Positions 1 to 52,683 of a stretch of DNA of 52,683 nucleotides are shown piece after piece. The notes under the pieces were generated by a model. That model worked only from the letters and a program-made list of their open reading frames with translations, was not told the origin of the DNA and did no database searches. The position numbers and the translations under genes were made by a program. The stretch is from a virus (Duplodnaviria; Caudoviricetes), in the IMG/VR virus record IMGVR_UViG_3300033153_001326, positions 1-52,683 of that record; one strand, 5' to 3'. Positions within the stretch are counted from its first letter, which is position 1; every line of letters begins with the position of its first letter.

Positions 1-243
1 GGTTATCCTTACTTTATCAGTTCCAATCCATTTATGTGATACAGACTGTGGTTCTTCACGAAACATTGGTGTTCTGTAGTCTTCCATTGTTCTGATAAGA
101 ACTTGTCGTGCTTCATCGTATGGGAGAGCCTTTGCTTCTTTATGGCTTCCTCTCTTTGGATTAGCAACGATAACATCATACACAGATCCTTTCAGATTGC
201 GTACAAATGTATCTTTCACTTTTCTTATCTCAGCTAGTTTCAT
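1..243 (-). CDS. Hypothetical protein, 3'-truncated by the window edge (MKLAEIRKVKDTFVRNLKG...)
   Basis: Manual translation: ATG at 243 overlaps the stop of the upstream gene and the frame is open to position 1. Not in the ORF track. Confidence 0.75.
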   Translation of the reverse strand, partial: MKLAEIRKVKDTFVRNLKGSVYDVIVANPKRGSHKEAKALPYDEARQVLIRTMEDYRTPMFREEPQSVSHKWIGTDKVRIT

Positions 244-596
244 TATCTACCTTGTTTCGATAGTTGAGCCACGTTATCACTCATAGGATAGTCATCGTCA
301 TCGTTATTGTGCTTTGCTACTTCTGCTGATATATCAATCCCACCCTCAACTCTTGCTACTTCTTTGAAGCCTTTGACACCATCAACGAATACTAACACAA
401 CTACAGCAATATCATCAGAGTTATCTGCTGCAAGCTCAGTTGCTTGCTGCTTTGCATAGTTTATATCTGATGTAGCTACCCATCGTTCAATTGGATGCAT
501 GCCTTCATACGCTTCATCGTTTAAGCCAATGTATACTTTGCCGCCAGCTCCTGGTGCTTCGTCTACATACTGTTCTGTTATCTGTTCAATCTTCAT
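243..596 (-). CDS. Acidic hypothetical protein, possible internal head protein
   Basis: 117-aa ORF coupled to its neighbours; N-terminus MKIEQITE. Confidence 0.7.
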   Translation of the reverse strand: MKIEQITEQYVDEAPGAGGKVYIGLNDEAYEGMHPIERWVATSDINYAKQQATELAADNSDDIAVVVLVFVDGVKGFKEVARVEGGIDISAEVAKHNNDDDDYPMSDNVAQLSKQGR

Positions 597-597
597 C

Positions 598-828
598 TTA
601 GAAGTTTCCGTATATCATATAGTTAATCAATGGTGCTGCGGCAGATACTACTGCTACGAACACAAATGGGTACAAATATATCTTAGTACCACGACCACCA
701 TTACCATATGGTAATAGATAGTGTATATCCATGAACTTACTCATCTTGGGTCCGCTAGTTAACTTAGCTATCACACTATGTAGTTTGCTGAATACTTTAT
801 CAATCCAGCTTTGCTTTTCTTCTGTCAT
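598..828 (-). CDS. Small membrane protein
   Basis: AGGAG RBS; C-terminal hydrophobic helix (YLYPFVFVAVVSAAAPLI). Confidence 0.7.
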   Translation of the reverse strand: MTEEKQSWIDKVFSKLHSVIAKLTSGPKMSKFMDIHYLLPYGNGGRGTKIYLYPFVFVAVVSAAAPLINYMIYGNF

Positions 829-839
829 GCTTCTTCTCC

Positions 840-1091
840 TTATGGGCCTTCTGCGTACACTGTCTGTTGGTCAGCATCCATCACTCGCCAGAACTTAACT
901 GCTGTCCAGCGCATGAACAAATCTTTTGCTGCTGCTTCTGCCTCTTCAACTGTGTCATACTTTATTGCGTTGGATGCCCAGCTATCTTCTGGATCGCCGT
1001 GGGTATTAACGAATACTTTGTATATTCCTTTCTGATCTCGTACGCCTGTGGCATTACCTCTGCGCGCTTCTTCTATTTCTTTTAGCTTCAT
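840..1091 (-). CDS. Hypothetical protein, possible internal head protein
   Basis: ATGA overlap with the gp6 stop; N-terminus MKLKEIEE. Confidence 0.75.
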   Translation of the reverse strand: MKLKEIEEARRGNATGVRDQKGIYKVFVNTHGDPEDSWASNAIKYDTVEEAEAAAKDLFMRWTAVKFWRVMDADQQTVYAEGP

Positions 1092-4000
1092 GTTGATGCT
1101 CCAACTCTTAGGTTAGTATCTGTTAGATTACGTACAATCTCTACGTCTGCTACTGTGGCTGTACTGAGGAATAACTCATCAGTTTCACCCTTTACTTGGA
1201 ACAGATTACCAAATACTGAGTCATCTTTCTGTGGTACTATGACTACAGATGCTACGATCTTAGCCAATTTCTGGTGAATGTATGCAGATAGTTCAGTGTA
1301 AAAGAAACTCTCTCCGAAATCCCAGTTAGAAATGTCGAAGTACTCATCAATAGCTGTGATAATTTCAGATTTCACTTCGTTGTCTGTCTCTGTAGCTCCA
1401 TCAACTTTGACTACTTTGAACTTAGCTTGCAATTCATCTTCTGCGCCAGTACCAAACAATAGCTTGAACTGTCCAGGTTGGTAGATGATCTGGTCAGAGA
1501 GCATCTTGAAGTCGTTGAGTTCAGCGAACTGTACACGTAAATCTTCTGTTGTTGGTGCGTCAGGGAATGGTGCAGTTATATCGTTGCTACCCTTCCATGT
1601 TGTTACTTCGCCATAATAGCTATTTGTTAGTAGAACAGTATCAATGATGTTAGAGATACTTGGATCAATACGATTGCTACGTGGTGCAAAGTGCTTCCAC
1701 TTGAAGTACAATGGATTCTCTTGCGTTGCGTCTGTAATCGTGTCTAGCTCAAAGCTTCTGCCTACTCTAGCTTGGTGGTTCGTTGTCTGTACTATCTGTC
1801 CAGCAGTTGTTGTCAACTGTTCAAAAACATAGAAGTGTTCTACTGATGTATTCTCATCATAGAATACCATGCCTTCGAATGCCACGATTGAGTCTTCTGT
1901 TGTTCCTGTCACTGGATTCAAGATAGCATCAATGATTGTGTTCGCGCCAGTTGCAGATGGATCGTTTATCGTAACAACCAAGTCTACTAATGTAGTAGAC
2001 AATGACGTAGCTGATACATCTGCGGGGTCTGTTGCATGATCTGAGATAACGTAATCAGAACCAACTAGGTGTACATACATTTGGCTTGCGCCTATATCAT
2101 ACTCACCATGTTTCCATAGTCTGAAATACTCGTAGTTGTCGAAGTCAGTGAATCGTTCGAAATATACTGTATCTGGCAACCCACCATTATCAAGAAACTC
2201 CTCGATCTCTAGTGGTTCGTCTGGAATACCATCAGCGTTTGCATCTGGTGCAATGACTTCTATTTTACGTGGGTCTTTGTAACCATCTTCATACAGAACT
2301 AATGCGTTCAACTGTAGATTGACTGGATCAGCTAGTGCTGCGCCAGCCCCAATTGAAGCTGGGTTCGTAAGTGTATTGGTTCTTAGAATCTCAACTGTAT
2401 CTGTTAGTGGCAGACCAGTAGAAACATCAATAGTATTTCGTGTTGGGTCTTGGAAGAAACGTACATCTTCTAATGATTCAAAGATATAACGCTTGCCTCG
2501 TGTCCTGAATGTCCATAGATCATCAACAGCATCGTAAGTACAGAATACTAGCCAGCTTTCTGGTGTCAATGCAGTCATAGGGCCAGCAAAGTCTTCACTA
2601 CCAGTCGGTGCGGGAGCATCAATCACATACCATGCACCAGCCTTGAAGTTTGCGTCTACATCATAGCCTATACCAAAATCTGCTTGGTTAGTAATTGCTA
2701 GTTGAATAGCATTTGACTCTGCTGTGTCAAATGCTGTGCGGAACGTTGGGATCAAGTCAATCGCCCATCGGTTATCGTCTACTAGATCAGATAGCTCTAC
2801 AGGCCCAGTGTTTGTAAGGCTTTCTTCATCTGTTGCTATACCATTGTTAATGACTGAGTTAACTACTCTCCAATCAACCTTCGTTGCCGTTGCTAATACA
2901 GAATCATCGGCAAAGCGTACTGCTGCGCCAGTTGACATGAATGTACCAGCGCCGCCATTAGAAAGATCAATAGACGATCCTGCGCCGCCAGCATCAGTAT
3001 TTGTATAGAAACCAGTATCGTTTGTTGTGTTACGTGGCTGTGTCTGCCACTTCACTGTGCCGCCACCATAGTCTGATGCGCCATGCACATTGAAGTTGCC
3101 AGGGTTCAGTGTTAGATAGCTTGTGCGATAGTCACTGTAATAGAAGTTCTGTAGTTCTTGGTTATCAATGAATGCATCTAGATTCACGTTAACAATCGTA
3201 CCAGTACCAATGCTTGCGTCTACTGTTATACGATCAATCTCCTCATCAATATATAGTGCGCCATCATCACCAAACACTAATACATTCTGTGCAGTACCAG
3301 TTGGGTCGTTAATATCAATGTAACGAGAGTGGCCTGCGTGAGTACGATTGAGTGATTTGATTTTGGCAATCTCGTTGCCTCGTGTCAATGGGAATACATT
3401 GTAGTCCTCGCCATTAACCATTCTGTTTTGAGTATAGAATACTTGTGGTGCGCGCTCTTTAATCTGTTGGTTTGTTTCAGTTGGTGCGCCATTAGATATG
3501 GTTGAGTCCAGGCTGAATAGTAGTCGTAGATTGTACTCTAGCCCATCTGCACCAAAGTATGGAATGTTAATCTCAAAGTTCTGTACATCATCTGGGCGTA
3601 GTGTCAAATTCTTGTTAGCAGATACACGCAACCATGTACGGAAGATGCCAACTGGTGTATCACCAAAGTTACCATCAGCAAATTTCAATGTTATTTGATC
3701 GCTCAATCGTGGAATAACGTTGAAGATGTTTCGTATGTTATTATCTAGGCTGTTGAAGATAACGTTTGTACCAACAAGACTTGGAACTTTTGTCCACTGT
3801 TGTTGAACTGCGCCAGCTTCATCAATCTCTTGTACATACACATCAGTTTCGTTAACATTATTGGTATTAATATCCAAAGTCCTGTTTCTAACGGGCAATT
3901 CGAACAAAGTATCCTGTTTTTCAAGCGTTCCCTGCTTAAACATTAGGAAAAAGCCAGTGTTTTCCGACCCTAAGCCCTCTCCATCGTTGCGATAAACAAC

Positions 4001-4711
4001 ATGAAAGTTATCCGCTGGATCAGGTGATCGCTCGTAAAAGAACTCACCATCAGTGAAGTCAGGGTTAACAACATCAAAAGGTATTTGATCGCCACGTAAT
4101 GGAATACTAATGTTGTATGCTACTTCAACGTTTGGTACGTTGTTCATTCTGTATAGATCAGTTGGTATCTGTCCAATGGTTCCCGTCTTGAATGGGCGAC
4201 CAAATGGGTTATTAGAATTAAATGCTGCGTTAAGTATTGTAGTAAACTGTTCGAAACTATCTGGATTATTAACATCGTTCCAGAATACTGTTATATTATT
4301 CAAGTCACGATTCAAACTGTCTTGTACTGGTTCGTTTGTCTCTACGCCAGATAGCTTGAATAGTCCAGACAAAGCAATGTTACGACGAGGCGTGTACGAT
4401 AGCATACGTGCTAGACGAATGATAGAGTCACGACGTTCTGCTGTATCCAGGAAGTTTTCTCTTGTGTTCAAGTCTGCTCTGAAATTGAGTGATGTACCCA
4501 TGTATGCAAGCAACTCAATGGTTGCTACGAACTCACTTGATTGGATATAGTCATTAAAGTCTTCAGGATAGTGCGCTCTTACGTAGTCTATTAGTGAACT
4601 GCGGAGCGTATCGAAGTCGTAACTACGAAAATCTACATCACTGAATGATTTATAGATTGTTTGCCAATCTTCTGCCGTGAATAAGTTACTTTGTCTTACT
4701 GATTGTGACAT
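1088..4711 (-). CDS. gp6: Baseplate wedge subunit (T4 gp6-like)
   Basis: N-terminal YDFDTLRSSL...ELLAY...RENFLDTAERRDSIIRLARMLSY, plus KFADGNFG and TQNRMVNGEDY motifs typical of gp6/gpJ; adjacent to gp25. Confidence 0.92.
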   Translation of the reverse strand: MSQSVRQSNLFTAEDWQTIYKSFSDVDFRSYDFDTLRSSLIDYVRAHYPEDFNDYIQSSEFVATIELLAYMGTSLNFRADLNTRENFLDTAERRDSIIRLARMLSYTPRRNIALSGLFKLSGVETNEPVQDSLNRDLNNITVFWNDVNNPDSFEQFTTILNAAFNSNNPFGRPFKTGTIGQIPTDLYRMNNVPNVEVAYNISIPLRGDQIPFDVVNPDFTDGEFFYERSPDPADNFHVVYRNDGEGLGSENTGFFLMFKQGTLEKQDTLFELPVRNRTLDINTNNVNETDVYVQEIDEAGAVQQQWTKVPSLVGTNVIFNSLDNNIRNIFNVIPRLSDQITLKFADGNFGDTPVGIFRTWLRVSANKNLTLRPDDVQNFEINIPYFGADGLEYNLRLLFSLDSTISNGAPTETNQQIKERAPQVFYTQNRMVNGEDYNVFPLTRGNEIAKIKSLNRTHAGHSRYIDINDPTGTAQNVLVFGDDGALYIDEEIDRITVDASIGTGTIVNVNLDAFIDNQELQNFYYSDYRTSYLTLNPGNFNVHGASDYGGGTVKWQTQPRNTTNDTGFYTNTDAGGAGSSIDLSNGGAGTFMSTGAAVRFADDSVLATATKVDWRVVNSVINNGIATDEESLTNTGPVELSDLVDDNRWAIDLIPTFRTAFDTAESNAIQLAITNQADFGIGYDVDANFKAGAWYVIDAPAPTGSEDFAGPMTALTPESWLVFCTYDAVDDLWTFRTRGKRYIFESLEDVRFFQDPTRNTIDVSTGLPLTDTVEILRTNTLTNPASIGAGAALADPVNLQLNALVLYEDGYKDPRKIEVIAPDANADGIPDEPLEIEEFLDNGGLPDTVYFERFTDFDNYEYFRLWKHGEYDIGASQMYVHLVGSDYVISDHATDPADVSATSLSTTLVDLVVTINDPSATGANTIIDAILNPVTGTTEDSIVAFEGMVFYDENTSVEHFYVFEQLTTTAGQIVQTTNHQARVGRSFELDTITDATQENPLYFKWKHFAPRSNRIDPSISNIIDTVLLTNSYYGEVTTWKGSNDITAPFPDAPTTEDLRVQFAELNDFKMLSDQIIYQPGQFKLLFGTGAEDELQAKFKVVKVDGATETDNEVKSEIITAIDEYFDISNWDFGESFFYTELSAYIHQKLAKIVASVVIVPQKDDSVFGNLFQVKGETDELFLSTATVADVEIVRNLTDTNLRVGAST

Positions 4712-5094
4712 TATTGAGCCTCTGTATTTTGACGATCATATTCTACTGCTAAGGAATCGACAACATCTAGTGGTATGTAGCGTAGAGTTATGTCTAGTCG
4801 AACTGTCTGCTCTAGCTCACGCGCTTGAATATCAATTACATCGAAGCGTGGGTCTTGAGTAATGATACGTGCTGCATCTTCATAGATTGCTTCTATAGTG
4901 TTGTTATCAAATGGCTCAAACAACAGATCGAAGATAATTGAACCAAAGTTTGGGTGCATCACTCGCTCGCCGCGACGAGTGAGGAATGCAAACAATAGGT
5001 CTTGTTTAGCCAATTCGATACCCTCTTCTGTATATGGCGGAGTTCTCTTTCCATATGTGGAGAAACCAATGTTTGTACCGCGTAATGCCATCAA
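4711..5094 (-). CDS. gp25: Baseplate wedge subunit (gp25/gpW family)
   Basis: TRRGERVMHPNFGSII.DLLFEP...DPR signature. Confidence 0.92.
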   Translation of the reverse strand: MMALRGTNIGFSTYGKRTPPYTEEGIELAKQDLLFAFLTRRGERVMHPNFGSIIFDLLFEPFDNNTIEAIYEDAARIITQDPRFDVIDIQARELEQTVRLDITLRYIPLDVVDSLAVEYDRQNTEAQ

Positions 5095-5118
5095 ATATTC
5101 CTTGTAGTTATCTTATGT

Positions 5119-5138
5119 TATTTATCACTAAATTAACT
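5119..5138 (-). promoter_or_regulatory. Late promoter (GATAAATA, T4 TATAAATA-like) for gp25-gp6
   Basis: GATAAATA at 5126-5119 and AGTTAA at 5138-5133; the octamer recurs before most structural operons. Confidence 0.7.
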
Positions 5139-5153
5139 ATAGTTATAATATTG

Positions 5154-5213
5154 TAAGCCACTGATAGTAAAGGACATTTAGGACTTGACATTTCCCTCAT
5201 TTTGCTCTATAAT
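5154..5213 (+). promoter_or_regulatory. Consensus sigma70 early promoter with an upstream IHF-like site
   Basis: TTGACA (5185-5190), 17 nt, TATAAT (5208-5213); WATCARNNNNTTR match on the minus strand at 5154-5166. Confidence 0.85.
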
Positions 5214-5236
5214 AGATACACTGATAGCAATAATAG

Positions 5237-5440
5237 GTGGCTGTGGTGGCTGAAAAGAGAGCATTTTGTGAACATGCCGACTGCGCAGGTGAATTCTTCG
5301 TGCGCGATATGGAAGAAATGTCTGACGGCGAAGGCGGTCGAATCTATGTCTGTCAGAATCATCTAGAACACATGCAAGATCAGTCTGGTTACTGCTCAAT
5401 GAGTTGCCAGCTTGGTTACGGCTGCGACCAGAGTTGTTGA
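5237..5440 (+). CDS. Small Cys/His-rich (putative Zn-binding) early protein
   Basis: First ORF after the early promoter; CEHADC, CQNH and CSMSC...C...C. Confidence 0.65.
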   Translation: MAVVAEKRAFCEHADCAGEFFVRDMEEMSDGEGGRIYVCQNHLEHMQDQSGYCSMSCQLGYGCDQSC

Positions 5441-5449
5441 GGAGATAAC

Positions 5450-5677
5450 ATGAAATCCATCGAACGCCCAGGGCTGTACATATTGGTAATCATCATCCTC
5501 TGTCAAACGTGGAACTCACATGGTCAGCGTTATAATCTGAAGGAAGATTTGGAAGCCACGAAAACCAAACTCAATTATGCAATCCATCTGCTAGAGGGTG
5601 GCGCGCCTCGTGAAGTAACCGAGCTAGATTGCAGTCGATCAACAAAAGAAATCATTGATTGCAGGCCAGTAGAATGA
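5450..5677 (+). CDS. Hypothetical membrane-anchored protein
   Basis: GAGGAG RBS; N-terminal hydrophobic stretch. Confidence 0.7.
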   Translation: MKSIERPGLYILVIIILCQTWNSHGQRYNLKEDLEATKTKLNYAIHLLEGGAPREVTELDCSRSTKEIIDCRPVE

Positions 5678-5865
5678 TAGTATTTGGTATAATTTGGGCT
5701 GTACTAGGATTGGTCGGCTTTATTTTTGTGGTCCGCATGGAACGTGAGAGATTTCCACTTCGAATTCGTGATTATATAATTTTGATCCCCGCTTGGATGT
5801 TGATTGGCCCGCTTGGGCTTTACGGACTTTGGGCTGTCAAAGGCAGTTTATGGGAATGGAAGTAA
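5674..5865 (+). CDS. Small two-TM membrane protein
   Basis: ATGA overlap at 5674; two hydrophobic segments. Confidence 0.7.
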   Translation: MIVFGIIWAVLGLVGFIFVVRMERERFPLRIRDYIILIPAWMLIGPLGLYGLWAVKGSLWEWK

Positions 5866-6077
5866 TGAGTAAAGAATATTCAACAGATGAAGTATTAACC
5901 ATGTTGCGTCAAACTGATGCAGGTCGCGGCCTTGCTCGTCTTGCAATCAAAGAGATTGAACGATTGGTTGAGCGAACAACAGAATTAGAAGGCGAGTTAG
6001 CAGAAGCAAACAGTGCTGCTGACTTCTATCAAAATGAAGCTGACCACTACTACGGGGTAAGTGAAGCTAATGAATGA
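5865..6077 (+). CDS. Hypothetical coiled-coil protein
   Basis: TAATG coupling at 5865 (MSKEYST...). Confidence 0.7.
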   Translation: MSKEYSTDEVLTMLRQTDAGRGLARLAIKEIERLVERTTELEGELAEANSAADFYQNEADHYYGVSEANE

Positions 6078-6546
6078 GCATAGAAATACACTAGCAGAAG
6101 ACTTCCAAGAAATGGGAGTATGGTTCACTGAATCATTCACTTGGTCGCCAGGTGGCGTGTTAATTCCATTGATTGGTTTGTCTTTGGGGTTGTGTTGGGG
6201 TTTGTATCGTTATGGACGATCCCTCAAGTATCTCTACTTCTATTACATCGAACATGGTGACGTTGTTTGGTCAATGGAGAGCAGATCATACAGAGAAAAC
6301 ATGATAGAGATTGTCAAGAAATATAAACTCTCTGAATTCTTTAAGCCACATGGTTATGTATCAGGATTAGGCATCATTCTTGCTTGTACTACTCTTGGGG
6401 CAATCGCTGGATCATTATGGCCGCTTACACTCGCCATTGGAGTACTAACTATTCCCAATATTGTACTACGTTTCATTGCTAGAGAGAAACGTGCGAAGGC
6501 TGTCTTTCAACAGAACTTGCAAGGTAACGCAGATGGCAACGCTTGA
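6061..6546 (+). CDS. Hypothetical membrane protein
   Basis: Three hydrophobic segments; overlaps neighbours within the operon. Confidence 0.75.
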   Translation: MKLMNEHRNTLAEDFQEMGVWFTESFTWSPGGVLIPLIGLSLGLCWGLYRYGRSLKYLYFYYIEHGDVVWSMESRSYRENMIEIVKKYKLSEFFKPHGYVSGLGIILACTTLGAIAGSLWPLTLAIGVLTIPNIVLRFIAREKRAKAVFQQNLQGNADGNA

Positions 6547-6820
6547 GAAACTAGACAACCTTGGTTATGTCGTTAAGATTAAAGGACGTAACCAATACGT
6601 AGTTAACGATTGCTTAGGACTTCATAGGTCAGAGATATGGGGCAACGATCTGGCTAAAATTATCGTGTACAAAACGATTCAAGAGGCCCAAGCTATCAAA
6701 AGAAGTTTCGATAATAGTAAGAAAGACTATTTTGAGGTACGAGACATAGAACTTGAAGTTCAACCAATGCACAAGAAAGCGATTATGGTCGCAAAGCTAA
6801 AAGGATCGAACGATGAGTAA
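6533..6820 (+). CDS. Small protein, paralog family A
   Basis: Start re-called to ATG 6533 (AAGGT RBS); YVV...YKTIQEA...KKAIMVAKLKG. Confidence 0.75.
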   Translation: MATLEKLDNLGYVVKIKGRNQYVVNDCLGLHRSEIWGNDLAKIIVYKTIQEAQAIKRSFDNSKKDYFEVRDIELEVQPMHKKAIMVAKLKGSNDE

Positions 6821-7142
6821 ATTAATGACAGTCCATGAAAGCGAATGGGACAAGTTAGAAGATGAAATCAAACGACTCAATAAACTTGTCGATGATATTT
6901 CGTATACTGCGAAGAATCGCAAAAAGAAAATGCATCTGTATCGTGACGCACTCATTGAGATTGGTCACTGGACACCAGAAACACAAGAAAGTGCAAGAGA
7001 ATTGGATTCAGAGGGTGCGATGTGGCGCGGGTGTGTAGCACAAGCGAACATGGCATTAGAAGAGGGTGATGATGCTGTCGAAGGGCGAGTCAGGGTATAT
7101 CCAGAAGGATATCTTGAAAGGAAAGGAGAGAATAATGAGTAA
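6813..7142 (+). CDS. Hypothetical protein
   Basis: AAGGA RBS; coupled ORF with N-terminal coiled coil. Confidence 0.75.
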   Translation: MSKLMTVHESEWDKLEDEIKRLNKLVDDISYTAKNRKKKMHLYRDALIEIGHWTPETQESARELDSEGAMWRGCVAQANMALEEGDDAVEGRVRVYPEGYLERKGENNE

Positions 7143-7434
7143 TTCACGAAACGTATATGTTTTAACAGCAACGCCAGCCCGTGGTGGAAGCAATGCTGAA
7201 GAAATGAAATTGTATTGGAATTCTGATGGTTATGCAGTCCAGCGTAGCGCATGGACTCCCAAACTTAGTGACTGTCTGACATTCGCTAAGGAAGCAGAAG
7301 CAATCGAACTAAAAGAAAAACTACAAAAGATGATTGATGATACTGAGGACGAGAAGCGTTTGATCGTGAAAGACGTAATAGTTGAAGTCCTTGATCGCAA
7401 GCAGTTGATGATCGCAAAGATGAAGGGACTATAA
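7135..7434 (+). CDS. Small protein, paralog family A
   Basis: AAGGAG RBS before ATG 7135; YVL...LSDCLTFAKEAEA...RKQLMIAKMKG. Confidence 0.78.
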   Translation: MSNSRNVYVLTATPARGGSNAEEMKLYWNSDGYAVQRSAWTPKLSDCLTFAKEAEAIELKEKLQKMIDDTEDEKRLIVKDVIVEVLDRKQLMIAKMKGL

Positions 7435-7580
7435 TGTATAAGGATAAATGGTTTTCAATATTCATGTGTGTGGTGGCATTGACGATTGGTTCATGCACAG
7501 CATTTGATAATTACAACGGCACACAGTATAGGCTCGCACAACTTGAGTGCCAACGGGTGACAAATGAATCCAATGACTAA
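7434..7580 (+). CDS. Small putative lipoprotein (48 aa)
   Basis: Manual translation MYKDKWFSIFMCVVALTIGSC...; TAATG-coupled and fills the gap between genes. Confidence 0.6.
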   Translation: MYKDKWFSIFMCVVALTIGSCTAFDNYNGTQYRLAQLECQRVTNESND

Positions 7581-8106
7581 GTTCAGGCCAGGCCACAGCA
7601 TTGCAAGAGCAATCATATTTGTTGTATGCCTTGCTGCGTTCTTGAGTCTGTTTGGGTGTTCATCTGGTGGTGAGTACGGTTCTGCTCATTCTTATTTGCA
7701 CGACCAGTATGACCCTGCAACAGGCGTGACACTGAAAGCGAACACAGGAGATAACTATTCGTTTCTCACATTTGAACAGATGGTGGCTGAGTATGTAGAC
7801 TTGGAGCGATGTATGGCTGACAATGCTACGCCTGGCCCTACTATAATTTTTGAGAGCTTCAATCACATTGGTATAGGCGGGTTGGCATTCTATGTGTATG
7901 TGTCGCAGACAGCATACATTAATACAGATCAAGATGAATACTCGCCGCAGCGAAATCATATCTCAGATAGAGAATTTCTGCGACACGAATACGGACATCA
8001 TGTGCTATACTTGAATGGGTTAGATGAAACACACAACAACCCACTCTTTGTACAATGTTCAGCACTTGGCCCTAAGTCCTGTAATGGAGAATACTGTGAG
8101 AAATAG
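7564..8106 (+). CDS. Lipoprotein with zincin-like HExxH motif
   Basis: Signal peptide ending SLFGC; FLRHEYGHHVL...H motif. Confidence 0.7.
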   Translation: MNPMTKFRPGHSIARAIIFVVCLAAFLSLFGCSSGGEYGSAHSYLHDQYDPATGVTLKANTGDNYSFLTFEQMVAEYVDLERCMADNATPGPTIIFESFNHIGIGGLAFYVYVSQTAYINTDQDEYSPQRNHISDREFLRHEYGHHVLYLNGLDETHNNPLFVQCSALGPKSCNGEYCEK

Positions 8107-8374
8107 TTTAATTGTTGTGGGCTTGTTGCTCACTGGTTGTACTAACAATGCAATGCGAACACCAGAACCAATGATCGACTACGATCAAATAGCGAGTGAG
8201 ATTACTGTCACGCATCGTGAGTTTATCACGTTACGTACTGGTCAGATATGTGAGGTCAAAGGTACAAAAATTGTTGCTTGCGAACGAAACACGTTCCGTT
8301 ATGCTGAGAACAAAGCAGACCTTCGACAGATGGACGCACTCGCAGAATCAGAGGAAAACAAGAATGAAAATTAA
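8096..8374 (+). CDS. Putative lipoprotein
   Basis: GGAG RBS before GTG 8096 (alternative ATG 8084); MRNSLIVVGLLLTGC lipobox. Confidence 0.7.
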   Translation: MRNSLIVVGLLLTGCTNNAMRTPEPMIDYDQIASEITVTHREFITLRTGQICEVKGTKIVACERNTFRYAENKADLRQMDALAESEENKNEN

Positions 8375-8732
8375 ACGCAGATGGAAAGTAATGGCAGTAT
8401 TACCGATGGTTTGGTGCATAGTTGGATTAGCAATTAGCATCCCACTATATGAATATGGTTACGAAGCATGGATAGAAGCGTATGGTAGCGCATTGCTCTT
8501 GTTCGGTGGCTGGTTTCTCGGCACAATAACAGGCGTTATTATGTTTGTGGGTGCTATCGACGCTGAGGAGCGCGAGAATGCAGACTGGAAATTCCAAGAC
8601 GATGTTTTTACGATGTACGAAGATTGTCGAGTGCATAAAATATCTAAGGAAGATAGCATCAATAAAACAGCTATCTATTACGATTCATCGCCGTCAAGAA
8701 TACGAAACATTATAAAGGTTTATCAAACATGA
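8364..8732 (+). CDS. Two-TM membrane protein
   Basis: GAGG RBS before ATG 8364; two hydrophobic helices. Confidence 0.72.
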   Translation: MKIKRRWKVMAVLPMVWCIVGLAISIPLYEYGYEAWIEAYGSALLLFGGWFLGTITGVIMFVGAIDAEERENADWKFQDDVFTMYEDCRVHKISKEDSINKTAIYYDSSPSRIRNIIKVYQT

Positions 8733-8977
8733 GTGATAACATATATGTTTTATCTGCATCTTACAACAGCGGAGATGGTGGTGGATCAATGTATCTTGGA
8801 GAATCATACATAACAGCGGCTGGTGATATAGCAGATACAATCGCAGACTTGTCAGATTGCTTGGTGTTTGATACTGAGAGCGATGCATGGGAATACAGAG
8901 AAACACGACCAAGTACGGGCTGGCAGATAACGCCACTACCAAGAAAACGAATATTTAAGCATAGGTTGAAAGGATAA
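8729..8977 (+). CDS. Small protein, paralog family A
   Basis: YVL...LSDCLVFDTESDA...RKRIFKHRLKG. Confidence 0.78.
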   Translation: MSDNIYVLSASYNSGDGGGSMYLGESYITAAGDIADTIADLSDCLVFDTESDAWEYRETRPSTGWQITPLPRKRIFKHRLKG

Positions 8978-9120
8978 TGGAAGTACTCACTAAAGACGAA
9001 ATCATTAAGGATCTTCGCGCAAGGATTGTTGACTTGGAGTTGAGGAACTATTGGAAAGAATGGCGTGAAGACATAACTCCTGAAGTATTTAAACATTATG
9101 GCTGGAGGGATTTTCGATGA
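8977..9120 (+). CDS. Small hypothetical protein (47 aa)
   Basis: Manual translation MEVLTKDEIIKDLRARIVDLELRNYW...; coupled at both ends. Confidence 0.65.
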   Translation: MEVLTKDEIIKDLRARIVDLELRNYWKEWREDITPEVFKHYGWRDFR

Positions 9121-9548
9121 AGGTAGGATTTGACATACATGGTGTAATTGACACGTTTCCAGCGTTCAGGATGATGATCGAAAAGTACATTGACGATCCC
9201 GAAGTGGAAGTTCATGTGATTACTGGCCTATCCCAAGAGTCGGCCGCAAAAGAGATAGGCCACTTGGTTGACTTAGATCGCATCGACGGTTACTTTTCAA
9301 TTGCAGATTACTTAGTACAACGGCCAGACGTTAACGTTAGCTGGATAGATGGTCTTCCGTGGTCTGGTGAGATTGCATGGAACGAGGCTAAAGCAACATA
9401 CTGTTACGAAAACCAAATTGATATACTCTTTGATGATAGTCCTATCTACTCAGACTCATTCAAAGACATTGACACGATTTATGTACAGATTCATAATGCA
9501 GATAGGAAGTCATACAAGACTCGACCAAACACAGGGTACACAAAATGA
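9117..9548 (+). CDS. HAD-superfamily hydrolase (5'-nucleotidase-like)
   Basis: Motif I-like FDIHGVID, motif II VIT, conserved K, motif IV ILFDD. Confidence 0.7.
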   Translation: MKVGFDIHGVIDTFPAFRMMIEKYIDDPEVEVHVITGLSQESAAKEIGHLVDLDRIDGYFSIADYLVQRPDVNVSWIDGLPWSGEIAWNEAKATYCYENQIDILFDDSPIYSDSFKDIDTIYVQIHNADRKSYKTRPNTGYTK

Positions 9549-9796
9549 TTACGAAAAAAGAACTGAAAACAAGATTGTTTCACATGGTAAGCATCTTTCT
9601 TATTAGCGGGTTGATTACAATGTGTGGATTCATTATTATACCAGAGTTAACTATTGCAGAAATAGATCAAAACACGCTGACAGTGTTTAAGTTTCTGATT
9701 ATCTCAGCGTTCGTTGTGCATATCATGGGCATGGTGTCAATGTGTGTCTTGCTAGTTGGCGACACAATGGAACGCATACAGAATATTGGTGAGTAA
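9545..9796 (+). CDS. Two-TM membrane protein
   Basis: Two hydrophobic helices; ATGA overlap. Confidence 0.72.
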   Translation: MITKKELKTRLFHMVSIFLISGLITMCGFIIIPELTIAEIDQNTLTVFKFLIISAFVVHIMGMVSMCVLLVGDTMERIQNIGE

Positions 9797-10044
9797 TGGC
9801 TACAACAAGAGAATTGGTTGAGGATGGTAAAATCTATGTGCTGCGTGAAAATCCACAACACGCTGGGTGTCACAGAGGACGGTACTACACTGGCAAGAAT
9901 CCTGCATCAAGCATCAAAGATGCAAAACTGTTTAAATTACAGAATGCAAAGAATGTGAGGAAGTTTGCACACACTGGCTGGTGTTATGATGTTGTAAGAG
10001 TGACAAACAAGCAGATGTTCGTAATGTTACTGAGTGGCGAATGA
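9796..10044 (+). CDS. Small protein, paralog family A (divergent)
   Basis: YVL...IKDAKLF...NKQMFVMLLSG. Confidence 0.72.
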   Translation: MATTRELVEDGKIYVLRENPQHAGCHRGRYYTGKNPASSIKDAKLFKLQNAKNVRKFAHTGWCYDVVRVTNKQMFVMLLSGE

Positions 10045-10256
10045 AATACGTAATAGAAAGAACTGATGGTTTCTGGAATAATGCTTATGTAAGTGAACCA
10101 ATGTGTGTACATGAATGTATAAGCAAAGCCATAGCATTTGATACGTTTGATGAAGCAGACGCATACTTCGAACGTCCATCCATGTCTACTTATAAGTATC
10201 GTATAGTAAACATAGATGATAAAGAGTTATTCGAAGCGAGATTGAAAGGTGAGTGA
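10041..10256 (+). CDS. Small protein, paralog family A
   Basis: YVI...ISKAIAFDTFDEA...DKELFEARLKG. Confidence 0.78.
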   Translation: MKYVIERTDGFWNNAYVSEPMCVHECISKAIAFDTFDEADAYFERPSMSTYKYRIVNIDDKELFEARLKGE

Positions 10257-10551
10257 CAAATACGTAATTGCTTGGGGTGCATCACCAATGGAACAACCAT
10301 TGACGATAATCTATTTTAGAGAACTGTGGTTCAAAGGCCATGACTATGATACATATGGATCAAGCCCTGAGCCTACAGTGGTGAGAACTGGATTACTGAA
10401 CCAAGCAAGACTATTTGATACGATTGAAGAAGCTGATGCGTTTTTCCACAAAGTAAATGAACACGTTAAAGTTGAATCACCAGATGATATATCATTCGTG
10501 CTGCCAGTGTCAGAGAAAGACATATTCAGTGCGAAGTTAAAGGATGAGTAA
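10249..10551 (+). CDS. Small protein, paralog family A
   Basis: YVI...LNQARLFDTIEEA...EKDIFSAKLKD. Confidence 0.78.
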   Translation: MSDKYVIAWGASPMEQPLTIIYFRELWFKGHDYDTYGSSPEPTVVRTGLLNQARLFDTIEEADAFFHKVNEHVKVESPDDISFVLPVSEKDIFSAKLKDE

Positions 10552-10691
10552 TGCTTGCATTTGTAATATACATATTGATTGCAATTGCTGTGGTCATAGC
10601 AGCAATGGCAATATGGATTAAAGCATCAATATGGATAATGGGTTTAGGAATTGACGATGATGGCCGAATAGCTTGGCCTTGGAGAGAATAA
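10551..10691 (+). CDS. Small membrane protein (46 aa)
   Basis: Manual translation MLAFVIYILIAIAVVIAAMAIW...; TAATG-coupled at both ends. Confidence 0.65.
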   Translation: MLAFVIYILIAIAVVIAAMAIWIKASIWIMGLGIDDDGRIAWPWRE

Positions 10692-11005
10692 TGGGTAACA
10701 AGATTAAAACATATATCGCAAACCACATTGTATCGTGGATAATCGAAATAGTTGCGATTAGCATTGTTGGTGTGATAACTGTATCTGAGATACGAAAGAC
10801 CAACGAACAAACAAGAGAAATGCTTACGTCTATCTCGGCATTTGCAGCAGATCGACAAGAAGCTGTTGGTGATGCAATTGATTCGATTGCTGGTGAAGCA
10901 CAGAACATAGAGATTGGGGGCAAGGTTGACATTAACACACTCGGCTCAAAGGCAAAAGAGATGTGGGACAATCGTAAGCAGGAAGAGGACGAAGAGGAAG
11001 ACTAA
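10691..11005 (+). CDS. Membrane-anchored protein with acidic tail
   Basis: GGAG RBS and TAATG start at 10691; one TM segment. Confidence 0.72.
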   Translation: MGNKIKTYIANHIVSWIIEIVAISIVGVITVSEIRKTNEQTREMLTSISAFAADRQEAVGDAIDSIAGEAQNIEIGGKVDINTLGSKAKEMWDNRKQEEDEEED

Positions 11006-11106
11006 TGAAATTTCCATTATATTTTTTCGGTATCGTATTTGTTATTGCTGGTAATCCACTCGCTGGATTGTTTCTAATGTTTTTGGGATTCTTGGCAGCA
11101 GAATGA
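11005..11106 (+). CDS. Tiny hydrophobic protein (33 aa)
   Basis: Manual translation MKFPLLFFGIVFVIAGNPLAGLFLMFLGFLAAE; coupled at both ends. Confidence 0.6.
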   Translation: MKFPLYFFGIVFVIAGNPLAGLFLMFLGFLAAE

Positions 11107-11342
11107 TTGAGAAAGTACTACTATCTATATCATGGTATGTCATAGGATTGCTCTCTATGCTAGTGATACAGTGTTGGATTGATAAACACAACGTTGATGA
11201 TAGAAAAGTGTTCCCACTTCATAAGCCAAGTCCTGAACTTGGCGCGCAAGAAGTTTGGGTGCTAGGATTGTGCGGACCATTCGTACTTGCTGCTGTCGTA
11301 TATTTCGTAGTTATTATTTGGTGGTTACAGAGACAAGAGTGA
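11103..11342 (+). CDS. Two-TM membrane protein
   Basis: Hydrophobic N- and C-terminal helices; GPF/GPL pattern shared with 5674..5865. Confidence 0.7.
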   Translation: MIEKVLLSISWYVIGLLSMLVIQCWIDKHNVDDRKVFPLHKPSPELGAQEVWVLGLCGPFVLAAVVYFVVIIWWLQRQE

Positions 11343-11572
11343 TGAAAAGACTTGACGTAGGTAAAGCATCGTTTCGTAAGCGTAGAGGCAAATGGGTAGA
11401 AGTGCCAGAAGAATGGGTTGGCGTGTGTGCTAGTCCACAGACAATACGTAAGCGTCAAAGCAAAACGACACGTAAGAATAAGAACGATGATATTAAGAAC
11501 AATCGTCGTGATTTTGGTAATGGTACGTACTTAAAGTACAAGAGGGGCGCGGATGTCTTCGGAGAAACGTAA
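11342..11572 (+). CDS. Small basic protein
   Basis: TGATG coupling at 11342; K/R-rich. Confidence 0.65.
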   Translation: MKRLDVGKASFRKRRGKWVEVPEEWVGVCASPQTIRKRQSKTTRKNKNDDIKNNRRDFGNGTYLKYKRGADVFGET

Positions 11573-11822
11573 ATTTAAATACAAGCTATCTGGTTTCGAA
11601 CAGATGTGGACTGAGATTGAGCGTCTTGAGGAGCGAGAAGAATTACTTATTCGCACACTACAAACATTGGCGCAAGATGATTTACCTCTGCCTCGCTCAG
11701 AATACATACAAGCTGCACTGACTAACTTGCAGAAGATTCCAGGCAAGTCGGCTGGATACAAAATGATCGAGAACATGGGAATAGATTTTTACGAGAAGGC
11801 AAAGTGCCAGTTTAGCGATTGA
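11553..11822 (+). CDS. Hypothetical protein
   Basis: GAGG RBS; 89-aa ORF. Confidence 0.7.
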   Translation: MSSEKRKFKYKLSGFEQMWTEIERLEEREELLIRTLQTLAQDDLPLPRSEYIQAALTNLQKIPGKSAGYKMIENMGIDFYEKAKCQFSD

Positions 11823-11836
11823 AAACAGGAAATAGC

Positions 11837-11865
11837 TTGCAATTGTTGCGAAATAGTGTTATAAT
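11837..11865 (+). promoter_or_regulatory. Sigma70-type promoter
   Basis: TTGCAA, 17 nt, TATAAT with a TG extension, in an intergenic gap. Confidence 0.7.
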
Positions 11866-11889
11866 TTAACTTTAAAGAAGGGTACAGTA

Positions 11890-12150
11890 ATGTCCAAAAC
11901 TAGAATGACCAAGAAAGAAATCTCTGTCGCGTTTGCAGCATTAGAAGATTTAGCAGGCGAGAAGAATCGTGAACTCAAGAAGCGGAAAGAAGAACTTCGT
12001 TTCATTCCAATGAAGCAAGTTCGTAAGGACAGGCTTCAAGAGTTTGGTCTTTACGACTACAAGACTAAGCGTTATACGCTTGGTAGTATCCACTCAGGCA
12101 AGGCTGTAAAGATTCTTGCTGAAATGAGGTCAATGCTCAATAAGGTGTAA
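11890..12150 (+). CDS. Basic hypothetical protein
   Basis: First ORF after the promoter; RBS present. Confidence 0.72.
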   Translation: MSKTRMTKKEISVAFAALEDLAGEKNRELKKRKEELRFIPMKQVRKDRLQEFGLYDYKTKRYTLGSIHSGKAVKILAEMRSMLNKV

Positions 12151-12152
12151 TC

Positions 12153-12419
12153 ATGTCTGACGAGACTGAAAAAGACCCGAATGATCCAGTAAGAATTTCT
12201 ATATTCGTCAAAGACGGCGATGATAATGAAGATTGGGTGTACGACAAATTACGTACACTCGATGATTATGACCCTGGGTTCTACTATCGTGAAATGCCTA
12301 CTAGAACTGGCACAATATTCATAATTGATACTAAGGCCAGAAACATGGAACACCAAGACTTCAAGAAGTTTTTGTTCCAAGCACGTATCAAGTTTGCTGA
12401 GAATGTTAAGATAAGATGA
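12153..12419 (+). CDS. Small protein, paralog family B
   Basis: AAGGTG RBS; ends FKKFLFQARIKF. Confidence 0.75.
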   Translation: MSDETEKDPNDPVRISIFVKDGDDNEDWVYDKLRTLDDYDPGFYYREMPTRTGTIFIIDTKARNMEHQDFKKFLFQARIKFAENVKIR

Positions 12420-12748
12420 GTAGAATAATAGCACAGAAAAAGTATTACAAGCTTGCATTCTCTGTTGATATAGAGACAGCAGAAGATGTAACTTGGATCA
12501 GGGAGCAAATGGAAAAGTTAGAAGCTGAACCACTCATCATGCGATGCTTCCAGAATGTTCGTGTCTATGATGCGTTCAGTAACAATCCAAAAATTAGTCA
12601 AACTGATTGGACAAGCGACGTTAATGCGTTTGCAATATATTATCGTGAAGAACATAACATCACCATAGAAAAATTCTTATTCAAAGTGAAACTAAAGTTT
12701 CCAAACTTCAAACACGAATTCACACAGACAGTCAAAGAGTACAACTAA
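12416..12748 (+). CDS. Small protein, paralog family B
   Basis: Contains IEKFLFKVKLKFP near the C-terminus. Confidence 0.75.
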   Translation: MSRIIAQKKYYKLAFSVDIETAEDVTWIREQMEKLEAEPLIMRCFQNVRVYDAFSNNPKISQTDWTSDVNAFAIYYREEHNITIEKFLFKVKLKFPNFKHEFTQTVKEYN

Positions 12749-13038
12749 TGAGTTGGTCATGTGATACCACAACGAATTCTAGTGCTACTACGTTTATGAG
12801 CATAAAAACAACCTCCATAACTATTGCAGAGATTGATGCAGCAGATGAAAAATTCATATGGAATGCATTTGATGCTGCTGACTTGAAAGCAACAATGATT
12901 CTTAAACAGAATTGGGGTAAAGTCTTGCCAGATGCAATATTCACATTCACTTACGTTTATGAACAGCAATTGAAAGACCTCAAGAAAGTTTTCTTCAAGC
13001 TACTGTTAAAGTATCCTGATATGAAATATTCGTATTAG
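12748..13038 (+). CDS. Small protein, paralog family B
   Basis: Ends LKKVFFKLLLKYP; exact start uncertain. Confidence 0.7.
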   Translation: MSWSCDTTTNSSATTFMSIKTTSITIAEIDAADEKFIWNAFDAADLKATMILKQNWGKVLPDAIFTFTYVYEQQLKDLKKVFFKLLLKYPDMKYSY

Positions 13039-14723
13039 ATTCCTGGTATACTTCCGCCAATACTACCAATAGTAGCTGGACTGCCGACTGCGTGTTCAGG
13101 ACACGGCTCAAACGTTAAGAATCTTCCAACCATTGTTAATACTGGCTGTTGAATGCGATCAGTGTTGAGCGGTGGAACAAACAATGCCAAGTTGTTTATT
13201 TTTGGTAATGGCACAGTAGGTATTCCAGGTATTGCTGGTGTAGCAACGGCTGCTATCGGCCCACACACAGGGCCAGTAGTACCGCCTGCGCCTACGAATG
13301 GTAGTGTGCTGCCTGCTGATGATCCTGATGCAATCTTATGTGTGTGCGCTTGCAATCCTTCTAACGACATTGTTGTTGATTTTACATCGGCCCCGAACAC
13401 AATACCCGCTGCCTTGATATTGCCCAGCGTTCCGATGCCTGCAGATGCAATACCTATATTAGTGGCACATACTCCGAATTCAGCGGGGGTTGACATTGTA
13501 ATACCAGCAGCAGCACCCAATTCAAGTGAGCCTGTTGTTGTCATTGTCTGCCCACCACCAATGAGTAAGCTATCGTCGCCCACAATATTTGTGTTACGAT
13601 TGCCCGTGACTGTAGTTTCCATATCACCGATTAATACAGTAGTTGTTATGCTGCCTTGCATAGAGGTTAGTGTCATGTTATTTGCTGCTTCAATAATTAC
13701 TGCGCCACCATCACCCACCAATGGAGGACCAACTTGTCCACCAGCAATTGGTGCTGCGCCTTCTGCAGGAATTGGAATCTTATCTGCTGCTGCTTTAATT
13801 GTTATGTTATGTCCAGCTTCCATTACAATGTCATTGTCTGCACGTAAGTTAATATCTTCTTGTGAACGAACACTCACGCTCTTAGCACCAAAGATGTCGA
13901 AGTTGCCTTCTGCATCCATTTGCATCCAGCTTGTTCCTGCTGCGTTGATTGCATAGACAAGTCCATTCGTTTCATCAATGAGCATCTGTGCTCCGCTTCT
14001 GGTGCGTAAACGTATGTGTTCACTGCCGCGAGCATCATCCATGTAGAATTGTGAGCCGCCAAGTCGCTTGCCTGGAACATCTGAATTCTCAGGGCCAGGA
14101 GTTAACATACCATATACTTGAGATGGTGCTTCGCGTCTTGCTCCACTCCTAGATGGGCCGCGCACTGTGTCTTTGATTAAGCCTTGTGCATTGATTCCTT
14201 CTGCCGCTTCTACTAATGCAGGTCGAGTAATATCTTCTGTTACTGTTTGCTTGGTACGTTTGTTATACTCAGCAACAGGTACATCCACTGTAGGAAACTG
14301 AATGCTCTTATCTGATGGCATTCCAGGAACCATTTTGTTCATAAATTGTTGGAACAGACAACCCATCATCACGCCGCGCGATGGATCACCACTCGCAAAC
14401 ATAATTATAACTTGATTATCTAGATCAGGTGGCACAGCCCAAAAACCATAACTGGTTTGTGTTGCTTCTGCTGTTTGGTCATTGTTACCCACAAGCTTTG
14501 GACTTGTTGCACCAGCAAATGGTGACGCATACGATACATTGAACCATGACTTCTCATCACTCTCTAATGATCCGAAGTCTGGAATCCAAACCTTTAGTCT
14601 TCCCATGCGTTGTACATCTCTGTTGTCTTTTACAAACCCAACGTACATTCCCTCGTATTTAACTGTGCGGCCACTCGGGGTATAATTTTTATCTGGGCCT
14701 ATTGTGCGTGTAACTTTAGCCAT
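13035..14723 (-). CDS. gp5: Baseplate central spike/hub (gp5/gpV-like, no lysozyme domain)
   Basis: OB-fold YVGFVKDNRD...GRLKVWIP, SYGFWAVPPD, beta-helix repeats, HTH metal-binding motif near the C-terminus. Confidence 0.85.
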   Translation of the reverse strand: MAKVTRTIGPDKNYTPSGRTVKYEGMYVGFVKDNRDVQRMGRLKVWIPDFGSLESDEKSWFNVSYASPFAGATSPKLVGNNDQTAEATQTSYGFWAVPPDLDNQVIIMFASGDPSRGVMMGCLFQQFMNKMVPGMPSDKSIQFPTVDVPVAEYNKRTKQTVTEDITRPALVEAAEGINAQGLIKDTVRGPSRSGARREAPSQVYGMLTPGPENSDVPGKRLGGSQFYMDDARGSEHIRLRTRSGAQMLIDETNGLVYAINAAGTSWMQMDAEGNFDIFGAKSVSVRSQEDINLRADNDIVMEAGHNITIKAAADKIPIPAEGAAPIAGGQVGPPLVGDGGAVIIEAANNMTLTSMQGSITTTVLIGDMETTVTGNRNTNIVGDDSLLIGGGQTMTTTGSLELGAAAGITMSTPAEFGVCATNIGIASAGIGTLGNIKAAGIVFGADVKSTTMSLEGLQAHTHKIASGSSAGSTLPFVGAGGTTGPVCGPIAAVATPAIPGIPTVPLPKINNLALFVPPLNTDRIQQPVLTMVGRFLTFEPCPEHAVGSPATIGSIGGSIPGI

Positions 14724-14728
14724 GTGTG

Positions 14729-17431
14729 TTAACCCTCATCATCTGATTGTGTTGGGCCGACTGATTGTGTAAATCGAGTAGTGTCTTCTGTAGTATTGCC
14801 TTGCCCACTGATTCTAGTGCCAAACAAATCATCAATACTTACAAATTCAGGAATGTCAGGCAGATCAAGATTCAATCCCCCGTTGCTGAAGAATTCATTT
14901 ACTTCGGTTTGCTGACTTCCATCTGTTGCGAGGAAACTAGTTTGGCCTGCAGTTGTCAAACCAAGACCAGAGCCAAGACTATTACTTTCGAGGTATTCTG
15001 ATACAGTTGGTTTGTATTCGCCACCAATAATACCAGATATATCAGTATCCAAATCAACATCTCTGATATTGATATTAACATCTCTGATACCATGTAACGT
15101 TTGTGTAAACTCGCCACCAGCGAATGAATGTGTTACTTCCTTGACTGCATATAAGCCTGCAATAGAATTAACATTCCTGCGACCAGGTGGTGTTAGTCCA
15201 GTGTCGGGATCAAAGGCTTGTGGTGTAAAGCTTCTGAATACCATTAATGTCTGTCGTGATGTAGTGTCAGCAGAGACTATATCATCATGCTCTGCGGCGG
15301 TTATATCAATTTCTCTAATACCACTTTCATCACCACCGCTATCTTCTGGATCAATGCCTCTGGTGGTTAATATTCTACGAAATGAAGATGTTGGTGGTGT
15401 GTTTAGCGTATGGGGATTAGGCTCAAGCCAATATGGATCACCCTTTACTCTCAGTTCAATATTCAAAAGATCGCCAGAAATTGGTGATTCAGCTTGTTCA
15501 AATAAAGCACTCAATAATGTTTGTCCAGGACTATCTGCATACTGTTGTCCTTTACCAAACTTGTCTTGTGTTTTAGCTTCAGTCATGGTTACTGCAATAT
15601 TAAATTCATGTTCTGTTGTGCCAATGTCATCTAACTGAAGGTCAATTGATCGCAGTTGTTTTTGTGCAGACTTTTGAGGATCAACAGGGGAATGTGGTAG
15701 CGTTCTTTCAGCTTTTTTGGTTAACGTTATGCCACCAAGCGTGGTTGGTGTGTTGGGTATGGCGGGCGACTGAAGTGGTGTTATTACTCCACCAGTATAT
15801 TGATTAGTAAATGCAACACCATCTTGCACAAGACCACCAGCAGTGCCAGTTACTTGTCCAGCAGCATTTTCTGCTTGTCCAATTACATCATTTGCTTGAT
15901 TCTCTATATTCTTTATATCACCCATCGCATCATCAATAGCAGAAGTATCAAAGCTACCAACTGATACACTCTGCGCTGCACTTTTAAGCATCTCTATGAG
16001 TTGAGCTATTGGATCAAAGCCTGGTAACGCGCCAGAGGGCAAACCATCCAATGCATTTTGAACACTAGTGTATTGTTGTTGCCAACTAGGACTATTTTTC
16101 AATGCTTCAGCAATTGCTTCTTGTTGGCCTGGTGTTTGTTTTGCTGCCGCTTCTGCTTTTCTTATCTGCTGGGGAATTCCGCCGAGAATTGGTAATGCAA
16201 CAAACCAGTTGAAATTAAAGTTCAACTCAAAATCAAACACTTGGTCATTCATTCCACTATAAATGTAATCATATTTCTTTCTTACGATTCCTTTGTTTAT
16301 ATGGGAACGAACTCTACCTGCGCTAGTCATATTAGATAGTTGATTTGATGGAGTCAAATTGGATGTCATCTCGTATGGGATAATTAAATATTTATAATGA
16401 CGTTGATAATCTCGTCTGTTAAAATCATAGTCGCCTAGTTCAACGTCAGCAACGACCCTCCACAATTTGGAGTATATTGCCTTTTCGCCGCCGCCCGCTT
16501 CGCCAGCAGCGTCGGGGTCAGTGGTTTGTTTCATTTCCTTATGGAAGAAACTAGTTTTAGATAGAATCGTCCTCACAATCATTTCAATTGAGTCGCCTGG
16601 GTTGATTGGAAAATCCATCTTACCAGAACTTTCTAAGTAGTCTGCTGCTCTATTCTCACGTTCTTCTTTATTATCGGGTACAATACTAGCATTTAGAATA
16701 TCATCATCAATCCAAAATGTATATGTATCAGTAAGCGCATAGTTACTTGATTTCACTTTTTTAGCTTCGCGCTCAGTTAGCTGTGTTTGCAATTGACTAA
16801 AGAAATCTTTAACAGTAGACGTTGTTATTGAATGTAGTTGCTCTGTATCGGATGCTTGGTTTGTATATGCCAAGTCCGAATATGCAACTGCTGACATTGC
16901 ATATGTAGATCCGCCCGTGTTCACATTCATCGCCATTGATGTTAGTTGTAAAGGCCAAGTCCATACCAATGTAGATAATGAGGCGTCAGCAGCACTCCCC
17001 AAATCAGATGATAGTCTTCCTTTGAATGATAACTCTAAGTAAAATGGAAACTTTTGAAAATTCTGAATTCCTAGCGCCAAGCCTGCTCTCTGAATTTGAT
17101 CGAGCAATTCTGCACCATATGGTTCACGCAACGTGAAGCTTATATTTGTGGCGACGCCTGTTCCTGCTTCTTTGGTGATACTACCAGTGGTTGTTATTTC
17201 TACATTATCAATATCAATTGGGGAGACACCACTTTCAGCAATCACAACCCGTTCGTTCTCATTACCAAACTGGGCGCTACTGCCCTTAAGTGCATTGGGA
17301 GATACCATATACAATCGGAAATGATACGTTGGATTCTCATAACTATCCAACACATTCTTTAAGAAGGCTGTTTCTTTTACACTTACTGGTGGCTGTGTGC
17401 CACCTTTGCGCGCTTGGGTGTTATCTGTCAC
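14729..17431 (-). CDS. Baseplate hub protein (gp27/VgrG-like)
   Basis: Position between gp53 and gp5; VKGDPYWL and GLYAVKEVTHSFAGGEFTQTL typical of a hub C-terminus. Confidence 0.72.
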   Translation of the reverse strand: MTDNTQARKGGTQPPVSVKETAFLKNVLDSYENPTYHFRLYMVSPNALKGSSAQFGNENERVVIAESGVSPIDIDNVEITTTGSITKEAGTGVATNISFTLREPYGAELLDQIQRAGLALGIQNFQKFPFYLELSFKGRLSSDLGSAADASLSTLVWTWPLQLTSMAMNVNTGGSTYAMSAVAYSDLAYTNQASDTEQLHSITTSTVKDFFSQLQTQLTEREAKKVKSSNYALTDTYTFWIDDDILNASIVPDNKEERENRAADYLESSGKMDFPINPGDSIEMIVRTILSKTSFFHKEMKQTTDPDAAGEAGGGEKAIYSKLWRVVADVELGDYDFNRRDYQRHYKYLIIPYEMTSNLTPSNQLSNMTSAGRVRSHINKGIVRKKYDYIYSGMNDQVFDFELNFNFNWFVALPILGGIPQQIRKAEAAAKQTPGQQEAIAEALKNSPSWQQQYTSVQNALDGLPSGALPGFDPIAQLIEMLKSAAQSVSVGSFDTSAIDDAMGDIKNIENQANDVIGQAENAAGQVTGTAGGLVQDGVAFTNQYTGGVITPLQSPAIPNTPTTLGGITLTKKAERTLPHSPVDPQKSAQKQLRSIDLQLDDIGTTEHEFNIAVTMTEAKTQDKFGKGQQYADSPGQTLLSALFEQAESPISGDLLNIELRVKGDPYWLEPNPHTLNTPPTSSFRRILTTRGIDPEDSGGDESGIREIDITAAEHDDIVSADTTSRQTLMVFRSFTPQAFDPDTGLTPPGRRNVNSIAGLYAVKEVTHSFAGGEFTQTLHGIRDVNINIRDVDLDTDISGIIGGEYKPTVSEYLESNSLGSGLGLTTAGQTSFLATDGSQQTEVNEFFSNGGLNLDLPDIPEFVSIDDLFGTRISGQGNTTEDTTRFTQSVGPTQSDDEG

Positions 17432-17432
17432 C

Positions 17433-17729
17433 TTATGTTAATCCTTGCACCGTTTCTATGGCTGGCACGAAGATTTCTGTCCCTGCTGTAAAGTCTTCGA
17501 TTGGATCAATTAGTATATCCATATTGCGTTGAACAAGTATCCACCAAAGACGAGGCGAACCATAAAAATCATTTGCAAATAGATCAGGTCTTTTGTCGTA
17601 CTTGTTTTCAATAGCAACTACCCTATCATTAGAACTAGGAGTAATTGGTCTTGGTGTTAACAAATCTAGATAAAAGTCCTTGATTGGTGTACTCAGATAG
17701 TGAGATGTATTCTTATGTATGCGAGCCAT
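17433..17729 (-). CDS. gp53: Baseplate wedge protein (gp53/LysM-like)
   Basis: RPDLFANDFYGSPRLWWIL...N signature. Confidence 0.85.
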   Translation of the reverse strand: MARIHKNTSHYLSTPIKDFYLDLLTPRPITPSSNDRVVAIENKYDKRPDLFANDFYGSPRLWWILVQRNMDILIDPIEDFTAGTEIFVPAIETVQGLT

Positions 17730-18466
17730 TAGATGAATCCTCTAGTTATCAAATCTCCACTCTTGAATTTGTCAAGATCAAAGTTTTCTCTTGTATTTCT
17801 AGGATTTTGCTGTACTCCAAGAAGCATTGTTATTACTATTTGCGTTGGCATGAATGTAGTTGTTCCTGCTCTTGGTGGCAACTTGGGCAACACGGCATCG
17901 AAAAACGCACCCTGCAGACCGCCTCGTCGTGAGCTACTGTCGGACCCTTGCTTAGTTATCGCAACATAATCCATTTCTCGTTCTAGCAAATAGCTATAGT
18001 TTTGTAGCACTACGGGAACGTTATTAAACATTTGATCGCCAAGATAGTTGAATCTTAGTACTGGTGGTGGTGTTCCAGCAGTATTATTTCTGACAGCAGC
18101 ATTGCCGAATTCCATCATCGTTGATGCTCTCAAAAATGTAAGTACTGCAAGCATATATTCCGCTTCCGCATTTGTTTGTGCTGTAAACGTTGCTGTCACT
18201 TGTATCTCAGACGGCATCGAGTTTTGAAATTGAAACGATTGATAGTTGCTGTGCGTAAAATGCCAGCTATTGTAATTAGCTGCGCCACCGTAAGTAACAT
18301 CGGGAGTATATGGAAATATAATTCCTCGTGTTTTTTGCAATGGTCGTAGTATGTGGTCACAATCAAGTGGATCACCCAATATTTTCATTGCGCCTGCCGC
18401 TGGTCCTAGTTTTGCTCTGCGATCAGTTCGGTTTGATTGCACATTAGCTTGTTGGTTCTCAGTCAT
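17729..18466 (-). CDS. Baseplate/tail-tube initiator protein (gp48/gp54-like)
   Basis: IIFPYTP...GTPPPVLRFNYLG.MFNNVPVV motif; synteny. Confidence 0.7.
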   Translation of the reverse strand: MTENQQANVQSNRTDRRAKLGPAAGAMKILGDPLDCDHILRPLQKTRGIIFPYTPDVTYGGAANYNSWHFTHSNYQSFQFQNSMPSEIQVTATFTAQTNAEAEYMLAVLTFLRASTMMEFGNAAVRNNTAGTPPPVLRFNYLGDQMFNNVPVVLQNYSYLLEREMDYVAITKQGSDSSSRRGGLQGAFFDAVLPKLPPRAGTTTFMPTQIVITMLLGVQQNPRNTRENFDLDKFKSGDLITRGFI

Positions 18467-18487
18467 AATACTACTCCTAGTTACACT

Positions 18488-18495
18488 TATTTATC
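18488..18495 (-). promoter_or_regulatory. Late promoter for the baseplate hub operon
   Basis: GATAAATA upstream of the AGGAG RBS of 18466. Confidence 0.7.
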
Positions 18496-18536
18496 TCGTT
18501 TTTATAATGGGTTTTAATAAAAAGTCGGATAAGTGC

Positions 18537-18565
18537 TTGACAAAGCAAGCAATACTTGTTATAAT
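18537..18565 (+). promoter_or_regulatory. Consensus sigma70 promoter for the gp55-gp47-gp46 operon
   Basis: TTGACA, 17 nt, TATAAT with a TG extension. Confidence 0.85.
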
Positions 18566-18620
18566 GTCTAAAGACATTATATAAAATGTCTACAATAATA
18601 AAAATAAAATAGGAGGCCAA

Positions 18621-19553
18621 ATGGCAGCCCGTAACAAATATCTAAACAACAAAGAGTTGTTGAAAGAAATTCATAACAGTAAAATATCATACAGCGAGTT
18701 TGACAAGCCTGGATATGATAAGTTTGATGCTATCGTAGAAAGCTTTGACGACCTATTCAATGAAATTGAGGAAGTCGAAGACATCATTGATGAAAAAACT
18801 GGTGAAATCGTTGATACCAAAGGGACTGGTGTTATGTACTGCTTTGCATTACGTAGCGCACAGGAAGCCAAAGCAAAGCGTATAGGCCAATCAAACTACG
18901 AACAGGCTCGTGACTCATACGAGGGGCCTGTTTCTGGCAAGCCTCGTCAAATTGATTACAAGATTGATCCCCAATCGCTCGTTGAAAACGAGCTAATATT
19001 CAGATGTATGACGTATGAGCATATCCCACTTGAGCCTGGTCGTAAGAAGAATCCGCGCAAAGAAGCGGAATATTACGTCAAGCTTAACTTTATTCCGTTC
19101 AAGCACTACATTGTTGAAGATCGTGCTACAAAAAAGGTAAAAGAGATTGGCCGCAGTCACAGCAAGGACGGAGAGTTTTGCCAAACACACGGCGCAATGA
19201 CTGATAAGCTTGCAACTATGTTTATGTTGCTCGTAGAACGATATAGTCAACGTGCTAACTGGCGTGGCTATACATACATTGATGAAATGCGCGGCCAGAG
19301 TTTGTTACAGCTATCGTCAATGGGCCTGCAATTCAACGAAGCAAAGAGCAACAACCCGTTCGCATACTACACACAAGCGTTGACGCACAGTTTCACTCGC
19401 GTACTTAACTTGGAAAAGAAACACCAGGATGTTAAGGATAAGATTCTTGTCGAAAAAGGATTGACTCCAAGCTGGAAGAAACAGATCGAACACGAAGACA
19501 AGTTACGTAAGATTCGCGAGGAAGCTAAAGCAGCCGATAACGAGTCACAGTAA
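18621..19553 (+). CDS. gp55: Late-transcription sigma factor (gp55-like, with large insertion)
   Basis: YLNNKELL...RANWRGYTYIDEM...KSNNPFAYYTQ signature. Confidence 0.9.
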   Translation: MAARNKYLNNKELLKEIHNSKISYSEFDKPGYDKFDAIVESFDDLFNEIEEVEDIIDEKTGEIVDTKGTGVMYCFALRSAQEAKAKRIGQSNYEQARDSYEGPVSGKPRQIDYKIDPQSLVENELIFRCMTYEHIPLEPGRKKNPRKEAEYYVKLNFIPFKHYIVEDRATKKVKEIGRSHSKDGEFCQTHGAMTDKLATMFMLLVERYSQRANWRGYTYIDEMRGQSLLQLSSMGLQFNEAKSNNPFAYYTQALTHSFTRVLNLEKKHQDVKDKILVEKGLTPSWKKQIEHEDKLRKIREEAKAADNESQ

Positions 19554-19804
19554 TGGTCGAAACTAAAAAGGAAAAGTTCACAAGAGTATTGTCTGGTGAG
19601 CCCGTAAGTTGGAAAGAATATGCGTTGCAACAAATACACGTATTGGTACTGGCAGAAGTGCGGGATAAAGAAACAAACAAAGACAGTACTTACTTCATGG
19701 ATTTAGAGCAAAAGATACATGAAGATATGGAATTAACAGGAGATCAAATCGACGCTATAGGACAACTGTACGTCGAATGGGCAAAGACTAAAGGCCACGT
19801 ATGA
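19553..19804 (+). CDS. Hypothetical protein
   Basis: Coupled ORF within the operon. Confidence 0.72.
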   Translation: MVETKKEKFTRVLSGEPVSWKEYALQQIHVLVLAEVRDKETNKDSTYFMDLEQKIHEDMELTGDQIDAIGQLYVEWAKTKGHV

Positions 19805-20064
19805 CAAATGATCCCAAGAAAGATTTTGTAAAGAACTTGAAGGGGACACATCTATCAGAATCAGATCACGATGAGATTGTGTTAGAAATAACTAGTACAA
19901 TCAGAATAATTTCTGGTATCTGCTACATGGATTTGCCTGATGATGAAAAAGTCAAGCGAATACTAGAAATGATAGACTATGCGAACGGCATATTAAAAGA
20001 TGCATCGTATGCTGAACGATATGCTCGCGCATTAGAAAACTATGAAAAGGCAAATAATGACTGA
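19801..20064 (+). CDS. Hypothetical protein
   Basis: Coupled ORF within the operon. Confidence 0.72.
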   Translation: MTNDPKKDFVKNLKGTHLSESDHDEIVLEITSTIRIISGICYMDLPDDEKVKRILEMIDYANGILKDASYAERYARALENYEKANND

Positions 20065-21073
20065 CAATAATTTGTTTAAGAATGTCGCTTGTTTCACGGA
20101 CATTCACTTTGGGTTAAAACATAACAGTCGCCAACACAATCAAGATTGTTTAGACTTTCTAGATTGGTTTATTGCGGAAGCGAAATTACGGAATTCGGAA
20201 ACGTGCATCATGCTGGGTGACTGGCATCATCATCGCGCAACCATTAACGTATCGACGCTAAACTACAGTATGACAGCCCTCGCTAAACTCAGTGAAGCAT
20301 TCGACAATATGTATTTCATTGTAGGCAATCACGATCTTTACTATAAAGAGAAGCGTGAGCTTAACTCAATCCCTATGGCTGAGTTGTATTCAAACATACA
20401 CCTCATTGATGAAATTACCACAGAGAGTGACGTTGCTATAGTTCCTTGGTTGGTTGGTAACGAGTGGACAAAGGTAGCCCAGATAGAATCCAAGTATATG
20501 TTTGGTCACTTCGAATTCCCTCGTTTCAAAATGAATGCTAGTGTAGAAATGCCAGATCATGGACAGCTACAAGCAGAAGACTTCCAACACCAAGACTATA
20601 TCTTTTCTGGTCACTTCCATAAGCGACAACAGAAAGGCATCATTCATTATATCGGAAATCCATTTGGTCACAATTTTGCTGACATAGATGATTCTGATAG
20701 AGGGGCAATGTTTCTTGAATGGGATGGTGAACCAGAGTATATGAATTGGGAAGGCCCAAGATATATTAAGATGAGTCTGTCTGCCTTGTTAGAAGATCCT
20801 GACAAGCATCTTTTACCAAAGACATTCGCTAAGATTGAACTGGACGTTGATCTATCTTACGAAGATGCAAACTTCATACGTGAAACACTATCAGAGAATT
20901 ATGAAATACGAGACCTCAATTTGATTCCTCGTAATGAATCAGAACACGAAGCAGAAGAACATGGTGATATTAAATTTGTGACAGTCGATCAGATTGTCAT
21001 AGATAGTATCAAAACGATGGATTCAGAATCATTTGATATAGGAAAACTTCAGCAGATATATAACGACTTATGA
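20057..21073 (+). CDS. gp47: Recombination nuclease (gp47/SbcD/Mre11)
   Basis: Metallophosphoesterase motifs DIHFG, GDWHH, GNHD, GH and SGHFH. Confidence 0.95.
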   Translation: MTDNNLFKNVACFTDIHFGLKHNSRQHNQDCLDFLDWFIAEAKLRNSETCIMLGDWHHHRATINVSTLNYSMTALAKLSEAFDNMYFIVGNHDLYYKEKRELNSIPMAELYSNIHLIDEITTESDVAIVPWLVGNEWTKVAQIESKYMFGHFEFPRFKMNASVEMPDHGQLQAEDFQHQDYIFSGHFHKRQQKGIIHYIGNPFGHNFADIDDSDRGAMFLEWDGEPEYMNWEGPRYIKMSLSALLEDPDKHLLPKTFAKIELDVDLSYEDANFIRETLSENYEIRDLNLIPRNESEHEAEEHGDIKFVTVDQIVIDSIKTMDSESFDIGKLQQIYNDL

Positions 21074-22836
21074 TACGCATAAAAAATATAACAATAAAAA
21101 ACTTTATGAGTGTAGGCAATGTCACACAAAGCATAAGCTTTGATGATAAAGACCTCGTTCTTGTGTTGGGTGAGAATCTAGATCAAGGTGGGCTTGACGC
21201 ACGTAATGGTGTGGGTAAGAGTACCATCGTCAATGCATTGTCGTATGCATTGTATGGCACAGCACTCACGAAGATCAAAGTGGATAACCTAGTCAACAAG
21301 ACGAATGGTAAGAACATGGTTGTTACTCTTGAGTTTGAAAAAAACGGAACTGAATATCTAATCGAACGTGGGCGCAAGCCAGTCAAGTTTGCATTCATGG
21401 TGGCGGGAACAGAAGCTAGTGTTGATGAGGCGGACGAAGCGCAGGGCGACAATCGCGTGACACAGCGCGAGCTTGAGCGCGAGCTTGGCTTGAGTCATAC
21501 CATGTTCAAGAATATTGTGGCTCTCAACACATACAGTGAGCCATTCCTTGCTATGAAAGCAGCAGAGCAACGTGAACTTATTGAGCAGTTGCTTGGTATC
21601 ACGCAGCTTTCAGAGAAAGCAGAGATACTTAAAGAACAGTTAAAGAATACGAAAGATAAAATAAAAGAGGAAGAGTTTCGTGTCGAAGCTATCAAGGAAG
21701 CGAACAGTCGAATTGAAAAGAACATCACTAGTCTCGTAACAAAATCGGACAAGTGGGTTGAAGATCAAGAGACATTGGTAACTGATGCAGCAGAAGCTAT
21801 CATTGTGCTTGAGGGTATCAATGTTGAGGAAGAAATAGAAAAGCACAAAGACCTCGTTATCATTAAAGAAGATCAAGCAAAGTTTGATAAGTTAGAGGCC
21901 GAGCGTAAACAGTATGTACGCAAGATAGCTTCTCGAACACTATCAAGGAACAAGGATGATGAAAAACTGGCGACGTTAGAACATCAGAAGTGCTATACTT
22001 GCGATCAAGAACTACAGGGTGATACACATAAGAAACTCGTAGACGAAGCAGAGACAAGCAGAAAAGAATTTACAGAAATCATTGAGACAACAGAAAAACT
22101 TCTTGAAGAAAAGGAAGCAGAGTTGGCTGACATTGAAGTAGAGACAACACCAGACACATTCTATGATGACATAGAAGATGTGTACAACCACAGATCAAGC
22201 TTGGAGAGTCTACAGACTACACTGGAAGTAGAGTCTGTAAGAGAGAACCTCTTCATCGACCAGATAGAAAGCTTAAAGAAAACAGGATTGCAAACCATAG
22301 ACTACACTTCGATGAATGATCTGGTGTCGTTGCGCGATCATCAAGACTTCTTGGTACGATTGCTCACAAGCAAAGACAGTTTCATTCGTAAGAAGATCAT
22401 CAATCAAAATCTCGCATACTTGAATGCACGACTAGAATATTATCTTGATCGTGTTGGTTTACCACACAAAATCAAGTTTATGTCTGACCTCACAGTAGAG
22501 ATTCGTGAGCATGGTCGTGACTTAGACTTCGATAACCTAAGTCGTGGTGAGCGTACACGTTTGATACTTGGTCTTAGCTGGTCATTCAGAGATGTATATG
22601 AAAGCTTGAATACACCTATCAGTCTGCTATTCATTGATGAGCTTATTGATAATGGGCTTGATCCAGCGGGCGTAGAGAGCGCACTGTCTGTATTGAAACA
22701 GATGGCGCGAGAAGCAAACAGAAACATATTCCTTATCAGTCACAGAGATGAACTGGTTGGTCGAGTTGGTTCTGTACTTAAAGTTATTAAAGAGTCGGGC
22801 TTCACTTCATTTGAAAATGAGGTAGACTTAGAATGA
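21070..22836 (+). CDS. gp46: Recombination ATPase (gp46/SbcC/Rad50)
   Basis: Walker A NGVGKS, CYTC zinc hook, LSRGE signature, Walker B LFIDE, ISH. Confidence 0.95.
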   Translation: MIRIKNITIKNFMSVGNVTQSISFDDKDLVLVLGENLDQGGLDARNGVGKSTIVNALSYALYGTALTKIKVDNLVNKTNGKNMVVTLEFEKNGTEYLIERGRKPVKFAFMVAGTEASVDEADEAQGDNRVTQRELERELGLSHTMFKNIVALNTYSEPFLAMKAAEQRELIEQLLGITQLSEKAEILKEQLKNTKDKIKEEEFRVEAIKEANSRIEKNITSLVTKSDKWVEDQETLVTDAAEAIIVLEGINVEEEIEKHKDLVIIKEDQAKFDKLEAERKQYVRKIASRTLSRNKDDEKLATLEHQKCYTCDQELQGDTHKKLVDEAETSRKEFTEIIETTEKLLEEKEAELADIEVETTPDTFYDDIEDVYNHRSSLESLQTTLEVESVRENLFIDQIESLKKTGLQTIDYTSMNDLVSLRDHQDFLVRLLTSKDSFIRKKIINQNLAYLNARLEYYLDRVGLPHKIKFMSDLTVEIREHGRDLDFDNLSRGERTRLILGLSWSFRDVYESLNTPISLLFIDELIDNGLDPAGVESALSVLKQMAREANRNIFLISHRDELVGRVGSVLKVIKESGFTSFENEVDLE

Positions 22837-23231
22837 AACGAAGAAAGACACAACAAACATTAAGAGCAGAGAGTCGTGGGCTACGGAAAGTACAAAACGA
22901 GCAAAATGTGTGGACGTTCATTCAAGGCGATGATGTTCTGCATCAGTGGGGAACATTCTCGGGCAGTACAACATTTGCTGTTAATGATGCACTTTCAGTT
23001 GGTGACATCATTACTATCAATGCATCTGATACAACATCATGTGCATTTGGTCTTGACTTGGCATACAAGAATATTAACCCAAAGCGCGTACATCCTGCTA
23101 GAAGAAGAAAAGTTATACAAGATCAAAAAGACATGATGGACGATCAAATGGTAGTTGTATCTGGTGGTACCTCATTAACTTGTACAAAGATAGACAATGT
23201 AACGTGGGTAGTCAACGGAGTCGTATCTTAA
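22833..23231 (+). CDS. Hypothetical protein
   Basis: Coupled to both gp46 and purF. Confidence 0.7.
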   Translation: MKRRKTQQTLRAESRGLRKVQNEQNVWTFIQGDDVLHQWGTFSGSTTFAVNDALSVGDIITINASDTTSCAFGLDLAYKNINPKRVHPARRRKVIQDQKDMMDDQMVVVSGGTSLTCTKIDNVTWVVNGVVS

Positions 23232-24685
23232 TGTGTGGAGTCGTTGGAATCTTTGGAAGGCAACCAGTGAATCAAGCACTATATGATTCATTGACTATGT
23301 TGCAACACAGAGGACAAGACGCCGCTGGTATTGTTACGTGCGATAGTAGTGGACTTCACACAAGAAAGGGTACGGGGCTAGTACGTGACGTATTCCATAC
23401 AAGACACATGAGACGGTTAAAAGGCAACGTTGGCATAGGCCATGTACGTTACCCAACAGCAGGCGCGAAGACACCCAAAGAAACGCAACCTCTGTACGTC
23501 AATAGTCCGTATGGAATATGTCTAGCCCACAATGGTAATCTCGTCAACTATGATGAGTTAGCTGAGATGCTTTCAAGCACAGACTTGAGACATTTGAATA
23601 CACATTCAGACAGCGAAGTACTACTAAACGTATTCGCACATGAATTACAGAAAGGCAATCACAATGAAATGATGGCAGAGCGTATATTCACAGCTATTAC
23701 TGAGCTACATAAACGTGTGAGTGGTGGCTACGCAGTTGTCTCGTTGATTGCAAATAACGGAATCGTAGCGTTTCGTGATCCACATGGCATTCGTCCATTG
23801 GTTCTTGGGCGCAGAGAAACTACACATGGGCTAGAATATATAATAGCCAGTGAAAGTGTGGCACTTGATGTGCTAGACTTTGAGCGAGTGCGCGACGTAG
23901 AGCCTGGTGAATGCATATACATAGACAACAAAGGTAGACTGCATTCAAAGATGTGCGCGAAGAAGACACAGCTATCGCCATGCATATTCGAGTATGTCTA
24001 CCTAGCTAGACCAGACTCCATCATTGATGGACTATCAGTGTACAAGTCTCGTCTACGCATTGGTGAACAGTTAGGTGAGAAGATTCTAGAAGAATGGCCT
24101 GACCATGATATAGATGTAGTAATTCCTATTCCCGATACGAGTCGTGTGTCTGCTGTGCAAGTAGCACACAGACTTGGACTAAAGTTGCGCGATGGGTTTG
24201 TAAAGAATAGATATGTTCCTCGCACGTTTATTATGCCTGGTCAAGAACTCCGAGAGAAGTCTGTGAAGCAAAAGCTAAACACGATTGATCTAGAGTTCGC
24301 TGGTAAAAATGTGTTACTCGTTGACGATAGTATCGTGCGAGGAACTACTTCACGCGAAATCATAAAAATAGCTAGACAAGCGGGCGCAAATATGGTATAC
24401 TTTGCAGTAGCAGCACCACCAGTTAGATACCAAAATGTATATGGTATCAACATACCATCATCAGATGAGCTAATCGCACATGATTGCACAGAAGAGGAAG
24501 TAGAAGAATTAATTGGTGCAGACAAGTTGATCTATCTTGACTTGCCTTCACTGATACAAGCAGTACAATACGAAGGCGTAAGCATAAACAAGTTTGATAC
24601 GTCATGCTTCTCTGGTGAATATGTCACTGGTGATGTAACAGAAGAATACTTAAAACAACTCGCAGACAAGAGAGAGGAAAAATGA
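23231..24685 (+). CDS. purF: Amidophosphoribosyltransferase
   Basis: Start re-called to ATG 23231, giving the catalytic N-terminal Cys (MCGVVG); LQHRGQDAAG, GHVRYPTAG, HNGNL and PRPP loop VLLVDDSIVRGTTS; E. coli type with no propeptide. Confidence 0.97.
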   Translation: MCGVVGIFGRQPVNQALYDSLTMLQHRGQDAAGIVTCDSSGLHTRKGTGLVRDVFHTRHMRRLKGNVGIGHVRYPTAGAKTPKETQPLYVNSPYGICLAHNGNLVNYDELAEMLSSTDLRHLNTHSDSEVLLNVFAHELQKGNHNEMMAERIFTAITELHKRVSGGYAVVSLIANNGIVAFRDPHGIRPLVLGRRETTHGLEYIIASESVALDVLDFERVRDVEPGECIYIDNKGRLHSKMCAKKTQLSPCIFEYVYLARPDSIIDGLSVYKSRLRIGEQLGEKILEEWPDHDIDVVIPIPDTSRVSAVQVAHRLGLKLRDGFVKNRYVPRTFIMPGQELREKSVKQKLNTIDLEFAGKNVLLVDDSIVRGTTSREIIKIARQAGANMVYFAVAAPPVRYQNVYGINIPSSDELIAHDCTEEEVEELIGADKLIYLDLPSLIQAVQYEGVSINKFDTSCFSGEYVTGDVTEEYLKQLADKREEK

Positions 24686-25707
24686 AAGTAACGAAATTGA
24701 GATACCTTTGGCTAGATGCTAATGGACACATACGAAACAAACTGAAGATCGTCAAGGGCGGGTTCGTACATGCACTTAGCGATATAGAACAGTGGAGCTA
24801 TGATGGTTCATCAACTGGACAAGCAGTGACAGGTGATTCAGATTTGTTCCTCAATCCAGTAAAAACATACCGTTCAACGAACCACGATGAAACTCTTGTG
24901 CTGTGTTCTGTCACAGACTTTGGTGACAACCCCGTGAAATCAGAAAAGCGATACCAACTTGCAGAACTAGCAGACAAGTACGAAACTAACGGATGGCTGT
25001 TTGGTATAGAACAGGAATATGCGTTGATGGATGATACTGGTACTAGATTATATCGTTGGCCTGATGCAGCATTCCCTGGTGAGCAAGGCCCATACTATTG
25101 TGGTGTTGGTTATGATGAGGCGTATGGTGCAGATATTATAGATGAACACACTGACACTTGTATAGATTATGGTCTTGCTATTTGTGGAACTAATGCAGAA
25201 GTGATGCCGTCACAATGGGAATTCCAGATTGGTGCAGAAGACCCGTTGACTGTTGCTGATGATCTTATAGTTGCGCGCTATTTATTGTATCGTGTTGCTG
25301 CACACTATGCTGCAACTGCAACACTACACCCTAAGCCAGTTAAAGGCAACTGGAATGGTAGTGGTGCGCACACTAACTTCTCAACAGCAGCAATGATGAA
25401 TGAAAAAACTGGTGCAAGAGCAATTGAACTCGCAGTTGTTAATCTAGAAAAGACACATGATGCATGTATCGAGCTATATGGCGAAGACATTCATCACAGA
25501 ATGACAGGTGAACTTGAAACTTCTGACATTAGTACGTTCACATATGGTGACAGCGACAGAGCCTGCAGTATTCGTAAGCCAATTGGTGTGCGTAGAGATG
25601 GTTATGGCTATCTAGAAGATCGCCGCCCATGCGCAAACATCAACCCATACACTGTATGTGCAGCAATCATACAAAGTGTCGAAGAAGGAGTTTGCACAGT
25701 AAAATAA
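24682..25707 (+). CDS. glnII: Glutamine synthetase, type II
   Basis: WSYDGSSTGQA, FGIEQEY, QGPYYCGVG, NAEVMPSQWEFQIG, WNGSGAHTNFST, GYLEDRRP; 341 aa. Confidence 0.95.
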   Translation: MKVTKLRYLWLDANGHIRNKLKIVKGGFVHALSDIEQWSYDGSSTGQAVTGDSDLFLNPVKTYRSTNHDETLVLCSVTDFGDNPVKSEKRYQLAELADKYETNGWLFGIEQEYALMDDTGTRLYRWPDAAFPGEQGPYYCGVGYDEAYGADIIDEHTDTCIDYGLAICGTNAEVMPSQWEFQIGAEDPLTVADDLIVARYLLYRVAAHYAATATLHPKPVKGNWNGSGAHTNFSTAAMMNEKTGARAIELAVVNLEKTHDACIELYGEDIHHRMTGELETSDISTFTYGDSDRACSIRKPIGVRRDGYGYLEDRRPCANINPYTVCAAIIQSVEEGVCTVK

Positions 25708-26009
25708 TGGATGAAAAAGCACAATTCTTACTAAAGTTGAAGGGCAAGAGAGATGGTGGACACTTGCACCATTGGTCTGAGGTTGATGGTGAGATAGTGG
25801 GCTTGCATAGTGAAACAGATACTTACACGATGGTAGCTAGGTCGTTGCGCTATGAAATAATTGATGACTACATTGTTGGGACAACAGACTATTATACATT
25901 AGGAAAGAAATGTCCACACAGCGATCTAGTAGAAATATTACAGAGGAAAGCACCAAGAGAGAAATTGCTCTTGGCATATAGATACGAAAAGGATACAGAT
26001 GGGAGTTAA
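25707..26009 (+). CDS. Hypothetical protein with N-terminal FLLKLKG motif
   Basis: TAATG coupling at 25707. Confidence 0.7.
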   Translation: MDEKAQFLLKLKGKRDGGHLHHWSEVDGEIVGLHSETDTYTMVARSLRYEIIDDYIVGTTDYYTLGKKCPHSDLVEILQRKAPREKLLLAYRYEKDTDGS

Positions 26010-26511
26010 TGGAAAACAGAAAGGCAACACATTTGAGAGAGACATAGCTAATATGTTCTCTGATCGTTTTGCTGAACACACAGGAATTGAGAAGTCTTTC
26101 CGCAGAAATCCTGATTCTGGGAGTTTCTTCGGTGGGACTAACATTGATCGTAAAGAGATATACGATACAGATTGGGCAATCTATGGAGACTTGATATGTC
26201 CGAGAGACTTTGGATTCACTATTGAATGCAAACATTATAAGACACCACCTACGCTGAATGCTATTCTCAAAGGAGAAGTAACAGAGTGGGACAAGTGGAT
26301 TGAACAAGCAAGACAAGATGCAAAAGCATGTGAGAAAGAAATGCTTATCATCATAAAATATAACAGAACTAAAATACTAACCATTACGGAAGAAGACACA
26401 ATAAAATCAGCATTTCCTATTATAAACTATAAAAAATTAGAGATACACACCCTGGAAGATGTACTACAAGAGAGTAATCCTTTTTTCTTTCCTGTAGTTC
26501 AACAAACTTGA
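25999..26511 (+). CDS. Holliday junction resolvase-like PD-(D/E)xK nuclease
   Basis: KQKGNTFER...GDL...IECK...W.QA pattern. Confidence 0.8.
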   Translation: MGVNGKQKGNTFERDIANMFSDRFAEHTGIEKSFRRNPDSGSFFGGTNIDRKEIYDTDWAIYGDLICPRDFGFTIECKHYKTPPTLNAILKGEVTEWDKWIEQARQDAKACEKEMLIIIKYNRTKILTITEEDTIKSAFPIINYKKLEIHTLEDVLQESNPFFFPVVQQT

Positions 26512-26544
26512 TATATATACATAGAACACTAAAATAAAACACAT

Positions 26545-26880
26545 TACGGTAACACACAGAACCCTTCATTATGGCACACAACTAGCCTCGATGGGACACA
26601 CCTTCCTTGAACGTGCAATGGAATACTTGCGCGTAGATACTGGAATGCTAGACATATAAACAAAGATGATGCTCTGAGAAAAAGTCAACATCAGCTTGTA
26701 TAACATCCTCATGTAGTGGTGTTATATGGGTCGCGGTATTGTGGTAAAACACACGGAGAGATTAATTGGTCAATGGTACCCGCCAAGCGAATAAGCTTTT
26801 TACTATGTGATGTGGTGACGACATAAGCAAACCACTAGCTCTGCTGAACTAGCGGAGCTATGGCTGATACAATAGCAAAT
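26545..26880 (+). ncRNA. Candidate large structured non-coding RNA (unclassified)
   Basis: ORF-free region with a run of helices containing G-U pairs on the + strand (e.g. 26694-26707/26718-26731 and 26836-26845/26851-26860); possible TTGATA-16-TAAAAT promoter at 26508-26535. Confidence 0.55.
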
Positions 26881-26904
26881 TAAAAATGAAACAAACAAAA
26901 AGAT

Positions 26905-26996
26905 TGAACTTTATCCGAAGCTGAAAAGAACTTTACGAAGCGAAGCGAGAGTAAAGTTGTTGAAAGCTTTGATGGTCGTAAGACCATCATGCTTTG
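26905..26996. repeat. Hairpin cluster with GCGAAGC loop (possible priming/origin or terminator element)
   Basis: AACTTTAC/GTAAAGTT stem (26929-26958) enclosing GAAGCGAAGCGAGA; TGATGGTC-GTAA-GACCATCA (26970-26989). Confidence 0.6.
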
Positions 26997-27015
26997 ATCT
27001 ACACTTGGAGATACA

Positions 27016-27321
27016 ATGAGAGAGTTACAATGGGGATTAACAATTGGTACTAGGAATCTTACTGCACTTGCTGTAGTAGATGACATATATACCAGATTTA
27101 CAGTATTTAAGAAAGATAAGCATTATCGTGTATCCGAGCTTGATGTTGATACTGGTGAATTGAATTACTATGATTATGACTTTGATAGTGAATCAGATGC
27201 AATAGCCTCTGTTGAGAAAGAATATCTATTACGATGTGAGGATCTGAATAAAGATCATTATACTGGTAATGACTACGGGGTTCACGCCTATACTGGACAG
27301 AAGGAGTGGTGGGATACTTAA
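27016..27321 (+). CDS. Hypothetical protein
   Basis: GGAG RBS; 101 aa. Confidence 0.72.
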   Translation: MRELQWGLTIGTRNLTALAVVDDIYTRFTVFKKDKHYRVSELDVDTGELNYYDYDFDSESDAIASVEKEYLLRCEDLNKDHYTGNDYGVHAYTGQKEWWDT

Positions 27322-27620
27322 TCTTTTCGTTTAGCTTTCAAGGCTAACATTCCTTGTTCAATCAATTCTTTATTATCTTCTATATACTCTACCCACTGAG
27401 CCATCTTCTCTCCATCTATCATCAGTCCTGATCCATTACATGAAGGACAGGGATAAACTCCAATCGGTTTCAGCATCATAGGCATATCTTCCATACCCAT
27501 ATCTCTAGCAGCAGATGCGTACCCGCCGCCGTTGCAGCGTGTGCATACTACATCGTCAGGATGATTCTTAGTTGCCATTATCCATTGCCTCGTATACTTG
27601 AGCCATTTCATCATTAGCAC
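27318..27620 (-). CDS. Small protein with DnaJ-type CxxCxGxG zinc finger
   Basis: CTRCNGGG and CPSCNGSG; exact start uncertain. Confidence 0.72.
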   Translation of the reverse strand: MLMMKWLKYTRQWIMATKNHPDDVVCTRCNGGGYASAARDMGMEDMPMMLKPIGVYPCPSCNGSGLMIDGEKMAQWVEYIEDNKELIEQGMLALKAKRKD

Positions 27621-27897
27621 CTTTGAGTTTTAATACGAATTTTTCTTTCCCTTCTATCAAACGACATTCGCTTTCTAATGCAGTATGGGTTGACCCATCT
27701 AAGAATTCGATTCTGTACCATGTATCAGATCGTGTTAGGCCATGAAATCCAGAACTCTTTGTACCAGCTAATGTTTGTTTATGCCATCTTCCTCGTTGAG
27801 CGTGTAACGTACCCATGTACTGATCTTCTGTGACAATTTGTCCTCTCGCCACTAAGCCCATTCCAATGTCTACTTCAACGTAGTCGCCTATCTTCAT
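27568..27897 (-). CDS. SH3/KOW-like hypothetical protein with FVLKLKG motif
   Basis: MKIGDYVEV...GQIV...YRIEFLDG pattern; TAATG-coupled. Confidence 0.65.
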   Translation of the reverse strand: MKIGDYVEVDIGMGLVARGQIVTEDQYMGTLHAQRGRWHKQTLAGTKSSGFHGLTRSDTWYRIEFLDGSTHTALESECRLIEGKEKFVLKLKGANDEMAQVYEAMDNGN

Positions 27898-28214
27898 TAT
27901 TTGTTCTCTGGTGCGAGTACACTACCTATGAACAACACGCGCCGTACAATACAACCATCTTCTGTAAGATCAAGTCGCGTCATATAACATCTAGTTGGAT
28001 AGCCTGTTTTGTCGTGTAATTCAAACGTTAGCGGATCCATTACTGGTACTGTTTCTAGCTCAGTTGATATTTCTTTGTAGTGTAGTTTAAAAGATTTGGT
28101 GTCCTCAGTAACATCTGAGGAAAGATCAACCACTACATTACCATAGTTCATCTTTATTTCGTTAAGAATTCCTTCTGGAATCTCTGTTAGTACGCTTTGT
28201 TCAATGTTATTCAT
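27897..28214 (-). CDS. Hypothetical protein
   Basis: Coupled ORF. Confidence 0.72.
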   Translation of the reverse strand: MNNIEQSVLTEIPEGILNEIKMNYGNVVVDLSSDVTEDTKSFKLHYKEISTELETVPVMDPLTFELHDKTGYPTRCYMTRLDLTEDGCIVRRVLFIGSVLAPENK

Positions 28215-28805
28215 TTACTTTCCCCAAGGTCTGCGGTTATAGATGCGAAGTACTCTCTTGAGCCAGTCCTCTTCGTACTGGTCTACTATGTCAGCAGTCA
28301 TGCATAGACGTACACCAACGATAGCGTTACCAATAGTATCTACTGAGATAACACCAGCAAATTTGCGGAAGTGCATCGTAGCTAGTGCTGAGATACGTAG
28401 CTCAATGTCACCACGTAGCTCGTCTAGTACTACCTTCTCACCATCAACTACGTTGTGGTGCTTTGCCCATTTGATTGAGCCTTTCATAATAGCTATGTCA
28501 GTAGTCAGTACATCACCAGCGGGTTCTTTAATATAGATACTACCTGCTTCGTGACCATATTTGTTTAGTGGTTGATTTCCTGTTGCCACGCCACTGAATG
28601 GAAACTCTCGTAGTCGATAAGTCAAATCTCCCATTTCGAACGGTGCCCATTCGATATTCTGGAAATCGAGTAGACGAGAGGTAGAGTACACCCAATTGTA
28701 CTTAGGGTATAGCTTGTATGCTACTTCGTCGTTTAAAGGTATGTCGATGTTTGTCTCGACGTCCTCGAATATTGTGTCTTTTGTGTCTATGCCTAAAAAT
28801 GTCAT
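28215..28805 (-). CDS. Hypothetical protein, degenerate ATP-grasp-like
   Basis: N-terminal D..AY...P...WVY and C-terminal G..IV.V.L resemble 46783..47475. Confidence 0.6.
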   Translation of the reverse strand: MTFLGIDTKDTIFEDVETNIDIPLNDEVAYKLYPKYNWVYSTSRLLDFQNIEWAPFEMGDLTYRLREFPFSGVATGNQPLNKYGHEAGSIYIKEPAGDVLTTDIAIMKGSIKWAKHHNVVDGEKVVLDELRGDIELRISALATMHFRKFAGVISVDTIGNAIVGVRLCMTADIVDQYEEDWLKRVLRIYNRRPWGK

Positions 28806-28820
28806 TATGTTTTACCTTGG

Positions 28821-29057
28821 TTACAATTGTTCCTTGCCTGATATTGCCGCTGCTTCGCGTTTCTTAATGTCTGTCATAAATTCTAGTATGTTACCGCGTT
28901 GTTTTGGACTCATTCCCCATGCTTCAGTATATGAAACTCCATTCATGTGATAACAAGTGAGTATAATTTCTTGTTCAATCTGTTCAGAAGCATCTTTTAA
29001 GGTTTCTAACTGTGTTTGTATCTCCTCTGGTGTCGCTTGCGTGAGAAACCTTAAGAA
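28821..29057 (-). CDS. gp51: gp51-like baseplate hub assembly domain, probably expressed by -1 frameshift from gp26
   Basis: Manual translation FLRFLTQATPEEIQ...CYHMNGVSYTEAWGMSPKQR...KEQL*; 78 open codons, first ATG only at codon 38; absent from the ORF track. Confidence 0.75.
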   Translation of the reverse strand, partial: FLRFLTQATPEEIQTQLETLKDASEQIEQEIILTCYHMNGVSYTEAWGMSPKQRGNILEFMTDIKKREAAAISGKEQL

Positions 29058-29899
29058 AAATTTACAGGATTAAATTCAATCCTGGCTTCCCAAGTGTGTT
29101 CGCACTTAGTACACGTTGCTGTCAGCGTCTTTTCAATGCCAACCTTGTTTATCTCTGCAATCTTTTCTTCGATCTTATCAGAAGTTGCTTTACCAATGTT
29201 CATCAACCAATCACCAATATGATTTTTATTTGTGATCTCAACTAGCTCACCTTCATCATCTGTGAATAATACCTTCTGTACAGCTTCGTGAACTATTTCA
29301 AAATTAAACTTTGATACCTGTTCAAACACCCTAGATAGAATCTTCATTCTCTGCTCATCTGATAAATCAGGATTGATTATTGCTTGTTCTAATTTTGTAT
29401 TCTGAAATGCTGCTTTCTGTTGTTTCACTAGTCCATCAAATCTACCAGGGGTTATGTACACAGTCAAGTTATTATCAAGTATTACTTCATAACTGTCTTC
29501 TAATGTTTCTGTATGATTCAATAGAGTATCAAGATTTAATGTAAATGTATTTTCAGTTCCACATTTAGGACAATCTGCATCCATTGACGCATTATCACCA
29601 TATGATGCAACACGCACGGCGATCATCAATACGTCAATATCGCAGCTTAGTAGTTTCTTTGGGTTAGACACATCAGGAACGCAACTCTTAATTACTTTTG
29701 TTACAGCTTCACCACTTAATAGTGCATCTGGATTCTGTAATGTGATTTCATCTTGTGCTGTCATTGGAAATATAGAAATTTCTCCGTCATCATTCAGAGT
29801 TACTGTATTTTCCTCATAATATCTGCCTCTAGATGGCAACTTAACAGATGTTGTTGCTGTTCTGTAAAATTTAGTTAACGGATTTTCAGTTTTGCTCAT
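29051..29899 (-). CDS. gp26: Baseplate hub subunit/assembly chaperone (gp26-like)
   Basis: NPL..F.R, VKLPSRG, PMTAQDE, D.DVLMIAVRVASYG, two CxxC, ends NPVNF. Confidence 0.85.
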   Translation of the reverse strand: MSKTENPLTKFYRTATTSVKLPSRGRYYEENTVTLNDDGEISIFPMTAQDEITLQNPDALLSGEAVTKVIKSCVPDVSNPKKLLSCDIDVLMIAVRVASYGDNASMDADCPKCGTENTFTLNLDTLLNHTETLEDSYEVILDNNLTVYITPGRFDGLVKQQKAAFQNTKLEQAIINPDLSDEQRMKILSRVFEQVSKFNFEIVHEAVQKVLFTDDEGELVEITNKNHIGDWLMNIGKATSDKIEEKIAEINKVGIEKTLTATCTKCEHTWEARIEFNPVNFS

Positions 29900-29938
29900 T
29901 GTTTTCCCTCTATAGTAAAATACTACTATAATTCATGT

Positions 29939-29996
29939 GATAAATAATGATGTATTGTAATACTGCATTATAGTAGTATTTATCTAATAATTAACT
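29939..29996. promoter_or_regulatory. Face-to-face late promoters (tape measure, +; gp26, -)
   Basis: GATAAATA on + at 29939-29946 and on - at 29984-29977. Confidence 0.65.
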
Positions 29997-30012
29997 GGGG
30001 CTTTAAAATACT

Positions 30013-32085
30013 GTGGCAGATCAAGATGTAAACATAATTGGCTTTGATGGTGCAACCCCTCCACTGTGGGCTACAGAGCAAACGCTAGAAGCAATGCTCG
30101 AAAAGATCGAGGATCTTGTAAAGATAAGTGAAGGTCAGCGACGAGAGTTGAAAAGCGGCATTCGGGGCGGCGGTAAGGGTGGTAAAGGTGGAAGCAGTAG
30201 TAAAGAAGAAAAGGACGCTGCTAATCTTCTTGGAAAACTATCAAAAGGATTGAAAAGTTCAGCAATGGGTGCTGCTGAATCTGCTGCAGGGTTTGACAAG
30301 CTACCTGGCCCTCTAGCTAAGTTTGGCAAAGAACTAAAGAATACTTCAGGCGCTACTAAGATGGCAGCACTTGGTATCGGTATGATAGGCAACCAGATTG
30401 GCAAGGCCATTTCCACAGTTAAAGAATCAGTGAGTACATTGAGGGATCTATCTGATAGCGGTATACGATTAGAAGGTGGAATATTAGAAATTCAAAAAGG
30501 CCTTGCAGAAACGGGCATGACGCTTTCCCAATTTGGTGAAACAGCAGCACAATATGCCCAAATAATAAATCAAAAAGGCTGGTCATCAATTTCCAATCTA
30601 GCTAGTGTGGTAAACAAATCTGCTGGTGGGTTTGAGAAATGGGGTCTAACAACAGCAGAAGGTATTGACATTACTGCTGAATACTTAGATCAACAGCGGC
30701 GTGTTGGTGTGTTCCAAGCAATGGATCAAGTCAAACAGTCAAGTCTGATTGCTGAAACGATGGATAGACTTACTGCGTACTCCAAAGTCTTGAATGTATC
30801 ACGTAAAGACATGATGGATTCACGTAAAGAAATGAAGACAAGTCGTGACGTACAAGCGCAGTTGGCACAACTGGATCAAGCATCCAGAATGAAAGCGAAC
30901 CAAGGGCTGGATCATCTATCTGATGCTGTATCATCACTTGGTCCTGATTTTGGTTTTGTAGGTGACGCACTAACTGACTTTGCAGGAACCAGAATTAATC
31001 AGCTTTCAGAAACATTCAAGACTATGGCAGAAGGTGGTGGCGCAGACGCAGCACTAGCATTGGCAGAATTTGCAGATTCAGCTATGGAAGGCGGCAAAGT
31101 CAACCAAGAAACAATTAAACAGTGGGTTTTGACAAATGCTGCAAATGACAATTTTATGCAGAACTTGATTAATGCTGGCGGCCCAGCCAAAGAATTCGCT
31201 ACTAATATGTTACTTGCTCGCAAAGCAACAGAAGAAGCTACTGCGCAAGAAGCACGACTACGTGAGCGTGGTGGTAAAGATTTTCAAGAATCAGTAGATA
31301 AGAATGTACAAGAACTTACTGGATTTGAAGATATGTTGCAAAAAGTTCAAGCATCATTTGAGTACAAGAGAATGGAAACATTCTTAGACTTGATGGGTGG
31401 TACTGGATCAGAAGCAGTAAGACTGGCAACTGAAGGGTTGAAAGCATTACATGAAAAGATTATGGCATTCAACAATGATGGTCAAGTAGGAAAATTTCGG
31501 GCAATGGTTATTGATAACCCAATACTAGCAGCAGGCGCGCTAGTAACTGCATTTGGAATACTAAAAGCTGCGAGTTGGGCTACTTCAGCAGCAATGGTAA
31601 AAATGGGCCCGTCAATGATGAAACTTGCTAGTGGCATTGGTAAACTTGGTGCAGTTGGTGCAGCAGCAGCGGCTGGTTATGCAATCGGCACTGGTTTAAA
31701 TGCGTTACCAACGCTATTTGGTGCTGATTCAATAAGTACAAATATTGGCGATCTAATAGATCGTGCGAAAGGTGTTCACCCAGGTGGTAGAAATGATCCA
31801 ATGGCGATGGCTAACACAGCAGAAGGCCGAATGGCAGCACTTGATCCAGCACAACGAGAAGTACTCAAGTTGGCTAGAGAGAGACAAGCAGCCGCTAGAC
31901 AAAAGGAAACTGCTGCAAAAACATCAGAGATGGTAAGCACACCACAAGCAGTAACACCAGCCGAACCATCTATGTCTCCTGCAGATGTAGCCAAGTTAGA
32001 TCAAGCAGCCCAAACAAATTACTACCTATCTGAGCTACTTAAAGTCAATAAGAAAACAGGAAGGGCACTTACTGGCGAAATGTAA
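30013..32085 (+). CDS. Tape-measure-like protein (gp29-like)
   Basis: 690 aa, Ala/Gly-rich and helical with hydrophobic segments; divergent from gp26 and upstream of the portal. Confidence 0.65.
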   Translation: MADQDVNIIGFDGATPPLWATEQTLEAMLEKIEDLVKISEGQRRELKSGIRGGGKGGKGGSSSKEEKDAANLLGKLSKGLKSSAMGAAESAAGFDKLPGPLAKFGKELKNTSGATKMAALGIGMIGNQIGKAISTVKESVSTLRDLSDSGIRLEGGILEIQKGLAETGMTLSQFGETAAQYAQIINQKGWSSISNLASVVNKSAGGFEKWGLTTAEGIDITAEYLDQQRRVGVFQAMDQVKQSSLIAETMDRLTAYSKVLNVSRKDMMDSRKEMKTSRDVQAQLAQLDQASRMKANQGLDHLSDAVSSLGPDFGFVGDALTDFAGTRINQLSETFKTMAEGGGADAALALAEFADSAMEGGKVNQETIKQWVLTNAANDNFMQNLINAGGPAKEFATNMLLARKATEEATAQEARLRERGGKDFQESVDKNVQELTGFEDMLQKVQASFEYKRMETFLDLMGGTGSEAVRLATEGLKALHEKIMAFNNDGQVGKFRAMVIDNPILAAGALVTAFGILKAASWATSAAMVKMGPSMMKLASGIGKLGAVGAAAAAGYAIGTGLNALPTLFGADSISTNIGDLIDRAKGVHPGGRNDPMAMANTAEGRMAALDPAQREVLKLARERQAAARQKETAAKTSEMVSTPQAVTPAEPSMSPADVAKLDQAAQTNYYLSELLKVNKKTGRALTGEM

Positions 32086-32118
32086 TTCCGCGATTCATAT
32101 GAAAAGCTACCAGTTATT

Positions 32119-32126
32119 GATAAATA
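32119..32126 (+). promoter_or_regulatory. Late promoter for the portal gene
   Basis: GATAAATA. Confidence 0.7.
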
Positions 32127-32154
32127 CACATAACAATAACAGAGTAGATACAAT

Positions 32155-33890
32155 ATGTGGACAAAACATTTTAAGCCAGTCAATTCAGTACTGCCAAAGC
32201 AAGTAAACGCAGCAAGCTCAGGCTCAGCATCATCGTTGAGTAAGTTTTCTAGTTGGTTACCTGAATTTTATCAAGGCCCACCAAACAGACTCATGCGTTA
32301 TCAACAATATGAGCAGATGGACTTAGACAACAATATGAGCAGATGGACTTAGATCATGAGGTAGCAGCAGCACTAGATACTATTGCCGACTTCTCTACTC
32401 ACTTAGACGAAACAACAAAGACTCCATTCAATATCAAATTCAATGATGATCCAAGTGAATCAGAGAAAGAGATTCTAACTCGCGCACTAAAGCAATGGTC
32501 TAATCTTAACGAATTCCCTAAGCGTATGTTCCGCTTGTTCCGCTCTACTCTAATGTATGGCGATCAGTTTATGATTCGTGATCCAGAGACATTCAAACTG
32601 TATTGGGTTGATCCATCAACAGTTGACAAAGTACTGGTAAACGAGAGTGAAGGAAAGAAGATCGAAGCATACTTCATTCGTGAGCTAGACTTGAACTTGC
32701 AACAGAACGTAGCTACCAATACCAGTAAGAAAACTGAAATGGGCTACAACGCACAAGACACAATCTTCCCTAATGCACCATTCACTGGTCAAGCTAACTA
32801 CTCGACAGGTAGTGCATCAGCAGCAATCAGTACTCAAGGACAAGCATACTCAAGTGGTGAAGCATTTCCAGTAGATGCTGAACACGTAGTACAGCTATCA
32901 ATGACTGAAGGAATGAACAACTCATGGCCTTTTGGTATCAGTATTCTTGAAGCTATTTTCAAAGTATACAAGCAGAAAGAACTACTAGAAGATAGTATTC
33001 TTATCTATCGTGTGCATCGTGCGCCAGAACGTCGTGTGTTCTTTATCGACGTAGGCTCAATGCCACCAAACAAAGCAGCACAGTATCTAGAGCGCATTCG
33101 CTATGAAGTACAGCAGAAGCGTATCCCATCACGAACTGGTGGTGGTGAGAGCATTGCTGACTCAGCATACAATCCGATGTCAATGCTTGAAGATTACTTT
33201 TTTGCACAGACAGCAGATGGTCGTGGCTCTAAAGTAGAGACACTTCCAGGTGGTGAGAATCTTGGTCAGATTGATGATCTAAAATACTTCAACAACAAAA
33301 TGCTACGTGGTCTTGGTGTACCAAGCAGTTATCTACCAACTGGCCCTGATGATGGTTCAGCCACATTCAATGATGGTCGTGTAGGCACAGCATTCATTCA
33401 AGAGTTTAGATTCTCTCGCGTATGTCAACGTCACCAACGTTTAATATGCCCAACGTTTGATGAAGAATTCAAGCTATTCTTGAAGTTTAGAGGGTTCACC
33501 ATTGATAGCTCTATCTTCTCACTAGAACTGAACGAGCCACAGAACTTCTCTGAGTATCGTCAGATCGAAATTGATGCAGCATATGCTAATCTATTCAACA
33601 GTGTCAAAGATAATCCATACATCAGCAAGCGTTTCGCACTGAAACGTTACTTGGGTTGGAATGAAGATGACATTCTGGAGAACGAGAAGATGTGGAGAGC
33701 AGAACAAGCGTATCAATCAGCAACAGATGAAGGCGGTGGTGCTGGTGCAGACTTGCGCTCCGTTGGTGTTGGTGGAGAGGGCTTTGACTTTGGCGACGAA
33801 GAAGACTTCGAAGGCGAAGAAGGTATGGATGAAGTACCACCAGAAGGTGAAGACATCCCAGGTGGTGAGATTGATCTAGAGGCTGAGTAA
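32155..33890 (+). CDS. gp20: Portal protein (gp20), frameshifted by a 26-nt tandem duplication
   Basis: LLEDSILIYRVHRAPERRVFFIDVG, MSMLEDYFF, GRGSKVETLPGG; removing one 26-nt copy gives a single 569-aa ORF. Confidence 0.93.
32302..32353 (+). repeat. Exact 26-nt tandem duplication
   Basis: CAACAATATGAGCAGATGGACTTAGA x2. Confidence 0.97.
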
Positions 33891-34276
33891 TGACTGAAGA
33901 TTATAAAAAAACTATAGCCGAAATGGAAAAATGCATGTCTGACATTGATAACATGGTTAGAGTACGACTTGAACAGGCAGACTCTATACGTGGTGATGTT
34001 AGTGACTATGAGAAAGGCGTAATAGAAATGCGCAGATTGGCAAATAAGCTTGATGAGATTAATCAACCAAAGAAACGATGGTATGAATATCTAGGAGTTA
34101 AACCAGTTCCACGAAGATTCACGTTTGAAATCAAAGATCGCCCAACATTCACAGAACAAGAACTAGCTGAAAGACGAGCATTCCTCGATGGATTCGATGC
34201 TGGTCGTACAGATGGTGATGCACATACTGCGTACAAACTATGGCGCAAACTAACAGGAAAAACAGATGAACATTAA
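33890..34276 (+). CDS. Hypothetical protein
   Basis: TAATG-coupled to the portal gene. Confidence 0.72.
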   Translation: MTEDYKKTIAEMEKCMSDIDNMVRVRLEQADSIRGDVSDYEKGVIEMRRLANKLDEINQPKKRWYEYLGVKPVPRRFTFEIKDRPTFTEQELAERRAFLDGFDAGRTDGDAHTAYKLWRKLTGKTDEH

Positions 34277-34583
34277 TGAAACATACGTAAAATATGGACT
34301 AGCAGGAGTTACAGCACTACAAGCACTTGCAATTCTATTTGGAATATACGATGGTGGAACACTACTTTCACTAGTTGTATTAGCAGCACTTGCTTTCGTA
34401 GCAGCAGAACGATTTGATCTTGTAAAAGTGAAGGTTGATCTATGTGATGCACACATCTACAAGAACAAAGAAGACGGCTCACTATTGTATTGCGACAGCA
34501 AGCAAGCTAGTCACGCAAATCACGATTATCTTGGCACATCGAAAGTCGATTGCAAGAATGTAAATCGTTGTAGCTTATCGTAA
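34266..34583 (+). CDS. Two-TM membrane protein with Cys-containing C-terminus
   Basis: AGGA RBS; two hydrophobic helices. Confidence 0.72.
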   Translation: MNINETYVKYGLAGVTALQALAILFGIYDGGTLLSLVVLAALAFVAAERFDLVKVKVDLCDAHIYKNKEDGSLLYCDSKQASHANHDYLGTSKVDCKNVNRCSLS

Positions 34584-34588
34584 GACAC

Positions 34589-34618
34589 AAAAAACCCCGC
34601 ACTCGGCGGGGTTTCTTA
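34589..34618. terminator. Bidirectional intrinsic terminator
   Basis: AAAAAACCCCGC-ACTCG-GCGGGGTTTCTT between convergent genes. Confidence 0.88.
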
Positions 34619-34633
34619 TTCATACCAATCATA

Positions 34634-34942
34634 TCAATCAGTAAGTAATTCAACGATTCGATTATAGATCGCAGCTTTCTGCTGGTAGTACTCATAATTC
34701 TCGTCACCAGGACGGAAGTTGAGCCACTGGTTATTGCTTGAATTCGCAAGAATGTCATGCTTGAGAGAATTACGTTCGTAGTAGTCTTTGAATCCATTCA
34801 GATTGTAATGTGCAATGAATCCAGAAGCCAGATTGATGAATTTGTAACCAGTTCCATTCAATTTGGTAATGTCTTCACATGCGCGAACAACATTCTTGAC
34901 GATTAGAACTGCGCGATCTGCGGTGATTGTTTCCAGTGACAT
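34634..34942 (-). CDS. Hypothetical early protein (MSLETITADRAV...)
   Basis: The protein listed as '+' in the ORF track actually reads on the minus strand; GGAG RBS before ATG 34942, TGA at 34634-34636. Confidence 0.78.
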   Translation of the reverse strand: MSLETITADRAVLIVKNVVRACEDITKLNGTGYKFINLASGFIAHYNLNGFKDYYERNSLKHDILANSSNNQWLNFRPGDENYEYYQQKAAIYNRIVELLTD

Positions 34943-34944
34943 GA

Positions 34945-35343
34945 TTATGCTCCCAACTGATAAGGTTTGTTGTATGAACCAACATTCACATCGACATACC
35001 AACCAACGCAAAAGTAATCAGATTGAACGTCAGACTTGTCGTAGTTGCCAATGTTCATACGCTCAAGCAGACCAACAAGAAAATCACGGCAATCGCCAGT
35101 GAAATGCTCATGCGCCCAATACGTGTTGACTTGGATATGAGTCGGCACTTGTGAAGTGATCGGATGCTTTTCAGAAGCAACATCAAAGTAGTTCTGGCAA
35201 AAATCCAGTGAACCACTTTTGATATTGACTACGAGTTTGGAATGATTGCGAACTGCAATCGAAGCTTTCACGCCATGAGACTTACACCATGCGCGGATAG
35301 CTGGTGCTAATTCTGCTTTGTTTTCTTGGGACATATAAGCCAT
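34945..35343 (-). CDS. Hypothetical early protein (MAYMSQENKAELAP...)
   Basis: Start re-called downstream of the promoter; D.SD.QSDYF.VGWY motif. Confidence 0.8.
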   Translation of the reverse strand: MAYMSQENKAELAPAIRAWCKSHGVKASIAVRNHSKLVVNIKSGSLDFCQNYFDVASEKHPITSQVPTHIQVNTYWAHEHFTGDCRDFLVGLLERMNIGNYDKSDVQSDYFCVGWYVDVNVGSYNKPYQLGA

Positions 35344-35374
35344 TTGTTTCTCTCTTTTCTCAGTGTATAATACC

Positions 35375-35433
35375 ATTATACGCACCTTTTCCTCTTTTGT
35401 CAAATCTATATTCCTTTGCAAATCAATGACTTA
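35375..35433 (-). promoter_or_regulatory. Consensus sigma70 early promoter with an upstream IHF-like site
   Basis: TTGACA (35403-35398), 17 nt, TATAAT (35380-35375); AATCAATGACTTA at 35421-35433. Confidence 0.85.
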
Positions 35434-35463
35434 GCAAAAACAGGAAAATACTTTTGCTAAGGA

Positions 35464-35516
35464 TATCAACGGGTTACGAAAATTCCGTTGACAAACACCG
35501 CCATATATGTTATTAT
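35464..35516 (+). promoter_or_regulatory. Sigma70 promoter for the HNH gene
   Basis: TTGACA (35488-35493), 17 nt, TATTAT (35511-35516); IHF-like TATCAACGGGTTA at 35464-35476. Confidence 0.75.
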
Positions 35517-35522
35517 GTTAAT

Positions 35523-36302
35523 ATGGATTACCATGCACACTACGACAAGCTTATCGCCCGTTCACGCGGGCGTTTGCTTGAGTGTTATACTGAAAAGCAC
35601 CATATCATTCCACGGTGCATGGGCGGTGGTGATGAACAGAAAAATCTCGCTGTTCTAACAGCAGAAGAACACTACGTAGCACACCAGTTGCTCGTCAAGA
35701 TGCACCCAGGAAACAAATCTTTAGTTTACGCAACAGTAATGATGGGTAGCGCAAGACCAAATAGTAATAACAAGATTTATGGGTGGGTGCGTAGAAAGTT
35801 TGCAGAGACTCAACGAGGTAAAATAGTATCAGAAGAAACTAGAGCCAAAATGAGAGCAGCACACTTGGGTAAATCTAAGCACACCCCAGAATCTCGTAAA
35901 AAGATAGCAGAAGCACGAACTGGTGTACCTTGGACTGCTGCACAACGAGCCGCACGACCAGTATTTGAGTATACAGTTGATGATAAAACTTGGAATTCAA
36001 TTACTGAATGTGCAACGCATTATGGTGTTTCTGAGCCTACCATCTATGGTTGGCGTTTGAAAGGCTATACTAAATCTCGACTGCAACGAGATTTCACTGT
36101 AACGTATGATGGTGTTGAGTATCCAAGTACTGCTGCCGCAGCAAGAGCGCATGGCATATCCAAACAAGGCATGGCTAAACGGTTAGTAAGACTGAAATCT
36201 GGTAAGAAGCCAGGCAACACGCCGTGGAATTCTGGCACAAGTGTACAAGTGGGCAAGAAGAAAAGAAACACAAGGGCTAGATCAGTAAACTCTGCTAAAT
36301 AG
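35523..36302 (+). mobile_element. Free-standing HNH homing endonuclease with NUMOD3 and HTH DNA-binding modules
   Basis: EKHHIIPRCMGG...NLAVLTAEEHYVAHQLL; SEETRAKM and HTPESRKKI repeats; C-terminal SITECA and STAAAARAHG HTH motifs. Confidence 0.9.
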
Positions 36303-36306
36303 TAGT

Positions 36307-36561
36307 ATGACTGACAAAGACAACATTCACGAATCTCTCCAAGAAACGTACAAGCGTATCATAAATGAACACTATGAGCCAGAAGACGATCAACAGAATC
36401 AAGCTTCGCTGACTGATACACGGAGACCTAGGTTGACATTACGCCATTTGAACAAACTTCGCAAAATTCAAGAACTCAAGAAACTCGAATCTGAGTCTCA
36501 TGCTGAATTTGTTAGAACAATGTACGCAGAACCAGACGAAGGCGGCGAGCCAGAATTTTAA
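36307..36561 (+). CDS. Head-region hypothetical protein
   Basis: DTRRPRLTLRHLNKLRK...MY; CTAAATA late promoter at 36295-36301. Confidence 0.78.
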   Translation: MTDKDNIHESLQETYKRIINEHYEPEDDQQNQASLTDTRRPRLTLRHLNKLRKIQELKKLESESHAEFVRTMYAEPDEGGEPEF

Positions 36562-36719
36562 CATAGTTTAACTGCGCACTCACGCTACTAAATACAAAAA
36601 CGAACGTTTTTGGGTCGTTTATCCCCTATTCCCCTCTATTCTTGTAAATACTATCTGTAATACTTACGGGTAGTAATACCCAATGCCTATTAATCAATAT
36701 TAAAAGGAGATAGAAGAAA

Positions 36720-37541
36720 ATGTCACATCGACAAAAGCTAGAGCAAGTTCTTGAACTTCTAATTAACGAAGAACAAGACGCAGCAGCCGACCTCCTTCAC
36801 TCAGTAATCGTTGAAAAGGCTCGTACAATGTACGAAGACCTAGTTGACGAGGATTTTGGTGGCGACGAGAAAGAAGACTTTGCAAGCGACATTGAAGCTG
36901 ACAAAGAAGAAATCGAGTCCGACGAAATCTTTGATGGTGAAGACGAAGAAGGCGAAGAAGAATTTTCAGATGAACCAGCCGAAGAAGAAGAGGTTGAAGA
37001 CCGTTTAGAAGATGTTGAAGCAAATCTTGCAGAACTACGTGCAGAGTTTGACGCACTATTGGGTGCTGAAGAAGGCGAAGCAGAGCTAGGTGGTGAAGAA
37101 GAAGTAGAATTTGGTGGCGAAGAAGGTTTCGGTGACGAAGCTGGATTTGGCGGAGAAGAAGTTGAAGTTGAAAGCATGTACGAAGAGGAAGATGCTGATG
37201 AAGATTTGGACGAAGCTACTAAGCTTCAGGACGAAGTTTCTGGCAACCCACTTGGCAATGAAGGCGATCTAGCTGGAACTGGCAAGAACTCTAAGAAAGG
37301 TGCTGTAAACAAGAAAAGTCTTTTCACAAAAGCACCATCTAAAGCAGATCACGGTGGTTCACCACATGAGACAGGCAAGGGTGGCGACGAGTCTACAAAG
37401 AAAGTAGGCGAAGGCGAAGATAACACACCTACATCTAACGTTAATGTTAAGCAGGGCAAAGAATCTGCAAAGCTTGACGCTAAAGATGACAAAGCAGCAA
37501 AATCACCACTTGGAAGCTCAAGCTCTCCAAAAGGTAATTAA
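36720..37541 (+). CDS. Highly acidic prohead core/scaffold protein
   Basis: AAGGAG RBS; E/D-rich; immediately upstream of gp21. Confidence 0.75.
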   Translation: MSHRQKLEQVLELLINEEQDAAADLLHSVIVEKARTMYEDLVDEDFGGDEKEDFASDIEADKEEIESDEIFDGEDEEGEEEFSDEPAEEEEVEDRLEDVEANLAELRAEFDALLGAEEGEAELGGEEEVEFGGEEGFGDEAGFGGEEVEVESMYEEEDADEDLDEATKLQDEVSGNPLGNEGDLAGTGKNSKKGAVNKKSLFTKAPSKADHGGSPHETGKGGDESTKKVGEGEDNTPTSNVNVKQGKESAKLDAKDDKAAKSPLGSSSSPKGN

Positions 37542-37556
37542 GGTATAATTTAAAAC

Positions 37557-38177
37557 ATGAATAAACTCTATGAATTTATGTCGTTTGATGAAGCTGGTCT
37601 AGTACTAGAATCATCAGAGAATGGGAAGGACCTTTATATGAAGGGAATTTTCATTCAAGGCGACGTAAAGAATCAGAACCAGCGAGTCTACCCAATACAG
37701 GAAATTAATAAGGCTGTTATCCAAATTAATGAACGTATACAAGGCGGGGAGACTGTGCTTGGTGAGTTAGATCATCCAGAGGAGCTATCTATTAATCTTG
37801 ATCGTGTTAGTCACATCATTGAAGAAATGGGTATGCAAGGCAAAGATGGTCATGGCAAACTTAAAATTATTCCAACACCAACAGGCAATATCGTAAAGAC
37901 ATTGCTGGAAAGCGGCGCAAAACTTGGCGTAAGCTCTCGCGGTTCTGGTAACGTAGGTAATGATGGAGGTGTGAGCGATTTCGAAATAGTAACAGTAGAC
38001 ATCGTAGCACAACCATCAGCACCAAACGCTTATCCACGTACCATTTACGAAAGCTTATTTAATATGCGCGGTGGATCAGCAATGTACGATCTTGCAGCAG
38101 ACGCAACACATGATAAAATAGCACAACGGTATCTTTCACAGGATATCGCCAAGTTTATTAAAGACCTAAAGATATAA
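37557..38177 (+). CDS. gp21: Prohead protease
   Basis: GIFIQGD.KNQNQRVYP, GELDHP, LGVSSRGSG, DIVAQPSAP. Confidence 0.95.
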   Translation: MNKLYEFMSFDEAGLVLESSENGKDLYMKGIFIQGDVKNQNQRVYPIQEINKAVIQINERIQGGETVLGELDHPEELSINLDRVSHIIEEMGMQGKDGHGKLKIIPTPTGNIVKTLLESGAKLGVSSRGSGNVGNDGGVSDFEIVTVDIVAQPSAPNAYPRTIYESLFNMRGGSAMYDLAADATHDKIAQRYLSQDIAKFIKDLKI

Positions 38178-38189
38178 GGAGAACGACAC

Positions 38190-39305
38190 ATGACAAAGTT
38201 CGCAGATATCCTAGCCGAGAACACTTCTCTTTCAGAAGAGGGGCGTACTCAAGTTCAGGAAGCATGGGATGCCAAGCTACTTGAAGCAAGGGAAGAGCTA
38301 ACTTCTGAACTCCGCGAAGAGTTTGCCCAAAAGTTCGAGCATGATAAATCTATTATGATCGAGTCAATGGACAAGTTCCTCAACGATAAAGTTCAGACTG
38401 AAATTGCTGAGTTCGCCGAAGATAAGAAAGCACTAGCAGAAGATAGAGTTACGTACAAAGCGAAAGTTGCAGAACACGTTAAAGTACTTGAGCAGTTCAT
38501 CACACAAACACTTGTAAAAGAAGTTAAAGAACTGCATGAGGAACGTTCAACAGCTAAAACTAACGTACATAAGCTTGAGGATTTCGTACTGAAGCAGCTT
38601 GCTGAAGAAGTTAAAGATTTCCACCAAGATAAAGTAGCACTAGCAGAGCAACGTGTTAAAATCGTTCGCGAAGGTAAGCAAGAGTTGGTTAAGACCAAAC
38701 GTGATTTCGTTACTAAGGCTGCGTCTACAATTGAGCAGTCAATTACTGAATCGCTAAAGAATGAAATTGGTTCTTTCCGTGCAGATATTAAGAAGGCACG
38801 TGAGAACGACTTTGGCCGTCGTATTTTCGAGTCATTCGTAAGTGAATACATGACATCACACTTGAACGAGAGTGGTGAAGTGCGTAAACTTCAAGATGCA
38901 GTAGCATCTCTAAACGAGTCACTAGAAGCTACACAGGTTAAAGCAGCAGAACAAAAGCAACTAACTGAGTCAGTAGAACTGAAACTTAACGCAGCTAATG
39001 ATCGTATTAGTCGTGAAAATAAGATGAATGAGCTACTCTCACCATTGGGCAAGAAGGAACGAGCTATAATGGAAGAATTGCTACAGACAGTCAAAACAGA
39101 CAAGTTGAACGAAGGATTTAAGAAGTATATTGGATCAGTCCTTAACGAGGATACACAGACAGTCAGCACGAAACGCAGTACACTGAAGGAATCAGTAAGA
39201 ACTGCAAAAACTGGTAACAAGAGGGCCTCAGTTGCCCAACAACAAGAGGATAAAGATTCCCTCGCAGAAATTCAGCAGCTACAAAAAGCGGCTGGAATCA
39301 TTTAA
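38190..39305 (+). CDS. gp22: Prohead core scaffold protein
   Basis: Long coiled coil between gp21 and gp23. Confidence 0.85.
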   Translation: MTKFADILAENTSLSEEGRTQVQEAWDAKLLEAREELTSELREEFAQKFEHDKSIMIESMDKFLNDKVQTEIAEFAEDKKALAEDRVTYKAKVAEHVKVLEQFITQTLVKEVKELHEERSTAKTNVHKLEDFVLKQLAEEVKDFHQDKVALAEQRVKIVREGKQELVKTKRDFVTKAASTIEQSITESLKNEIGSFRADIKKARENDFGRRIFESFVSEYMTSHLNESGEVRKLQDAVASLNESLEATQVKAAEQKQLTESVELKLNAANDRISRENKMNELLSPLGKKERAIMEELLQTVKTDKLNEGFKKYIGSVLNEDTQTVSTKRSTLKESVRTAKTGNKRASVAQQQEDKDSLAEIQQLQKAAGII

Positions 39306-39329
39306 CTATAATAAGTAAGGAGAAAGATA

Positions 39330-40499
39330 ATGGCCGATAAGCTATTTGAAAGCAAGTGGGCAGCGACTAAAGAGGCACTTCTAGAAGGACTTTCTGGATC
39401 CCGTCGTGATTCACTAGGCGTGGTACTTGAAAATACACGCAAACAGCAACTATCTGAGTCTGCAACAGCAGGCGCAACAGGTGCTGGTAACATCGCTACG
39501 CTAAACAAGGTAATGCTACCTTTGATCCGTCGTGTAATGCCAACAGTTATTGCTAACGAAATCCTGGGCGTACAGCCAATGACAGGACCAGTTGGACAGA
39601 TTCACACTCTACGTGTTCGCTATGCAGACACAGCAAGTGGTATCTCAGCAGGAACTGAAGCACTAGGTCCTTTCGATCTAGCGCGTGGCTACGCTGGTGA
39701 CGAAGTAACGCCTAATGGCGCAGCAGCAGGCACAGCAGCACTTGAAGGCGCTGCAGGTAACCGCCTAAGCATCCAAATCTTGAAAGAAACAGTAGAAGCT
39801 CGCACACGTAAGCTATCTGCTCGTTGGACTTTCGAGGCAGCACAGGATGCACAGTCAGTTCATGGAATTGATATTGAAGCAGAAATCATGCAAGCACTAG
39901 CCCAAGAGATTACTGTTGAAATTGACCAAGAGTTGATTAACAACCTTCGCGCTCTAACAGGCGCAGCACCAGTAACGTTTGACCAGGCTACTGTTTCAGG
40001 TACAGCTACATACGTTGGTGATGAGCATGCGGCACTAGCTGTTCTTATCAACCAGCAAGCTAACCTTGTTGCAGCACGTACTCGTCGTGGCGCAGCTAAC
40101 TGGGCGGTTGTATCTCCACAGGCTCTAACGATCCTACAGAGTGCAACAACGTCTTCGTTCGCACGTACTACAGAAGGTACATTCGAAGCTCCAACAAACA
40201 CCAAGTTTGTAGGTACTTTGAACAACAGCATGAAGGTCTATTCTGACCAGTATGCTAACGATGGTACAGCAGTACTAATTGGCTACAAAGGCCCAACAGA
40301 GACAGATGCAGCGGCGTTCTATTGCCCTTACATTCCTTTGATGAGTACAGGACCAGTAATGGATCCTACAACTTTCGAGCCAGTAGTAAGCTTTATGACA
40401 CGTTACGGCTACCAAGAGCTATCTAACACAGCTAACTCTTTGGGTAACGCGGCAGACTACCTATCGTCCGTTGGTGTATCAAACGTACAATTCTTCTAA
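39330..40499 (+). CDS. gp23: Major capsid protein
   Basis: LIRRVMP...GVQPMTGPVGQI, RKLSARWTFEAAQD, EITVEIDQE, FYCPYIPL, FMTRYG. Confidence 0.97.
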   Translation: MADKLFESKWAATKEALLEGLSGSRRDSLGVVLENTRKQQLSESATAGATGAGNIATLNKVMLPLIRRVMPTVIANEILGVQPMTGPVGQIHTLRVRYADTASGISAGTEALGPFDLARGYAGDEVTPNGAAAGTAALEGAAGNRLSIQILKETVEARTRKLSARWTFEAAQDAQSVHGIDIEAEIMQALAQEITVEIDQELINNLRALTGAAPVTFDQATVSGTATYVGDEHAALAVLINQQANLVAARTRRGAANWAVVSPQALTILQSATTSSFARTTEGTFEAPTNTKFVGTLNNSMKVYSDQYANDGTAVLIGYKGPTETDAAAFYCPYIPLMSTGPVMDPTTFEPVVSFMTRYGYQELSNTANSLGNAADYLSSVGVSNVQFF

Positions 40500-40521
40500 G
40501 TCGAAGATTAAAAGGCAAAAG

Positions 40522-40552
40522 AAGAAAGGGACGCTTGCGTCCCTTTCTTTAT
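40522..40552 (+). terminator. Intrinsic terminator after gp23
   Basis: AAGAAAGGGACGC-TT-GCGTCCCTTTCTTT. Confidence 0.88.
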
Positions 40553-40579
40553 GCCTGTAATAAAAATATATGATTTCTT

Positions 40580-40587
40580 GATAAATA
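40580..40587 (+). promoter_or_regulatory. Late promoter
   Basis: GATAAATA after the terminator. Confidence 0.7.
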
Positions 40588-40611
40588 CATGCATAACAAC
40601 GTAGGTATATT

Positions 40612-40848
40612 ATGACTAATCAAGAAAAATTAGATATGTTCCAGAGCAAGGTAACTGCATTCCTCAATGGTGGCAGAACAAATAACAGGATAGTTTGGCA
40701 ACGTTCGGGTATAACACGAACATACATGATACTCTCTGATGAACTAACGGGAGCAGACCTCACTAGCTTGCATAGTATAGCATTAGCAGCAGTACCACAG
40801 CTAAATGCTGGATTTGCTGCTAGACTTACTGCGATAAACGAGAGATAA
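40612..40848 (+). CDS. Hypothetical late protein
   Basis: AGGT RBS; first gene after the late promoter. Confidence 0.72.
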   Translation: MTNQEKLDMFQSKVTAFLNGGRTNNRIVWQRSGITRTYMILSDELTGADLTSLHSIALAAVPQLNAGFAARLTAINER

Positions 40849-40851
40849 TAA

Positions 40852-43226
40852 ATGTCTAAATTAATAACAGTCCAAGACGGCAATCTTGTATTAACAGCAG
40901 CAGGAACGGATGTCATTGGCGACAACGCCAATGTTGCTAGTTTCCAAGATGAGTTTATAACAACTGATAATGACAATATAACATTTCTTGATACAGGCAA
41001 TGGTGGATTTTACGACACGATAACTAGTGACGATACGGGTGTTTTCTTTGGAACTGCTGGCTTTAGGCCAGGCATGGTGATAACAGTCTCAGGATCTACA
41101 TTCAATGATGGAACATATACTATTGGTGAAGCAGGAGTTACAGACACAGTAATTACTATTCTCGGTGGCTTTACTAATGAAGGCCCAATTAGTACTGCAA
41201 CAGTAACATTGCTTGGTATTGATAAAGCAGAAGAATTAACAACAGGATCATTTCTAAATATTCACAGCACGGACGGCCTAGAAGAATTCTCATTAAGTGT
41301 GTCAAATGAAGGCTGGATGGAAATACGTGAGCAGGCCGCGGCTGGCTCTGGCTTGTACGTATACGGCAACGGACACTTAGGCGTATTTGATTATACAGAA
41401 GGTACTGCTGATCCGACCCTAGTTCCCGTAGATGCTACTGATACAGCATATGCTACAGTTGGCGGCTGGAACGATGGTCAATGGCAACTATGGGAAGTAG
41501 GTACGTTCAGTGTAGCTGATATGGATTTGACAATCCACAACTATGTACCTGATGCTGCTATTACTATGTGGGTCGATGATATAACAGATACCAACTATCG
41601 TCGTGTGTTCGAAGGTGACTATGCTACAGGCGCAAATTTATTCTGGCCTGCTACAAATGCAATTGCACTGTCTACGGATGTTGCAGGCATATACTCTCCG
41701 CTTGGTTCTGTATACTTAGCAGAGAAAACAACTCCAGGCGGCGACACAGCAACACGCGGCCAGCTTTGGGTTCGTAATGATAACCCACAAACACTAATGT
41801 TTACTGATGGTGATAGCACAGACTTTACTGTTGCTGGCGCATTATCAGGTGCGGTCAGTGCAACAGGAACTCCACTCAATAATGAAATAGCAGTATTTGT
41901 AGACGGCACAACAATTGACAGTGATTCTACGTTTACATGGGATGGTCTTTGGGTACGTGAAGATTCGCCTAATACGATGATGTACACTGATGACGACGGT
42001 CAACATTTTACCGTTCAAAACATTCACGAAATTGAGTATTACTATCTTAATGACATTACTTCAACTGACCCAGGCGCTGGCAGAATTAAATTCGACAGTC
42101 TTACACCTGCTTCAATTACTACAATGTATATTAGTGACTCTGACAATACTGGCAGAGAGAACAGTTACCTAGTAGCAAACTTAGCTATTAATGATGTATT
42201 ATCAATCCGTTGCTCACAGGACGAGGCAGACTATATTGTAGCAAGAGTAACGTCTGTAACTGATAGCACAGGATTCTGGACAATTGGATTAGCGATAATC
42301 CATTCAGGAACAATACCTTCAGTTAATAATCAAGTACGCATACTTGTTGAATGGCAGTCAGTCAGAAGCTATAGCACAAGCAGATGCAGCGTCTATTGGC
42401 GGTTCTATTACTGATAATCAAATTGCTGTTGGCGCCGCCGCAGCAAACGATATTGAAGGCGATGCTAACCTTACATGGGATGGAACTAATCTAGCACTTA
42501 CTGGCACTACTCATATTGTCTTGCCGCTTACAGACGATTCAGCAACTCCAACACTAGCATTTGGTGATGCTGACACAGGATTTTACGAGCTTGCCGCTTA
42601 CAGACGATTCAGCAACTCCAACACTAGCATTTGGTGATGCTGACACAGGATTTTACGAGTCAATAGACGATACACTAAAAGTAGCAGTTGCTACTACAGA
42701 TCGTTTTTATTGGGTAAGCGATCAATATAGAGCAGAAACAACAGGTGGTGCTTCAATGCTCAACGAAGTAACAAGTGCCACTAACCCTACACTAATACCT
42801 GACAACGCGAATTTGAGTACAGGCATCGGCTCACCAGCAGCAGATGTGCTTTCATTTACAACTAACGGAGTAGAAGCTAAGAGACTTGTCGCAGCAACAC
42901 TTCAAACAACAACAGCAGCACAGGAAGAAATCATTAGTGTTGCAGTAGCGTCTGGCACAGCGGCTGGCTTTAGAATAAACATTGTCGGCACGCATGATAG
43001 CACACAAGATACAGTGTTTGAAAGCATCTTCGGTGCTGTTCGCAACCCATCAGGCACAGCAGCACTAGTAGGCAGCAATATTGTTGATAGAACAGACGAT
43101 GCAGGTGCAAGTGGCTGGGTAGTTACTGTAGGTGTAGCCACAGGCAACTTAACAGTTGATGTAACTGGCGAAGCAGCACATAATATTGATTGGAAAGTAA
43201 GCGTAGAGCTACTAAACACGGAGTAA
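40852..43226 (+). CDS. Tail-fibre-like virion protein, split into three ORFs by 4-nt and 70-nt duplications
   Basis: T/G/D-rich modules shared with 43230..46088; removing both duplications gives one 766-aa ORF. Confidence 0.75.
42520..42659 (+). repeat. Exact 70-nt tandem duplication
   Basis: CTTGCCGCTTACAG...TTTTACGAG at 42520-42589 and 42590-42659. Confidence 0.97.
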
Positions 43227-43229
43227 GAA

Positions 43230-46088
43230 ATGGGAATAAGATTTAACGCTAGAACAAGTGCTATCGAAACAGATGCAGCATCAATTGGCTTTACGCAGCC
43301 AGTATCGACACCTGCGTCTACAACATCTCTCGCAGGAATAAACATTGCAGAAGCCGTTGCAGCACCATCAGCACCAGTTGACGGCGATGTTTGGGTTACG
43401 GCTGCTGGTGCGTTTAACGCTCGCTTAAATGGCTCAACTGTTGATCTATCTGTAACAGGCGGTTCAGGAACAGTAACATCATCTGGTTCGCCACTTGTTA
43501 ACGAAGTTGCAGTATTTACAACAGCAACAGATATTGATAGTGACGCTACATTTAGTTGGGATGGCAGTACACTAACAGCAGGCGATATTGTAGCCACTAG
43601 TGCTGCGGCAAGTGTATATGTTAGAGAAACAGGTGCTACAGCAGAGGAAGGCAATTGGATCATGCGTGCAGACGGCGATGACTTTACTATTAGTACAGCA
43701 TCAGATGCCGCACCAACTGTGCCAGTTCAATCTCCAATTACAATGACTAGATCAGGCACAACGTCATCACTATTACAATTTCGTGTTGGCAGTAACCTAA
43801 CATACAGCGCAGCAAACATAGGAGCTACATTCTATTATAGTGGTTCGCCCATTGCTAATACAGCAAGCGGCACAGCAGGCGGCTGGGCAATCGACAATGA
43901 CTTATCATCTGGCACAGCAGGAACAGAACGAGTATTAACAATTGCTGACTTAGAAGCTGGTCAACCAAAATTACGTTACAACTTTAGTGCAACTATAACA
44001 TCAGGTGACCCAGGCGCTGGAACTATACGCTATAATAATGCAACAATGGCATCTGTTACTAGCTTATTTATAAATGACACATCTGATAATAGTTTAGATG
44101 GCGGTCGTGTTCTTGACAATCTTGCTGATGGCGATATAATTACTTTGGGTGCGGAAGTAGACCCTGACGAATACTTAGTTGTATCAGTTAACGGCGCGCC
44201 AACTGACAATGTTGGCTGGTGGACAGTTCCTGTTACTGTTATTCATAGTGGCCTACTTCCATCAGGCATACTAAACATTGACGTACAGTGGTTCTCGCAA
44301 GGCGGCGGTGGAAGCGGCACGGTAACGTCTATAGGAATCACGGCAGGCACACTGGTTGATGTAAGTGGTAGTCCAGTGACTACATCTGGCAACATAACAG
44401 TTAACGTTGATCTAAGTGAAGCGACGGGTGCTGTCTACGCGCCAGGAACAGATTATTTGCTGTTCTTGGACGGTGGTGTTACTGGTACGGCTGCGAAAGA
44501 ATCGGGCATTGATTTTGCGGCAGCAATAGCTGGCACTGGCTTAACAGCAACATCAGGTGTATTGGCAGCAGATAACAACGGTACAGTCACCGCTGTCAAT
44601 AACGGCAGCGGCATGGACTTCACTAACTTCACCACTTCAGGCACAGTTACAATGGGTACGCCTGGATCGTTAACTGCATCAACGACAAATGGTATTTCAG
44701 CTTCTAGTCACACTCACTCTATTACTGGATTTGCTGAGATTGGTGCAGGCCCAGTAGACAATCGAATTGCAATATGGACAGGCACTACTGATATTGAAGG
44801 TGATGCTAACTTTACTTTTGATGGCACAAACCTTACAGTTGGTACTTCAGCATCAGCAATACAACGTTCTATAGAGATACTAGAAAATTCAGGTGGTATC
44901 GGTTTGACAGTTGATACGGCTGGTTCTGGTGGTATCAATCAGCTAACGGCTGCTGGTGCTATTGAAGACTCTTGGATTTCTATGACTCGTAATGCGGGCG
45001 TAGCTCTAAAATACAATAACATTAGTCATATATGGACTATGTCCGATGGTGTACAAATAACTGGCACAATCAACATGTCGGAACAAGCTGATAGCGGTTC
45101 ATCAATAGCAACTCTCGGCCAGTTTTGGATACATGATACTGCGCCAAATACACCGATGTTCACAGATGATACAGGTAACGATTTAAGTTTATCATCATCT
45201 TTGTATGATAGTGCTGCAACTCTCAGATTAGCAGCAAACACTACAGGTGTTGCAACACTATACAGTAATGCAAGTACTGATACAGAAATTCGCAACCTTA
45301 GCTTCGCACATCAAAATGGTACACAACGCGCAGCAATAGGATATACAGCAGCAGGCGCAACATTTTATATCAGAAGTGAGATACACGGAGCACCACTTAC
45401 TATTACTGCTGAAGATGCTGGCGGCACGCCTCGCCCAGGTTTTAGTTTCGATCCAGATGCCGACACAGATGTTACAGGTGATGTTAATATAACACTCTGG
45501 AACGCAGCAGGCGTAGATAGAGTAGTCGAAGGGCTTGCAAATGCCGCCACAACAGTTTATTACAACGGCGCTGCAAAAATCGCAACAACTACTACAGGTG
45601 TACAGGTAACATCGTCACTATTCTTAACTGAACAAGCATCATCAGCAGCAGATGTAGGTGGTGACGGCCAGGTTTGGGTTGAAAACAAAGCACCAAATAG
45701 ACTCATGTTCACAAATGATGCTGGCAACGATTATGTAGTTGCCATAGCAGGTGGTACTTCTGCTGGAAACGTCAACGTCAACGGCAGCTTCAACTTCAAT
45801 ACGGCCAATAACTTCGCAGACAACTACATTGGGCATCACTTCGATGGGGGCGCTGACACGATCACGCTTGAGGACAGCACCAGTACAACTAACTGGCCGC
45901 TCTACTCCACGATTACTATGATATGTCCTGGTAGTGGTGTAATAACGGTTACTGAAGGATCTGGCACAACACTCTATGACGATACTGGTACTGACACAGT
46001 TGGTGGCGTAACAGTTTCACAGGGTGTAGTATCTATCACACGACAATCAACTACAAACTATATCATTTGGGGTAGTGGAATAACATAA
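43230..46088 (+). CDS. Tail-fibre-like virion protein
   Basis: 952 aa, S/T/G/A-rich; GTVTS and SHTH motifs; repeated modules. Confidence 0.8.
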   Translation: MGIRFNARTSAIETDAASIGFTQPVSTPASTTSLAGINIAEAVAAPSAPVDGDVWVTAAGAFNARLNGSTVDLSVTGGSGTVTSSGSPLVNEVAVFTTATDIDSDATFSWDGSTLTAGDIVATSAAASVYVRETGATAEEGNWIMRADGDDFTISTASDAAPTVPVQSPITMTRSGTTSSLLQFRVGSNLTYSAANIGATFYYSGSPIANTASGTAGGWAIDNDLSSGTAGTERVLTIADLEAGQPKLRYNFSATITSGDPGAGTIRYNNATMASVTSLFINDTSDNSLDGGRVLDNLADGDIITLGAEVDPDEYLVVSVNGAPTDNVGWWTVPVTVIHSGLLPSGILNIDVQWFSQGGGGSGTVTSIGITAGTLVDVSGSPVTTSGNITVNVDLSEATGAVYAPGTDYLLFLDGGVTGTAAKESGIDFAAAIAGTGLTATSGVLAADNNGTVTAVNNGSGMDFTNFTTSGTVTMGTPGSLTASTTNGISASSHTHSITGFAEIGAGPVDNRIAIWTGTTDIEGDANFTFDGTNLTVGTSASAIQRSIEILENSGGIGLTVDTAGSGGINQLTAAGAIEDSWISMTRNAGVALKYNNISHIWTMSDGVQITGTINMSEQADSGSSIATLGQFWIHDTAPNTPMFTDDTGNDLSLSSSLYDSAATLRLAANTTGVATLYSNASTDTEIRNLSFAHQNGTQRAAIGYTAAGATFYIRSEIHGAPLTITAEDAGGTPRPGFSFDPDADTDVTGDVNITLWNAAGVDRVVEGLANAATTVYYNGAAKIATTTTGVQVTSSLFLTEQASSAADVGGDGQVWVENKAPNRLMFTNDAGNDYVVAIAGGTSAGNVNVNGSFNFNTANNFADNYIGHHFDGGADTITLEDSTSTTNWPLYSTITMICPGSGVITVTEGSGTTLYDDTGTDTVGGVTVSQGVVSITRQSTTNYIIWGSGIT

Positions 46089-46771
46089 TGGCTAGTAAAA
46101 TAATAGTTTCAGATATAGATCCTAATAACTTGTTTGCTATGTTTTTGTATCCGTTCGCGTATAGTAAACGCCTTAAAGAGACTCGATTTAAACAGAATTG
46201 GAACTTATCTCATTTTGAATATTGTTGTCTAATGATGAATTGGAATGGCGAAGGTGATCCAAAGCAATGGATAATACAGCACATGAAACACTTTGTCGGG
46301 CCAAAATATCAACGTGGAAACTTTTCGGTGTTTCCAGCGGGTACAGTGATGCTAGCCGCACCTACTGGTGGCAACGTAGTATTAACAAACCATACATTCG
46401 CATCTACTGATACCAGCAACCTAGTAACTAGCCGCGCTGTTTTTCAAAGTGACGGCACACTAGTACATCGAGATGACGGAGTTGATGCTGACGTACAAGC
46501 AGGCGAATGGGCTGATAACGAACCATCGACAATAGGTGCTAACTTTGAAGTACGCTATACATCCGTTAGCAAAACAGGAACTGCATATAACAACCCAGCC
46601 GAAGCTGCTGATATTTGGATCACAATTGACGCTGAAAGAACTTGGGGTCATAGAATTGTTGCAAAAAGTTCACCTGCCTCCCATTCATCATCAGCTATAT
46701 TTGAACTCGGTGCCGATGGCGCAGAAAGTGCAGATGACAGCGCGACTTTAACAATTTCAGCAGACAACTAG
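46088..46771 (+). CDS. Hypothetical protein (tail-fibre associated)
   Basis: TAATG-coupled; beta-rich C-terminal domain. Confidence 0.7.
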   Translation: MASKIIVSDIDPNNLFAMFLYPFAYSKRLKETRFKQNWNLSHFEYCCLMMNWNGEGDPKQWIIQHMKHFVGPKYQRGNFSVFPAGTVMLAAPTGGNVVLTNHTFASTDTSNLVTSRAVFQSDGTLVHRDDGVDADVQAGEWADNEPSTIGANFEVRYTSVSKTGTAYNNPAEAADIWITIDAERTWGHRIVAKSSPASHSSSAIFELGADGAESADDSATLTISADN

Positions 46772-46782
46772 GAATAAAAAAA

Positions 46783-47475
46783 ATGATTACACTACCACCA
46801 TACATACTTGAACGCGATGCTTACCATTTAACACCAGTCATTGATCGTTGGATTTTTAACAAACTTCAAGTAGCAGAACGCATGGGTTACGAATGTGGTC
46901 CTGCTGGAACTTGGTTTACTCCACAAGATGTTATTGTACGACCAATAATGAATTTAGCTGGTATGGGTACAGGCGGCGTTTATCCACGCACACTACCAGT
47001 TGGAGGCCCAGACGCAGATCGGGAAGGCAGTTTCATTGCTGGTAAGCATCATCCTGGTCATTGTTGGGTAGAAAAGTTTACAGGCGCATGGGAGTTCGCT
47101 ACTTATATTAATGATGTTGCTATCGGTGGGTGTTCAGGCGCACCAGATCAAAGTCAAGACGGCAATCCAAATCACTTTATCTTTACTGAACTTGATCCAG
47201 GTTTGTTGCCTGCGTTACCTGTAGAGTTTCACGGCCTCTCTCGTTACATGATGGCTGAATTTCGTGGTGGTAATGTCCTCGAAGTTGCTCCACGTTCATA
47301 CGTAATGAACATGCGACAATATGTAATAGATGATTACTTAACAATTGATCCTAGTTATACAGTAAAAGCAGGACAACTAGGCTTAACTGATATGTTGAAA
47401 GTATATATTGGTAACGGCGGCTATCGTTGGTCTAGCATGGAAGAAACGCGCCGACCATTTGTTAATAATCCATAA
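46783..47475 (+). CDS. Phage ATP-grasp-like protein
   Basis: WIFNKL...GYECGPAG, IVRPIMNLAGMG, WVEKFTG and AEFRGGNVLEVAPR resemble ATP-grasp motifs. Confidence 0.6.
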   Translation: MITLPPYILERDAYHLTPVIDRWIFNKLQVAERMGYECGPAGTWFTPQDVIVRPIMNLAGMGTGGVYPRTLPVGGPDADREGSFIAGKHHPGHCWVEKFTGAWEFATYINDVAIGGCSGAPDQSQDGNPNHFIFTELDPGLLPALPVEFHGLSRYMMAEFRGGNVLEVAPRSYVMNMRQYVIDDYLTIDPSYTVKAGQLGLTDMLKVYIGNGGYRWSSMEETRRPFVNNP

Positions 47476-47510
47476 ATAAACGTATACACACGATAACAAA
47501 GGAAAATACT

Positions 47511-47705
47511 ATGACATACACAAAAGAAGAACAAGTTGTTTGGGACGATTTCTTCTGCACACTAGTTGGATGGACAATGCATCCTGGCTACTACAGAGAG
47601 AATGCGTTTCCAACTAAACCATCTCACGAAGAATGCGCAGAGATGGCGACTAACATGATGGAAGTCAGGCGAAAACAAATGGAATCTAGTGCTGTCCAAC
47701 TATAA
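47511..47705 (+). CDS. Small hypothetical protein
   Basis: AAGGA RBS; CATAAATA at 47471-47478 upstream. Confidence 0.7.
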   Translation: MTYTKEEQVVWDDFFCTLVGWTMHPGYYRENAFPTKPSHEECAEMATNMMEVRRKQMESSAVQL

Positions 47706-48120
47706 TCTCTAATAGTGCTGTAGCTTTCTTACTGCATAAGCTATTACGTGCGCCAATGTGCATTGGCTTAGGCCAAACTCCAAAATCAAACCAACCATAG
47801 CCTAATGATTCATTATTGATGATTGGTTGGAACTCATCTTCAACAATACAGATGAACGTGTAGTAACGAAAGTTCTTGTCTCTAGATTCGTATATATCGA
47901 ATGGATAGATTTTACTAATTTCTGGAAACATACCCATTTCTTCTGTACACTCTCTTACGAAAGTATCGCTGGGAGTCTCACCATCCTTAGCCATGCCACC
48001 AAACAGTGACCATTCACTTCGGTGTGTTGATTTATATGAAGCTCGCATCTGTAGTAAGACACGGTTGGTGGAGGATGTTATGAATAAAGCTCCTGCAGCA
48101 ATTTTCTGTTCGTCAGTCAT
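47686..48120 (-). CDS. NUDIX hydrolase
   Basis: Nudix box GGMAKDGETPSDTFVRECTEEMG. Confidence 0.9.
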   Translation of the reverse strand: MTDEQKIAAGALFITSSTNRVLLQMRASYKSTHRSEWSLFGGMAKDGETPSDTFVRECTEEMGMFPEISKIYPFDIYESRDKNFRYYTFICIVEDEFQPIINNESLGYGWFDFGVWPKPMHIGARNSLCSKKATALLEIIVGQH

Positions 48121-48125
48121 ACACG

Positions 48126-48146
48126 TATTTATCTACGTAGTTAACT
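48126..48146 (-). promoter_or_regulatory. Late promoter for the NUDIX gene
   Basis: AGTTAA, 7 nt, GATAAATA, ending 5 nt before the ATG. Confidence 0.65.
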
Positions 48147-48147
48147 C

Positions 48148-49566
48148 TTAGTTGATAGAAATGCGCCAGTAGCCAGGATTATATGTTGCTAGATACGTGT
48201 ATACCCATTGATCGTCAGCAAATCTGTAATGCTGCGCGTCTGTAAGATTCACTACATACTGTGATACACTAATGGTAGATGCGTCAAAGCTAACGAACCA
48301 GTTAGTACCATTGTATTCAATGATGTCGTTCTCATACGCCACAATATCTCCCCACGGATTCAATCCATTACCTGTTTGGGCAATCAATTGCTCACCATCG
48401 TAGTCTTGATTGTTAGTCAGAAGTAGATAGCGTTGACCAACAGCCGCCGCTGGTAATGTACCACCTGGAAAGCTAGTGATTGGATTGATTATGTCATTGA
48501 CGGGCCCACTACCAATGGTGGTTGGCAATGTATCAGCATCGACAACAAACGTTGCAATGTTTTGTTCGGTGGCACTGACTTCTAATGAACCAAGTATATC
48601 ACCAAATGTTTCTTCAATATCATCTTCAGTCTTGAGTGTCATTACCGTGGTTTCAGGATCAATTTTGCCATACGTAGCAAACAAGTCTTCCCATGCTAAT
48701 GTAGTATCGGTTTGACCATACTCGTTCAATAGTTCAACTCTGCTAGTTGTAGAAGTGACAGGACTTACGTCGATACGATAGTTCCCTGGAGATATAATGA
48801 CTTGATCTAGTTCATCAAACACGCTACCAAGTGGATCGAAGATGCGATCTGTGTCTATGTTACTTACGTCAGTGTTATAGATATTCGTAACGATCTGTTC
48901 GATAATGGACTGACGCTTAACTTTGGCTGGTGGACTAATCCATGCAGTCATTTTGAATGTGAATGATGAGAAGTCATTAGCAATGTCTGTGCCCGCTGGC
49001 ACACCACGATTAGAGTAGTTCATATCAGTCATTTCAATCTCAGTGATTGACCCCCAATCCAACGGATTGTCATTTGTTTGAAGTTGAATTCCTGGATTGA
49101 ATATTGGAATGATCTGTTCCCATAGCTGTAGCTTATCTGTTGTGTTTGTTGTCCATAAGTCAAGTGCCATAGTTAAGTTGATTGGTACTGGCATGTGTCT
49201 CTCGACAGTATAGCGATTGCCCATTGTGTTTTCGTACAGGCCTGTTTGACCGTTGTATGTACGTTCAATTGCGCGAACTGGATTTACGTTAGTAGGATCT
49301 TGGCGACGATCATTCGCTATTTCTACTGCACGAATATATCCACTGAACATTGGTGCAGCGATAGAAGTATTCTGATCGTTGTTGCGTAGAATCTGCGCTA
49401 CCATTCTGCTCATGTCTCCATAAACAATAGGCACACGCTTTTGAGCTACCACACCATTTTCATCTGGTGCTAGTTCTATGCTGAAATCAGAGAAGATACG
49501 TAGAAACTGTAGTATGTATCGCCTGATCTGTTCGTCGTAAAAGAATGTTGACATATTAAAGTACAC
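48148..49566 (-). CDS. gp15: Tail sheath stabiliser/terminator (gp15-like) with C-terminal extension
   Basis: FFYDEQIRRYILQF.RIFS, RVPIVYG, PVP.NL...L.LW, QLWEQIIPIFNP; start may be the second Met. Confidence 0.78.
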   Translation of the reverse strand: MYFNMSTFFYDEQIRRYILQFLRIFSDFSIELAPDENGVVAQKRVPIVYGDMSRMVAQILRNNDQNTSIAAPMFSGYIRAVEIANDRRQDPTNVNPVRAIERTYNGQTGLYENTMGNRYTVERHMPVPINLTMALDLWTTNTTDKLQLWEQIIPIFNPGIQLQTNDNPLDWGSITEIEMTDMNYSNRGVPAGTDIANDFSSFTFKMTAWISPPAKVKRQSIIEQIVTNIYNTDVSNIDTDRIFDPLGSVFDELDQVIISPGNYRIDVSPVTSTTSRVELLNEYGQTDTTLAWEDLFATYGKIDPETTVMTLKTEDDIEETFGDILGSLEVSATEQNIATFVVDADTLPTTIGSGPVNDIINPITSFPGGTLPAAAVGQRYLLLTNNQDYDGEQLIAQTGNGLNPWGDIVAYENDIIEYNGTNWFVSFDASTISVSQYVVNLTDAQHYRFADDQWVYTYLATYNPGYWRISIN

Positions 49567-50194
49567 TAGCTCCTGGCATAGGGTTAAAGATACGAATTCC
49601 TGTCAGTGTGATTTGAGAAATATCTACATCGTTGCCGTGTGAGTTAATAATAAATACTCCACCGTTTGCAGCAAAGTCTCCACCGATAAACAATGGAATA
49701 ATAAAGTTGAATGCTTGCGGATCACCAGTAGCTTTTGCAAAGTTTGGTGAGTCAGTATAGATAATGTTACTTGCTGTCCCACCACCAGCAGGAGCAATTG
49801 GATCACTACCAACGTCAAGTTTTAAATCAAGATGGGGTGCCGTTCCACCTGTGAACTCACCAAACATTGATAGTCGAAGAACACCTGCACCATTAAGAAA
49901 AGGAGGAAAAAGTCTATCGTTTGCCTGATCCCATATTCCTGCAAAGCCAGGTGGATAACGCAATTCTTCTGCTGGATTAGAATTAATTGTAAGTTGTTGT
50001 GGAACACCATCTGCTAGTGTTGTAGCACCTGTTCCGTCGTCAAAGACGAACTCCCAACCTCCAGAAGTTGCAATCCAATCTGGAACACTAGTTACAAAGT
50101 CGCGTATGTCCTGTGCTGTAATAGATCCTGCCGCTTGATTGTCAGGAAAAATATTATTTTTTAAATCTGATTCTGTTCTTTTTGTATCTGCCAT
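49556..50194 (-). CDS. Hypothetical virion protein
   Basis: FPDN..GSITAQDIRDFV N-terminus; lies within a structural operon. Confidence 0.7.
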   Translation of the reverse strand: MADTKRTESDLKNNIFPDNQAAGSITAQDIRDFVTSVPDWIATSGGWEFVFDDGTGATTLADGVPQQLTINSNPAEELRYPPGFAGIWDQANDRLFPPFLNGAGVLRLSMFGEFTGGTAPHLDLKLDVGSDPIAPAGGGTASNIIYTDSPNFAKATGDPQAFNFIIPLFIGGDFAANGGVFIINSHGNDVDISQITLTGIRIFNPMPGASVL

Positions 50195-50205
50195 TGTATT
50201 ATCTC

Positions 50206-51411
50206 TTAGTCAAATTCTTCGCCAAAGATTGGGTCGAATAAGTTAGCTTCGTTACCCAGCGATGGTGCGTTAGGGTTTGTTGGTACTTCTTGTGGTGAGT
50301 CAGTGGGTTTAGCTTTTATCACTTTACTCAATGCTTGTCGTTGAGTAATGACTGTGCCATCATCCAACGTACTCGTACTCTCATTGTCAATAAATGTATC
50401 TAGCAATTGGTTTGCTCCTGTCCACGGTAACTTGCATTGATCGACTTCAATCTTCTTGAATGTAGACCCTTGCTTTTGGTATAGCACTGGACTATCAAAG
50501 TCTGTGCGTAACCAGTAGTCATTCTCCACTAATGTTTCAGGGAACGTTGATCCACTTCCAGCTAGTGTTAATCCATTTGGTGGAATGCCATCGCCCGTCT
50601 TAAACCATATAAGCTGATGCTCTTGTGTATTTGGATCAATCGTAATATACAAATTTGATGCATCATACCAAAGTGGGTCGCATCTTACGTTCTTTGCAGC
50701 CTCTTCAATGATAGCATCTGTAATTTCATCCAGCTTATCTTTATTACTTAGCGAATCTTCAAGTGTTTCATCACAACAATCATCATCGCCAGGTGGCAAT
50801 GATTCTAGTGTCTGACCATCTCCTGCTAGTCGATCAAGAATATCTTGATACTCAGTAGATGCTGGCATTTGCTTCGCACGTACTCTCCATAGATGTGAAT
50901 GCCAACGCGGGCCATAGCCTTCTGCGCTGTGTGATGCATCCTCAACCACATAGAAGCGATTGGTTGCTGCCTTTTCTTCATCCAGTCCATGATACTCTCT
51001 CAAGTGTGGGAGTTCAAGAACATCACCATTCATTAGCTTACGACCTAAGCGTTCCACATTCTCGTTCAAGTGGAATGTCATAAAGATTGTATCATCTGAT
51101 AAGAAGATACCAAACTGTGTCAAGTCAAAATCAGTATCAGATAGTGTATATGCTCCACGCATCTCAATAATGTCTGGTGCGTATTTACGATTACGATTCT
51201 CTAGAAACAGGACATCACCAATCGTCAATTCGTCAGTTGTTATACCATCACCAATATTGCTCTTGTTATCATCGCCTATCTGCTCAGTTGGGCCGATATA
51301 CTTGTGAACATATACGCCAGTACCGCCAAGATTTAGAAATTCCTTAGCGATGCGATCAATATACTTATAATCGTTCCCTTGTTCTGGTTTCCATAAACTG
51401 ATTTTTGGCAT
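50206..51411 (-). CDS. gp14: Neck/head-closure protein (gp14-like)
   Basis: Start re-called to MPKISLWK (51411); FLENRNRKY, FDLTQFGIFL, GRKLMNGDVLELPHL. Confidence 0.75.
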   Translation of the reverse strand: MPKISLWKPEQGNDYKYIDRIAKEFLNLGGTGVYVHKYIGPTEQIGDDNKSNIGDGITTDELTIGDVLFLENRNRKYAPDIIEMRGAYTLSDTDFDLTQFGIFLSDDTIFMTFHLNENVERLGRKLMNGDVLELPHLREYHGLDEEKAATNRFYVVEDASHSAEGYGPRWHSHLWRVRAKQMPASTEYQDILDRLAGDGQTLESLPPGDDDCCDETLEDSLSNKDKLDEITDAIIEEAAKNVRCDPLWYDASNLYITIDPNTQEHQLIWFKTGDGIPPNGLTLAGSGSTFPETLVENDYWLRTDFDSPVLYQKQGSTFKKIEVDQCKLPWTGANQLLDTFIDNESTSTLDDGTVITQRQALSKVIKAKPTDSPQEVPTNPNAPSLGNEANLFDPIFGEEFD

Positions 51412-51434
51412 TATTAATTCCTGGTTATATGTGT

Positions 51435-51442
51435 TATTTATC
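51435..51442 (-). promoter_or_regulatory. Late promoter for the neck operon
   Basis: GATAAATA upstream of the AGGA RBS. Confidence 0.7.
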
Positions 51443-51462
51443 ACATTCTCTGCTATTTTGCC

Positions 51463-51491
51463 TTGACAAACGCCCGTAGATGTAGTATCAT
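51463..51491 (+). promoter_or_regulatory. Sigma70-type promoter
   Basis: TTGACA, 17 nt, TATCAT. Confidence 0.7.
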
Positions 51492-51497
51492 TATAAA

Positions 51498-51738
51498 TAA
51501 TACTGAAGCAGGAGTATTTATTATACAGGAAATTTATAGAGAATGACTTAACTAATAGAGACAACAAATGTTTCCCGTTAGCATACTAGATAAGACGGGG
51601 CCACTGCCACATAGCGTAATAGACTTAACTATTTTACAGGCATGCAATACAAAGGTATGATACTTGACGTTAAGGCTCAATTGAGTGAGTATTAATTTTA
51701 TAGAAATAACTAAGTCATCTTCGGATGGCTTTTTCTTT
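51498..51738 (+). ncRNA. Candidate ~240-nt small RNA (or mRNA for a 30-aa peptide at 51568..51660)
   Basis: Bounded by a promoter and an intrinsic terminator; several hairpins; no long ORF. Confidence 0.45.
51712..51738 (+). terminator. Intrinsic terminator with UUCG tetraloop
   Basis: AAGTCATC-TTCG-GATGGCTT followed by TTTCTTT. Confidence 0.85.
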
Positions 51739-51768
51739 GCCTAATGTATTCACAGTTTACAATTTTTA

Positions 51769-51776
51769 GATAAATA
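51769..51776 (+). promoter_or_regulatory. Late promoter
   Basis: GATAAATA. Confidence 0.68.
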
Positions 51777-51841
51777 CTGTTATAAAATCCCTGACTGTAA
51801 CCCCATGTTGCAGACATAATATGACAGGAGAAGAATAAGAA

Positions 51842-52683
51842 GTGGCTACGGTACACAATATCAAAGGCACCAGCGTATCCTCGTTTCAAATCGGCAAAGC
51901 TGGCCCGACAATAACAGCAACAGGTGATGATCTTGATGTAGGTACTGCGGTATTAACAGCAGCACAGATGATTGCTGGCGACCCAGGAACGGAAGCTGCT
52001 GGAGTTACAGTCAATGGCGGCACTTACCAGGCATCAGCTAAAGTGTCAGACATTGGTGGTACAAACGCAGCACAGCTTCTTTTGCATCGTCATTCTACTA
52101 CTCTGCAATCAGTTCTCATAGGTGTTAGGTCCAAGAGTGATACGTCTGGTCATACAATAGTAGCTGATAATGATGTGTTAATGTCAGTTCTCGCTGCAGG
52201 CTGGGACGGCACTTCAACTTATTCGCTGTCGTCAGGAATTAATTTCGAAGTCGATGGCACTCCAGGCACAACAGACATGCCAGGCCAGATTACGTTTACG
52301 ACCGCAGCAGATGGTACGCAAACACTAGTTGAGCGTATGCGTATTCGAGCTACTGGTGATGTTGAGATTGATAATGCATTGGATGTTGCTGGTACAATAA
52401 CAGCAGCTAGTCTTGTACTTGATACAACACCACTAGCAGAAACATCAGGCGGCACAGGTACAGCGACATATGCAATTGGTGAGATACTTTATGCAGACGC
52501 ATCTAACTCATTAGCTAAATTAGCAGCAGGTACTGACGGTGATGTATTAACAGCGGCAGGTGCTGGCGTAATTCCAGCTTGGGAAACACCAACAGCAGGC
52601 ACAGTAACATCAGTTACAGGTGGCGTTGGTATTGATAGTACTGGCGGCGCAACACCAGACCTTACTGTTGATCTTGGCGAAGT
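51842..52683 (+). CDS. Tail-fibre-like protein, 3'-truncated by the window edge
   Basis: Manual translation from GTG 51842 (AGGAG RBS): MATVHNIKGTSVSSFQIGKAG...DMPGQITFTT...ERMRI; no complete ORF in the track, consistent with the frame running off the window. Confidence 0.8.
   Translation, partial: MATVHNIKGTSVSSFQIGKAGPTITATGDDLDVGTAVLTAAQMIAGDPGTEAAGVTVNGGTYQASAKVSDIGGTNAAQLLLHRHSTTLQSVLIGVRSKSDTSGHTIVADNDVLMSVLAAGWDGTSTYSLSSGINFEVDGTPGTTDMPGQITFTTAADGTQTLVERMRIRATGDVEIDNALDVAGTITAASLVLDTTPLAETSGGTGTATYAIGEILYADASNSLAKLAAGTDGDVLTAAGAGVIPAWETPTAGTVTSVTGGVGIDSTGGATPDLTVDLGE

Follow-up and report, generated by a model that had tools for sequence, protein, structure and literature searches.

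A clade-wide terminal motif links six ancient small-protein paralogs to unrelated proteins in uncultured T4-like jumbo phages

Sequence comparison showed that six small genes of an uncultured phage are ancient paralogs of one unnamed protein family, and that the tail with which they end, K-x-h-F-x-x-(K/R)-L-K-G, is not private to this family. Judged from its excess across the clade and its preference for protein ends, the tail is a clade-wide portable terminal motif, found on unrelated soluble and membrane proteins. The explanation that best accommodates these data jointly, to which we give a probability of about 0.55, is that the six are ancient paralogs sharing one scaffold and encoded in a probably early block, and that their tail would be a portable common handle. 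The DNA analysed, a stretch of 52,683 nucleotides hereafter called the window, is a fragment from a T4-like jumbo phage, whose major capsid protein is 75% identical to that of PA5oct.

The six ORFs, all on the + strand, have the positions and tail strings given in the first-pass annotation, and we searched for each with profiles from which all sequences at least 35% identical to the tested member had been removed. Member a (6533..6820, 95 aa) ends in KAIMVAKLKG plus SNDE (E 8.7e-9; nearest relative P0006, 52% identical); member b (7135..7434, 99 aa) in KQLMIAKMKG plus L (E 2.2e-9; P0002, 78%); member c (8729..8977, 82 aa) in KRIFKHRLKG (E 4.1e-8; P0010, 51%); the divergent member d (9796..10044, 82 aa) in KQMFVMLLSG plus E (E 0.029; ortholog P0018, 63%); member e (10041..10256, 71 aa) in KELFEARLKG plus E (E 7.9e-13); and member f (10249..10551, 100 aa), which has a GTG start, in KDIFSAKLKD plus E (E 6.1e-10; P0004, 58%, with the same kind of start).

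Pairwise links between these proteins were weak when phmmer was run over all 522 six-frame ORFs of the window (e-f 8e-5, b-c 1e-3, c-e 0.01, a-b 0.03). Leave-one-out profiles nevertheless returned five of the six as the best match outside the training set (E 3e-4 to 1e-6), and the subfamily-excluded profiles recovered every member but d, with E-values from 8e-13 to 4e-8, against 0.12 or worse for the best non-family ORF. Member d was weak alone (leave-one-out E 0.33; hhalign P 2.6e-4, probability 42%). We place it in the family because it is bridged to the profile by L003:14483-14746(-), which is 42% identical to d (blastp 8e-14), has a canonical tail and matches the profile built without d at 2e-5. 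The shared ancestry proposed for the six is thus borne out, for five by profiles and for the sixth by a bridging homolog.

Each paralog is 38-78% identical to a relative in other contigs or metagenomes, and at most 35% identical, over partial alignments, to its siblings within the window. The nearest relative of each lies elsewhere, and the duplications are old. The term hypervariable holds as a description of divergence between paralogs and goes no further: the proteins are ancient and each is conserved in its own right, unlike a library with rapid turnover. Among 1,835,955,588 protein representatives we found 27 full-length matches (71-104 aa; family range 70-104 aa), and Pfam, PHROGs and the PDB assigned no family to the six. 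A count of copies, a check proposed in the first-pass annotation, revealed multi-copy clusters in related contigs, with copy numbers that differ between phages (G001 4, G002 6-7, G009 3-4, G008 1-5); of all contigs used in this work, G003 alone is non-fragmentary (CheckV 9-44% for the others, 14% for the window). As far as found, the family is limited to this uncultured clade of T4-like jumbo phages.

All six genes belong to a block of some 29 very small, overlapping ORFs, a set that is our own selection of the block's genes, with baseplate genes on both sides (gp25/gp6-like and gp5-like) and a content that differs among relatives. Hydrophobic segments above a Kyte-Doolittle threshold were predicted in 10 of these 29 ORFs and in none of the six family members, in agreement with the earlier description of the family genes as interspersed among membrane-protein genes; lacking predicted membrane segments, the family proteins are presumably cytoplasmic. 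At the head of the block (5185..5213, + strand) stands a perfect sigma-70 consensus, TTGACA-17-TATAAT, called by its match at 12 of 12 positions only, and the whole window contains four perfect sites against 0.08 expected from shuffles. For PA5oct, a passage of the published report gives 32 promoters with the boxes TTGAC and TATAATA (PMC7318152). The perfect promoter at its head suggests that the block is probably transcribed by the host RNA polymerase and probably expressed early.

T4-type phages carry blocks of small ORFan genes, the 'hyperplastic regions', between their conserved modules. The block studied here resembles them in its tiny, overlapping, mostly unannotated genes set between structural modules, its host-type promoter and its variable content, but differs in containing a six-fold expanded family and in the terminal decapeptide that its products have in common with many other, unrelated proteins encoded by the genome. 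To our knowledge no such shared terminal motif has been reported from T4-type phages, and text searches of the literature returned no description of one there.

Across 32 family sequences, the three conserved blocks noted initially proved real (Y 94%, Y 97%, A 91% and K 97%), with an invariant 8-residue spacing in the A-x-x-F-x-T-x-x-E-A block and linkers of 9-30, 11-30 and 19-35 residues. The AlphaFold model of member e (pLDDT 91.1, pTM 0.76) contains strands at residues 2-7, 15-19, 22-24 and 53-58 and helices at 36-43 and 60-69, so the family fold is predicted to be alpha/beta, in the order beta-beta-beta-alpha-beta-alpha. The model of member d, built from 3 sequences only, shows the same order of elements at pLDDT 59.7. 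Together with the profile statistics, the confident model of member e upholds the proposal of a common scaffold. Structure prediction followed by a Foldseek search, both suggested in the first-pass annotation, led to small alpha/beta phage proteins in BFVD (from phiM9, phiM12, P-TIM68, ICP1 ORF150 and others; TM-score 0.52-0.66, probability up to 1.0, best E-value 8.4e-3), which are similar to the family in size and predicted arrangement but share no sequence similarity with it. Among the matches listed, none has a described function; one bears only a DUF name, and another is labelled helix-turn-helix.

Since the core is the same while loops and surface charge vary (pI 4.7 to 9.7 across the six members), the data suggest different binding surfaces on one scaffold. 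Such proteins could be anti-defence or host-takeover inhibitors, each directed against a different host protein, as the first-pass annotation proposed with its effector library, a reading that we consider unlikely although several features fit it: the proteins are small and free of TM segments, they sit in an ORFan block headed by a sigma-70 promoter, and they are multi-copy, with varied surfaces and a copy number that changes among relatives. The model of member e also bears a weak structural likeness to small phage inhibitors, among them 8g9s_A (Z 4.6, 27% identity over 52 residues), AcrIC9 (Z 2.6) and T7 Gp2 (Z 2.6), and to the RNA polymerase epsilon subunit (Z 3.6-3.8). All these Z values, however, fall below the tool's meaningful level (when no true match exists, the best Z is typically 7-8); no sequence match to any named family was obtained, and the age and conservation of the paralogs speak against rapid turnover.

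In the model of member e the tail K-x-h-F-x-A-(K/R)-L-K-G would form the last helix, with a glycine cap at its end; this helix begins one residue past strand 4, packs on the domain and is modelled with very high confidence (residues 61-70 average pLDDT 95). The best structural alignments cover residues 1-71, indicating that the helix is part of the compact domain, so that its conservation in the family could be explained without a partner and it would be less free to dock. The tail might then be nothing else than the last structural helix of the fold combined with codon bias from the ribosome-binding site of the next gene, its occurrences elsewhere being generic amphipathic helices with no role of their own. 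The conserved alanine and hydrophobic positions are as expected for a helix packing on a sheet, the K-G or K-D codons are AAGG/AGGA-like in 17 of the 24 members with DNA, and in 23 of these 24 the next start lies -2 to +8 nt away. The ribosome-binding-site caveat raised at the outset thus stands for the last two residues at most. K-L-K-G is retained in one family member without a downstream start and in a membrane paralog 23 nt upstream of the next start, and synonymous codons for the tail Leu, Gly, Phe and Lys vary freely, which shows, at the level of sequence, that the tail is under protein-level selection and does not reduce to codon bias.

The distribution of the motif outside the family weighs further against a purely structural helix, which we regard as improbable, on a par with the inhibitor reading. 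We scanned six-frame ORFs, not curated genes, with a tail matrix, a scan designed after the tail had been noticed on a neighbouring membrane protein, and counted as carriers those scoring at least 12, family members excluded. Six related contigs, window included, yielded 101 carriers against about 7.5 in within-ORF shuffles (window 6 v 0.3, G002 30 v 1.2, G009 22 v 1.5, G008 18 v 1.1, G001 0 v 0.4, G003 25 v 3.0). The ordered motif was about ten times commoner than its column-permuted versions (60 matrices, mean 10.6, maximum 21), and the reversed matrix gave 9 matches; the cultured relatives PA5oct (2 v 3.0) and CBB (7 v 4.6) had no excess over shuffles. In each contig the carriers are encoded on its main coding strand. 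They favour protein ends: in 62 of 101 the motif is no more than 20 aa away from the C-terminus, where 20.3 would be expected, and in 16 it is no more than 25 aa away from the start of the ORF. With the motif masked, the 85 carriers scoring at least 14 fell into 52 BLAST-unrelated clusters, some of which may be undetected relatives given the insensitivity of masked BLAST for tiny proteins. No carrier exceeded 3.5 bits with a body-only family profile, although carriers scored slightly higher than non-carriers (median -0.4 v -1.2 bits, Mann-Whitney p 2.9e-4).

Some carriers are membrane proteins in which the motif sits just past the last TM helix. A two-TM protein of a different family (6061..6546, + strand) has KAVFQQNLQG in its cytoplasmic C-terminal tail, directly after the last TM helix; the tail is conserved in 19 homologs, with R141, K143, F146 and L150 invariant, and is retained by divergent paralogs in G002 and G009. 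Other, unrelated ORFs of the window carry it near the N-terminus (11553..11822, + strand, MSSEKRKFKYKLSG..., score 14.0; and 19801..20064, + strand, MTNDPKKDFVKNLKG..., score 14.7) or 15-16 aa from the C-terminus: a 109-aa ORF (27568..27897, - strand) has KEKFVLKLKG at 16 aa (score 18.8), and the ORF at 12416..12748 (+ strand) a weak KFLFKVKLKF at 15 aa (score 12.2), the same distance as the similar KLLFKLKLKY of G002_115946_116296. An ORF truncated by the window edge (1..243, - strand) also has the motif near its N-terminus (MKLAEIRKVKDTFVRNLKG..., score 14.5). By eye, and unscored, the ORF at 19553-19804, just before that at 19801..20064, begins MVETKKEKFTRVLSG.

By analogy with MinD and FtsA, which carry terminal amphipathic membrane-targeting helices, the tail could be a membrane-surface helix that keeps small soluble proteins at the inner membrane beside co-encoded membrane proteins. 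It is likewise short and terminal, with Lys/Arg, Leu/Phe and a Gly end; it directly follows the last TM helix and a basic cluster in at least two families (A8 and the tandem G003 proteins at 226656-228258), and membrane proteins make up a third of the block ORFs. The ten-residue tails have a low computed hydrophobic moment, however (0.12-0.50, Eisenberg scale), the model packs the helix against the domain, and many carriers are distant from membrane-protein genes, making this reading somewhat less probable still than a purely structural helix.

Least probable, and in our estimate quite improbable, is a processing or turnover signal for a protease or unfoldase, for example a degron or a site cut behind the glycine, that would set the lifetime of many early proteins. 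Sequence past the glycine is very variable (none, 1-5 residues or long acidic stretches), and in N-terminal carriers the motif resembles a leader, lying about 5-15 residues after the start. Against this, the folded helix of the family would be a poor protease substrate, and phyletic profiling on contig fragments gave only 10 candidates, none convincing (RtcB, RadC-JAB, PTH2, HNH and others). T4 internal proteins carry an N-terminal capsid-targeting sequence some 10 residues long, which serves as an address tag and which the prohead protease cuts off after L/I-x-E. Both peptides are short, terminal and common to several unrelated small phage proteins, but the tail is mostly C-terminal, lacks the L/I-x-E site and is also found in integral membrane proteins, hardly to be expected as capsid cargo.

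Docking of the terminal helix on one shared partner, suggested in the first-pass annotation, becomes more plausible because the decapeptide is strongly over-represented on many BLAST-unrelated proteins of the clade, mostly at their ends, as would be typical of a portable interaction or address motif. Hub-binding motifs such as the beta-clamp-binding QL[SD]LF and the PIP box are similar in being about ten residues long and in their placement on many otherwise unrelated proteins, either at the very C-terminal end or close to the N-terminus. Unlike them, the tail has the consensus K-[ED]-h-F-x-x-[KR]-L-K-G, counts membrane proteins among its carriers and, in the family, is predicted to be a folded helix and not a flexible segment. 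In the most likely reading, the short tail helix would be a common handle on many different small phage proteins and would bring its carriers to one shared partner or place, which may be a phage or host hub protein, the carriers themselves or the inner surface of the cytoplasmic membrane. Shared by dozens of unrelated proteins in related phages, the tail looks like an address or docking tag.

The genes under study lie in a plus-strand block of small genes, from about 5.2 to 13.0 kb, between the baseplate wedge genes (gp6-like, 1088-4711(-), and gp25-like, 4711-5094(-)) on one flank and the gp5-like hub gene with lysozyme (13035-14723(-)) on the other. An ORFan block between conserved modules is a familiar setting in T4-type phages, and the large ORFs of the window also encode a late sigma factor, an SbcCD-like nuclease, the portal, the major head protein and the tail sheath. 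Compared with its counterpart in Pseudomonas jumbo phage PA5oct, the major head protein has 75.3% identity; with the counterparts in Pectobacterium phage CBB and Cronobacter phage GAP32 it has 69.1%. The window, a fragment with a CheckV completeness of 14%, is an entire IMG/VR virus record; megablast against 50,697 phage records found no near DNA match to the region. Two sequencing runs, a sediment metagenome and a hydrothermal-vent metagenome, each contained at least half of the words sampled from the stretch, and no RNA run was listed among the matching ones.

The block holds about 29 ORFs that we read as genes, small, overlapping or tightly packed, and has a positive GC skew. Scanning 22 of its non-family ORFs gave no Pfam match and one hit in PHROG, the functionally uncharacterised phrog_13623 (2.7e-24); the ORF concerned, 9117-9548(+), begins MKVGFDIHGVID and has look-alikes in the blocks of two other loci (L003 and L005). 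Hydrophobic segments past the Kyte-Doolittle threshold occur in 10 of the 29 ORFs and in none of the six family members, which bears out the first-pass annotation in placing the family among membrane-protein genes. A 180-residue ORF at 7564-8106(+) has an N-terminal hydrophobic segment followed by Cys, lipoprotein-like by eye, and a HEYGHH string resembling a zinc-protease motif, and matched neither Pfam nor PHROG.

Directly upstream of the first gene of the block lies a perfect TTGACA-17-TATAAT promoter (5185-5213(+)). Perfect TTGACA-N16-18-TATAAT sites number four in the window, the others being at 18537-18565(+), 35375-35403(-) and 44113-44140(+), against 0.08 expected from shuffles, and the block would be transcribed by the host polymerase. 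One of these sites stands directly upstream of the late-sigma-factor gene (18621-19553). For PA5oct, 32 promoters are reported, whose TTGAC and TATAATA boxes lie around the starts of transcription (PMC7318152). The T4 late promoter TATAAATA showed no enrichment in the window (3 sites against 2.96 expected) and was absent from the block, despite the gp55-like late sigma factor encoded in the window; in this clade, late promoters may be unlike their T4 counterparts. Terminators numbered 6, against 4.6 expected.

The six ORFs starting at 6533, 7135, 8729, 9796, 10041 and 10249 (members a to f, all on the plus strand) had been proposed to form one family, and profile searches uphold this. Pairwise similarity among them is marginal. 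When profiles trained on the other five members were searched against the 522 six-frame ORFs of the window, five of the six were the top non-training match (E 3e-4 to 1e-6). A six-member profile searched against 1.84 billion protein representatives retrieved 27 proteins at E ≤1e-3, all of 71-104 residues and matched over their full length, window member e itself among them. From the resulting 32-sequence alignment we built profiles that excluded all sequences at least 35% identical to the tested member, and these recovered the five members other than d among the 522 ORFs, with E between 8e-13 and 4e-8, the top non-family ORF reaching only E 0.12 or worse. Member d scored E 0.029 in this assay (hhalign P 2.6e-4, probability 42%). 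It is 42% identical (blastp 8e-14) to a protein encoded in a related contig, L003:14483-14746(-), which ends KMLFKAALKGK, matches the profile built without d and its ortholog at E 2e-5, and clusters with those two at 99/99 support; with this bridge, we take the family in the window to comprise five secure members and a divergent sixth. All six share three colinear blocks, degenerate in d: an N-terminal Y-V-(L/I) strand, a fixed-spacing A-x-x-F-x-T-x-x-E-A and a terminal K-x-h-F-x-A-(K/R)-L-K-G, the tail. Homologs from the large search also confirm the assumed start codons: the beginnings of a, b, d and f, with the GTG start in the case of f, are matched by P0006, P0002, P0018 and P0004 respectively.

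These proteins constitute a new small-protein family without predicted membrane segments, represented in the window by six old paralogs. For the six window members no Pfam, PHROG or solved-structure family passed threshold, and only scattered single sub-threshold matches were seen among 32 members. The best match of the family profile to PDB sequences was E 0.5, source records held neither a name nor a Pfam domain for family proteins, and the ESM Atlas returned unnamed viral clusters only, every score being below 0.9. Fused or longer forms were not found, which is weak evidence. A minus-strand ORF at 840-1091 was rejected as a seventh window member, having the central half-motif only (profile E 0.005 to 0.76). 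It and a second small ORF, 243-596(-), both situated downstream of the wedge gene, have the half-motif Y-x-V..., Y-D-T-V-E-E-A-E-A and no tail, and at profile E 0.005 to 0.76 they are doubtful relatives of the family.

The nearest relative of each paralog lies outside the window (a, P0006, 52% identity; b, P0002, 78%; c, P0010, 51%; d, P0018, 63%; e, P0022, 38%; f, P0004, 58%), while window members are at most 35% identical to each other, over partial length only, so the duplications are older than the divergence of these phages. The sequence between the motifs had been called hypervariable; what stands of this is that the paralogs diverged long ago and that the linkers between fixed anchors differ in length (9-30, 11-30 and 19-35 residues); the term does not extend to fast turnover. 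The expansion extends to related contigs, with counts of 4 members in G001, 6-7 in G002 and 3-4 in G009, and copy number and gene order vary among contigs; the G001 and G002 clusters both adjoin the same hub gene. In contig G008, a single clear member precedes four mini-members of 52-82 residues arranged in tandem. At this locus (L029 948-2187), five small ORFs of 52-83 residues, the first alone a clear family member, all end K-[EDA]-[YL]-F-x-x-[KR]-L-K-G; four of them adjoin or overlap, with about 170 bases left open ahead of the fourth, and larger ORFs with the motif on the N-terminal side come after them. No match to the family profile was seen in PA5oct, CBB or GAP32, nor in contigs G003 (347 kb, 94% complete), G004, G005, G006 and G007, and tblastn for close relatives in cultured phages returned none for b and only E ≥0.6 for f.

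An AlphaFold2 model of member e, computed with the 32-sequence alignment, reached a mean pLDDT of 91.1 and a pTM of 0.76, with predicted strands at residues 2-7, 15-19, 22-24 and 53-58 and helices at 36-43 and 60-69. The K61-G70 motif coincides exactly with the last helix and its end glycine, a residue that can cap a helix, and residues 61-70 average a pLDDT of 95. Member d, modelled from three sequences, has the same element order at a pLDDT of 59.7, so that a single fold across the members, although supported, is a conclusion drawn from the alignment. Foldseek of the e model against the PDB gave no chain at E ≤1e-3. With VIA-align, the best of 48,161 chains was 8xqw_Q (Z 5.4, rmsd 2.1, 60 residues) and Tic22 (4e6z_A) reached Z 5.3, under the tool background of 7-8; the Foldseek list, re-scored, gave Z ≤3.9. 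Matches in BFVD were many small phage proteins, nearly all uncharacterised (E 8e-3 to 0.2, TM-score 0.5-0.66). Because the structural alignments cover residues 1-71, the last helix would belong to the compact domain of the model. A ubiquitin-like reading of the terminal glycine was dropped because the modelled element order is not that of a beta-grasp and none appeared in the fold searches. An anti-defence role of the 'heads' that precede the tail, compatible with any reading of the tail itself, appears doubtful to us. Characterised inhibitors gave weak structural rows (8g9s_A, Z 4.6; 8hjj_A, Z 2.6; 8f3k_A, Z 2.9), and no sequence match to anti-CRISPR or other named anti-defence proteins was found.

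In each of the six members, 0-4 residues separate the motif from the C-terminus, and the first-pass annotation had cautioned that the last two codons of the motif also form the ribosome-binding site of the next gene. Among 24 members with DNA, the next gene starts -2 to +8 nt past the codons at the K-G position in 23, with a gap of 5-8 nt in eight (the usual Shine-Dalgarno spacing is 5-9 nt) and of at most 3 nt in 15. AAGG, AGGA or GGAG could be read from these codons in 17 of the 24, and K-G itself occurs in 12; since K-D variants still have AAGGA in their DNA, the codons of the final two residues serve in part as a Shine-Dalgarno element too. The caution is sound to that extent and leaves the remaining motif unaccounted for: codons of the upstream positions vary synonymously, and KLKG is kept in one member with no downstream start and in a membrane paralog 23 nt ahead of the next start. 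We also rejected the motif as a DNA-level element, as third codon positions vary freely (Leu: TTA 20, TTG 20, CTA 12, CTC 11, CTT 11, CTG 6; Gly: GGA 24, GGC 19, GGT 15, GGG 5) and the flanks hold little information.

The tail is also found on unrelated proteins. A simple tail pattern gave eight matches in the 522 window ORFs, seven of them within 6 residues of the C-terminus, namely the six members and a two-TM protein (6061-6546) encoded directly upstream of a. This protein belongs to a separate family of 19 sequences, whose best-conserved part is A-R-E-K-R-x-K-A-V-F-x-Q-x-L-K-G after the last TM helix; its two divergent paralogs in G002 and G009 (E ~1e-10) end ...KIEFTQKLKG+8 and ...KQVFVDKIKD+7. 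A matrix scan, devised after the tail had been noticed on this membrane protein, used a 10-column log-odds matrix made from family tails only (score ≥12) on six-frame ORFs of at least 40 residues, rather than curated genes, from six contigs with the family ORFs excluded. Compared with the mean of 20 within-ORF shuffles, it gave 6 matches against 0.3 in the window, 30 against 1.2 in G002, 22 against 1.5 in G009, 18 against 1.1 in G008, 0 against 0.4 in G001 and 25 against 3.0 in G003, a total of 101 non-family matches against about 7.5. Local composition as the source of the excess was rejected because 60 column-permuted matrices gave a mean of only 10.6 matches (sd 3.5, maximum 21) and the reversed matrix 9. 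No excess was seen in the cultured relatives PA5oct (2 against 3.0 shuffled) and CBB (7 against 4.6). Matches concentrate at protein ends, 31 of the 101 within 5 residues of the C-terminus and 62 within 20 residues (5.8 and 20.3 expected under uniform placement), with 16 within 25 residues of the ORF start, and they follow the main coding strand of each contig (G002 28/30, G009 22/22, G008 18/18, G003 23/25).

The decapeptide is a protein-level motif, enriched, ordered, end-biased and specific to this clade, which goes beyond the first-pass annotation in making it a genome-wide feature of the clade and not a family trait. Motif-masked BLAST (E <1e-3) placed 85 carriers scoring at least 14 in 52 clusters, between which hidden kinship may remain since BLAST misses old homology among tiny proteins: the alpha/beta family (19 carriers), a second soluble family (6) ending ...Y-A-x-x-K-E-h-F-x-x-K-L-x-G, and small groups, including two membrane families, together with 43 singletons. 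Against the tail-less family profile every carrier scored at most 3.5 bits, carriers being slightly above non-carriers (p 2.9e-4). The main alternative, in which the tail is merely a structural helix shaped further by ribosome-binding-site bias, would suit the confidently modelled, packed helix of member e and is a poor fit to the clade-wide excess; we consider it unlikely.

Window carriers have the motif near the N-terminus at 11553-11822(+), 19801-20064(+), which begins MTNDPKKDFVKNLKG..., and 1-243(-), and near the C-terminus at 27568-27897(-) and 12416-12748(+). A further small gene, 19553-19804(+), begins with the motif MVETKKEKFTRVLSG... and is consecutive with the small gene 19801-20064(+); the sigma-factor gene flanks the pair on one side and the SbcD-like gene on the other. 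In G003, which is without the alpha/beta family, four tandem ORFs at 226656-228258 (L063; 133-149 residues stop to stop, two of them scored with 3 TM segments each) each end K/R-x-L-F-x-[ED]-[KS]-L-x-G after a basic cluster, the arrangement of the window two-TM protein.

We assign a probability of about 0.55 to the reading in which the tail would be a shared handle toward one partner or place and the paralogs would offer differing surfaces (pI 4.7-9.7) on a single scaffold. A membrane-surface helix would agree with the membrane-protein carriers and, in its terminal position (0-4 residues from the C-terminus), with the MinD/FtsA-type helix, from which the seven window tails differ in lacking strong amphipathicity (hydrophobic moments 0.12-0.50); on these values we think it improbable. 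A processing or turnover signal would explain the variable residues past the glycine and the N-terminal carriers, and as nothing else points to it we judge it very improbable. The beta-clamp-binding consensus is QL[SD]LF, and the window tails have neither Gln nor an L-x-L-F pattern. As one ordered motif on many unrelated proteins above chance, the tail is like SLiM-like hub-binding terminal motifs; by analogy, its behaviour may most resemble these or the T4 capsid-targeting peptide, although it has the defining sequence features of neither. A literature text search found no published description of such a terminal motif.

For a partner of the shared handle, phyletic profiling of G003 genes that the motif-rich contigs share and that PA5oct and CBB lack produced 10 candidates, none of them convincing, in contigs that are too incomplete. 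Among them, an RtcB RNA ligase (G003 28415-29704, L053), a RadC-like JAB domain protein (G003 93989-94468, L056) and a PTH2 peptidyl-tRNA hydrolase (G003 224058-224516, L063) are each common to G003 and one other clade contig, with no tblastn match in PA5oct or CBB. A bolder and rather doubtful version of the shared handle would make the decapeptide the address tag of an undescribed jumbo-phage sorting or assembly system, bringing dozens of soluble and membrane proteins onto a common hub or membrane platform, with the six paralogs as interchangeable 'heads'.

Small ORFans without an experimental handle make up the majority of jumbo-phage genes, and a ten-residue motif carried by over 60 of them within a single clade, soluble and membrane proteins alike, is such a handle. 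It predicts for its carriers a common partner, place or fate, a prediction that synthetic genes and peptides make testable even without cultured phages. The targets of the variable surfaces could be sought with the six-member family, a set of naturally occurring variants of one scaffold that is modelled with confidence, and the hub, if it exists, would organise a large part of the phage accessory proteome.

What the first reader, a model, noticed from the sequence alone, without database searches (positions are those of the whole stretch)
26512..26880. Candidate large (~330-nt) structured ncRNA downstream of the resolvase
Seen: the longest ORF-free gap in an otherwise tightly packed window, filled with consecutive helices: CTAGC 26582/GCTAG 26647 enclosing TTCCTTG/CAATGGAA; TGATG 26667/CATCA 26689 around CTCTGAGAAAAAG; a 14-bp GCTTGTATAACATC/GGTGTTATATGGGT stem with several G-U pairs; GCGGTATT 26733/GGTACCCGC 26775; AAGC/GCTT; GTGGT/ACCAC; and TAGCTCTGCT/AGCGGAGCTA. 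It is flanked by A/C-rich unstructured stretches, with a possible TTGATA-16-TAAAAT promoter. The G-U pairs work only on the + strand, as expected for an RNA. I do not recognise it as tRNA, tmRNA, RNase P or an intron. Inference: an undescribed phage RNA, or an R-loop primer RNA for replication.
Basis: partly seen in the sequence, partly recalled or inferred. Interest (0 to 1): 0.82.

Follow-up and report, generated by a model that had tools for sequence, protein, structure and literature searches.

The report
Large pseudoknotted RNA gene in phages
The gap after the nuclease gene of this T4-like phage holds a gene for a folded, non-coding RNA of about 310 bases that recurs in many uncultured phages and in some bacterial genomic islands; only its middle part resembles a catalogued RNA motif, and its function is unknown.

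Summary
The region is a real, conserved, structured RNA on the + strand (about 26576-26883). Its own folding energy is unremarkable (z -1.41); the evidence is comparative. A 19-base core word finds 26 viral-contig stretches, at least 119 metagenome stretches and 6 betaproteobacterial loci. A covariance model built from five phage sequences aligns 45 of 77 loci full length. 89.9% of pair cells are paired against 60.0% when shuffled and 35-44% when slid, and 53 of 56 pairs show compensatory change. An H-type pseudoknot is kept in 40 of 41 distinct sequences.

Rfam 15 does not match the window. It does match a Polynucleobacter homologue as Methylobacterium-1 (RF01712, 49.9 bits). That 103-position orphan motif covers only the middle of this RNA.

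Neighbouring genes differ between lineages. All five closest relatives have a convergent gene next. The RNA is therefore a stand-alone gene, not a leader and not an origin primer. I found no function in the literature for it or for RF01712. The scan's index holds no look-alike by sequence.

The parts
26576..26883 (+). The RNA gene as delimited by the covariance model (about 308 nt). The true 5' and 3' ends are not mapped.
   Evidence: R1 match at 281.6 bits over model positions 1-304. Conservation against L010 starts near here.
26576..26582 (+). Conserved single-stranded 5' tail, ACACAAC.
   Evidence: Kept in group C and in the betaproteobacterial copies as ACACAACAA.
26582..26651 (+). 5' domain. 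The outer helix CTAGC/GCTAG encloses TTCC 26603-06 / GGAA 26642-45. That in turn encloses the hairpin ACGTGCAA 26611-18 / TTGCGCGT 26627-34. The junction strands are TTGA and AGATACT.
   Evidence: Compensatory changes in relatives, for example TCCC/GGGA and CGTC/GACG. Helices 1-4 are 80-95% paired. RNAalifold finds the two inner helices unaided.
26667..26693 (+). Stem H1 (TGATG/CATCA) presenting the 17-nt loop CTCTGAGAAAAAGTCAA.
   Evidence: 98.8% paired, and 3 of 5 pairs change on both sides. The loop word was used to find the family, so its constancy is by selection. L199 and L202, found another way, keep CTCTG..GAAAAAG..CAA with inserts.
26694..26731 (+). Long hairpin H2: 14 bp, five of them G-U.
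   Evidence: 12 of 12 modelled pairs change on both sides. Four strain-level substitutions (26706, 26707, 26719, 26724) all keep pairing.
26733..26783 (+). Helix H3 (GCGGTA / TAC-C-CGC, C26780 bulged), enclosing hairpin H4 (26740-43 / 26750-53) and the GGAGAG stretch.
   Evidence: H3 is 91.5% paired and all 6 pairs change on both sides. The 26778 A>G variant keeps a U-G pair.
26766..26786 (+). H-type pseudoknot: TTGG 26766-69 with CCAA 26783-86, the latter lying directly after H3.
   Evidence: At least 4 contiguous pairs in 40 of 41 distinct sequences, at 6-9 nt before the H3 3' strand in 36 of 41, and with many different sequences. 100% paired on the MAFFT alignment. RNAalifold picks it unaided.
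26836..26860 (+). Terminal hairpin HT (10 bp, loop GAACT).
   Evidence: 93% paired, and 9 of 10 pairs change on both sides. 100% paired.
26821..26831 (+). First copy of the twin word (ACATAAGCAAA; shared core AGCAAA).
26869..26879 (+). Second copy of the twin word (ACAATAGCAAA), 48 nt after the first.
   Evidence: In relatives, words of 7-11 nt recur at the same two places, 48-55 nt apart.
26508..26535 (+). Sigma-70-like hexamers TTGATA-16-TAAAAT. This is a possible promoter only.
   Evidence: It is not conserved in a close relative.
26918..26988 (+). Two hairpins downstream of the RNA (26918-36 / 26951-69 and 26971-88), before the next ORF at 27016. They may end the transcript.
   Evidence: Inverted repeat I1, plus sequence reading. 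Not tested further.
25999..26511 (+). Upstream neighbour: PDDEXK_15 / RusA-like nuclease gene. It is not part of the RNA.
   Evidence: PF24608 at 86.6 bits and phrog_244.

Best explanation
Window 26576-26883 (+) is a stand-alone gene for a highly structured, non-coding RNA of about 310 nt.

What is shown:
- It has a 5' three-way domain.
- A short stem presents a conserved 16-17-nt loop (CUCUGAGAAAAAG(U)CAA) and is abutted by a long hairpin.
- A helix with a bulged C is locked by an H-type pseudoknot.
- The 3' domain has a strong hairpin flanked by two copies of a lineage-specific word.
- It belongs to a large family carried by uncultured phages of several kinds and by genomic islands of some Betaproteobacteria.
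- The middle of the family's fold is homologous to the orphan Rfam motif Methylobacterium-1 (RF01712).

What is inferred:
- The RNA acts in trans as a folded molecule, as an accessory gene of mobile elements.
- The pseudoknotted scaffold holds the conserved loop and the twin 3' words in fixed positions for a partner. The partner is most likely a protein or another copy of the RNA. The RNA would then work as an RNP component, a decoy or a self-assembling RNA.
- It does not regulate the next gene and does not act at the DNA level.

Structure:
- Model R1, built from 5 phage sequences, gives full-length alignments in 45 of 77 loci.
- On that alignment 89.9% of 2172 cells are paired. Shuffles give 60.0% (0 of 500 reach the observed value) and slid controls give 35-44%.
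- 53 of 56 pairs change on both sides.
- On a MAFFT alignment not fitted to the structure, 90.2% are paired against 79.8% shuffled and 31-46% slid, and 26 of 59 pairs are compensatory.
- RNAalifold recovers six of the helices unaided.
- The pseudoknot is kept in 40 of 41 distinct sequences. The observed mean helix length is 4.95; the largest of 200 partner shuffles is 4.68.

Strand and strain-level variation:
- G-U cells outnumber A-C cells 181 to 53.
- In near-identical strains, the 5 listed substitutions inside helices all keep pairing and the other 6 lie in loops (40 further differences were not shown).

Independence from neighbours:
- Flanking protein clusters differ between lineages.
- The next ORF is on the same strand in 21, on the opposite strand in 9 and absent in 1 of 31 phage-type loci. 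It is on the opposite strand in all 5 closest relatives of the window.
- The Polynucleobacter genome has two near-identical copies 44 kb apart. One lies right after an integrase gene, the other after an intrinsic terminator.

Specificity:
- R1 finds nothing in 31 of 32 other loci (337 kb); the one hit is the known homologue L010.
Against: - No transcript was seen. No RNA run holds the stretch, so the ends, the strand of transcription and expression are inferred.
- The promoter is not established.
- The single-sequence folding energy is like that of shuffles.
- In 21 of 31 phage-type loci, including the window itself, a same-strand ORF starts 68-235 nt after the RNA. A leader role in some lineages is therefore not excluded.
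- The partner is unknown, and no protein family co-occurs across contexts.
- The constancy of the loop is partly an artefact of how I found the family.
- The large alignment was fitted to the model's structure, which inflates pair counts.
Confidence: 0.62

Rival explanations
1. It is a cis-regulatory leader (a riboswitch or protein-binding 5' UTR) that controls the ORF downstream of it. In the window that ORF is 27016-27321.
For: - A same-strand ORF follows at 68-235 nt in 21 of 31 phage-type loci.
- In several lineages the 3' strand of the terminal hairpin reads AGGAG followed by AUG, like a sequestered ribosome site.
- A complex pseudoknotted fold is typical of aptamers.
Against: - The downstream ORFs fall in unrelated clusters.
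- 9 of 31 phage-type loci, and all 5 closest relatives of the window, have a convergent gene next.
- In the betaproteobacterial copies the terminal hairpin is not followed by AUG.
- In the window 135 nt and two further hairpins separate the RNA from the ORF.
- Weinberg 2010 Table 1 also marks Methylobacterium-1 as not cis-regulatory (passage read).
Confidence: 0.12
2. It is a ribozyme: either self-cleaving or acting on another RNA.
For: Its size, the conserved unpaired nucleotides held by a pseudoknot, and carriage by mobile elements are all seen in known ribozyme classes. This is general knowledge and was not tested here.
Against: - There is no match to any Rfam ribozyme family at gathering score, or at E up to 10 in the window region, or at E up to 5 in the 9 loci.
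- No conserved cleavage-site signature was recognised.
- Nothing in the data requires catalysis.
Confidence: 0.08
3. It acts at the DNA level, or as an origin primer: a replication origin with an R-loop RNA, a packaging site, or merely the conserved target or cargo of the homing-type nuclease gene beside it.
For: - A small nuclease gene ends just before the RNA in 13 of 27 viral-contig sources (26 fetched loci plus the window). It is SegE-like GIY-YIG in 10 and PDDEXK_15 in 3.
- In one lineage the element lies just before the terminase genes.
Against: - The compensatory changes include many G-U pairs that work on one strand only.
- A pseudoknot is kept.
- There are no iterons or tandem repeats, and skew follows gene orientation.
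- The contexts are too varied for one origin or pac site.
Confidence: 0.04
4. The twin words make it a programmable RNA. The two identical, lineage-specific words 48-55 nt apart would pair with a nucleic-acid target as guides. Alternatively they would mark the two ends of a template that a polymerase copies repeatedly.
For: - Words of 7-11 nt recur at the same two places in 12 relatives, where 0.00-0.78 occurrences per locus are expected by chance.
- The words differ between lineages but match within each RNA.
Against: - No reverse transcriptase or guide-dependent nuclease was found among the 30 window ORFs scanned against Pfam.
- No complementary word lies elsewhere in the loci, except one in L137.
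- The spacing is not a multiple of three.
- In L054 each word is simply the loop plus the 3' strand of a small hairpin. Two homologous hairpins may therefore explain the repeat.
Confidence: 0.05

Closest known systems
Methylobacterium-1 RNA motif (Rfam RF01712; Weinberg et al. 2010, PMC2864571, Table 1 passage read)
   Same: - Same core architecture: AAAG, a short stem, a directly abutting long hairpin, then a CCG-type strand (alignment).
- A betaproteobacterial member of my family scores 49.9 bits against it (gathering score 40). My phage-only model hits the same locus full length at 46.6 bits.
- Both are orphan RNAs judged not cis-regulatory.
   Different: - The Rfam model has 103 positions and stops inside what is here helix H3. 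It lacks the 5' three-way domain, the pseudoknot and the whole 3' domain.
- It includes a first hairpin that the phage RNAs lack.
- It does not match the window at E up to 10.
- It reaches its gathering score in none of the 28 distinct phage-type loci and records tested.
- It passes its cut-off in only 3 of the 25 distinct betaproteobacterial-type loci scanned (L068, L072, L124).
- It is found in only 1 of 120 genomes of the Polynucleobacter genome's family.
GOLLD and ROOL, large ornate RNAs of phages and prophages (Rfam; cryo-EM preprint 10.1101/2024.12.08.627333, abstract seen in a search listing)
   Same: They are large, intricately folded, stand-alone RNAs of unknown function carried by phages and integrated elements.
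   Different: - No Rfam match.
- The RNA here is smaller, about 310-430 nt.
- It is not associated with tRNA genes: 3 tRNAs in 60 loci, and none in the window.
- Oligomerisation was not tested.
Two-piece tmRNA of marine T4-like myophages (OM43 phage Melnitz; PMC9004378, abstract and passages read)
   Same: It is a pseudoknotted RNA gene carried by T4-like phages of streamlined aquatic bacteria. OM43 also carries a copy of the present RNA in its chromosome (L066).
   Different: - ARAGORN finds no tmRNA in the window or in 60 family loci.
- No Rfam tmRNA model matches the element.
- No tRNA-like domain and no conserved tag frame is present.
Candidate structured RNAs mined from IMG/VR (PMC10690425, passages read)
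   Same: Same data source and same kind of evidence. Pieces of this RNA may be among its 8495 unnamed DNAVirus_X candidates.
   Different: - Those candidates are 29-151 nt long (mean 67), so none can describe the roughly 310-nt fold.

Membership tests
Rfam RF01712 (Methylobacterium-1) | Scores at or above the curated gathering score (40 bits) against the Rfam model. | tested here: not met
   - No RF01712 match in window 26400-27100 at E up to 10.
- None in the whole window record at E up to 10.
- None at gathering score in the window.
Rfam RF01712 (Methylobacterium-1) | Short stem directly followed by a long hairpin, then an unpaired ACCG-type strand. | tested here: met
   The model's structure line corresponds to H1 (26667-93), H2 (26694-731) and the start of H3 (26733-38). 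Both helices are backed by covariation.
Rfam RF01712 (Methylobacterium-1) | First hairpin between the 5' AAAG and the linker before the short stem. | tested here: not met
   In the window AAAG (26662-65) runs straight into H1. The hairpin is present in the betaproteobacterial copies.
Rfam RF01712 (Methylobacterium-1) | Homology through intermediates. | tested here: met
   R1, built from 5 phage sequences only, matches L068:1861-2161 at 46.6 bits over all 304 positions. RF01712 matches L068:1906-2014 at 49.9 bits.
tmRNA, one-piece or permuted | A tRNA-like domain plus a tag reading frame, as recognised by ARAGORN or the Rfam tmRNA models. | tested here: not met
   ARAGORN finds 0 tmRNA in the window and 0 in 60 loci. 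No Rfam tmRNA match lies on the element.
RNase P RNA, group I/II introns and other catalogued large RNAs (GOLLD, ROOL, OLE, HEARO, raiA) | A match to the family's covariance model. | tested here: not met
   - 0 matches at gathering score in the window and in 18 family loci.
- At E up to 10 on the window region, only PK-repZ at 15.8 bits.
- At E up to 5 on the 9 loci, only mir-374 noise.
Riboswitch or other cis-acting leader | A constant place upstream of one gene family, on the same strand. | tested here: not met
   Downstream ORFs fall in different clusters. 9 of 31 phage-type loci, and all 5 closest relatives, have an opposite-strand gene next.
Origin-of-replication primer RNA (R-loop type) | Iterons or an unwinding element, a skew switch, and a fixed place beside replication genes. 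| tested here: not met
   There are no multi-copy direct repeats. The skew maximum near 27.2 kb coincides with the switch of gene orientation. Contexts are varied.
Independent RNA gene | Its own promoter and terminator, and a discrete transcript. | tested here: inconclusive
   - A sigma-70-like site at 26508-35 is not conserved.
- One Polynucleobacter copy starts right after the terminator of the gene before it.
- No RNA run is listed.

The most novel reading that the evidence does not exclude
The 3' domain may be a programmable module. Two identical words of 6-11 nt are always 48-55 nt apart on either side of the terminal hairpin. They change together from lineage to lineage. They could be paired recognition or guide segments, or the repeated ends of a template that is copied round and round. 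That would make this a new class of sequence-addressed RNA carried by phages and genomic islands.

A second bold reading is also not excluded. The conserved loop contains CUCUGAG, which can pair with itself, so the RNA might assemble into multimers as ROOL and GOLLD do.
Probability: 0.06. Interest if true: 0.9.

Novelty: new variant of a known kind. Interest (0 to 1): 0.62.

Why it matters
- Large, intricately folded RNAs with pseudoknots have so far nearly always turned out to be ribozymes, riboswitches or RNP cores. Phage-borne ones such as GOLLD and ROOL are still unexplained.
- This family is abundant in aquatic and sediment metagenomes. It crosses phage types: T4-like myoviruses, contigs with lambda-like tail-fibre genes, and contigs where it sits before the terminase genes. 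It also occurs in genomic islands of Polynucleobacter and of a named Methylophilales strain of the OM43 clade, LSUCC0135. If that strain is in culture, as I recall for the LSUCC collection, the question becomes experimentally tractable.
- RF01712, an orphan motif since 2010, appears to be a fragment of a much larger RNA.
- The concerted evolution of the twin 3' words is an unexplained feature that could point to the partner.

Tried and rejected
Known families:
- Rfam at gathering score on the window, on 18 phage-type loci, on 10 genome loci and on 20 metagenome loci. Rfam at permissive E-values on the window region and on two sets of loci. Nothing but RF01712 appears, and only in a minority of betaproteobacterial copies.
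- tmRNA, prompted by the Melnitz paper: rejected.

Named phages:
- blastn of three family members against 50,697 GenBank phage records found no match.

Relatives of the neighbouring genes:
- L001 to L034 and Agrobacterium phage Atu_ph07 lack the RNA, except L010.
- The closest contig, L007 (purF-like protein 94% identical), ends before the gap.
- The 101-aa downstream ORF has no relative in viral contigs.
- Two complete jumbo-phage records of about 490 kb have no copy.

Expression:
- No RNA holder is listed for the stretch. Contigs of four DNA runs were laid instead.

Defence link:
- PADLOC on 10 neighbouring proteins gave only weak HNH/HIT hits near one Polynucleobacter copy.
- The 44-kb stretch between the two Polynucleobacter copies is a mixed island, not a recognisable prophage. 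Only 10 of its ORFs were scanned.

Other attempts:
- The second pattern scan, GGTCAATGGTRCCCGCC, gave 7 stretches. L199 and L202 are two new, near-identical family loci, one is the known L045, and four are chance matches inside GC-rich coding sequence.
- RNAalifold's alternative pairing of the 5' CUAGCC with GGCU after the terminal hairpin has no covariation and has mismatches in 2 of 5 sequences.
- I looked by eye for a partner of the conserved loop (GGAG-type words inside H3) and for a word complementary to the twin words. Neither is kept in all lineages.
- A wider second model could not be built because the family alignment has 584 columns and the limit is 400.

Literature:
- 'Methylobacterium-1' occurs in 3 papers, and only Weinberg 2010 is relevant.
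- The searches found no description of this RNA.
- The supplements of PMC10690425 were closed, so overlap with its unnamed candidates is open.
- The scan's own index has no look-alike by sequence. A word search returned other phage RNAs on other genomes, which I did not test.
Full report
WHAT IS THERE

The window is an IMG/VR virus record that CheckV rates 14% complete. It is a fragment of a T4-like myovirus:
- gp20 portal, gp23 capsid, gp21-type protease, gp15 and baseplate hub;
- gp47/gp46-like SbcD/SbcC, purF-like and glutamine-synthetase-like genes.

The gene at 25999-26511 is a PDDEXK_15 / RusA-like nuclease. The next plausible ORF starts at 27016. The stretch 26512-26879 is free of any mechanical ORF of 60 aa or more. 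It is the longest such gap at 40 aa or more, and the second longest at 50, 60 or 80 aa.

THE OBSERVATION

Taken alone, the sequence does not fold better than chance. MFE is -87.0 kcal/mol against -80.1 +/- 4.9 for shuffles (z -1.41; 7 of 100 shuffles fold as well). The minus strand gives z +1.01. Rfam 15 has no match in the window at gathering scores. At E up to 10 it gives only a 15.8-bit PK-repZ match. ARAGORN finds nothing.

RELATIVES

- A contig with a 79%-identical glutamine-synthetase-like gene (L010) has a syntenic gap after its nuclease gene. That gap has conserved blocks and visibly compensating changes.
- The longest invariant block, 19 specified bases of the loop and stem H1, was used as a pattern.
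  - It hits 26 viral-contig stretches.
  - It hits 10 genome stretches.
- Of the genome stretches, six are homologues. They come from Oxalobacteraceae MsE-6, a Burkholderiaceae MAG, Methylophilales LSUCC0135 and Polynucleobacter. The other four are bare chance matches inside other sequence.
- 136 hits had full flanks. After removing near-duplicates 77 remain, in several clusters that are only 33-57% identical to one another.
- The window clusters with L109, L123 and L163. L055 (the same contig as L010) and L045 are its next relatives.
- blastn of three members against 50,697 GenBank phage records finds nothing.

STRUCTURE

I derived the fold by comparing lineages by eye. I then tested it in three ways.

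1. RNAalifold on a plain MAFFT alignment of five group-C sequences (A3) recovers He, Hc, H1, H2, H4 and HT unaided. It picks the pseudoknot helix in place of H3.

2. Counting my structure, pseudoknot included, on that same unfitted alignment:
   - 90.2% of cells are paired, against 79.8% in shuffles (0 of 500 reach the observed value) and 31-46% when partners are slid;
   - 26 of 59 pairs change on both sides.

3. A covariance model from those five sequences (R1; 304 positions, 56 pairs) was run on 77 loci.
   - It gave full-length alignments for 45 of them.
   - The bare-core chance loci scored only 15-22 bits locally.
   - On the resulting alignment 89.9% of 2172 cells are paired. Shuffles give 60.0% and slid controls 35-44%.
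   - 53 of 56 pairs change on both sides. The covariation score is 0.252 against 0.025-0.033.
   - This alignment is fitted to the model, so it leans towards the structure. Tests 1 and 2 do not have that bias.

The pseudoknot was tested without an alignment.
- The bases right after the H3 3' strand pair with a stretch 6-9 nt before that strand in 36 of 41 distinct sequences.
- 40 of 41 sequences have at least 4 contiguous pairs.
- The helix sequences are as different as UUGG/CCAA, CAGG/CCUG, CGGG/CCCG, AAGGA/UCCUU and GGGGAC/GUUCCU.
- The observed mean helix length is 4.95. It exceeds all 200 partner shuffles, whose mean is 4.34 and maximum 4.68.

Strand evidence:
- 181 G-U cells against 53 A-C cells.
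- In near-identical strains from four metagenome runs, 11 substitutions are listed inside the RNA. Six lie in loops and five in helices.
- All five helix substitutions keep a pair. Pair 26706-26719 exists as U-G, C-G and U-A in different contigs (40 further differences in the 801-nt stretch were not shown).

R1 is specific. In 337 kb of other phage loci it finds only L010.

- Five helices stand outright and AAGC/GCTT is weak.
- TTCCTTG/CAATGGAA is replaced by two nested helices.
- GTGGT/ACCAC remains open.

RELATION TO KNOWN FAMILIES

- In the Polynucleobacter locus L068, Rfam's Methylobacterium-1 (RF01712) matches 1906-2014 at 49.9 bits, above its gathering score of 40. In the OM43 locus it reaches 31.1 bits.
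- The printed alignment shows that the 103-position model consists of AAAG, a first hairpin, a linker, H1, H2 and an ACCG-type tail. That tail is the 5' strand of my H3.
- R1, which contains no bacterial sequence, matches the same locus over its full length at 46.6 bits. The phage RNAs and RF01712 are therefore homologous, and RF01712 describes only the middle of a larger RNA.
- The Rfam model is narrow.
  - It misses the window.
  - It reaches its gathering score in none of the 28 distinct phage-type loci and records tested.
  - It passes its cut-off in 2 of 20 betaproteobacterial-type metagenome loci.
  - It passes in 1 of 120 genomes of the Polynucleobacter genome's family.
- In the literature, Methylobacterium-1 appears only in Table 1 of Weinberg et al. 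2010, as a likely RNA that is neither cis-regulatory nor a switch.
- A 2023 survey of IMG/VR lists 8495 unnamed candidates of 29-151 nt. Parts of this RNA may be among them, but the supplements were closed.
- Marine T4-like phages of OM43 are known to carry two-piece tmRNA. I tested that idea and rejected it: ARAGORN finds 0 tmRNA in the window plus 60 loci, and there is no Rfam tmRNA match.

CONTEXT

- In T4-like contigs the RNA follows gp46 and a small nuclease gene. That gene is SegE-like GIY-YIG in 10 loci and PDDEXK_15 in 3, out of 27 viral-contig sources (26 fetched loci plus the window).
- In another lineage it lies two small ORFs before the large terminase gene.
- In a third it lies between a J-like tail-fibre gene and a ParB-like gene.
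- In Polynucleobacter one copy lies directly after an integrase gene, at the edge of an island next to pntB. A near-identical second copy lies 44 kb away in the opposite orientation, after an intrinsic terminator.
- In OM43 it lies 260 nt after a tRNA-Asp gene, beside a collagen-repeat/CBM gene.
- The next ORF is on the same strand in 21, on the opposite strand in 9 and missing in 1 of 31 phage-type loci. It is on the opposite strand in all five closest relatives of the window.
- There are no iterons, and GC skew follows gene orientation.

These facts favour an independent, horizontally mobile RNA gene. They argue against a leader, an origin or a packaging site.

AN UNEXPLAINED FEATURE

On either side of the terminal hairpin lie two copies of the same word.
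- In the window the copies are ACAUAAGCAAA and ACAAUAGCAAA, 48 nt apart.
- In 12 relatives, words of 7-11 nt recur at the same two positions, 48-55 nt apart. Examples are ACAUCAAGUA, CGCAGAUAUU and AGGAUUGAG. By chance 0.00-0.78 occurrences per locus are expected.
- The words differ between lineages but match within each RNA.
- In L054 each word is the loop plus the 3' strand of a small hairpin, so the 3' domain may be two homologous hairpins around a central one.
- Why the two copies evolve in concert is not explained. A dimeric or duplicated partner is the simplest guess.

HOW IT MOST LIKELY WORKS

Shown: a conserved, pseudoknotted fold on the + strand, independent of its neighbours, carried by mobile elements.

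Inferred: it is transcribed as a discrete RNA and acts in trans. The scaffold would present the conserved loop and the twin words to a partner, either a protein or another copy of the RNA. I put 0.62 on this overall reading. Within it I cannot rank RNP, decoy and self-assembly with any confidence. No transcript data exist: no RNA run is listed.

VERDICT

This is a real and widespread structured RNA. It is a new, much larger phage-borne variant of an orphan Rfam motif, and its function is open.

Noticed in passing
window 23180-25707: This T4-like phage carries a purF-like amidophosphoribosyltransferase gene. Its product is 61.5% identical to the purF gene of an Acinetobacter-labelled record. 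Next to it is a glutamine-synthetase-like gene. Both are possible auxiliary metabolic genes. The pair recurs in L010 and L007.
   Followed up: partly
window 26368-26401 and 26528-26561: An imperfect 34-nt direct repeat (74% identical). One copy lies inside the end of the nuclease gene. The other lies just upstream of the RNA and contains the putative -10 hexamer.
   Followed up: no
window 26918-26988: Two hairpins rich in GAAGCGAA-type words lie between the RNA and the next ORF. Similar words follow the RNA in L045 and L055. They may be terminators or phage-specific regulatory hairpins.
   Followed up: no
L045 11746-11822: A second, separate match to the 5' domain of the model (25 bits) lies about 170 nt upstream of the main RNA, whose own 5' domain is atypical. 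This may be an insertion splitting the RNA, or a duplicated domain.
   Followed up: no
G001 contig C27, 65861-66161 (+) and 110203-110470 (-) (L190, L193): Two near-identical copies of the RNA lie in inverted orientation 44 kb apart in a Polynucleobacter genome. They bracket a stretch with integrase, resolvase, carbonic anhydrase, a chaperonin and HNH/HIT genes.
   Followed up: partly
L044 3455-3892 and nine other loci: A SegE-like GIY-YIG homing-endonuclease gene (PF19835) ends just before the RNA in 10 loci. In the window's lineage a PDDEXK_15 nuclease gene sits in the same slot. The RNA gene may be a target or landing site for free-standing homing endonucleases.
   Followed up: partly
L199 and L202: These are family members found through a different pattern. 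Their conserved loop carries inserts (CUCUG-UUA-GAAAAAG-AUA-CAA), so only three sub-blocks of the loop are fixed.
   Followed up: partly
phage collection records CAKLQF020000002.1 and CAKLQH020000004.1: Records labelled Acinetobacter phage MD-2021a look like bacterial chromosome. Their annotated genes include pyrD, gpsA, type II secretion genes and rpsU. The label is misleading for host inference.
   Followed up: no
window 35454-36302: An ORF with a NUMOD3 motif, as in homing endonucleases, lies between the portal gene and the head genes.
   Followed up: no
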